A stretch of 15,722 bases of DNA, from positions 1 to 15,722 of the forward strand of contig VGKP01000017.1 in the NCBI GenBank assembly GCA_016866975.1, in the 5' to 3' direction. The notes under the pieces were generated by a model that saw only the letters and a list, made by a program, of their open reading frames with translations, did not search any database and was not told the origin of the DNA. Both the position numbers and the translations under genes were made by a program. Numbering within the stretch: position 1 is the stretch's first letter; each line of letters opens with the position of its first letter. This document shows, piece by piece, positions 1-15,722 of this stretch. The stretch comes from Candidatus Pacearchaeota archaeon. GTDB taxonomy: Archaea > Nanobdellota > Nanobdellia > Pacearchaeales > GW2011-AR1.

Positions 1-1434
1 CTTTATCGGATTCTCATAGCAAGGTCTTTTGGACCAGAAGAATATGGACTTTTTTCTCTTGCAACAATGGTGGTAATACTTTTTGTTTCTCTTGCATCCT
101 TAGGAATACCTGAAGGATTGGTAAGGTTTATCGCACTCTATCGGGGGAATAAGAATGTAAAAAAGATAGGAGCTCTTGTGAAGTCTGCCTTGGGATTTCT
201 TATCTTTACAAGTGTCGTTACCAGCATCGCACTAATCATGCTCACACCTTGGATTTCACTCAACTTATTCCACACAGATAAACTAATTCCCTATCTTTAT
301 CTCGCAGCTCTTGCAATCCCCTTCTATACGATTGCAAATGTGTATCTCTCTGTCCTGCGCGCTTTTGAAAAAATAGCTTCCTATTCATTCATTCTTAATT
401 TTATGCAAAATTTCACGAAAATTGCAGCCCTTGCTATCTTTGTCTTCTTCGGCATGAAAATAAATGCCATCATGTTCTCCTATGTTCTCGGGATTCTAGC
501 AATGTTTTTGGCAGCATTTGTGGCAGTAAAAGTGAAGCTCGCTCATAACCTAAAGGTTCAAAAAGGGGGGCGAGGGTTAAATCCTCTCAGAGAAATTTTC
601 TCTTACTCCTGGCCACTCTCTCTTTTAAGTGTCGCGTCTTTTATTCTTTACTGGGTTGACAGCTTTACCATAGGCTACTTTAGGAATCCTGTCGAAGTGG
701 GGCTCTACAATGTGGCTGTTCCTCTTGCCGCAATTGTCATGATTGTACCTGACTTGATTATTCAGCTCTTCTTTCCCTTAGTGACCAAGGAGTATTCGCG
801 GAAGAATTATTCACTCATTCAGGAACTCAGCAAGCAAGCCACAAAATGGGTGTTTCTAGTCAATGTCCCTCTAACGCTCATTATCCTCCTCTTTCCAGGA
901 GTCATCATTAATTTCTTTTTCGGCTCAACGTATCTTGCCGCAGAACAATCTTTGCAGCTGCTCACTCTTGGCTCTCTTTTCGGCTCTTTGAGCATTATTC
1001 CGGCACATCTCATCTCCATGATTGGAAAATCAAAGCTGATGCTCGGGAATACTTTGGCGATGCTGGCTCTCAATGTGGTTCTGAATATTCTCTTGGTGCC
1101 GCGATATGGGATGGCGGGAGCAGCATTTTCAACGATGGTCATCTTTATCTGCATCAGTATCATCTACGGGATTCAATGCAGGAAGTTTCTTGCATTCATT
1201 CCTGTGCGGAGAAAGATGATAGAAATCTTCTTTTTTTCTTTAATTCCACTTCTCATAGTCATAGGGTTAAAAAGTTTTCTTATTCTTACCCCTCTAGTCC
1301 TTATCGCGCTGGGGATCGTTTTTCTCCTCATCTATGCAGCAATCATCTGGATATTCAAATGCCTGGACCATCACGACATCTACATTATAAGGATTTTTCT
1401 TCAAAAGTTGAAAATTCCTGAAAAGCAACGCTAA
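1..1434 (+). CDS. Wzx/MATE-like oligosaccharide flippase (polysaccharide biosynthesis protein), 5'-truncated by the window edge
   Basis: Frame 1 is open from base 1 (LYRILIARSFGPEEYGLFSLATM...), giving the typical flippase N-terminal 'AR.(L/F)GPEEYG' motif, so the true start is outside the window. Many hydrophobic TM segments, 'VGLYNVA' and 'LNILLVPRYGMAGAA' flippase motifs. Stop TAA at 1432-1434. Confidence 0.9.
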   Translation, partial: LYRILIARSFGPEEYGLFSLATMVVILFVSLASLGIPEGLVRFIALYRGNKNVKKIGALVKSALGFLIFTSVVTSIALIMLTPWISLNLFHTDKLIPYLYLAALAIPFYTIANVYLSVLRAFEKIASYSFILNFMQNFTKIAALAIFVFFGMKINAIMFSYVLGILAMFLAAFVAVKVKLAHNLKVQKGGRGLNPLREIFSYSWPLSLLSVASFILYWVDSFTIGYFRNPVEVGLYNVAVPLAAIVMIVPDLIIQLFFPLVTKEYSRKNYSLIQELSKQATKWVFLVNVPLTLIILLFPGVIINFFFGSTYLAAEQSLQLLTLGSLFGSLSIIPAHLISMIGKSKLMLGNTLAMLALNVVLNILLVPRYGMAGAAFSTMVIFICISIIYGIQCRKFLAFIPVRRKMIEIFFFSLIPLLIVIGLKSFLILTPLVLIALGIVFLLIYAAIIWIFKCLDHHDIYIIRIFLQKLKIPEKQR

Positions 1435-1453
1435 CATCACTATTGGAATTACA

Positions 1454-1466
1454 GAAACCTTAAATA
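1454..1466 (+). promoter_or_regulatory. Archaeal-type BRE + TATA box (GAAAC-CTTAAATA)
   Basis: CTTAAATA at 1459-1466 preceded by a purine-rich BRE-like GAAA. Its last base is 22 nt before the ATG at 1488. Confidence 0.7.
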
Positions 1467-1487
1467 CCTCTCCAGAATCTTATGCTT

Positions 1488-2081
1488 ATGAACGGATTAG
1501 TGAAAAAAGAAGATCTTATTTCCTTTGAAAAAGAAGTGGAGCAACTTTATATCGATAAGAAAATTCGATCCCCTGTGCACGCATCAGGAGGGAATGAGGA
1601 AGAGCTTGTTGCGATTTTCAAGAATATTCACCCTAAAGATTGGGTTTTTACAACGTATCGGAGCCATTATCATGCGCTGCTCAAGGGGATATCCCGGGAA
1701 TGGTTGCTCAAGGAAGTTCTTGAAAATCATAGCATCCATATTATGAGTAAGGAGCACAGGTTTGTGAGCTCATCTATCGTCGGAGGAACACTGCCCTCTG
1801 CGCTCGGCGTAGCATGGGCAATCAAAAGAAAAGAGGAAAAGCGGCACGTCTGGGTATTCTGTGGGGATATGGCTTCAGAGAGCGGGGTTTTTCATGAATG
1901 TGCCAAATATGCCCGGCGCAACAATCTCCCGATGACGTTTGTTGTCGAGGATAACGGCTGGAGTGTTGATACTCCAACGCAGAAAGTCTGGGGCGGTCAG
2001 GATTCAGGCCCCAACGTATTGAGGTATACTTATGAAAGGACGTATCCCCATTATGGATTCGGAGTCTGGGTGATGTTCTGA
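1488..2081 (+). CDS. Minimal TPP-dependent dehydrogenase E1 alpha-like subunit (PDH/2-oxoacid dehydrogenase family)
   Basis: Motifs 'SPVHASGGNE', 'TYRSHYHALLKG', 'SSIVGG', and TPP/Mg motif 'GDMASESG...VVEDN' (GDG-X24-27-N variant). About 197 aa. Start 1488 preferred from TATA spacing; 1482 is the alternative. Confidence 0.85.
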   Translation: MNGLVKKEDLISFEKEVEQLYIDKKIRSPVHASGGNEEELVAIFKNIHPKDWVFTTYRSHYHALLKGISREWLLKEVLENHSIHIMSKEHRFVSSSIVGGTLPSALGVAWAIKRKEEKRHVWVFCGDMASESGVFHECAKYARRNNLPMTFVVEDNGWSVDTPTQKVWGGQDSGPNVLRYTYERTYPHYGFGVWVMF

Positions 2082-2653
2082 TGGGCGATTATTTTGATGA
2101 ACTCAAGAAATCCATGCAATTTCTCGCGCAGGACATACGGGTTATTTTCGTGGGCCAAACCGTCGGATACAAAGGGACTGCTTTCTTTAAAACACTTGAA
2201 GGCATTTCAGAAACGCAACGCCTTGAGCTTCCTGTCTTTGAGGACGTGCAGATGGGGATGACCATTGGATTAAGCTTCGAAGGCTACATTCCTGTTTCTT
2301 TTTTCCCTCGCATGGACTTCATGGTATTAGGATTCAATCAGTTGGTCAATCATCTCGACAAGATGGAAGAGATGTCGTCAGGACAGTTTAAGCCCAAGAT
2401 TATCATTCGTACAGCCATCGGGAGTGTAAAGCCTCTATTTCCCGGGCCGCAGCATTGTCAAGATCATGTTGACGCGCTGAAGCTGATGCTGAAGAATGTT
2501 GATGTGATCAAGCTTACACGAAAAGAAGATGTGTTCCCTGCCTATCAAAAGGCTCTCACGAGCGAGAAGTCGACAATTATTGTGGAGCTTCCCGATCTTT
2601 ATCATGCAGATTCTTCAGAGGAATTTTCTGGGATTCCAGGATCAAAACCATGA
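2081..2653 (+). CDS. TPP-dependent E1 beta-like subunit, pyrimidine-binding domain only
   Basis: Motifs 'ELPVFEDVQMGMTIGLSFEG' (cofactor-activating Glu), 'DF...FNQLVN', 'GPQH'. 190 aa with no C-terminal domain. TGATG stop/start overlap with the alpha gene. Confidence 0.85.
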   Translation: MGDYFDELKKSMQFLAQDIRVIFVGQTVGYKGTAFFKTLEGISETQRLELPVFEDVQMGMTIGLSFEGYIPVSFFPRMDFMVLGFNQLVNHLDKMEEMSSGQFKPKIIIRTAIGSVKPLFPGPQHCQDHVDALKLMLKNVDVIKLTRKEDVFPAYQKALTSEKSTIIVELPDLYHADSSEEFSGIPGSKP

Positions 2654-3777
2654 GAGTTGAATTTGGTGACTTGCGCCTCGATGAAGCAGCAAAAGAGAAT
2701 CTGCTGGACTGTATAGCAAAAAACTGGATCTCGGGAGGGCCCAAAGTAAAGCAATTCGAGGAGGAATGGGGAAATCTCTTCGGGTACAAGCACAATTTTG
2801 CAGTATATTCTGGAACTGGGGGCGACATCGGAGCCTGTATGGCACTTTACGATCTCGGCGCGCAGCGCGGAGATGAAATTATCGCGCCAGCGCTCGCTTT
2901 TGCCGCCGTCGGAGAGGCAATTCTGCAGGCAGGGTTTAAGCCTGTATTTGTAGATGTGGAAAAGGAGACGCTAAATATCGATCCAAAGATCATTGAGCAG
3001 AAAATTACTCCACGTACGCGCGCAATTCTTGTTGCGCATACCATGGGAAAGCCGTGCGAGATGGATTCCATCATGGAAATAGCAAGGAAACACAACCTCA
3101 TCGTGATAGAGGATTCCTGCGAGGCTCATGGGGCAAAGTACAAGGGAAAATTTATCGGGAATTGGGGCGACATGGCTGTCTTTAGCTTCTATATCGCACA
3201 CCTCATCTGTTGCGGCGAGGGAGGGATGATTTCAACGAATAACGAACGCATTGCGCAGATTCTCTCCTCAGTGCGTTCCCACGGAAGAAAAGGAGGTCAG
3301 CTCTATTTTGATCATGAGAGACTCGGCTCCAACTTAAAGATGAATGACATGGAGGCCGCAGTTGGCCTATCAGAAGTTAAGAAGTTTTGGTGGACGTTCG
3401 ATACAAGAAAGAAGAACCTTATTTATTTGCTGTATAAGATGAAGGACTTGCAGAAATATGCCTATTTCAATCTAGAGGGCTCAAACGATGTAGTATGTGC
3501 ACATGGATTTACTGTGACTATGAAAGATCCAAAATATAACTGCGCAGCACTCTATAGGTTCTTGGAAGACAACTCTATAAAGTGTAAGAGAAATTTCGGA
3601 AGTATGCCTACTCAACATAAGGCATTTGCTTTCCTAGGCCATAAGCTCGGAGAATTTCCGGAATCAGAGTATATTGGAGATCACGGATTGCATTTCGGAG
3701 TGCATCAATTCTTGTCATTAGACGATCTGGATTACATCTCTGAAAAGATGCATGAATATTTTAAGAGATTTGAGTAA
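2650..3777 (+). CDS. DegT/DnrJ/EryC1/StrS-fold PLP/PMP enzyme, His-type: probable NDP-4-keto-6-deoxysugar C3-dehydratase (ColD-like)
   Basis: Family motifs 'WISGGPKVKQFE', 'IEDSCEAHGA', 'GEGGM'. The active-site segment SFYIAHLICCGEGG has His where aminotransferases have Lys (SFxxxKxxxxGEGG). ATGA overlap with the E1 beta stop. Confidence 0.85.
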   Translation: MRVEFGDLRLDEAAKENLLDCIAKNWISGGPKVKQFEEEWGNLFGYKHNFAVYSGTGGDIGACMALYDLGAQRGDEIIAPALAFAAVGEAILQAGFKPVFVDVEKETLNIDPKIIEQKITPRTRAILVAHTMGKPCEMDSIMEIARKHNLIVIEDSCEAHGAKYKGKFIGNWGDMAVFSFYIAHLICCGEGGMISTNNERIAQILSSVRSHGRKGGQLYFDHERLGSNLKMNDMEAAVGLSEVKKFWWTFDTRKKNLIYLLYKMKDLQKYAYFNLEGSNDVVCAHGFTVTMKDPKYNCAALYRFLEDNSIKCKRNFGSMPTQHKAFAFLGHKLGEFPESEYIGDHGLHFGVHQFLSLDDLDYISEKMHEYFKRFE

Positions 3778-3779
3778 GG

Positions 3780-5927
3780 TTAGGTCTTATGCCTATTTTG
3801 CCAGATTTGAGTTCCTCCCAATTCAAAATGGAACGGCATTATCTCGGCGCCAGCTTGCTCAAGGACATGTACAAGAGCATTTCTCCTCTTTAATGCCGTA
3901 AAGAAGAGCAGATAGCCTCCATTCCCCGCACCGAGAAGCCTGCCTCCTTCGGCACCGTTGCCCATGCCAAGTTCATAAAGCATGTTCACTCGCGCGGTAG
4001 ACGCGAGAGGAGATATTTTCTTTTTAGTCTCCCAGGATTCATGGAGTGTTTTTCCAAAGAGGTCAAGCCTATGCGTCAACAGAAAGTCTTTCGCTTCAAT
4101 GGCTATCTTTTTCATCTTTTGCAGGAGAGCTACGGTGTCATCAGTATTACTCTTAAAATTCTCTTCTTGCCTCGAATGCACATCACTAGATACATGAGAT
4201 GTGCCTACATAACACAAAACAAGGCGATGGTTAAGTTCTTGGATTACTTCTTCTTTCAGGCGGAGGGGATAAATGATGTTCTTTTCCTCATTAAACTCGA
4301 TAAAATTAAAGCCGCCAGTGACCGCAGCATACTGATCTTGCCATCCTCCCTTGATTTTGAGTTCTTCAAAGTGCGCTTTGTAGGCAAGTTCGGCAATTTT
4401 ATACGAGTCGTAGCTTGTTTCTTGCAGATGGTTGAGGAGACTGATAACGAGAACAGCAAGGCTCGCGCTGGATCCCAAGCCTCTCCCTGGAGGGATATCA
4501 TTATGAAGGTAAATCTCAAATCCGAAATCAGGTTTCATGACCTTGATTGCCGCCTTAACCATGTCAAGAGTACCATCGTATAAGAGTGCTTCAGCAGACC
4601 GTGCAACTATATCTCTACCTCGAGTAAGATCGGAATCGATAATAATCTTCTTATCGGCTCGCTTAACGATAGTAGCATGGCAATATTTGTCAATGGTTGC
4701 ATTGATGACTGCCCCTCCATATGTTCCAAAAAAATACGGGAGATCCGTGCCGCCACCGCCAAAGCTTATTCTCAAGGGAGATTTTCCACTGATAATAGGG
4801 AATGTCTCTCTTTTTAAGAGTTCAGTGCCGAAGACAATGTCCTTGATAATGCCCTTCTCATCAACAATCGGGAGATGCCTGATGCCCACCGACATGATAG
4901 AGGTGCGTTTTTCCTCGCTGTCCGTATGCTGAGCAGTGATAGGATTCACCACCATGGCGTGCGCAACCTGATCTGCGATATTTCCACCGCGTAAAATAAA
5001 TTCTTTGATGATTCGATCATTGATAATACCTTTGAGTTTTTTTTCAGAATCAGTGACGAGGAGGATATTGATGCCGCTCTTGCTGATTTTCTGCATCGCT
5101 TCACGTACAATAGCATGTTCTTGCAGAATCAAAGTATTTAATACATCCTCTTTGAATTTTTCATGGGTTTCAGGCCTGCCGATATCCATAAAATAACCGT
5201 CTTCAAGGTATCCAAACAAGTTTCTTTCGCGTGCAAGGATAGGGAAGATTTCCTTTTCAAGAGAGATTTTTGAGCCAGATGCAATGTACTGGAAGATGCG
5301 AGAATCAAGAACATAAATCCCTCTGTTGACAATGCCTGTTCCTACGCCTTCTTTTTCGCTGAATTGAGAAATTATATTGCCTTCAAGAACAACATTGCCG
5401 TAGTGGAGCGATTCTGAAGTTTTGAAGAGGCTGATAGTGAATTGATGCTCATGGCTTGAATGGAAGTTCAGAAGTTTTCTGATGTTGATATGAGAATAAG
5501 AATCGCCATTGAGGACAAGGAAAGGCCCGCCCCCAAGATATTTTTCCGCATTCTTGATAGCTCCTCCGGTTCCAAGAGGAGTTTCCTCTTCAGAATAAGT
5601 GATGTCAGTATTCCATCTCCTGCCATCACCAAAATAGGATTTTATCTTGTCTGAGAGATGATGGACTGCAAGGACGATTTCAGTAACACCCTGGTCACGC
5701 AGGAAACGGATTTGGTGTTCAAGGAAGGGTTTGCCCGCAAACAAAGCCATGGGCTTGGGAATTTCATCTCCTAGGACAGGCTTTAGGCGCGTACCGAATC
5801 CACCTGCAAGAATAAGTGCTTTTACAGGGTAGGGGAGGTCTTTCTTGGCTTCAATGACTTCTTCTTCCCCGAGGGAACGATACACGTCGTGCGCAGAAGT
5901 AATGGAGGTATTCATAGGATTAGGCAT
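3780..5927 (-). CDS. Triple fusion: sugar-1-phosphate nucleotidyltransferase (HddC/GDP-mannose pyrophosphorylase-like) + CBS pair + GHMP sugar kinase (HddA, heptose-7-phosphate kinase-like)
   Basis: N-terminal 'ALILAGGFGTRL...PKPM', 'EETPLGTGGA', 'NGD', 'MDIGRPE'. Central CBS pair ('GINILLVTD...LKGII', 'GIRHLPIVDEKG'). C-terminal 'PLRISFGGGGTD', 'PPGRGLGSSAS', 'GGWQDQYAA', 'GGRLLGAGNGG'. Start at 5927 (overlaps upstream stop) or 5915; 5960 is unlikely. Confidence 0.9.
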   Translation of the reverse strand: MPNPMNTSITSAHDVYRSLGEEEVIEAKKDLPYPVKALILAGGFGTRLKPVLGDEIPKPMALFAGKPFLEHQIRFLRDQGVTEIVLAVHHLSDKIKSYFGDGRRWNTDITYSEEETPLGTGGAIKNAEKYLGGGPFLVLNGDSYSHINIRKLLNFHSSHEHQFTISLFKTSESLHYGNVVLEGNIISQFSEKEGVGTGIVNRGIYVLDSRIFQYIASGSKISLEKEIFPILARERNLFGYLEDGYFMDIGRPETHEKFKEDVLNTLILQEHAIVREAMQKISKSGINILLVTDSEKKLKGIINDRIIKEFILRGGNIADQVAHAMVVNPITAQHTDSEEKRTSIMSVGIRHLPIVDEKGIIKDIVFGTELLKRETFPIISGKSPLRISFGGGGTDLPYFFGTYGGAVINATIDKYCHATIVKRADKKIIIDSDLTRGRDIVARSAEALLYDGTLDMVKAAIKVMKPDFGFEIYLHNDIPPGRGLGSSASLAVLVISLLNHLQETSYDSYKIAELAYKAHFEELKIKGGWQDQYAAVTGGFNFIEFNEEKNIIYPLRLKEEVIQELNHRLVLCYVGTSHVSSDVHSRQEENFKSNTDDTVALLQKMKKIAIEAKDFLLTHRLDLFGKTLHESWETKKKISPLASTARVNMLYELGMGNGAEGGRLLGAGNGGYLLFFTALKRRNALVHVLEQAGAEIMPFHFELGGTQIWQNRHKT

Positions 5928-6870
5928 TTTTGTAGGGGTCGTCCTTGAGAAGCAAGGCATACCCTCGCATCAATTCCTGAATGCCGTCTTCAAGCGAAAC
6001 AGCTGGCAGAAATCCGGTTGCCATAATCTTCTTGTTAGAAACAATGTAATTTCTTTTGTCAGGATCTTCTCCGATTTTCATGGGAATCATTGCAAATTTA
6101 GGAACGTATTTTTTGATGGTCTCTGCAAGTTCCATTTTAGAGAGATTGGCATCTTCGAGGCCAACATTATAAATCTGATTTTTCATACTGTCAAAGTTCA
6201 CAATGCAATGCTCAAAACACCGCGCAACATCCCGTATGTGGATGTAATTTCTTTTAAAATGCGCCTCATAAATCACAACATAGCCGTCGCGCAAGGCTTT
6301 CAGGACAAAATCATTGACAAGCAAATCAGTGCGCATACGTGGAGAGATACCGAAAACCGTTGCAAGCCTAAGGGTAATCACATCCTTTCCCGATTTTGCG
6401 GCAGCAAGCAGATAGCGCTCTGCATCAGATTTTGTTCGTCCATACAATGAAATGGGTTCAAGAGGAGTTTCTTCCGTACAGAAGACATCGCCTGTCTTTG
6501 TCCCGTAGCCGCTGTTGGTCGTGGGATATATGAGCTTTTGCCTCGAAGTGCGAAGCTCATTGATGAGCACAATTGCCTCATAATTAATAGAAACCGCATC
6601 AAGTGGCTTTGCATCGCAGGCAGGCATGCCAACAATTGCGGCAAGCGGGATGATGACATCAAATTCAGGGAGAATTTCCACAAGTAGCTCTTTATTTCTC
6701 GCATCCCCATAGATAAAATTGAAACGAGGATTGCTCGCATAATGAAGAAGAGACCGTTGCTTATAGCTGAGATTGTCAAGGCACGTTACATTAAATCCTT
6801 TTTCTAGGAGATATCCGGCAAGGAAGCTTCCAAGATATCCTGCACCTCCCGTAATCAGCACTTTTTGCAT
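5920..6870 (-). CDS. Extended SDR, Cj1427-like GDP-heptose (NDP-sugar) C4-dehydrogenase
   Basis: 'KVLITGGAGYLGS', 'IIPLAAIVG', 'IYPTTNSGYG', YxxxK 'LYGRTK', 'RLATVFGISPRMRTDLLVNDF', 'HFKRNYIHIRDV', 'IGEDPDKRNYIVSN'. These closely match Campylobacter jejuni Cj1427c as I recall it (not aligned computationally). Start moved to MQKVL at 6870. Confidence 0.8.
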   Translation of the reverse strand: MQKVLITGGAGYLGSFLAGYLLEKGFNVTCLDNLSYKQRSLLHYASNPRFNFIYGDARNKELLVEILPEFDVIIPLAAIVGMPACDAKPLDAVSINYEAIVLINELRTSRQKLIYPTTNSGYGTKTGDVFCTEETPLEPISLYGRTKSDAERYLLAAAKSGKDVITLRLATVFGISPRMRTDLLVNDFVLKALRDGYVVIYEAHFKRNYIHIRDVARCFEHCIVNFDSMKNQIYNVGLEDANLSKMELAETIKKYVPKFAMIPMKIGEDPDKRNYIVSNKKIMATGFLPAVSLEDGIQELMRGYALLLKDDPYKNA

Positions 6871-6891
6871 TACACCATCTGCAAAGAGGGT

Positions 6892-6899
6892 TTTATAAA
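6892..6899 (-). promoter_or_regulatory. Archaeal-type TATA box TTTATAAA for the Cj1427-like/fusion operon
   Basis: Minus-strand TTTATAAA (6899..6892); last base 22 nt before the ATG at 6870. Confidence 0.7.
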
Positions 6900-6902
6900 G
6901 AA

Positions 6903-6967
6903 AGTGGTGGCGGAGTGATGAAGATATAATGGTGGGCTGAAGTAATTTCTCAACGAAAGCCACCACT
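6903..6967. other. Intergenic stem-loop closed by a 9-bp inverted repeat, containing GTGATGA and CTGA on the + strand
   Basis: AGTGGTGGC (6903-6911) is the reverse complement of GCCACCACT (6959-6967). Box-C-like GTGATGA at 6915-6921 and box-D-like CTGA at 6937-6940. Confidence 0.4.
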
Positions 6968-7039
6968 ACGCCAAAGAAGTACGTCCCCGACGACCCTCGT
7001 AGAACATAAAACATCATAATTGAAAATTCTCGAGTGTGC

Positions 7040-7061
7040 TCAAGGACAAGTATGTCCTTGA
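7040..7061. repeat. Perfect 9-bp inverted repeat with 4-nt loop (hairpin or regulator operator)
   Basis: TCAAGGACA-AGTA-TGTCCTTGA, 30 nt downstream of the minus-strand stop at 7092. Confidence 0.6.
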
Positions 7062-7091
7062 CATTGGAGGGTTATTCAAAGCTTTGTATAC

Positions 7092-8171
7092 TTAAAACCC
7101 ATCGGAAGTCAGCATATACCTCAAGAAAGGGTCTGCTTCAGAATATTTTTTTTCAGGTATATTGGGCACATCATAATCTGCCTCGATAATGACGGGCAGA
7201 TTAGAGTTTTGAGCATGGGTTGCTATAGTTTTAAATTGTTCTCTTGAGACAATTCCTTCAGGGCCAACACCCACACTACCCCATTTCTTTATGAGTGGCC
7301 CATCAAGATAGATCCCCATACCTGTTGCATTGCCGATATGATAAGCTCTTCCCAATGGGGTATAACTCTCCAGAGAAGGGTGTCTTTTAAAATAATCCGG
7401 CCAGGTCTTAATTCGTTCCATCTCAAAGAGCATTCTCTCATCTTCTCCTGCATCGTTTTTACCCATAAAATTAGCACATTGCGAACCTGCCCAATGAGCA
7501 GTATCTAAGATAAGATTTCCTTTAGAAAGAGAAGTTAATGATCCAATATCATTAAAAGGATGGACAAAAATGTAAGGTGTCTTATCTTGCAATTTAGGAT
7601 GGGGTACAAGATGAGCTGTAACTCCATGCTCAATAGCAACGCCAATACCCTTTTAGCGGGCAAGACTTTCTAACGCAGAGAAGCGGGAGGCACATCGGTC
7701 ATAGAGCGCATCTCTCTGAGAATTAAATTGATCAGGAGTCAATATAACGGGGCTTTTCATTCTAAGTGCATTTCTTGAGACAAACAGGCCCACATTAACA
7801 CTCACCGTAACAGGGTATTGCGAAGAGTCCTCTGAACGAAGAGCCGCGACCTGATTGATCACAAGATCTATGAGATCCTTCCCATATTCAGTGTCTTGCT
7901 CTGCGCTAAACGCAAGGCAATGCCTGGATTGAAAGGTGGATTGCGCATGAACAATAGGAAGGCGATATTTCGCCTGGTTAACTTTTTGTTTTTCTAAATT
8001 TTCTTCTCTCATTGCAGGAGGTATAAAAAAGAGAAAAGCTCCCACTTGGAGCGGTCGTCCTATGGATTCGCCATATTTTTCAATGAGTTCTTTTGCTTCA
8101 AGAAATGCCTGAATTTCAGATTCCTTGTGCAACATGACGGGAAGGCCAACTGTAAGTTTTTTATCGCTCAT
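7092..8171 (-). pseudogene. Xylose-isomerase-like/AP-endonuclease-2 TIM-barrel protein (sugar isomerase/epimerase family) interrupted by one in-frame TAA at 7655-7653
   Basis: ORFs 7653..8171 and 7092..7592 are in the same frame. The 20 codons between them are open: ...LESLAR*KGIGVAIEHGVTAHLVPHPK-LQDK.... The joined protein (about 359 aa) has the metal-ligand pattern 'GVAIEH', 'LILDTAH', 'YHIGN', 'PVIIE'. Confidence 0.7.
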
Positions 8172-8192
8172 TTTTTTTCATCCAAAAATGAG

Positions 8193-8200
8193 TATATAAA
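8193..8200 (-). promoter_or_regulatory. Archaeal-type TATA box TTTATATA for the TIM-barrel gene
   Basis: Minus-strand TTTATATA preceded by A-rich ATAAATA; last base 22 nt before the ATG at 8171. Confidence 0.75.
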
Positions 8201-8246
8201 TATTTATGGTCTATAGTGGCACGGTAATCCTATCAAACGATGGCTA

Positions 8247-8360
8247 TCAATTATCTAATGAAGATTGCCTTCTCAAACATTCTGCTACCTGCCTCTCACT
8301 CCGCGCTCTGCATGCTTCGTATAACTCCTTTCCTTTTATGAAAAGCGTATATCCTGCCAT
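8247..8360 (-). CDS. Candidate 37-aa small protein MAGYTLFIKGKELYEACRARSERQVAECLRRQSSLDN
   Basis: Hand-translated; absent from the ORF track. Fills most of the 8172-8420 gap, is co-oriented with its neighbours, is followed by TGA TAG, and has TGTAAATA (8389..8382) ending 22 nt before its ATG. Confidence 0.4.
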   Translation of the reverse strand: MAGYTLFIKGKELYEACRARSERQVAECLRRQSSLDN

Positions 8361-8420
8361 GAGATAAAAGAATATGAAGGTTATTTACATTGTTATTTAT
8401 CCCAAGGTATAGGTTCTGAT

Positions 8421-10145
8421 TTACAAGACGTTCTTCTTATACCACTCCATCGTTCTGCGAATACCTTCATCAAGCGATATCGAAGGCTGCCAGCCAAGTT
8501 CTTGCTTTGCCTTGTTGCAATTCAAAGCAAGTGTTGTTTTAATTGTCGGCTTAGAAGTATCGTATGCAATGGCAAGTTGCCCTCCTGCGGCATCCACGAT
8601 TTTTTTGACAAGCTCACGGATAGAGACAGAGGAGCCGTATCCTATATTATATAGGCCGAATTGGGACTGTTGCTTCTCCAGTGCAAGAATCACAGCGTCA
8701 ACAAGGTCAGAGACATACAACAAATCCCTCTCTTCTTCTCCTGTTCCCCAGACAATAATCTTCCCATCTTTCGGTTGCAGTACTTTCGTCATGGTTGCTC
8801 CAAAGACATGGGACTTCTCAAGGTCAAATTTGTCATGGGGCCCGTAGATGTTAGAATGCCTGAGCACAGTGTATCGTGTCTCTCCAATGCGCGAATAGAA
8901 TTCACACATCTTTTCAATATAGACTTTGGTCCAGCCGACTCCAAAATAGCTCTTAAACAGTTCTTTGTTAGCATCAAAATCACTCTCTAGCACAGGCCGC
9001 TCAGAAGGCTGATACATGACGCTGCAGCTGAAAAAAACAACTTGCTTAACTTTGCAGTCATGGGCTGCTCTGAAGATTAGCGAATTCATAATCGCATTGT
9101 CCGTGACATGAAAATACGGGCGCGTGACAATATCCTTTGCCCCTGAAGTCGTGGCAGCCGCCTGAATGATGACATCCATGCCAGATACAACACATCTTAC
9201 TTCTTCTTCGTTGCACAAATCAGCTTTCTTCAACTGCAATCCAGGCAATGAAAAGGGCTGGCTGTGATGATACGTACCATAAAGTTCAAGATTCTCCTTT
9301 CCCGCAAGCCGTTCAGCAATATTTCTCCCAATAAATCCTGAGACACCACAAATAAGCACTTTCGTTTTCTGGGGAGATAATTTCTGCTGCTTAAATTCAA
9401 GAATCACTTCCTTAGAGGATTTATTCATAAAAGGAAACATGTTCAGAAGTTTGGCGTGGGCAATGTTCCCAGTAGCATAACGGTACTGACCGAATGTTAC
9501 ATTTTTCCCGAGAAGTTCTGCAACTTCTTTGAGAGCGATATTTCTTGTGGCAACTACATTATACACGCCCACTATATTCTGGCTGAGTGCCTGCGTGACA
9601 ATCTTGAGAAGGTCAGAGTGAAGCACATAGTTAAACTCTGCATCAGGCGAGAGTGTCAATGTAGGGAATGTATCTTCAATGATTTTGAGCAGGCTGTTTT
9701 TTCTCGAATATGGCCCGAGAAGGGCGGAGCAGCGCAGGATAAGTGCCTGAGGTGATAGTTTTCGGACAAGAGCTTCAGAAAGGAATTTTGTCAGAGGATA
9801 GATGCAGGCAAGTGCATCAGCAGAAATATTTTCCGCTTCGTCGTGGATTTTGCCATCAGTAGGATACACATCAATCGTAGAAATAAAGATGAATTTTTCA
9901 TGCGGAATTTCCAAAAGGTGCTGGGTAAGAAGAAGATTATCCTGCACATATGCCGCGACTTCTTCGGAAGAAGAGGGCTTTTTTGAATTAAATGCGCAAT
10001 GGATAATCGTGGCAACACCTCTTTCTCTGAGCTGCTGCCATTCTGCATCAGAAGTTTCACGCGATATACCTATAACATTGAGCTTCTCTGCAAGATAACG
10101 CCCTAATCCACTCTTGCTTCCTGTGACAATGATTTTTCCTTCCAT
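8421..10145 (-). CDS. Tandem fusion of two NAD(P)-dependent epimerase/dehydratase (SDR) domains; C-terminal domain GDP-fucose-synthase-like
   Basis: Two Rossmann motifs: 'IIVTGSKSGLG' (with YxxxK 'YPLTK') and 'KVLICGVSGFIG' at about 9360 (with 'RHSNIYGPHDKFD', 'SHV', 'VWGTGEEERDLLYVSD'). TAATG overlap with the upstream gene. Confidence 0.85.
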   Translation of the reverse strand: MEGKIIVTGSKSGLGRYLAEKLNVIGISRETSDAEWQQLRERGVATIIHCAFNSKKPSSSEEVAAYVQDNLLLTQHLLEIPHEKFIFISTIDVYPTDGKIHDEAENISADALACIYPLTKFLSEALVRKLSPQALILRCSALLGPYSRKNSLLKIIEDTFPTLTLSPDAEFNYVLHSDLLKIVTQALSQNIVGVYNVVATRNIALKEVAELLGKNVTFGQYRYATGNIAHAKLLNMFPFMNKSSKEVILEFKQQKLSPQKTKVLICGVSGFIGRNIAERLAGKENLELYGTYHHSQPFSLPGLQLKKADLCNEEEVRCVVSGMDVIIQAAATTSGAKDIVTRPYFHVTDNAIMNSLIFRAAHDCKVKQVVFFSCSVMYQPSERPVLESDFDANKELFKSYFGVGWTKVYIEKMCEFYSRIGETRYTVLRHSNIYGPHDKFDLEKSHVFGATMTKVLQPKDGKIIVWGTGEEERDLLYVSDLVDAVILALEKQQSQFGLYNIGYGSSVSIRELVKKIVDAAGGQLAIAYDTSKPTIKTTLALNCNKAKQELGWQPSISLDEGIRRTMEWYKKNVL

Positions 10146-11137
10146 TAGACAAATTTTTTTTCCGTGAACACATTGTATCTCTTTCCTACAATCTCTTTAT
10201 TCTCCTTATACCACTGCATGACTTCCTTGATGCCCTCCTCTAAGGAGACTGTAGGCTCCCACCCCAGAGCCTTTGCTTTGCTGATATCCATGACCCTCTT
10301 CCTGTCTCCTGAAGGCTTTGACGTGTCCCACACAATCTTTGGTTTCTGTTCAAGGTTGTTAACGATAATATCAACAATCTGCTTGACTGTATATCCCTGC
10401 CCACTGCCAAAATTAATCGGCGAGGGATGGCATTTTTCAAGTGCAAACAGCATACCTCGCGCAACATCTTTTGCATGAATAAAGTCGCGTACCGGGGTTC
10501 CATCACCCCATACAACCAAAGGGTCTTCACCGCTCATCGCTCTCGCGATAAGGGATGGGATGACCATTGCGTTTGCAGGGTCAAAGTTGTCATACGGTCC
10601 GTAGGTATTGGCAGGCCTCACGACAGCCAGATTCATCGAGCCATATTCTTTGCGGTAGGCTTCCACCTGAAGCTCACCCATACGTTTCGCCCAACCTGCA
10701 AATTTGTCATTTTCAGAGGGAAATGTTTTCCAAACATCATCTTCGTGGAATACTTCTGCAGGAGCATAAACTCCAATCGTGCTCGTATAGAGGATACGTT
10801 CAGCTCCTGATTGGCGTGCTGCTTCGAGCATGTTAGTGTTAAACAGAATCGTGGGAACAAAAAAGCTCGCAGGTTTCTCAGCAGTCATTTTCGGAGAGCC
10901 TTTGATGCCTGCAAGATGAAAAACAATATCCATGCCTTTGCAGGCAAGCAAGCAATTGTTGATGTCCATAAGGTTGACTTTCATGAATTCTGCTTGTGGA
11001 TGTGCGCGCGAAGGGTCATCGAGAGAGGCGATGCGGACGCTCGCGCCTTGCTCAATAAGAAGCTGGACAAGTTGCCTTCCAATCATCCCCGTTCCCCCCG
11101 TAACAAGTATTTTCTTGCCTTGATAAAAGTTCATCAT
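10145..11137 (-). CDS. GDP-L-fucose-synthase-like extended SDR (NDP-sugar epimerase/reductase)
   Basis: 'KILVTGGTGMIG', 'VFHLAG', 'RPANTYGPYDNFD', 'VWGDGTPVRDFIHAKD', 'WDTSKPSG'. Start MMNF at 11137 (ATGA overlap with upstream TGA; GAGGT SD-like sequence upstream). Confidence 0.85.
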   Translation of the reverse strand: MMNFYQGKKILVTGGTGMIGRQLVQLLIEQGASVRIASLDDPSRAHPQAEFMKVNLMDINNCLLACKGMDIVFHLAGIKGSPKMTAEKPASFFVPTILFNTNMLEAARQSGAERILYTSTIGVYAPAEVFHEDDVWKTFPSENDKFAGWAKRMGELQVEAYRKEYGSMNLAVVRPANTYGPYDNFDPANAMVIPSLIARAMSGEDPLVVWGDGTPVRDFIHAKDVARGMLFALEKCHPSPINFGSGQGYTVKQIVDIIVNNLEQKPKIVWDTSKPSGDRKRVMDISKAKALGWEPTVSLEEGIKEVMQWYKENKEIVGKRYNVFTEKKFV

Positions 11138-12114
11138 GAGTGTACCTCTCTCGCAACGGCTAGCCTGCAATGATCAAGAAGGTATTTAATACTTTCTTCA
11201 AAAGAATACTTTGGCTTCCATCCTGTTTCTCTTTCAAATTTGGAAGTATCTGGTATCTGCAGAGTCACATCCACAGGTCGCAATAGCGTAAGTTCGACTC
11301 TCGAAGGGATAGTGCATTGTGCAAGTTTCTTCAAAACATCAAGGAATTGCCCGACCGTGATGACAGTATTGCCCCCAATATTATAGATTTCTCCAGGTCT
11401 TCCTTTCGTCATGGCAATCCAGTAGGATTCCATAGCATCACGGACATCAATGAGTGTCCGCGTGGAGTCGAGATTGCCATGGAGCAATTCTTTTTGCAGA
11501 CCAGCTTCAATGCGCGCAACCTGCATTGCAAAGGACGTTGCAAAGAGATCGGTTCTTCGCGGATTGAGGTACGCAAACATACGAGTGCGGATAACGGGAA
11601 TGCCATAACTCTTGAAATAAGTGAGTCCCAGGGAATCCTGTGCCATCTTTGACACTGCATAAGGATTGACAGGCTGTACGGGACAGTCTTCAGTGATAGG
11701 CACGTGCCGAGGGTCAACTTGCCCATACAGTTCAGAAGTGCTGCAGATTTGAACGAGAGGTTTGGTGCCTGAAAGGCGTATAGCTTCAAAAAGATTTGCA
11801 GTGCCCATAATATTATTATGCAAGACAGAAAGCGGATTAACAAAAGATGCGCGGACATTGGCGTGGGAAGCAATATGAAAAATAGCATCAGGTTGAACTT
11901 TGCGAATGACTTCAAAAACAGCAGAGAAGTCAGTAAGGTCGCATTCATGGAGATTTATTTTATCTTTAATCAAAGAGATATTCTGGTGCGTGGATGTGCT
12001 ATGCCAACGTGTGATTCCATGGATATCTACATCCGGATGGTTCTGTGCAATATATTCTGCAAGATAACTTCCGCCGGATCCGGTAACGCCAGTAATCAGT
12101 GCCTTTTTTATCAT
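11134..12114 (-). CDS. GDP-sugar 4,6-dehydratase (Gmd/DmhA/Rmd family; resembles GDP-heptose 4,6-dehydratase DmhA)
   Basis: 'ALITGVTGSGGSYLA', catalytic 'STSELYG' (Thr/Glu) and 'PYAVSK'. Segments 'G..RW', 'PRRTDLF', 'QVARIEAG', 'GNLDSTRTLIDVRDA', 'LRPVD' resemble DmhA as recalled. Start MIKKA at 12114. Confidence 0.8.
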   Translation of the reverse strand: MIKKALITGVTGSGGSYLAEYIAQNHPDVDIHGITRWHSTSTHQNISLIKDKINLHECDLTDFSAVFEVIRKVQPDAIFHIASHANVRASFVNPLSVLHNNIMGTANLFEAIRLSGTKPLVQICSTSELYGQVDPRHVPITEDCPVQPVNPYAVSKMAQDSLGLTYFKSYGIPVIRTRMFAYLNPRRTDLFATSFAMQVARIEAGLQKELLHGNLDSTRTLIDVRDAMESYWIAMTKGRPGEIYNIGGNTVITVGQFLDVLKKLAQCTIPSRVELTLLRPVDVTLQIPDTSKFERETGWKPKYSFEESIKYLLDHCRLAVAREVHS

Positions 12115-12142
12115 CTTAATAATAGTAGAAATACACAACCGC

Positions 12143-12159
12143 AATCCTTTTTAAGGATT
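12143..12159. promoter_or_regulatory. Palindromic element in the 69-bp divergent intergenic region containing back-to-back TATA-like boxes
   Basis: AATCCTT-TTT-AAGGATT inverted repeat. It reads TTTTTAAG on + and CTTAAAAA on - (both 12148-12155), between divergent starts at 12114 and 12184. Confidence 0.5.
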
Positions 12160-12183
12160 ATTGTAGTAGTACCTGAGAGGCAT

Positions 12184-13839
12184 ATGGCAATACAATCTCA
12201 GAATGTGCTTGAAGAAAAGAAAAAAAAGCTCGCGGGCAAGAGCATATTCTTCGCAGCATGGGGGGCAGCAAATAAAAACGACTCACTCTACCAGAATTGG
12301 TATCTTCCTCTAAAGAAGATGGTAAAGCAGGCAATTGTTTTTGATGCAGGGCAGGAATATTTCAGGGAAGGGAAAGAGAAGATGAACAAAAAATTTCTGA
12401 AGAGAGTGGAAGAAATCAAGCCCGATTATATTTTTTTCAATCTTATGTATGACGAATTCGAGCTCTCAACATTGAAGAAGCTGCGTAAAATATCGCCTAA
12501 AACAATACTTGTGAATATCTTTAGCGATGACGACTGGAGATTCGACAACTATTCGCGATACTACAGCCTGTTCATGGATTATGCTCTCACGTGTCACGAT
12601 GTCAGGGCAGAATATGCAAGGGACGGTCAGCAGAAGGCAGTATTTTTCATGGCGACCAACTGCGAACACTTCAGACCCATAGATGAGAAAAGGATTTATG
12701 ATGTAGTTTTCTTTGGCAAGCCGAATCCAAGTAGAATAGAGCTGATGCAGTTGCTGATAAAGAAAGGAATCGCTTTCCATCTTTGGGGTGAAGGATGGGA
12801 GAGATACCCTGAATTCAGGGAGTACTATCACGGCTATCTCCCGGCGGAGGAACTGGTAAGGGTAATCAATCAGAGCAAGATTGTTCTGGGCTTTACAATG
12901 GGGGGATACGGGAAGCCGCAGATTAAAGGAAGGCCCTTTGAAGTTGCAGCATGCAAATCATTCATCTTGGTAGAACATTATGAGAAATATCTCGATTTTT
13001 TCAGGAAAGAGAAAGAAATAGTAATGTTTAAGGATACTGAAGAATTAATAGAAAAAATTCAGTACTATCTCAAACACGAGAAAGAGAGGGAAGAGATTGC
13101 TGCAGCCGCATATAAGAAAGTTATTGCGAGCCACAATCAGCCGAAGGAGATAGAAAAGTTTCTTCTGGGAACATTAGATAAAAAACCTTCTCAGTGGGAA
13201 CTTCCCCCTGTCCAGGGAAGGTATGCTATTCTCTCAGCAAGCGATCTTGCACAGCCGCAGAAAATTATTGAAGATAAGCTTAAGGGAGCTGAATATGTTA
13301 CATTTGCTACCGATAACACAAACCACTCTCTTAGATATTACTTTCAGGCATATGCTCTTGAAAAATCAGGAAAAGAAATCAGCTGCTGCGACTATTACGT
13401 TTCAAAGCCGTTCCTTCACAACTATCTGCTTTTCAAGTCACAGGTCGCTTTCCAGAAGCTTTCTTACCATGAGTTTCACAACACTCTCGATATATCTCAG
13501 TTAATGGTGAGAAAAAAATATTTTCTGGAGCATCTCGATGAAGTGAAGAATTTGCATTCAGCAAATGTTCTGAATAAAGAAAATACAGTGTTCATCTCAA
13601 TTCCATTGGTGACTTTGCACGATTTTAGGGCAGCCGACAGAAAGGTTTTTGAATCAGTATTTCAGATGAAATTCCTGGACAGCCTCTACTCCCTCTACGC
13701 CAGAAGGAGGATTTTTATTAGCTTCTATCCCTATGCACTCCTTATCCATGCAGCTATTAGAAAAACATATATCTTTGGCATAATTCGTAATGCTCTGAAG
13801 GACGCAAAGAAATTATCTAAGCTTAAAGAGGCACATTAA
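12184..13839 (+). CDS. CgeB-like glycosyltransferase (Glyco_trans_1_2 family) with an uncharacterised C-terminal extension of about 210 aa
   Basis: 'YDVVFFGKPNPSR', 'LWGEGW', 'INQSKIVLGF', 'KGRPFEVAAC', 'EELIEKIQYYLKHEKEREEIA'. Start MAIQS at 12184 with GAGAGG upstream; the longer ORF from 11818 overlaps the dehydratase antisense. Confidence 0.85.
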   Translation: MAIQSQNVLEEKKKKLAGKSIFFAAWGAANKNDSLYQNWYLPLKKMVKQAIVFDAGQEYFREGKEKMNKKFLKRVEEIKPDYIFFNLMYDEFELSTLKKLRKISPKTILVNIFSDDDWRFDNYSRYYSLFMDYALTCHDVRAEYARDGQQKAVFFMATNCEHFRPIDEKRIYDVVFFGKPNPSRIELMQLLIKKGIAFHLWGEGWERYPEFREYYHGYLPAEELVRVINQSKIVLGFTMGGYGKPQIKGRPFEVAACKSFILVEHYEKYLDFFRKEKEIVMFKDTEELIEKIQYYLKHEKEREEIAAAAYKKVIASHNQPKEIEKFLLGTLDKKPSQWELPPVQGRYAILSASDLAQPQKIIEDKLKGAEYVTFATDNTNHSLRYYFQAYALEKSGKEISCCDYYVSKPFLHNYLLFKSQVAFQKLSYHEFHNTLDISQLMVRKKYFLEHLDEVKNLHSANVLNKENTVFISIPLVTLHDFRAADRKVFESVFQMKFLDSLYSLYARRRIFISFYPYALLIHAAIRKTYIFGIIRNALKDAKKLSKLKEAH

Positions 13840-15575
13840 AAATTCTTCTTTTCAAGCAAATACTCTCCTAACGCAAGATACTTTAAAGAAGAGTTCTCAA
13901 CTGTATGAAGTGCATCTTCAGGAGTAAGTACATTAGGTTCTCCGTGCAAATTGAATGATGTGTTCAATACCGCCCCTGTTCCTGTTAGTTTGCTGAAATG
14001 TTCGATAATTTCATAATAATCCTTATTGAATTCCTTGGTGACTATTTGTGGTCTAATTGTAAAATCATAAGGGTGCATTGCTGCAGGAAGTTTTTGCTGC
14101 GCAAGCGGCGTTGAGTCAAACGTAATTGCCATATAAGGAGAATCTATTTTTTTTGGATTAAGGATATACTTTTTCTCAAATTTATCTAGCATGCTGGGGG
14201 TGAAAGGCATCCAGAAATCCCTGTCCTTGATAGTCTCGTTCAAAATTCTTATTGTATCAGGATGAACAGGGTTTGCCAGAATAGACCTATTACCAAGGGC
14301 TCTTGCTCCCCACTCGCTTTTTCCAGAGCATCTTGCAACAATCTCCCCTTTAGCAAGAAGCTCAGCTATATCTTTGTTTATGTTCTTTGATTTCTTTATT
14401 ATGTAATTCTTGTAAATTCTGTTCTTTTTGATGAAGTTTTCTACATATCTTTCATCATATTCCGGCCCTAGATAGAGGTCTTTTATAGGTACAGGGGTAA
14501 AGTCCACTTCTTTAGAGAGTAACTTATAGCCGTACCAGCAGGCCCCCATCGCATTGCTCTCATCTCCACAGCTAGGCATGACAAATAGTTTTTCTACAGA
14601 AGCCAATTCAGATATTTTCTTGTTAGTCTTAACATTCATGAAAACTCCTCCGCCAAGTGCAACGTTGTGTACGCCTGTCTTTTTGATCATCTTCTCAATC
14701 CATTCACAGCATAGTTCTTCTGTAAGTCTCTGCACAGCCGCAGATATTGTGTCAAATCTTACATATTTCATCTCTCTTGTAAAGAAATGGTCCGCGAAAG
14801 GCATGCTGAACTTTGAGTGGAAAACTCCATTGGAATCTATGTTGAATAGAGACCTGAGTCTGCTGTATATCTTGTCGACATTTTCCTTTTTTGCATAAGG
14901 TGCAAGCCCCATTACCTTAAACTCGTGTTCTAATGGTTTCATGCCTAGGTAAAGTGTGGCAATACCATAAAAGTATCCTATAGAAGCAGTCTTTGAGCTT
15001 TGAGATATGACTTTTAAAGACTTTCCATCAAAAACATTTACTGAGGCGCACAATCCCGAACCTTCTCCATCCAAAGTAAATACTATCCATTCTTTCTTCT
15101 TATCCAGATTGCCGATAGTTGCAAAAGCATGCATAAGATGATGGTCAGTCACAACTATTTTATCGGAAGGAAAATCTAGTGCTTTTGAAATATCTCTTTT
15201 TATTTTTTCACGGTCTTCTTCTCTTTGTAACTGGGAATTCTTGAAACTATAATATTTGGAGAACGCTTTTGGATACTTGTACCCGAGATAAGAGAAGATA
15301 TTTCTAGCCTTGGATTTCTCAGTATATGCTTGAAAGAAGTTTCTTCCAAATTTTGGATCATTTATTACTTGATATTGGTCATCAAGTACTATTGAGTCTA
15401 TCTCATTCAATTTTATTCCAGCATCTTGCATTATCCATTGGATAGATTTGTAAGGTACCCCATGATGGTTCTTTATCCTGGTGAATCTTTCTTCACTAAC
15501 ACATCTTATTATCTTCCCATCTTTGAGTAACGCTGCTGTCGCGTTATGGCCTATGTTTAGTCCTAATATGTACAT
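13836..15575 (-). CDS. O-carbamoyltransferase, NodU/CmcH/TobZ family
   Basis: 'ILGLNIGHNATAALLKDG...EERFTRIK', 'DHHLMHA', 'LDGEG', 'EFKVMGLAPY', 'GGGVFMNVKTN', 'GDESNAMGA', 'EWGARALGNRSILA', 'RDFWMPFTPS', 'LNTSFNLHGEP'. Confidence 0.95.
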   Translation of the reverse strand: MYILGLNIGHNATAALLKDGKIIRCVSEERFTRIKNHHGVPYKSIQWIMQDAGIKLNEIDSIVLDDQYQVINDPKFGRNFFQAYTEKSKARNIFSYLGYKYPKAFSKYYSFKNSQLQREEDREKIKRDISKALDFPSDKIVVTDHHLMHAFATIGNLDKKKEWIVFTLDGEGSGLCASVNVFDGKSLKVISQSSKTASIGYFYGIATLYLGMKPLEHEFKVMGLAPYAKKENVDKIYSRLRSLFNIDSNGVFHSKFSMPFADHFFTREMKYVRFDTISAAVQRLTEELCCEWIEKMIKKTGVHNVALGGGVFMNVKTNKKISELASVEKLFVMPSCGDESNAMGACWYGYKLLSKEVDFTPVPIKDLYLGPEYDERYVENFIKKNRIYKNYIIKKSKNINKDIAELLAKGEIVARCSGKSEWGARALGNRSILANPVHPDTIRILNETIKDRDFWMPFTPSMLDKFEKKYILNPKKIDSPYMAITFDSTPLAQQKLPAAMHPYDFTIRPQIVTKEFNKDYYEIIEHFSKLTGTGAVLNTSFNLHGEPNVLTPEDALHTVENSSLKYLALGEYLLEKKNF

Positions 15576-15596
15576 AAAAAGTCTTCACTCTTTACC

Positions 15597-15604
15597 CTTA
15601 TAAG
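15597..15604 (-). promoter_or_regulatory. Archaeal-type TATA box CTTATAAG for the carbamoyltransferase
   Basis: Palindromic CTTATAAG preceded on the minus strand by GCAATA; last base 22 nt before the ATG at 15575. Confidence 0.7.
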
Positions 15605-15722
15605 TATTGCGTTACAGGAAATTCTATATGTTTTTATAATTAAATCTGTTCTTTTAGGAAATCTCTGACAAAACCTCTCCTTATTTTATCATGCTCCCTG
15701 ATACAATACTTTAGAGATAGGA

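What the first reader, a model, noticed from the sequence alone, without database searches (positions are those of the whole stretch)
1488..12114. Candidate undescribed pathway to a C-branched, 3,6-dideoxy GDP-(hept)ose in a probable archaeon
Seen in sequence: a heptose-type kinase/nucleotidyltransferase fusion, a DmhA/Gmd-like 4,6-dehydratase, a His-type C3-dehydratase, a Cj1427-like C4-dehydrogenase, three further SDR domains and a TPP E1 alpha/beta pair, flanked by a flippase, a GT and a carbamoyltransferase. Established: yersiniose A is made by 4,6-dehydration, C3-deoxygenation, TPP-dependent transfer of a pyruvate-derived C2 unit to the 4-keto group (YerE, ALS-like, CDP-linked) and reduction (YerF). 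C. jejuni makes 3,6-dideoxy-heptoses from GDP-heptose with a PLP C3-dehydratase. Inference: this locus combines both logics, with a GDP-linked and possibly heptose scaffold and a PDH-E1-like brancher, giving a 4-C-acetyl/hydroxyethyl-3,6-dideoxy sugar. I know of no such sugar or route described in archaea.
Basis: partly seen in the sequence, partly recalled or inferred. Interest (0 to 1): 0.85.

Follow-up and report, generated by a model that had tools for sequence, protein, structure and literature searches.

The report
Sugar-branching locus with mini-E1 pair
A small archaeon carries a gene cluster for a heavily modified GDP-linked sugar in which a stripped-down thiamine enzyme pair sits next to the enzymes that make a 4-keto, 3-deoxy sugar; the same pairing recurs in hundreds of bacterial and archaeal genomes, which points to an undescribed way of adding a carbon branch to surface sugars.

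Summary
The contig belongs to a 0.8 Mb DPANN-type archaeon.

The two thiamine (TPP) genes encode a minimal E1 alpha/beta pair of 199 and 190 aa. Both keep the cofactor motifs. Both lack the parts that serve a dehydrogenase complex, and the genome has no E2 or lipoyl domain.

The pair belongs to a distinct family found in at least 501 species genomes, mostly bacterial. Within 9 kb it sits with a Cj1427-like C4-dehydrogenase or a DmhA-like 4,6-dehydratase, a GHMP kinase, a GDP-type nucleotidyltransferase, Fcl-like reductases and radical SAM enzymes. Of 46 neighbouring DegT genes, 44 carry His at the Schiff-base position, as C3-dehydratases do. Natural fusions exist: ColD-like + E1 alpha + E1 beta in one chain, SDR + E1 alpha, and B12 radical SAM + E1 alpha.

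Best reading (about 0.55): a ThDP carboligase adds an acyl branch to C4 of a GDP-4-keto-3-deoxy sugar, probably a heptose.

Caveats:
- No chemistry is shown.
- E1-type branchers are already known genetically in actinomycete antibiotic pathways.
- gmhA and gmhB were not found in this genome.
- The module is not specific to archaea.

The earlier scan notes I drew on all concern this same window; none was on other DNA.

The parts
1..1434 (+). Wzx/MOP-type flippase, 5' end cut off by the contig start
   Evidence: PF01943 E 2e-18, with the match starting at profile position 44. The ORF is open at base 1.
1482..2081 (+). Minimal E1 alpha-like ThDP subunit (PP domain only, 199 aa)
   Evidence: PF00676 positions 7-171 of 300. 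Aligns to human PDH E1 alpha residues 49-212. The GDM...EDN cofactor motif is conserved in the family. Relatives are 188-230 aa. 175 clusters at 50% identity score E<=1e-30.
2081..2653 (+). Minimal E1 beta-like subunit (Pyr domain only, 190 aa)
   Evidence: PDH E1 beta model positions 18-177 of 327. Aligns to E1 beta chains 1IK6 and 1UM9_B. E54 (PVFE), H91 and Q124-H125 are invariant in 59 of 59 family members. Overlaps the E1 alpha stop as TGATG.
2650..3777 (+). ColD-like PMP-dependent C3-dehydratase (His-type DegT)
   Evidence: PF01041 E 2e-92. His184 aligns with the Lys of perosamine synthetase and of 7B0M, and with ColD His188 via L079. ATGA overlap with E1 beta. 66% identical to the ColD domain of the ColD-E1 alpha-E1 beta fusion P0147.
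3780..5960 (-). Nucleotidyltransferase - CBS pair - GHMP kinase fusion (sugar-1-P formation and GDP activation)
   Evidence: NTP_transferase at residues 47-271, CBS at 278-373, GHMP at 389-721. HddA model 244 bits, mannose-1-P guanylyltransferase model 168 bits, HddC model 151 bits, all below the equivalog cut-offs. Separate kinase and transferase genes take its place in bacterial loci.
5920..7017 (-). Cj1427-like GDP-heptose C4-dehydrogenase (probable true start near 6870)
   Evidence: E 5e-105 and 354 bits to PDB 6VO6/6VO8 over residues 51-356; YGRTK is present. Its orthologues, 45-57% identical, lie near E1 pairs in 44 of 80 loci.
7092..8171 (-). Gene for a divergent xylose-isomerase-like TIM-barrel protein, interrupted by an in-frame TAA at 7653-7655
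   Evidence: Two ORFs of 172 and 166 aa align end to end with unbroken relatives of 355-362 aa, which have E, S or K at the stop position. There is no Pfam hit. A model of relative P0122 (pLDDT 74.6) matches sugar epimerase/isomerase TIM barrels. The ESM Atlas gives the same lead.
8421..10145 (-). Di-SDR fusion: RmlD-like N-domain plus a non-canonical Fcl-like C-domain
   Evidence: Pfam and NCBIfam hits. The C-domain has SYFGVGWTK, with Tyr at K-7 instead of YxxxK, and this is conserved in its orthologues. C-domain orthologues stand alone in L019, L025 and L057. The N-domain has no counterpart near other E1 pairs.
10145..11170 (-). Non-canonical Fcl-like SDR (candidate side-chain or C4 reductase)
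   Evidence: GDP-fucose synthase model 163 bits. FAGWAK replaces YxxxK, and there is no Cys at the GFS Cys109 position. Orthologues, 45-57% identical, lie next to E1 pairs, for example in L021 as SDR - E1 alpha - E1 beta - GMD-like - GmhA.
11134..12114 (-). DmhA/Gmd-like GDP-sugar 4,6-dehydratase
   Evidence: PF16363 E 3e-69. Best solved relative is 7US5, a GDP-D-glycero-D-manno-heptose 4,6-dehydratase, E 4e-55; STSE and YAVSK are present. The ATG start is at 12114.
12185..13839 (+). Glycosyltransferase (Glyco_trans_1_2 family, about 551 aa)
   Evidence: PF13524 E 2e-32. 37% identical to the L001 orthologue from residue 130 of the long ORF; the ATG is at 12185. The same family lies near E1 pairs in 9 archaeal loci.
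13836..15575 (-). NodU/CmcH-type carbamoyltransferase
   Evidence: PF02543 and PF16861. A 69% identical copy is present in the Pacearchaeota locus L004.

Best explanation
The locus makes and exports a modified GDP-linked sugar, probably a heptose.

Steps shown by homology:
- A kinase/nucleotidyltransferase fusion activates the sugar as a GDP-sugar.
- A Cj1427-like C4-dehydrogenase and/or a DmhA-like 4,6-dehydratase creates the 4-keto group.
- A ColD-type, PMP-dependent, His-type enzyme removes the 3-hydroxyl, giving a GDP-4-keto-3-deoxy or 3,6-dideoxy sugar.

Steps that are inferred:
- The minimal E1 alpha/beta pair (PP plus Pyr domains only, no E2-docking parts) decarboxylates a 2-oxo acid on ThDP. 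Pyruvate is the default donor.
- It then adds the resulting acyl carbanion to the C4 carbonyl. This is what YerE does for yersiniose and what the E1-like pairs AviB1/B2 and Pau11/12 do in antibiotic sugars.
- The non-canonical Fcl-like SDRs then reduce the new side-chain ketone or set the stereochemistry.
- The GT, flippase and carbamoyltransferase install, decorate and export the glycan.
For: Identities of the sugar enzymes:
- SDR 5920-7017 matches 6VO6 at E 5e-105.
- The dehydratase's best solved relative is the GDP-heptose 4,6-dehydratase 7US5.
- His184 lies at the ColD His188 position.
- HddA, HddC and guanylyltransferase models give the best matches for the fusion.
- In vitro, Cj1427 plus a C. 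jejuni C3-dehydratase yield GDP-4-keto-3-deoxy-heptose (PMC10680097).

The E1 pair:
- The cofactor motifs are conserved: GDM...N in alpha, and E54 invariant in 59 of 59 beta subunits.
- A model of a fused family member has the PP+Pyr arrangement. The beta half superposes on E1 beta chains at 2.0 A over about 179 residues, and the whole model matches transketolase at TM 0.64. There is no third domain.
- The genome has no E2 or lipoyl domain.

Context in 80 homologous loci from at least 501 species genomes:
- Among the 40 loci with at least 6 kb on both sides: E1 beta 39, kinase 31, Cj1427-like 28, ColD-like 27, both of the last two 25. Four more have a GMD-like dehydratase instead.
- 44 of 46 nearby DegT genes are His-type.
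- The commonest order is Fcl-like - E1 alpha - E1 beta - ColD-like.
- A minimal operon in L021 reads SDR - E1 alpha - E1 beta - GMD-like - GmhA.
- AKR or classical SDR ketoreductase genes lie directly upstream of E1 alpha in some loci. This parallels the Pau7 side-chain ketoreductase (PMC4753412).

Fusions:
- ColD-like(His) + E1 alpha + E1 beta (P0147).
- Fcl-like SDR + E1 alpha (P0125).

Precedent for ThDP branching of NDP-4-keto-deoxy sugars: PMC9306805, PMC4802897, PMC10338323.
Against: - No chemistry is shown, and the acceptor, the donor and the product are all inferred.
- Radical SAM enzymes are as frequent a partner of the pair as the sugar enzymes: 31 of 40 full loci, plus rSAM-E1 alpha fusions. 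The pair may therefore serve them rather than the keto sugar. However, this genome has no such rSAM.
- Six of the 40 full loci have neither Cj1427-like, ColD-like nor GMD-like genes within 9 kb.
- gmhA and gmhB were not found in this genome.
- The two Fcl-like SDRs lack a canonical YxxxK, so their reductase role is uncertain.
- One locus gene, the TIM barrel, carries a premature stop.
- I could not compare the pair directly with AviB1/B2-type sequences.
Confidence: 0.55

Rival explanations
1. The E1 pair acts on the nucleotide sugar but performs a different ThDP reaction from C4 acyl addition. Examples: it could use the 4-keto sugar as the donor (C-C cleavage and re-ligation, epimerisation or ring rearrangement), or transfer an acyl group to an oxygen.
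For: The same context and fusion evidence ties the pair to NDP-keto-sugar enzymes. In loci with only a GMD-like dehydratase and no ColD-like gene (L016, L019, L021, L023), the substrate keeps its 3-OH, which a transketolase-like cleavage would need.
Against: The strongest partner is the C3-dehydratase, which removes the hydroxyl that transketolase-type cleavage requires. All characterised ThDP enzymes in NDP-sugar pathways use the 4-keto sugar as the acceptor (PMC9306805). The alpha subunit resembles 2-oxo-acid E1 far more than transketolase: 107 against 24 bits.
Confidence: 0.12
2. The E1 pair is a pyruvate-driven partner of the B12 radical SAM enzymes. It would supply them with electrons or with a ThDP-bound substrate, and its link to the sugar genes would be indirect.
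For: Radical SAM genes lie within 9 kb in 48 of 80 loci and 31 of 40 full loci. Fusions exist: B12-rSAM + E1 alpha (P0127, P0130) and E1 alpha-beta + rSAM-SPASM (P0155). Loci without sugar 4-keto enzymes still have rSAM genes next to the pair (L007, L009, L017).
Against: The window has no rSAM, and a tblastn of the whole genome with the L079 B12-rSAM found nothing. Nine full loci have the pair with Cj1427-like or ColD-like genes but no rSAM. The ColD-E1 alpha-E1 beta fusion has no rSAM part. No Fe-S motif was seen in the pair.
Confidence: 0.1
3. The pair is a small 2-oxo-acid decarboxylase that handles the by-products or co-substrates of its neighbours. ColD-type enzymes release 2-oxoglutarate, and Cj1427 consumes it. 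On this reading the pair never touches the sugar.
For: ColD-type dehydratases make 2-oxoglutarate and ammonia from glutamate, and Cj1427 needs 2-oxoglutarate (PMC10680097). The pair is tightly linked, and in one case fused, to ColD-like genes.
Against: The pair also occurs with only a GMD-like dehydratase and Fcl-like SDRs, where no 2-oxoglutarate is made or used (L019, L021, L023). Destroying Cj1427's co-substrate would work against the pathway. C. jejuni runs the same two enzymes without such a pair.
Confidence: 0.08
4. The pair acts before activation, as a mini transketolase or DXS-like enzyme that builds the sugar skeleton. The TIM-barrel isomerase, the kinase and the transferase then convert that sugar to the GDP-sugar.
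For: gmhA and gmhB are missing here. Xylose-isomerase-like TIM-barrel genes sit in this locus and in the nearest relative L001. The fold is that of the transketolase superfamily.
Against: The genome already has a split transketolase on contig 9. Many bacterial carriers have gmhA/gmhB beside the pair. Loci such as L019 have the pair with a GMD-like dehydratase but no kinase or transferase. The fusions are to late-acting enzymes, not to the kinase or isomerase.
Confidence: 0.06

Closest known systems
Yersiniose A pathway (CDP-glucose 4,6-dehydratase, E1/E3 C3-deoxygenation, YerE, YerF) and its relatives ErwE/MyGE
   Same: The logic matches: an NDP-sugar, a 4-keto former, a His-type PMP C3-dehydratase, a ThDP enzyme, then a ketoreductase. 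The acceptor is a 4-keto-3-deoxy sugar (PMC9306805).
   Different: YerE is a single-chain, acetolactate-synthase-like ThDP flavoenzyme acting on CDP-sugars. Here the ThDP enzyme is a two-subunit E1-type PP/Pyr pair. The sugar enzymes are of the GDP type. The dehydratase is ColD-like, and no E3 reductase gene is in the window.
E1 alpha/beta-like two-carbon branchers of actinomycete antibiotic sugars (AviB1/AviB2, Pau11/Pau12 = Plm8/Plm9, EvdU5/EvdS3)
   Same: These are PDH-E1-like heterodimers without E2/E3, encoded in deoxysugar clusters. They are assigned to adding a pyruvate-derived C2 unit to an NDP-4-keto sugar (PMC4802897, PMC4753412, PMC10338323).
   Different: Those act in dTDP/UDP secondary-metabolite pathways. 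The family here is a minimal form of about 195 + 190 aa lacking the C-terminal parts of both subunits. It sits in GDP-heptose-type surface-glycan loci of archaea and many bacterial phyla. The sequence relationship between the two groups was not tested.
Campylobacter jejuni capsular heptose modification (HddA/HddC, Cj1427, DmhA, HS:5 C3-dehydratase, epimerases, C4-reductases)
   Same: There are close homologues of Cj1427 (354 bits to 6VO6) and of the GDP-heptose 4,6-dehydratase (7US5), plus HddA/HddC-like activation and a PLP/PMP C3-dehydratase.
   Different: No ThDP enzyme is part of the C. jejuni pathways; thiamin occurs 0 times in PMC10680097. Here the kinase and transferase are fused through CBS domains, gmhA/gmhB were not found, and the Fcl-like reductases are non-canonical.
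GDP-colitose pathway (ColE, ColB/Gmd, ColD, ColC)
   Same: Both have GDP-sugar 4,6-dehydration, then a His-type PMP dehydratase, then an Fcl-like enzyme. The Nitrospira-type DegT gene beside the E1 pair has ColD as its best solved relative, E 7e-54.
   Different: Colitose synthesis has no ThDP step, no kinase and no C4-dehydrogenase.
Heterotetrameric 2-oxo-acid dehydrogenase E1 (PDH/BCKDH E1 alpha2 beta2)
   Same: The PP and Pyr domains, the Mg-ThDP motif and the cofactor-activating Glu are shared.
   Different: About 130 C-terminal residues of alpha and the whole C-terminal domain of beta are missing. There are no E2, E3 or lipoyl genes in the loci or in the genome.

Membership tests
2-oxo-acid dehydrogenase E1 (alpha2 beta2 type) | PP domain with a Mg-ThDP binding motif (GDG...N) | tested here: met
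   GDM(x26)EDN is present. G128, M130 and N158 are invariant and D129 is nearly invariant in 20 family members. The region aligns to human E1 alpha 49-212.
2-oxo-acid dehydrogenase E1 (alpha2 beta2 type) | Pyr domain with the cofactor-activating Glu | tested here: met
   The Glu of PVFE aligns with the Glu of the P-x-x-E motif in 1UM9_B and 1IK6. E54 is invariant in 59 of 59 members.
2-oxo-acid dehydrogenase E1 (alpha2 beta2 type) | Full-length subunits: the alpha C-terminal region and the beta C-terminal (E2-binding) domain | tested here: not met
   Alpha covers only model positions 16-181 of 315. Beta covers 18-177 of 327. Family members are 188-230 aa. The fused model has two domains only.
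2-oxo-acid dehydrogenase E1 (alpha2 beta2 type) | Works with E2 (lipoyl acyltransferase) and E3 | tested here: not met
   The 89%-complete genome has no PF00198 and no PF00364. No such family appears among the conserved neighbours in 80 loci.
YerE-type sugar-branching ThDP enzymes | Single-chain acetolactate-synthase-like fold (TPP_enzyme N/M/C domains) | tested here: not met
   The best models are E1_dh and PDH E1 alpha/beta. There is only a weak partial TPP_enzyme_C match.
E1-like sugar branchers (AviB1/B2, Pau11/12) | An E1 alpha/beta-like pair in an NDP-sugar cluster with a 4-keto former and no E2/E3 | tested here: met
E1-like sugar branchers (AviB1/B2, Pau11/12) | Sequence kinship with the characterised pairs | not tested
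E1-like sugar branchers (AviB1/B2, Pau11/12) | Transfer of a pyruvate-derived C2 unit to C4 of the keto sugar | not testable with these tools
   This needs an enzyme assay.
ColD/E1(AscC)-type PMP-dependent 3-dehydratases | DegT fold with His in place of the Schiff-base Lys | tested here: met
   PF01041 E 2e-92. His184 aligns with the Lys of 7B0M and 3BN1, and with ColD His188 through L079.
ColD/E1(AscC)-type PMP-dependent 3-dehydratases | ColD subtype: no Fe-S insert and no E3 reductase partner | tested here: inconclusive
   The protein is 375 aa against 437 aa for AscC, and it aligns to AscC only over residues 20-213. No reductase gene is in the window. The Cys motif was not examined column by column.
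Cj1427 GDP-heptose C4-dehydrogenase | Close sequence kinship and an SDR YxxxK | tested here: met
   354 bits, E 5e-105 to 6VO6/6VO8 over residues 51-356; YGRTK aligns with YGIDK. That 6VO6 is Cj1427 rests on my own knowledge; the PDB name given by the tool is 'Putative sugar-nucleotide epimerase/dehydratease'.
Cj1427 GDP-heptose C4-dehydrogenase | Ping-pong use of 2-oxoglutarate to reoxidise bound NADH | not testable with these tools
   This is a biochemical property (PMC10680097).
HddA / HddC (GDP-heptose activation) | Score above the NCBIfam equivalog cut-off | tested here: not met
   HddA scores 244 bits against a cut-off of 600. HddC scores 151 against 300. They are the best or near-best models, but the fusion is not an equivalog.
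GDP-heptose pathway as a whole | GmhA isomerase and GmhB phosphatase present | tested here: not met
   No SIS_2 or gmhA match and only weak HAD hits in the own genome, which is 89% complete. GmhA-like genes occur in 17 and GmhB-like genes in 13 of the 80 related loci.
GDP-L-fucose synthase (Fcl/GFS) | Ser-Tyr-Lys triad (YxxxK) and the epimerase Cys | tested here: not met
   SDR 10145-11170 has FAGWAK and TSTIGVY. The di-SDR C-domain has YFGVGWTK. Canonical GSSC...PYAxSK is seen only in the Nitrospira-type neighbours.
Xylose-isomerase-like TIM barrel (PF01261) | Fold and family match | tested here: inconclusive
   There is no Pfam hit. A model of relative P0122 matches family members at TM 0.43-0.60, probability 1.00. 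The Atlas lead scores 0.95.

The most novel reading that the evidence does not exclude
The minimal E1 pair and the ColD-type dehydratase form one catalytic unit. The dehydratase's two products, the 4-keto-3-deoxy GDP-sugar and the 2-oxo acid released from its amino donor, are both passed to the ThDP pair. The branch would then come from the amino donor: C2 from alanine via pyruvate, or a C4 succinic-semialdehyde unit from glutamate via 2-oxoglutarate. In most bacterial carriers a B12 radical SAM enzyme would then alkylate the branch further. This would define a widespread, unrecognised class of C-branched higher sugars on the surfaces of DPANN archaea, CPR bacteria, Nitrospira, Verrucomicrobia and Pelagibacter.
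Probability: 0.15. Interest if true: 0.85.

Novelty: new variant of a known kind. Interest (0 to 1): 0.7.

Why it matters
ThDP-dependent branching of nucleotide sugars is known from one biochemically studied enzyme type (YerE and relatives) and from genetic work on E1-like pairs in a few antibiotic clusters.

This locus belongs to a compact, conserved family of half-size E1 pairs. The family comprises 175 clusters at 50% identity and occurs in at least 501 species genomes. It is wired, and sometimes fused, to GDP-heptose 4-keto and 3-deoxy enzymes and to B12 radical SAM enzymes. The carriers include abundant but poorly known lineages such as Pelagibacter, Nitrospira, Verrucomicrobia, CPR bacteria and DPANN archaea.

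If the inferred reaction holds, three things follow. It predicts an unknown class of branched deoxy-heptoses in environmental cell surfaces. It supplies a very small ThDP carboligase scaffold for biocatalysis. And it gives a use to the Cj1427 plus C3-dehydratase product, which so far has only been made in vitro.

The prediction can be tested directly with enzymes that already express well in the C. jejuni system.

Tried and rejected
Tools and papers that were unavailable:
I rebuilt gene neighbourhoods from the search for related loci plus my own ORF calling, clustering and tblastn.
I sent an unbroken relative instead and did not send the read-through to any other external tool.
- PMC544256 (AviB1/B2) and PMC7509852 (Cj1427 structure) are not held. 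A search for '6VO6' together with 'Cj1427' found nothing, so that identity is marked as my own knowledge.

Searches that led nowhere:
- Pfam and NCBIfam gave nothing for the two half-ORFs at 7092-8171, even at E 10.
- Literature searches combining Cj1427 or GDP-heptose with thiamine found no description of this module.

Ideas considered and rejected:
- A truncated or misassembled PDH E1. Rejected because the short length is the family norm.
- A phosphonate pathway (ThDP decarboxylase + nucleotidyltransferase + B12-rSAM). Rejected because no PEP-mutase-like family appears among the conserved neighbours I annotated, and because the alpha subunit is E1-type, not the acetolactate-synthase-like type of ThDP enzyme that, to my knowledge, phosphonopyruvate decarboxylase belongs to.
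- A dedicated transketolase for heptose supply. Weakened by the split transketolase on contig 9.
- TAA recoding for the split gene. Not supported: relatives have E, S or K at that position, so a point mutation or a sequencing error is simpler.

Full report
**What is there.** The window is the whole of contig 17 of a 0.8 Mb, 89%-complete genome. Its SSU rRNA scores 1309 bits with the archaeal model and 1002 bits with the bacterial one. The nearest homologous loci are labelled Nanoarchaeota and Woesearchaeota. The host is therefore a DPANN-type archaeon.

ORF listing and Pfam/NCBIfam scans give this gene order:
- a flippase cut by the contig start (1-1434, +);
- E1 alpha-like (1482-2081, +);
- E1 beta-like (2081-2653, +);
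- a DegT-family protein (2650-3777, +);
- a nucleotidyltransferase-CBS-GHMP kinase fusion (3780-5960, -);
- an SDR (5920-7017, -);
- two short ORFs without family hits (7092-8171, -);
- a two-SDR fusion (8421-10145, -);
- an Fcl-like SDR (10145-11170, -);
- a GDP-mannose-dehydratase-family protein (11134-12114, -);
- a glycosyltransferase whose real start is the ATG at 12185;
- a carbamoyltransferase (13836-15575, -).

E1 alpha, E1 beta and DegT overlap as TGATG and ATGA.

**The sugar enzymes.**
- The SDR at 5920-7017 matches PDB 6VO6/6VO8 at E 5e-105 (354 bits) across the whole chain, with the YxxxK motif in place. [quoted passage not shown]
- The dehydratase's best solved relative is a GDP-heptose 4,6-dehydratase (7US5, E 4e-55), and its STSE and YxxxK motifs are intact.
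- The DegT protein has His184 where perosamine synthetase and another sugar aminotransferase have the Schiff-base lysine. Through the Nitrospira homologue this His aligns with ColD His188, the residue changed in the deposited ColD mutant chain.
- The fusion protein is best matched by the HddA kinase model (244 bits), a mannose-1-phosphate guanylyltransferase model (168 bits) and the HddC model (151 bits). All are below the equivalog cut-offs.
[quoted passage not shown] It also shows that the 4,6-dehydratase route gives the 3,6-dideoxy-4-keto sugar (PMC10680097).

The locus can therefore plausibly make either keto sugar.

**The thiamine pair.**
- E1 alpha (199 aa) covers only the first half of the E1 alpha models: positions 16-181 of 315 in TIGR03182, corresponding to human E1 alpha residues 49-212. 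It keeps a GDM...EDN cofactor motif.
- E1 beta (190 aa) covers only the pyrimidine-binding domain, positions 18-177 of 327. Its PVFE glutamate aligns with the Glu of the P-x-x-E motif in solved E1 beta chains. That glutamate is invariant in 59 of 59 family members, together with H91 and Q124-H125.
- The short length is not an accident. The 120 best relatives are 188-230 aa long and 54-80% identical. An exhaustive profile search finds 175 clusters at 50% identity with E<=1e-30, well separated from ordinary E1.
- About 40 relatives are single-chain alpha-beta fusions of 380-416 aa. A model of one (pLDDT 79, pTM 0.81) has the beta half superposing on E1 beta chains at 2.0 A over about 179 residues. 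The two-domain arrangement matches transketolase at TM 0.64, with no third domain.
- The host genome has no E2 catalytic domain and no lipoyl domain.

The pair therefore keeps the chemistry of ThDP activation and has lost everything that serves a dehydrogenase complex.

I examined 80 loci with up to 10 kb on each side. They come from DPANN archaea, CPR bacteria, Nitrospira, Verrucomicrobia, Pelagibacteraceae, SAR116, Burkholderiales, Dehalococcoidia, Elusimicrobia and others.

I used tblastn with reference proteins, and independent ORF clustering with Pfam annotation. Among the 40 loci with at least 6 kb on both sides:

| Neighbour of the E1 pair | Loci (of 40) |
|---|---|
| E1 beta | 39 |
| GHMP kinase | 31 |
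| Cj1427-like SDR | 28 |
| ColD-like DegT | 27 |
| Both Cj1427-like and ColD-like | 25 |
| GMD/DmhA-like dehydratase instead | 4 more |

- GmhA-like (SIS) genes occur in 17 and GmhB-like (HAD) genes in 13 of the 80 loci. RmlC-like epimerases, GT2, ABC exporters and flippases also occur. These are glycan loci, and the GmhA/GmhB genes argue for a heptose.
- No E2 or E3 family was found among the recurrent neighbours.
- Of 46 DegT-family ORFs near E1 pairs, 44 have His and only 2 have Lys at the Schiff-base column.
- The commonest immediate neighbours are an Fcl-like SDR upstream and a ColD-like gene downstream.
- A Pelagibacteraceae locus shows a minimal operon: Fcl-like SDR - E1 alpha - E1 beta - GMD-like - GmhA.

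The refutation criterion (E1 pairs mostly with E2/E3, or outside glycan loci) is not met.

**Fusions.** A search for longer relatives found:
- P0147 (788 aa, five member sequences): a ColD-like domain 66% identical to the window's, with FSFYVAH, followed by E1 alpha and E1 beta in one chain;
- P0125: an Fcl-like SDR fused to E1 alpha;
- P0127 and P0130: a B12-binding radical SAM enzyme fused to E1 alpha;
- P0155: E1 alpha-beta fused to a SPASM radical SAM domain.

These fusions tie the pair to late, nucleotide-sugar-level steps rather than to precursor supply.

**How it most likely works.** The logic parallels yersiniose: an NDP-sugar, 4-keto formation, PMP-dependent C3-deoxygenation, ThDP-dependent addition of a pyruvate-derived unit to C4, then ketoreduction (PMC9306805). 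E1 alpha/beta-like pairs, rather than YerE-like enzymes, are already assigned to the same step in the paulomycin, avilamycin and everninomicin sugars (PMC4802897, PMC4753412, PMC10338323).

I therefore read the minimal pair as a ThDP carboligase. It would decarboxylate a 2-oxo acid and add the acyl carbanion to C4 of the GDP-4-keto-3-deoxy or 3,6-dideoxy sugar. This step is inferred, not shown.

Candidate reducers of the new side-chain ketone are the two non-canonical Fcl-like SDRs.
- The 341-aa protein and its orthologues have [F/Y][A/P]GWAK instead of YxxxK.
- The di-SDR C-domain family has a conserved Tyr at K-7.
- Canonical GSSC...PYAxSK Fcl enzymes occur in the Nitrospira-type loci.
- In some CPR loci an aldo-keto reductase lies directly upstream of E1 alpha. 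This recalls Pau7, the AKR that reduces the C4 acetyl branch of paulomycose.

The donor acid is unknown. ColD-type enzymes release a 2-oxo acid from their amino donor at each turnover. That makes the ColD-E1 fusion suggestive of a coupled supply, but this is speculation.

**What does not fit neatly.**
- Radical SAM enzymes, mostly B12-binding, are as constant a partner as the sugar enzymes: 48 of 80 loci and 31 of 40 full loci, with Pfam checks. Three of the six full loci that lack any 4-keto former still have rSAM genes next to the pair. The window and its genome have none, so whatever the pair does here does not need them. In other lineages the two may act in sequence on the same branch.
- gmhA and gmhB were not found in this genome, although a split transketolase that could supply sedoheptulose 7-phosphate is present.
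- The two unannotated ORFs at 7092-8171 are one gene broken by an in-frame TAA. Unbroken relatives of 355-362 aa have E, S or K at that position. A model of one relative matches xylose-isomerase-like TIM barrels such as ketose 3-epimerases and the 3-keto-glucoside 4-epimerase YcjR. The closest relative locus, L001, has a different PF01261 TIM barrel directly after its DegT. Such an isomerase might replace GmhA, or act on a keto sugar. I could not decide between these, and the gene may be inactive here.
- The E1 pair is patchy among relatives: 5 of 16 genomes of the same genus and none of 44 other relatives searched. This is what one expects of a mobile glycan module.

**Comparison and novelty.**
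- The thing works like the yersiniose and paulomycose branching systems.
- It is not a member of the YerE family. It fails the membership tests for a complex-forming E1, because it lacks the C-terminal parts, E2 and E3. Its kinship to AviB1/B2-type pairs could not be tested.
- The sugar-side enzymes are close to the C. jejuni heptose enzymes, a system in which no ThDP step is described.
- I found no paper describing this module.
- I rate it a new variant of a known kind: a half-size E1-type ThDP enzyme family coupled to GDP-heptose 4-keto and 3-deoxy chemistry. It is widespread in uncultured bacteria and in some DPANN archaea.
- Confidence that the locus makes a modified GDP-sugar through 4-keto and 3-deoxy intermediates is high. 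Confidence that the pair adds a C-branch at C4 is about 0.55.

Noticed in passing
window 7092-8171 (-), stop at 7653-7655: One gene for a rare, divergent xylose-isomerase-like TIM-barrel protein is split by an in-frame TAA. Only three unbroken relatives (355-362 aa) were found among 5.8 billion proteins, and they have E, S or K at that position.
   Followed up: yes
proteins P0147, P0125, P0127, P0130, P0155: Natural fusions of the minimal E1 subunits exist: with a ColD-like dehydratase (triple fusion), with an Fcl-like SDR, with B12-binding radical SAM enzymes and with a SPASM radical SAM domain. There are also about 40 plain alpha-beta fusions.
   Followed up: partly
loci L079:6408-7964, L007:11198-15759, L017:9654-11096 and others: B12-binding radical SAM genes lie within 9 kb of the E1 pair in 48 of 80 loci, sometimes several in a row. 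They are absent from the window and its genome. Their role relative to the pair is unexplained.
   Followed up: partly
window 8421-10145 and 10145-11170; L021, L025, L019, L057: Two paralogous Fcl-like SDR families lack YxxxK: [F/Y][A/P]GWAK, and Y at K-7 in Y[FH]GV..TK. The change is conserved in orthologues next to E1 pairs, so it is a family trait and not decay.
   Followed up: partly
L001:5663-6649: The closest relative's locus has a PF01261 xylose-isomerase-like TIM-barrel gene directly after its His-type DegT. It is not detectably homologous to the window's split gene.
   Followed up: partly
L019:11132-11903, L004:11001-11760, L016:11720-12094: A small cupin ORF, followed in L019 and L004 by a NUDIX ORF, sits between E1 beta and the GMD-like dehydratase in archaeal loci.
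   Followed up: no
own genome, contig C11 about 1900-7700: A second nucleotide-sugar cluster is present, with an RmlC-like epimerase, a DegT-family gene and several SDRs.
   Followed up: no
own genome C9:14161-16016 (locus L081:662-2517): A split transketolase (299 + 319 aa) is present, so sedoheptulose 7-phosphate could be made even though gmhA was not found.
   Followed up: partly
The genome search, relatives: The E1 pair occurs in 5 of 16 genomes of the same genus and in none of 44 other relatives searched. This patchy spread is typical of a mobile glycan module.
   Followed up: no
L025:7072-8265: A Pelagibacteraceae locus has a nucleotidyltransferase fused to a HAD phosphatase (HddC-GmhB-like). 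This is a different fusion solution from the window's transferase-CBS-kinase.
   Followed up: no

What the first reader, a model, noticed from the sequence alone, without database searches (positions are those of the whole stretch)
1488..2653. Stripped-down E1 alpha/beta pair with no E2/E3, inside a glycan locus
Alpha is about 197 aa (typical E1 alpha is over 300 aa) and has GDM in place of GDG. Beta is 190 aa, pyrimidine-binding domain only, lacking the C-terminal domain that contacts E2 in PDH complexes. Catalytic Glu (PVFE) and His (GPQH) are retained. The pair is translationally coupled to the C3-dehydratase and no lipoyl/E2/E3 gene is in the window. PDH-like pairs that acetylate keto-sugars are known in actinomycete antibiotic clusters (e.g. 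AviB1/AviB2 of avilamycin). Inference: this is a minimal carboligase acting on a nucleotide keto-sugar, not a central-metabolism PDH.
Basis: partly seen in the sequence, partly recalled or inferred. Interest (0 to 1): 0.75.

Follow-up and report, generated by a model that had tools for sequence, protein, structure and literature searches.

The report
Minimal thiamine enzyme pair for sugar branching
Two small overlapping genes encode a cut-down, two-subunit thiamine enzyme related to the first component of pyruvate dehydrogenase. It belongs to a large uncharacterised family found in surface-sugar gene clusters of tiny archaea, many bacteria and viral contigs, and most likely adds a short carbon branch to an activated keto-sugar rather than burning pyruvate.

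Summary
Window 1482-2081 encodes a 199-aa E1-alpha-like ThDP-binding (PP) domain with GDM-X26-DN. Window 2081-2653 encodes a 190-aa E1-beta-like pyrimidine-binding domain with no C-terminal domain. The genes overlap each other and the next gene, a His-type (ColD/RfbH-like) sugar 3-dehydratase.

This is not a local truncation. It is a conserved family with alpha about 190-210 aa, beta about 179 aa and GDM invariant. I found 518 or more loci in species-representative genomes (DPANN, CPR, SAR11, Nitrospira, Verrucomicrobia and others) and 463 viral contigs.

In a limited tree the family is a 100/100 clade on a long stem. It lies apart from PDH E1 alphas that have E2 neighbours. Its sister group is full-length non-PDH pairs.

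The own genome (89% complete) has no E2 or lipoyl domain.

The constant neighbour is a 4-keto-forming SDR, either close to PDB 6vo6 (which I recall as Cj1427) or GMD-like: 88 of 97 well-flanked loci. HddA/HddC-like activation genes and His-type 3-dehydratases are frequent. Natural fusions exist: dehydratase-alpha-beta, SDR-alpha and radical-SAM-alpha.

Best reading (confidence about 0.6, inferred, no assay): a ThDP carboligase that puts a two-carbon branch on C4 of a GDP-4-keto-(3-deoxy)heptose or hexose.

I rate it a new variant of a known kind (alphaKADH2 sugar-branching pairs). The scan has noted this family before on other DNA.

The parts
1482..2081 (+). Short E1-alpha-like subunit (PP / ThDP-diphosphate-binding domain), 199 aa, with an alternative ATG at 1488. 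Motifs: GDM at 1863-1871, EDN at 1947-1955, C-terminal Y-x-R-x-x-P-H with H190 at 2049-2051.
   Evidence: Pfam E1_dh 7-171/300, E 2.6e-23. PDB E1 alpha matches. AF2 model has pLDDT 81 and its best folds are human PDH/BCKDH E1 alpha, TMq 0.63-0.76. Family conservation is shown.
2081..2653 (+). Short E1-beta-like subunit (Pyr domain only), 190 aa. Catalytic Glu E54 is at 2240-2242 and H125 at 2453-2455. There is no C-terminal (Transketolase_C / E2-binding) domain.
   Evidence: NCBIfam PDH E1 beta 8e-11. PDB 1ik6 and 1um9_B. Alignment to full-length betas. Family median length is 179 aa. The Pyr domain of a fused homolog superposes on E1 beta at rmsd 2.1 A over 175 residues.
2650..3777 (+). DegT-family enzyme with His (H184, 3199-3201) at the Schiff-base Lys position. 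It is a ColD/RfbH-type nucleotide-sugar 3-dehydratase, translationally coupled to beta.
   Evidence: Pfam DegT 2.4e-92 and NCBIfam RfbH best hit. The His column is conserved in about 49 of 52 DegT genes of related loci. It is 66% identical to the DegT part of the natural DegT-alpha-beta fusion P0144.
3780..5960 (-). Nucleotidyltransferase-CBS-GHMP kinase fusion (HddC-like plus HddA-like). It is the presumed sugar activation step.
   Evidence: Kinase/NTase homologs lie within 10 kb of alpha in 33 of 40 well-flanked genome loci.
5920..7017 (-). SDR closely related to PDB 6vo6/6vo8, which I recall as Cj1427, the GDP-heptose C4-dehydrogenase. It is the presumed 4-keto-forming step.
   Evidence: phmmer E 5e-105 to 6vo6. 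About 50% identical homologs occur in 47 of 80 genome loci.
11134..12144 (-). GDP-mannose 4,6-dehydratase-like SDR, an alternative 4-keto-6-deoxy-forming step.
   Evidence: Pfam GDP_Man_Dehyd 2.8e-69. Either this SDR or the 6vo6-like SDR accompanies alpha in 35 of 40 genome loci and 53 of 57 viral loci.
8421..11170 (-). Three further SDR domains: a di-SDR at 8421-10145 and a GDP-fucose-synthase-like SDR at 10145-11170. They are candidate epimerase/reductases for the ring or branch ketone.
67..1434 (+). Wzx/MurJ-type polysaccharide flippase directly upstream of alpha. It marks the locus as a surface-glycan locus.
   Evidence: Pfam Polysacc_synt 2.2e-18.

Best explanation
Alpha and beta form a minimal E1-type (transketolase-superfamily) ThDP enzyme, presumably an alpha2beta2 tetramer. 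It is built only from a PP domain (alpha) and a Pyr domain (beta).

Proposed mechanism:
- ThDP/Mg2+ is held by D129 and N158 of the GDM-X26-DN motif and is activated by beta-Glu54.
- The enzyme decarboxylates a 2-oxo acid, most likely pyruvate, to the hydroxyethylidene-ThDP enamine.
- It does not pass the two-carbon unit to a lipoyl-E2. It adds it to the C4 carbonyl of a nucleotide-activated keto-sugar made by its neighbours.

Proposed pathway in this locus:
- An HddA/HddC-like kinase/nucleotidyltransferase activates the sugar, probably as a GDP-heptose or GDP-hexose.
- A 6vo6-like (Cj1427-like by recall) C4-dehydrogenase or a GMD-like 4,6-dehydratase makes the 4-ketone.
- The His-type dehydratase removes the 3-OH.
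- Alpha/beta then gives a 4-C-acetyl tertiary alcohol.
- The SDRs reduce it, and the glycosyltransferase and flippase put it on the cell surface.

Shown here: domain identity, intact cofactor and catalytic residues, family conservation, absence of E2/lipoyl, gene context and gene fusions. Inferred: oligomer state, donor, acceptor, position of the branch and the product.
For: - Domain and fold identity.
- All residues at least 95% conserved in the family are present in the window's copies. Only four conservative deviations occur in alpha and two in beta.
- The family is large and consistently short: 772 hits, of which the best 120 listed are 188-230 aa; 103 clusters at E<=1e-30; at least 518 genome loci.
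- Beta immediately follows alpha in 39 of 39 well-flanked genome loci. A 4-keto-forming SDR is present in 35 of 40 genome loci and 53 of 57 viral loci.
- The adjacent DegT is His-type in nearly all loci.
- Natural fusions: DegT-alpha-beta (P0144), SDR-alpha (P0122), B12-radical-SAM-alpha (P0124, P0127), radical-SAM-alpha-beta (P0152), and about 40 alpha-beta fusions.
- No E2 or lipoyl domain in the own genome.
- Five bacteria carrying the short pair also keep a separate full-length housekeeping E1.
- Tree: the short clade has 100/100 support and is sister (95/93) to full-length non-PDH pairs, one of them next to a DegT gene, and lies away from PDH E1 alphas that have E2 neighbours.
- Literature: E1-type (alphaKADH2) pairs add C2 branches from pyruvate to keto-sugars (PMC4425429, PMC12247030). 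Cj1427 or the 4,6-dehydratase together with a PLP 3-dehydratase make GDP-3-deoxy-4-keto- and GDP-3,6-dideoxy-4-keto-heptose in vitro (PMC10680097). YerE adds C2 to exactly such a 3,6-dideoxy-4-keto sugar (PMC12247030).
Against: - No activity, cofactor binding or product has been measured for any member I could find.
- No C-branched heptose is known from these organisms.
- The characterised sugar-branching pairs are full-length (Pau11 325 aa, Pau12 345 aa). It is untested whether an E1 lacking about 40% of alpha and the whole beta C-domain assembles and works.
- The alpha C-terminal 40 residues, which include the putative catalytic His190, are modelled with low confidence.
- The own genome shows no GmhA-type isomerase, so the heptose origin of the substrate is uncertain here.
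- In viral contigs the 3-dehydratase is mostly absent (11 of 57), so 3-deoxygenation is not obligatory.
- Context and fusions show functional linkage, not the reaction type.
Confidence: 0.6

Rival explanations
1. The chemistry class is the same (ThDP carboligation onto a nucleotide keto-sugar) but the donor or position differs. Examples are a hydroxyacetyl/glycolaldehyde unit from hydroxypyruvate or a ketose (transketolase-like, as proposed for the miharamycin split TK), a longer 2-oxo acid (ErwE-like), or a branch at C3 instead of C4.
For: The fused model matches DXS and transketolase as well as E1. alphaKADH2 enzymes branch at C3 or C4, and YerE-like enzymes use varied donors (PMC12247030). 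Radical-SAM fusions hint at further elaboration of the branch.
Against: By sequence and fold the alpha is nearest to pyruvate/branched-chain E1 alphas, not TK. According to the review, known alphaKADH2 sugar-branching enzymes appear specialised for C2 from pyruvate (PMC12247030). No gene for making a special 2-oxo acid donor is in the window.
Confidence: 0.17
2. The pair acts on the sugar in the reverse sense. It would be a ThDP-dependent C-C lyase or decarboxylase, such as acyloin cleavage (as in acetoin-cleaving E1) or decarboxylation of a keto-uronic/ulosonic intermediate. That would shorten or rearrange the sugar instead of branching it.
For: Acetoin:DCPIP oxidoreductase belongs to the same alphaKADH2 superfamily and cleaves an acyloin (PMC12247030). 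The context evidence links the pair only to keto-sugars, not to a direction of reaction.
Against: A 4-keto pyranose has no side-chain acyloin that could be cleaved without opening the ring. No uronate-forming dehydrogenase is conserved in the cassette. The tight coupling to a 3-dehydratase mirrors the yersiniose branching logic.
Confidence: 0.08
3. It is a free-standing 2-oxo acid decarboxylase or oxidoreductase of central or fermentative metabolism (PDH, BCKDH or acetoin type) that merely sits in a glycan locus.
For: The best database names are PDH E1 alpha/beta, and sources label relatives 'pyruvate dehydrogenase E1 alpha'.
Against: Scores are far below the equivalog cut-offs (107 vs 394 bits; 41 vs 321 bits). 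No E2 or lipoyl domain is in the genome. The E2-binding beta C-domain is absent family-wide. Distribution among relatives is patchy, 3 of 101 genomes of the order. Glycan context is constant and fusions are to sugar enzymes. Housekeeping E1s coexist in bacteria that carry the pair.
Confidence: 0.03
4. It is a decaying remnant of a full-length E1 operon, that is, truncated pseudogenes.
For: Both subunits are much shorter than canonical ones.
Against: The same short lengths recur in hundreds of loci from many phyla with 40-80% identity and invariant catalytic residues. Translational coupling is intact. Compact, confident folds are predicted.
Confidence: 0.01

Closest known systems
alphaKADH2-type sugar-branching E1 alpha/beta pairs of actinomycete antibiotic pathways: AviB1/AviB2 (avilamycin), Pau11/Pau12 (paulomycin), aldgamycin pair, KbDH-alpha/beta (kibdelomycin)
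   Same: Both are two-subunit E1-type ThDP enzymes without E2/E3, encoded among deoxysugar genes. They are proposed (shown in vitro for KbDH-alpha/beta, according to PMC12247030) to transfer C2 from pyruvate to a sugar ketone, giving a tertiary alcohol (PMC4425429, PMC12247030). In my tree the short family is sister to full-length non-PDH pairs.
   Different: Known members are full-length (Pau11 325 aa, Pau12 345 aa, PMC4425429). Here alpha lacks a 9-residue loop, a block of about 40 residues after the ThDP motif and the whole C-terminal tail, and beta lacks the entire C-terminal domain. The motif is GDM...DN instead of GDG...NN. The stem branch is long (2.42). The setting is surface-glycan loci of archaea, CPR, SAR11, Nitrospira and viral contigs, with GDP-heptose-type partners, not secondary-metabolite clusters. 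I could not obtain sequences of characterised members by reference, so direct identity to them is untested.
YerE (Yersinia pseudotuberculosis yersiniose pathway) and YerE-like lyases (ErwE and others)
   Same: The pathway logic matches: nucleotidyltransferase, 4-keto formation, PLP/PMP 3-dehydratase, then ThDP-dependent addition of a carbon branch at C4 of a 3,6-dideoxy-4-keto sugar for a surface polysaccharide (PMC12247030, PMC4753412).
   Different: YerE is a single-chain flavoprotein of the decarboxylase (acetolactate-synthase-like) superfamily and uses a CDP-sugar. The pair here belongs to the transketolase/E1 superfamily, is split into two small subunits, and sits with GDP-type (HddC-like) activation genes.
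E1 component of 2-oxo acid dehydrogenase complexes (PDH, BCKDH, acetoin dehydrogenase), heterotetrameric alpha2beta2 type
   Same: The PP and Pyr domain folds match. The catalytic Glu and the equivalent of the beta His are present, and the Mg2+ ligand spacing is the same.
   Different: There is no E2-binding beta C-domain, no alpha C-terminal region, no E2 or lipoyl partner in the genome, and a separate clade in the tree.
Campylobacter jejuni GDP-heptose tailoring pathway (Cj1427 C4-dehydrogenase, DmhA 4,6-dehydratase, HS:5 C3-dehydratase, C4-reductases)
   Same: The neighbours of the pair are homologs of these enzymes. Their demonstrated products, GDP-3-deoxy-4-keto- and GDP-3,6-dideoxy-4-keto-heptose (PMC10680097), are the acceptors I propose.
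   Different: No ThDP enzyme takes part in the C. jejuni pathways described in that paper. There the 4-ketone is simply epimerised and reduced.

Membership tests
2-oxo acid dehydrogenase complex E1 (alpha2beta2 PDH/BCKDH/acetoin type) | ThDP-binding motif GDG-X(24-27)-NN in alpha, with Mg2+ ligands Asp and Asn | tested here: met
   The motif is GDM-X26-DN. The spacing is identical to human E1 alpha, and Asp129 and Asn158 are kept. The third and penultimate positions differ, invariantly so across the family.
2-oxo acid dehydrogenase complex E1 (alpha2beta2 PDH/BCKDH/acetoin type) | Catalytic Glu of the Pyr domain in beta | tested here: met
   E54 aligns with the Glu of PLSE/PLNE in 1um9_B and 1ik6. 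It is conserved in at least 95% of the family.
2-oxo acid dehydrogenase complex E1 (alpha2beta2 PDH/BCKDH/acetoin type) | Full-length alpha (about 320-400 aa) covering the whole E1_dh profile | tested here: not met
   Only profile positions 7-171 of 300 are matched. The protein is 199 aa and three deletions are mapped. NCBIfam score is 107 bits against a 394-bit cut-off.
2-oxo acid dehydrogenase complex E1 (alpha2beta2 PDH/BCKDH/acetoin type) | Beta C-terminal (Transketolase_C) domain that docks E2 | tested here: not met
   Beta ends after the Pyr domain. There is no PF02780 hit in the window in six frames. None of the beta relatives longer than 334 aa carries it.
2-oxo acid dehydrogenase complex E1 (alpha2beta2 PDH/BCKDH/acetoin type) | E2 (lipoyl acyltransferase) partner in the genome | tested here: not met
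   No PF00198 and no PF00364 hit in the own genome. The genome is 89% complete, so absence is not strictly proven.
2-oxo acid dehydrogenase complex E1 (alpha2beta2 PDH/BCKDH/acetoin type) | Phylogenetic grouping with E1 alphas that have E2 neighbours | tested here: not met
   The short family is a separate 100/100 clade with stem length 2.42. Sampling of full-length sequences was small (10).
alphaKADH2-type sugar-branching E1 pairs (AviB1/B2, Pau11/12, KbDH-alpha/beta) | E1-type alpha/beta ThDP pair without E2/E3, encoded among nucleotide-sugar tailoring genes | tested here: met
alphaKADH2-type sugar-branching E1 pairs (AviB1/B2, Pau11/12, KbDH-alpha/beta) | Full-length subunits (three-domain architecture PP / Pyr+TKC) | tested here: not met
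   Pau11 is 325 aa and Pau12 345 aa (PMC4425429), against 199 and 190 aa here. The TKC domain is absent.
alphaKADH2-type sugar-branching E1 pairs (AviB1/B2, Pau11/12, KbDH-alpha/beta) | Sequence clustering with characterised members | tested here: inconclusive
   Sequences of characterised members were not available by reference. The short clade is sister (95/93) to full-length non-PDH pairs from Azospirillum (DegT context) and Streptomyces griseofuscus.
alphaKADH2-type sugar-branching E1 pairs (AviB1/B2, Pau11/12, KbDH-alpha/beta) | Pyruvate-dependent C2 transfer to a ketone acceptor | not testable with these tools
   This needs an enzyme assay.
YerE-like ThDP lyases (decarboxylase superfamily) | Single chain with TPP_enzyme_N / M / C domains and FAD | tested here: not met
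   There is only a weak TPP_enzyme_C hit on the cofactor motif (3.6e-7). E1_dh is the best family and the folds are E1, TK and DXS.
Split transketolase | TK N-half plus a C-half carrying Pyr and Transketolase_C domains | tested here: not met
   The genome's true split TK lies on contig C9. In the tree its N-half is the most distant row from alpha, with a branch of 6.3.

The most novel reading that the evidence does not exclude
A previously undescribed, minimal two-domain (PP + Pyr, no TKC) branch of the E1/transketolase superfamily is the carbon-branching enzyme of a widespread, horizontally mobile GDP-heptose/hexose tailoring cassette. It would make C4-branched (3-deoxy) higher sugars, still unknown to glycochemistry, on the surfaces of DPANN archaea, CPR bacteria, SAR11, Nitrospira and Verrucomicrobia. 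It is also carried on hundreds of viral contigs, presumably to remodel host or virion glycans.
Probability: 0.5. Interest if true: 0.72.

Novelty: new variant of a known kind. Interest (0 to 1): 0.6.

Why it matters
It would matter for four reasons.

1. It would define the smallest working architecture of the transketolase/E1 superfamily. That would show the third (TKC) domain and about 40% of E1 alpha to be dispensable for ThDP catalysis.

2. A 2025 review assigns YerE-like enzymes mainly to cell-surface structures such as LPS, and E1-type (alphaKADH2) enzymes mainly to antibiotic pathways (PMC12247030). This family would put an E1-type brancher into surface glycans across many phyla and viral contigs. 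It would predict a class of C-branched heptose-derived sugars that nobody has isolated.

3. A 2 x 20 kDa ketone-accepting carboligase would be an attractive biocatalyst for making chiral tertiary alcohols.

4. For annotation, these genes are currently named 'pyruvate dehydrogenase E1 alpha' or 'hypothetical'. In genome-reduced organisms (DPANN, CPR, SAR11) that wrongly suggests pyruvate oxidation capacity in metabolic reconstructions.

Tried and rejected
Context was taken instead from the search for related loci plus my own ORF/BLAST scripts.
- Plasmid collection: only full-length E1 alphas at 35% identity or less, no short-family member. I used these as outgroups.
- Literature searches for a characterised short pair, or for a ThDP enzyme in GDP-heptose pathways, found nothing direct.
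- Krug et al. 2024 (Angew. Chem., doi 10.1002/anie.202403535), the bioinformatic survey of ketone-accepting ThDP enzymes, is not held. I cannot exclude that it lists short forms.
- Sequences of AviB1, Pau11 and KbDH were not available by reference, so they are not in the tree.
- An alpha2beta2 complex or a cofactor/ligand pocket could not be modelled because the tool is single-chain only. A natural alpha-beta fusion was folded instead, but its inter-domain arrangement does not superpose well on TK or DXS (rmsd 14-20 A), so I drew no pocket conclusions.
- The frameshift idea is rejected.
- The pseudogene idea is rejected (conservation).
- The central-metabolism PDH idea is rejected (no E2 or lipoyl domain, patchy distribution, coexisting housekeeping E1s).
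- The identity of PDB 6vo6/6vo8 as Cj1427 rests on my memory. The PDB title says only 'putative sugar-nucleotide epimerase/dehydratase'.
Full report
OBSERVATION

The window is contig C17 of a 0.8-Mb, 89%-complete genome. Its closest related loci come from Nanoarchaeota/Woesearchaeota MAGs.

Two ORFs sit at 1482-2081 and 2081-2653 on the + strand. The stop of the first overlaps the start of the second (TGATG). The stop of the second overlaps the start of a DegT-family gene at 2650 (ATGA).

The first ORF (199 aa, or 197 aa from the ATG at 1488) matches Pfam E1_dh only over profile positions 7-171 of 300 (E 2.6e-23). It scores 107 bits against NCBIfam PDH E1 alpha, where the cut-off is 394 bits. 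It also matches residues 49-212 of human PDH E1 alpha.

The second ORF (190 aa) matches the first ~175 residues of E1 beta subunits: 1ik6 at 1.6e-12, 1um9_B at 6e-11, and NCBIfam at 8e-11.

The cofactor motif reads G128-D129-M130, 26 residues, then E156-D157-N158. This is the spacing of GDG-X26-NN in human E1 alpha. In beta, E54 (PVFE) and H125 (GPQH) align with the catalytic Glu and the conserved His of E1 beta.

WHAT IS MISSING

Alignment with five full-length E1 alphas and three full-length betas maps the losses.
- Alpha lacks a 9-residue Gly-rich loop.
- Alpha lacks a block of about 40 residues between the ThDP motif and a C-terminal Y-x-R-x-x-P-H motif.
- Alpha lacks the whole C-terminal helical tail.
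- Beta lacks the entire C-terminal domain.

The alpha His190 aligns with the E1 alpha His that PDB titles associate with reductive acylation (1olx). That stretch is modelled with low confidence, so the equivalence is tentative.

A six-frame search for Transketolase_C finds only the genome's separate split transketolase on contig C9. No frameshift can restore a beta C-domain, because the next gene starts inside beta's stop codon.

AlphaFold2 models support the domain assignments. The window alpha (pLDDT 81) is most similar to human PDH and BCKDH E1 alpha (TMq 0.63-0.76). A natural alpha-beta fusion (pLDDT 87, pTM 0.89) matches DXS and transketolase over both domains and E1 beta over its Pyr domain (rmsd 2.1 A over 175 residues).

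NOT A ONE-OFF

A search of 5.8 billion proteins gave 772 hits. The best 120 listed are 188-230 aa long and 54-80% identical to the window alpha. GDM is invariant in the 16-member alignment.

A full HMMER pass over 1.84 billion cluster representatives gave 103 clusters at E<=1e-30.

In one genome per species, at least 518 loci encode a relative. They include:
- DPANN archaea;
- CPR/Patescibacteria;
- Pelagibacteraceae and SAR116;
- Nitrospira;
- Verrucomicrobiota;
- Burkholderiales;
- Chloroflexota, Cyanobacteria and Chlamydiota.

IMG/VR adds 463 viral contigs.

Across 79 alphas and 75 betas from these loci, lengths are 189-210 aa and a median of 179 aa respectively. The window's copies keep every residue conserved in at least 95% of the family.

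Within the window's own order, only 3 of 101 sampled genomes carry a true short alpha. The alpha tree also disagrees with taxonomy: an Elusimicrobia sequence sits inside the archaeal group, and a cyanobacterial one next to Nitrospira. Both are typical of horizontally mobile glycan genes.

NOT A PDH

The own genome has no E2 catalytic domain and no lipoyl domain.

Five bacteria that carry the short pair each also have a separate full-length E1. Those match the whole E1_dh profile at 155-305 bits, against 50-60 bits for the short alpha.

In a maximum-likelihood tree of 42 rows, the short alphas form a 100/100 clade on a stem of 2.42 substitutions per site. This includes those taken from fusions. 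The clade is sister (95/93) to two full-length non-PDH alphas: Azospirillum, next to a DegT gene, and Streptomyces griseofuscus, in an NRPS context. It is separate from E1 alphas with an adjacent E2 (Desulfotalea, Sulfitobacter) and from housekeeping copies.

Rows left out: 2-oxoglutarate-type E1s (L174, L175) and all characterised AviB1-type proteins. I could not obtain the latter by reference.

WHAT IT WORKS WITH

I searched the ORFs of 80 genome loci and 80 viral loci with the window's own proteins. Counts below are for loci with at least 5 kb on both sides of alpha.

| Neighbour within 10 kb of alpha | Genome loci (of 40) | Viral loci (of 57) |
|---|---|---|
| Beta | 39, all within 300 nt | 52, only 20 adjacent, often separated by SDR genes |
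| 4-keto-forming SDR (homolog of window 5920-7017 or a GMD-like dehydratase) | 35 | 53 |
| HddA/HddC-like kinase or nucleotidyltransferase | 33 | 3 |
| DegT gene | 26 | 11 |

The SDR at 5920-7017 matches PDB 6vo6/6vo8 at E 5e-105. [quoted passage not shown]

In about 49 of 52 cases the DegT gene has His in place of the Schiff-base Lys, as does the window's (H184). This marks a ColD/RfbH-type 3-dehydratase rather than an aminotransferase.

A typical bacterial cassette (Nitrospira, L059) reads as follows:
- glycosyltransferase;
- B12-radical-SAM enzyme;
- HddA-like kinase;
- GDP-fucose-synthase-like SDR;
- alpha and beta;
- His-type DegT;
- HddC-like guanylyltransferase;
- 6vo6-like SDR;
- ABC exporter.

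Gene fusions give independent linkage:
- about 40 alpha-beta fusions;
- a DegT-alpha-beta triple fusion (P0144), whose DegT part is 66% identical to the window's;
- an SDR-alpha fusion;
- two B12-radical-SAM-alpha fusions;
- a radical-SAM-alpha-beta fusion.

None of the long relatives of beta carries a Transketolase_C domain.

MECHANISM

Established knowledge supplies three points.
- E1-type (alphaKADH2) pairs take C2 from pyruvate and add it to sugar ketones in aldgamycin, paulomycin, avilamycin and kibdelomycin pathways (PMC4425429, PMC4753412, PMC12247030).
- YerE adds C2 to CDP-3,6-dideoxy-4-keto-glucose in yersiniose synthesis (PMC12247030).
- Cj1427 or the 4,6-dehydratase, combined with the HS:5 PLP 3-dehydratase, makes GDP-3-deoxy-4-keto-heptose and GDP-3,6-dideoxy-4-keto-heptose in vitro (PMC10680097).

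Putting these together with the context above gives my best reading. The neighbours activate a sugar as a GDP-type nucleotide sugar, oxidise C4 and remove the 3-OH. Alpha/beta then adds a hydroxyethyl-ThDP-derived acetyl group to C4. SDRs then reduce ring or branch ketones, and the glycosyltransferase and flippase deliver the sugar.

Steps shown here: domain identities, intact catalytic residues, conservation, context and fusions. Steps inferred: oligomer state, pyruvate as donor, C4 as the site, the nucleotide and the sugar.

Two cautions apply. The own genome has no GmhA-type (SIS_2) hit, so the sugar may not be a heptose here. In viral contigs the dehydratase is usually absent.

RIVALS

The rivals are another donor or site (0.17), a lyase/decarboxylase role on the sugar (0.08), a free central-metabolism enzyme (0.03) and a pseudogene (0.01). 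Reasons are given in the Rival explanations section.

COMPARISON WITH THE KNOWN, AND NOVELTY

The pair works like an alphaKADH2 sugar-branching enzyme placed in a yersiniose-like pathway. It fails the architectural features of that family and of PDH E1: full-length alpha and the beta TKC domain.

No curated NCBIfam or Pfam model reaches its cut-off. Sources call relatives 'thiamine pyrophosphate-dependent enzyme', 'pyruvate dehydrogenase E1 alpha' or 'hypothetical'. I found no paper on the short form. One relevant survey is not held.

I therefore rate it a new variant of a known kind, with interest 0.6.

The scan itself has met this family before on other DNA (e1-813214, e1-5918827, e1-5918837). 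Those notes gave me the term alphaKADH2 and the lead to viral contigs, both of which I checked myself.

Noticed in passing
L091-L170 (IMG/VR contigs), e.g. L097:1-16597: 463 viral contigs encode the short alpha. There alpha and beta are often separated by SDR/GMD-like genes, and kinase/nucleotidyltransferase genes are nearly absent. L097 (from a 287-kb contig) is a long one-strand sugar operon with two GT7-type glycosyltransferases fused to laminin-G domains, two or three radical SAM enzymes, an RmlC-type epimerase and a HAD phosphatase. I did not check whether these contigs are truly viral.
   Followed up: partly
L090:2629-7288 (Azospirillum ramasamyi plasmid NZ_CP029835.1): A full-length E1 alpha/beta pair (318 and 356 aa) lies next to a DegT aminotransferase, an NAD(P) oxidoreductase and a HAD-IIIA hydrolase. 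Azospirillum accounts for 20 of the plasmid hits. In the tree it is sister to the short family, so it may be a full-length glycan-type relative in Gram-negatives.
   Followed up: partly
P0335, P0336: These are beta-like Pyr domains fused to DUF5672 (PF18922), 436-457 aa, seen in several sources including Tara. The partner domain is uncharacterised.
   Followed up: no
P0124, P0127, P0152; L059:6164-7720: B12-binding radical SAM enzymes are fused to alpha or encoded in the same cassette. This suggests C-methylation or another radical modification of the branched sugar.
   Followed up: no
window 7092-8171 (-) and L007:7330-8189: The two Pfam-less ORFs (7653-8171 and 7092-7592) are in one frame in the window, interrupted by a stop. 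Their homologs in a Pacearchaeota locus (51% and 45% identity) are also two ORFs, but in different, overlapping frames. The split may therefore not be a recent lesion of this genome alone.
   Followed up: partly
own genome G000: There is no SIS_2/GmhA-type isomerase hit, and only weak HAD hits for a GmhB-type phosphatase, although the locus carries an HddC-CBS-HddA-like fusion. The source of the sugar phosphate for this kinase is unclear in this 0.8-Mb genome (89% complete).
   Followed up: partly
window 11818-13839 (+) versus 11134-12144 (-): The longest glycosyltransferase ORF overlaps the GMD-like gene on the opposite strand by about 330 nt. The true GT start is probably further downstream.
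   Followed up: no
tree: An Elusimicrobia alpha (L006) and a Methanosarcinales alpha (L021) nest within the DPANN group that holds the window. Saccharibacteria group with Verrucomicrobia, and a cyanobacterium with Nitrospira. This points to cross-domain and cross-phylum transfer of the cassette.
   Followed up: partly

What the first reader, a model, noticed from the sequence alone, without database searches (positions are those of the whole stretch)
3780..5927. Nucleotidyltransferase-CBS-CBS-GHMP kinase triple fusion
One polypeptide carries an HddC-like transferase (about 5825-5150), a CBS pair (about 5130-4830) and an HddA-like kinase (about 4795-3780). HddA and HddC are normally separate and catalyse non-consecutive steps, with the phosphatase GmhB between them. 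CBS pairs in sugar nucleotidyltransferases are usually N-terminal. The domain order parallels Fkp (fucokinase/pyrophosphorylase) but is built from different parts. Inference: either an adenylate-sensing gate on activated-heptose synthesis, or a salvage enzyme that activates a free sugar directly (1-kinase then NTP transfer), which would suit a host-dependent scavenger.
Basis: partly seen in the sequence, partly recalled or inferred. Interest (0 to 1): 0.7.

Follow-up and report, generated by a model that had tools for sequence, protein, structure and literature searches.

The report
Fused GDP-heptose kinase/guanylyltransferase, DPANN archaeon
One gene of a tiny DPANN archaeon joins a sugar-1-phosphate guanylyltransferase, a CBS pair and a heptose-type sugar kinase; it is real, common in these archaea and unstudied, and most likely performs two of the four steps that make GDP-heptose for surface glycans.

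Summary
Window 3780-5927 (-) is one open 715-aa gene with three parts: an NTP_transferase (aa 36-260), a CBS pair (aa 267-372) and an HddA/WcbL-like GHMP kinase (aa 378-710). All catalytic motifs are intact. It is not an artefact: the identical protein lies on three contigs, and more than 100 full-length homologues (52-61% identity) with the same architecture exist in Nanoarchaeota, Pacearchaeota and Woesearchaeota.

In orthologous contigs the fusion sits in the same conserved glycan island as here. There, gmhB lies directly upstream in 7 loci and gmhA within 0-8 kb in 5. The window's kinase domain nests among those orthologues.

The open point is that this 89%-complete genome shows no gmhA, gmhB, SIS domain or phosphomannomutase. 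The window is a whole contig cut inside the island, so direct salvage of a free sugar stays possible (about 0.15).

The CBS ribose-phosphate motifs are degenerate, so adenylate sensing is unsupported.

No paper on this architecture was found. The scan had already noted the same fusion in five other DPANN genomes. I class it as a new variant of a known kind, of moderate interest.

The parts
3780..5927 (-). Whole gene, 715 aa: HddC-like nucleotidyltransferase + CBS pair + HddA-like GHMP kinase
   Evidence: Single ORF. The start ATG overlaps the stop of the upstream gene. Domains. AF2 pLDDT 86.6.
5823..5927 (-). N-terminal extension of about 35 aa, predicted disordered; absent from most homologues, present in some
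   Evidence: In alignment A1 most homologues start at MKAxILAGG, which is aa 35 here, but P0004, P0005, P0011 and P0079 share an extension. pLDDT is below 50 for aa 1-28.
5148..5822 (-). Sugar-1-phosphate nucleotidyltransferase domain (aa 36-260), predicted guanylyltransferase
   Evidence: PF00483 2e-32. HddC 151 bits, Man-1-P GTase 168 bits. The GGFGTRL and E114-x-x-PLGTGGA motifs are invariant; the Glu corresponds to the guanine-binding Glu80 of YpHddC (PMC6981941). Foldseek to YpHddC: TMt 0.89, rmsd 2.4.
4812..5129 (-). CBS pair (aa 267-372) linking the two catalytic domains
   Evidence: PF00571 at aa 267-311. Own CBS HMM covers aa 268-371, 135 bits. Two beta-alpha-beta-beta-alpha units in the model. 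The ligand motifs are degenerate: GIINDRI and GIIKDIV.
3798..4796 (-). GHMP anomeric sugar kinase domain (aa 378-710), HddA/WcbL type
   Evidence: NF049969 HddA 244 bits. PDB 4n3o, 4usm, 4usk and 3k85 at E about 1e-52 to 1e-58. Foldseek to WcbL: TMt 0.91, rmsd 2.2. R386 and D531 align with the catalytic R13 and D163 of WcbL (PMC4691232). The PPGRGLGSSAS and GGGTD motifs are invariant.
5920..7017 (-). SDR epimerase/dehydratase gene directly upstream, translationally coupled; a conserved neighbour of the fusion
   Evidence: PF01370. Orthologues at 55-81% identity lie directly upstream of the fusion, or of gmhB plus the fusion, in L017, L097, L098, L099, L102, L103, L108 and L109.
2650..3777 (+). 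DegT/RfbH-like PLP enzyme, convergent with the fusion; a conserved island member
   Evidence: PF01041 2e-92; RfbH 243 bits. Orthologues at 54-73% identity lie next to the fusion in L097, L099, L102, L103 and L109.
1482..2653 (+). Two small ThDP E1-alpha/E1-beta-like genes; conserved island members
   Evidence: E1_dh and weak Transket_pyr hits. Orthologues in L097 (fused), L101, L102 and L109.
8421..12144 (-). Three NDP-sugar SDR genes: a double SDR (574 aa), an Fcl-like reductase/epimerase (341 aa) and a Gmd-like 4,6-dehydratase (336 aa)
   Evidence: Orthologues lie in the same island in L099/L100, L101, L105 and L109.
1..1434 (+). Wzx-type flippase, cut by the contig end
   Evidence: PF01943/PF13440. 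In L109 the orthologue lies directly beside gmhA.

Best explanation

Proposed steps:
1. [quoted passage not shown]
2. A separate phosphatase (GmhB) removes the 7-phosphate.
3. The N-terminal domain (HddC type) joins the resulting heptose 1-phosphate to GTP, giving GDP-heptose.
4. Neighbouring enzymes then modify GDP-heptose before transfer and flipping: a Gmd-like 4,6-dehydratase, Fcl-like reductases/epimerases, an RfbH/ColD-like PLP enzyme and a small ThDP enzyme.

The CBS pair most likely serves as a rigid linker or oligomerisation module rather than a classical adenylate sensor.

Shown here: the architecture, the intact catalytic motifs, the fold matches, orthology, and linkage of the orthologues to gmhA and gmhB. 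Inferred: the substrates, GTP use, the role of the CBS pair, and that this genome's gmhA and gmhB lie in unassembled sequence.
For: Domains and motifs:
- Domain hits.
- The best solved relatives of the kinase are the heptose kinases 4n3o, WcbL and 3k85. The catalytic R13 and D163 equivalents are conserved as R386 and D531 (PMC4691232).
- The NT domain carries the invariant EXXPLGTGGA motif with the guanine-binding Glu (PMC6981941).

Neighbourhood, from my own gmhA and gmhB HMMs run on 150 fetched loci:
- Among 18 archaeal triple-fusion loci (window included), gmhB lies 0-66 nt upstream and co-directional in 7: L017, L099, L100, L101, L104, L108, L111.
- gmhA lies 0-8.4 kb away in L097, L102, L109 and L114, and 7 kb away in G022.
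- Chance co-location within 10 kb in a genome of about 1 Mb is about 2%.
- The same island gene set as in the window surrounds these orthologues.

Phylogeny and conservation:
- In the kinase-domain tree the window nests in the archaeal triple-fusion clade (SH-aLRT 100 and 98). Its nearest relatives are L102 (gmhA-linked) and L017 (gmhB-linked).
- The window protein does not deviate at any strongly conserved site compared with 23 homologues.

Other points:
- The own genome has a transketolase, so sedoheptulose-7-P is plausibly available.
- In C. jejuni gmhB also lies outside the heptose cluster (PMC10680097).
Against: - In the own genome (806 kb, 31 contigs, 89% complete) no SIS or SIS_2 domain was found.
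- My gmhA HMM gives no hit there at E below 1. The gmhB HMM gives only generic HAD hits of 25.7 bits or less, against more than 200 bits for true gmhB.
- Most of the nine other genomes sampled from the same family lack a real gmhA. Six have no SIS_2 hit and three only weak ones at E about 3e-4.
- The domain scores fall far below NCBIfam's equivalog cutoffs (HddA 244 against 600; HddC 151 against 300). The Man-1-P guanylyltransferase model scores slightly higher than HddC.
- Bacterial CBS-bearing kinases, 17 loci including the Pseudomonas flagellin glycosylation islands, never sit near gmhA. The CBS-kinase lineage is therefore not universally tied to a local gmhA.
- No biochemical data exist for any member.
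Confidence: 0.7

Rival explanations
1. Salvage enzyme. In this genome, and perhaps in other islands without gmhA or gmhB, the kinase phosphorylates the anomeric OH of a free scavenged sugar (mannose or a heptose). The NT domain then converts the sugar-1-P directly to the GDP-sugar, as in Fkp, with no isomerase or phosphatase needed.
For: - No gmhA, gmhB, SIS domain or PGM/PMM was found in the 89%-complete genome, and this is its only GHMP kinase.
- The NT domain scores as well on Man-1-P guanylyltransferase models and structures as on HddC.
- YpHddC was assayed with mannose-1-P (PMC6981941), and WcbL binds mannose in its sugar pocket (PMC4691232).
- Several orthologous islands show neither gmhA nor gmhB within the fetched contig: L098, L103, L105.
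Against: - The nearest orthologues are physically coupled to gmhB (start/stop overlap) and to gmhA.
- The window protein has no substitutions at conserved positions that would suggest a changed pocket.
- The window is an entire contig cut inside the island. In L109 gmhA lies just beyond wzx, the gene at which the window is cut.
- The genome is incomplete.
Confidence: 0.15
2. The same bifunctional chemistry, with the CBS pair acting as a true allosteric sensor (AMP, ADP, ATP, SAM or a nucleotide sugar) that gates flux into the GDP-sugar.
For: - A CBS pair is retained between the domains in more than 100 homologues and in the bacterial CBS-kinase genes.
- G300 is invariant and G359 nearly so (22 of 24). 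Half of the homologues keep Thr at the fourth motif position of CBS1, and four keep the full G-h-h-T-x-x-D motif.
Against: - In the window both motifs are degenerate (GIINDRI and GIIKDIV). CBS2 lacks the T/S and D/N positions across the family.
- CBS-less NT-kinase proteins of about 570 aa exist among the database relatives, and adjacent NT and kinase genes without any CBS occur next to gmhA. The CBS pair is therefore dispensable for the pathway.
- No ligand data exist.
Confidence: 0.25
3. Assembly chimera or decaying pseudogene with no function.
For: A neighbouring gene in the same operon carries an in-frame stop, so some decay occurs in this island.
Against: - The 715-codon frame is open and all motifs are invariant.
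- The identical protein lies on 3 contigs.
- The same fusion occurs on many independent contigs.
- The model is of high confidence.
Confidence: 0.01

Closest known systems
[quoted passage not shown]
   Same: - Same folds and the same catalytic residues: R13 and D163 equivalents, the GHMP motifs, GxGTRL, and EXXPLGTGGA with the guanine-binding Glu.
- About 33-36% identity to the solved structures.
- Orthologues are linked to gmhA and gmhB.
- The downstream 4,6-dehydratase, reductases and PLP C3-dehydratase-like enzyme parallel the C. jejuni heptose modification enzymes (PMC10680097).
   Different: - Both activities lie on one chain with a CBS pair between them.
- Scores are far below the NCBIfam equivalog cutoffs.
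- The host is archaeal (DPANN).
- This genome shows no gmhA or gmhB.
HldE (RfaE) of E. coli and other Gram-negatives: bifunctional heptose-7-P kinase / heptose-1-P adenylyltransferase
   Same: It fuses the same two non-consecutive steps (1-kinase and nucleotidyltransferase) around a separate GmhB phosphatase (PMC4691232, introduction).
   Different: The domain folds are unrelated: a PfkB-type kinase and a cytidylyltransferase-like NT (from established knowledge; no such Pfam hits here). HldE also uses the beta-anomer and ATP to give ADP-heptose, has the opposite domain order, and has no CBS pair.
Fkp / FKGP (L-fucokinase / GDP-L-fucose pyrophosphorylase) and the zebrafish glucuronokinase/pyrophosphorylase
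   Same: An N-terminal pyrophosphorylase plus a C-terminal GHMP anomeric kinase in one chain. The kinase part aligns (PRK13412 positions 726-933; 5yys and 9iit). See PMC11982464 and PMC3938481.
   Different: - Fkp catalyses two consecutive steps on a free sugar.
- Its NT domain and linker are of a different family.
- Only the kinase matches (97.5 bits against a cutoff of 721).
- The full-length superposition is poor (rmsd 28.8).
CBS-NTP_transferase proteins such as PtmE of Campylobacter (recalled from memory) and the CBS+NT ORF in L131
   Same: A CBS pair attached to a sugar-1-P nucleotidyltransferase.
   Different: In those proteins the CBS pair is N-terminal and there is no kinase (L131: CBS at aa 13-109, NT at aa 120-335). 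Here the CBS pair follows the NT domain and belongs evolutionarily with the kinase: bacterial genes are split as NT | CBS-kinase.

Membership tests
HddA / WcbL (D-glycero-D-manno-heptose-7-P 1-kinase, GHMP superfamily) | GHMP kinase fold with motif I (PLRISxxGGGTD), motif II (PxGxGLGSSA) and motif III (GAGxGG) | tested here: met
   PF00288. The motifs are invariant in 24 sequences. Foldseek to WcbL: TMt 0.91, rmsd 2.2.
HddA / WcbL (D-glycero-D-manno-heptose-7-P 1-kinase, GHMP superfamily) | Catalytic Arg13 and Asp163 of WcbL | tested here: met
   R386 and D531 align with R13 and D163. Their role is given in PMC4691232.
HddA / WcbL (D-glycero-D-manno-heptose-7-P 1-kinase, GHMP superfamily) | Score above the curated equivalog cutoff (NF049969, 600 bits) | tested here: not met
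   244 bits. It is the best-scoring family but clearly a divergent subfamily.
HddA / WcbL (D-glycero-D-manno-heptose-7-P 1-kinase, GHMP superfamily) | Genomic association with gmhA and gmhB | tested here: inconclusive
   Met in the orthologues: gmhB adjacent in 7 loci, gmhA within 8.4 kb in 5. Not met in the window or its 89%-complete genome.
HddA / WcbL (D-glycero-D-manno-heptose-7-P 1-kinase, GHMP superfamily) | ATP-dependent phosphorylation of heptose-7-P at O1 | not testable with these tools
   Needs an enzyme assay.
[quoted passage not shown] | NTP_transferase fold with the GxGTRL loop | tested here: met
   PF00483 2e-32. GGFGTRL is conserved. Foldseek to YpHddC: TMt 0.89.
[quoted passage not shown] | EXXPLGTGGA motif whose Glu (Glu80 in YpHddC) binds guanine | tested here: met
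   E114-E-T-P-L-G-T-G-G-A. E114, P117, G119, T120, G122 and A123 are invariant. The motif is described in PMC6981941. It is shared with Man-1-P guanylyltransferases, so it speaks for GTP use, not for heptose.
[quoted passage not shown] | Score above the curated equivalog cutoff (NF049965, 300 bits) | tested here: not met
   151 bits. The man1P_GTase_Rv model scores 168 bits against a cutoff of 440.
CBS pair (Bateman module) as an adenosyl-ligand sensor | Two tandem CBS motifs | tested here: met
   Pfam finds one motif (aa 267-311). My own HMM and the AF2 secondary structure show two units, aa 268-372.
CBS pair (Bateman module) as an adenosyl-ligand sensor | Ribose-phosphate binding motif G-h-h-T/S-x-x-D/N in at least one CBS motif (motif recalled from the CBS literature) | tested here: not met
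   The window has GIINDRI (CBS1) and GIIKDIV (CBS2). Across the family, CBS1 has T in 12 of 24 and D at position 7 in 4 of 24; CBS2 has neither.
Fkp-type fucokinase / GDP-fucose pyrophosphorylase | Full-length match to PRK13412, including the Fkp-type pyrophosphorylase domain | tested here: not met
   97.5 bits against a cutoff of 721; only the kinase part aligns. The full-length superposition has rmsd 28.8.
HldE | PfkB-type kinase plus cytidylyltransferase-like adenylyltransferase domains | tested here: not met
   No such Pfam or NCBIfam hits. The domains here are GHMP and NTP_transferase. The resemblance is of logic only.

The most novel reading that the evidence does not exclude
In this host-dependent archaeon the fused enzyme works without GmhA and GmhB. 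It would take a free scavenged sugar (mannose or a heptose from the host or environment) and turn it into the GDP-sugar in two steps on one polypeptide. That would make it the sole entry point for GDP-sugars into a conserved DPANN surface-glycan island, in a genome with no phosphomannomutase and no SIS isomerase.
Probability: 0.15. Interest if true: 0.65.

Novelty: new variant of a known kind. Interest (0 to 1): 0.42.

Why it matters
Heptose-containing glycans are barely documented in Archaea. One review mentions a single heptose isomer, in Thermoplasma N-glycans (PMC11407970), and no paper found links DPANN archaea to a GDP-heptose pathway.

This fusion marks a conserved, mobile-looking glycan island in many DPANN genomes. 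The island probably produces a modified (deoxy, possibly C-branched) GDP-heptose for the cell surface, which is the interface with the host.

The enzyme would be a compact one-protein tool for making GDP-heptoses. It would also be a natural counterpart of HldE, built from unrelated folds, which is a clean case of convergent fusion of non-consecutive steps.

The missing gmhA and gmhB in this genome give a concrete, testable question about scavenging versus de novo synthesis in reduced archaea.

Tried and rejected
1. The idea that the CBS-bearing kinase clade is never linked to gmhA and so has another substrate. It arose from the genome-contig loci, where the bacterial CBS-kinase loci have no gmhA while the plain hddA loci mostly do (counted as 0 of 17 and 38 of 59). 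It was refuted for the archaeal fusions by the metagenome loci and by synteny.

2. The idea that the two unannotated ORFs 7092-7592 and 7653-8171 are divergent GmhA and GmhB, since their sizes fit. Rejected. They are one 359-aa gene split by an in-frame TAA. It has no Pfam hit, and a homologue's model has a xylose-isomerase-like TIM-barrel fold.

3. A search for 7-phosphate-binding residues in the WcbL paper, to test substrate specificity. No heptose-7-P complex exists, only mannose and glycerol soaks, so no residue-level test was possible.

The 48-kb contig carrying the identical protein could therefore not be inspected.

5. The weak GmhB-family hit at C7:257-382 is only generic C-terminal HAD similarity, 25.7 bits.

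6. Literature searches for the architecture returned nothing on it.

7. The tallies include the unpublished genome G244. No specific claim rests on it.
Full report
**1. Observation**

- The minus strand carries one open frame at 3780-5960.
- The ATG at 5927 overlaps the stop codon (5920-5922) of the upstream SDR gene.
- Pfam finds NTP_transferase (aa 36-260, 2e-32), a CBS motif (aa 267-311) and GHMP_kinases_N (aa 456-539).
- NCBIfam's best models are HddA over aa 378-710 (244 bits, cutoff 600), a mannose-1-P guanylyltransferase model (168 bits) and HddC (151 bits, cutoff 300) over aa 36-260. The CBS part of GutQ matches over aa 269-362.
- HMMs that I built from homologue segments cover all three parts end to end.
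- The AlphaFold2 model built with 24 homologues is confident (pLDDT 86.6), apart from a disordered N-terminal 28 residues.
- Its kinase domain superposes on the heptokinase WcbL (TMt 0.91, rmsd 2.2 A). Its transferase domain superposes on Yersinia HddC (TMt 0.89, rmsd 2.4 A). No solved chain has the three-part architecture; only FKP matches over more than one domain, and badly.

**2. Not an artefact, and not rare**

- The identical protein is on record from three contigs, the longest 48 kb.
- All 120 listed full-length relatives (52-61% identity, about 677 aa) carry NTP_transferase and GHMP kinase, and about 100 of them also a detected CBS domain. Where named, they come from Nanoarchaeota, Pacearchaeota and Woesearchaeota.
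- A profile-free scan of 1.84 billion cluster representatives shows a modular family:
  - triple fusions of about 680 aa;
  - NT-kinase proteins without CBS, of about 570 aa;
  - many CBS-kinase proteins of about 455 aa;
  - stand-alone kinases and transferases.
- Among 251 species-level genomes of the same phylum, only the own genome and G022 carry the complete fusion. Many others have separate hddA-like and NT genes.
- The own genome is 806 kb in 31 contigs and 89% complete. The window is the whole of contig C17.

**3. What the relatives' neighbourhoods say**

I fetched 80 loci from genome contigs and 53 from metagenome contigs. I then scanned all their ORFs with my own HMMs for NT, CBS, the kinase, GmhA (30 seeds) and GmhB (16 seeds, with the FLDRDGVI motif). 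Three patterns emerge.

- *Plain hddA genes.* These are nearly always in hddA-gmhA-hddC(-gmhB) clusters. Of 59, 38 have gmhA and 34 have gmhB in the locus.
- *Bacterial CBS-kinase genes (17 loci).* These never have gmhA nearby. In Pseudomonas fulva, P. chlororaphis, Stutzerimonas and Phytopseudomonas a 230-aa NT gene overlaps by 4 nt a 454-aa CBS-kinase gene. The pair lies inside the flagellin glycosylation island next to fliC, fliD and fleQ.
- *Archaeal triple fusions (18 loci, window included).*
  - A gmhB gene lies 0-66 nt upstream on the same strand in seven: L017, L099, L100, L101, L104, L108, L111.
  - gmhA lies 0.8 kb (L097), 7.4 kb (L109) and 8.4 kb (L102) away. It is directly adjacent in the fragment L114, and 7 kb away in G022.

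My interim idea that CBS-bearing kinases are never gmhA-linked was thus refuted for the archaeal clade.

**4. Synteny and phylogeny**

BLASTP of the window's genes against these loci shows one conserved island. Its core is SDR(365 aa)-[gmhB]-fusion-DegT. Around it lie the Gmd-like dehydratase, the Fcl-like SDRs, the two small ThDP E1-like genes, the 673-aa glycosyltransferase, wzx and gmhA, in varying order.

- L099: GT, Gmd, Fcl-like SDR, SDR, SDR365, gmhB, fusion, DegT.
- L109: GT, SDR365, fusion, DegT, Gmd, E1a, E1b, wzx, gmhA.
- L097: SDR365, fusion, gmhA, DegT, E1ab.

The window has the same gene set, at 50-81% identity, but lacks gmhA and gmhB. Its contig ends inside wzx, the gene that abuts gmhA in L109.

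In a maximum-likelihood tree of 85 kinase domains the window nests in the archaeal triple-fusion clade (SH-aLRT 100 and 98). Its nearest relatives are L102 and L017, which are gmhA- and gmhB-linked respectively. The window protein shows only conservative differences at positions conserved in 23 homologues.

**5. Catalytic competence and specificity hints**

- R386 and D531 align with the catalytic R13 and D163 of WcbL (PMC4691232).
- GHMP motifs I-III and the GxGTRL loop are invariant.
- The transferase has the EXXPLGTGGA motif. Its Glu (Glu80 in YpHddC) hydrogen-bonds guanine N1 and N2 (PMC6981941), and E114 is invariant here. This argues for GTP use. It does not separate heptose-1-P from mannose-1-P, because Man-1-P guanylyltransferases score equally well.
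- The WcbL paper offers no 7-phosphate-binding residues to test.

**6. The CBS pair**

- Two CBS units are present, at aa 268-372.
- The canonical ribose-phosphate motif G-h-h-T/S-x-x-D/N (recalled from the CBS literature) is not met. The window has GIINDRI and GIIKDIV.
- In the family, CBS1 keeps Thr in half of the sequences and the full motif in four. CBS2 never does.
- CBS-less arrangements exist: NT-kinase proteins without CBS among the database relatives, and adjacent NT and kinase genes next to gmhA.
- In bacteria the gene boundary runs NT | CBS-kinase, so the CBS pair belongs with the kinase.
- I therefore favour a structural or oligomerisation role over adenylate sensing. This is an inference.

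**7. The open problem**

The own genome gives the following results.
- No SIS or SIS_2 domain.
- No hit to my gmhA HMM. Only generic HAD hits (25.7 bits or less) to my gmhB HMM.
- No PGM/PMM.
- No other GHMP kinase.
- It does have a split transketolase but no transaldolase, so sedoheptulose-7-P is plausibly made.
- Most of the nine other genomes sampled from its family also lack a real gmhA. Six have no SIS_2 hit and three only weak ones.

Two readings remain. Either gmhA and gmhB lie in the unassembled continuation of this island, or this organism feeds the enzyme with a scavenged sugar. In C. jejuni gmhB also lies outside the heptose cluster (PMC10680097). I put the GDP-heptose reading at about 0.7 and salvage at about 0.15.

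**8. Comparison with the known**

- The chemistry is that of GmhA-HddA-GmhB-HddC (PMC10680097).
- Fusing the kinase and the nucleotidyltransferase around GmhB has a precedent in HldE (PMC4691232), but with unrelated folds and the opposite domain order.
- Fkp and the zebrafish glucuronokinase/pyrophosphorylase share the NT-plus-GHMP-kinase layout, but for consecutive salvage steps (PMC11982464, PMC3938481).
- I found no paper on the NT-CBS-GHMP architecture or on heptose synthesis in DPANN.
- The scan's earlier notes record the same fusion in five other DPANN genomes, some next to gmhA or GmhB. My independent loci agree with those notes.
- Verdict: a real, widespread, uncharacterised variant of a known pathway.

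**9. Limits**

- The tallies include the unpublished genome G244, but no specific claim rests on it.
- Neighbourhood counts come from related contigs that are not independent; L099 and L100 are near-duplicates.

Noticed in passing
window 7092-8171 (-): The two 'ORFs' 7653-8171 and 7092-7592 are one 359-aa gene in a single frame, interrupted by one in-frame TAA at 7653-7655. Only three homologues exist in 5.8 billion proteins (355-362 aa, uninterrupted; they have E, S or K at that position). There is no Pfam hit. The AF2 model of a homologue resembles xylose-isomerase-like TIM-barrel sugar epimerases/isomerases. The stop could be a nonsense mutation, a sequencing error or recoding. The gene sits in the same operon as the fusion and was not found in any other fetched island.
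   Followed up: partly
window 1482-2081 and 2081-2653 (+): Two small genes (199 and 190 aa) resemble the ThDP-binding E1-alpha and E1-beta subunits of pyruvate dehydrogenase. They are conserved members of the island (L101, L102, L109) and fused into one ORF in L097. They may add a two-carbon branch to a keto-sugar. From memory, AviB1/AviB2 of avilamycin biosynthesis are a precedent.
   Followed up: partly
window 8421-10145 (-): A 574-aa protein made of two SDR modules: an RmlD-like N-terminal half (aa 4-214) and an Fcl/epimerase-like C-terminal half (aa 260-572). In related islands the matching gene is about 320 aa, a single module.
   Followed up: no
own genome C11:1932-3809 (L002:511-2388): The only other sugar nucleotidyltransferase in the genome is also a fusion. 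It is a 625-aa protein with a dTDP-glucose-4,6-dehydratase-like SDR (aa 11-309) followed by an RmlA-like NTP_transferase (aa 331-565). No phosphoglucomutase was found to supply glucose-1-P.
   Followed up: partly
L028, L030, L031, L034, L036 (about 10001-12060 in each): In Pseudomonas fulva, P. chlororaphis, Stutzerimonas nitrititolerans and Phytopseudomonas flavescens a 230-aa NT gene overlaps by 4 nt a 454-aa CBS-GHMP kinase gene. The pair lies inside the flagellin glycosylation island (fliC, fliD, fleQ, a second NT, an SDR dehydratase, DegT). No gmhA lies within 10 kb. This is a culturable system in which the CBS-kinase module could be studied.
   Followed up: partly
L020-L024, L027, L029, L035, L019: Bradyrhizobium and other Proteobacteria, plus a Nitrospinota genome, encode stand-alone CBS-GHMP kinases (433-494 aa) of the same lineage with no gmhA nearby. 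Their substrate is unknown.
   Followed up: no
L011, L038, L041, L058, L065; G024:C1, G157:C10, G179:C101: Other fusions of GDP-heptose pathway genes occur: GmhA-HddA (about 500-557 aa) in archaea, and HddC-GmhB (386-433 aa) in Bacteroidota and Firmicutes. The pathway is unusually prone to fusion.
   Followed up: no
own genome (whole): In the 89%-complete genome no SIS domain of any kind, no PGM/PMM, no transaldolase and no mevalonate kinase were found; the fusion is the only GHMP kinase. A split transketolase is present at C9:15201-15965.
   Followed up: partly
window 11818-12144: The listed 673-aa glycosyltransferase ORF (11818-13839, +) overlaps by 327 nt the 5' part of the Gmd-like gene on the other strand (11134-12144, -). 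Homologues align over only about 540 aa, so the true GT start is probably further downstream.
   Followed up: no
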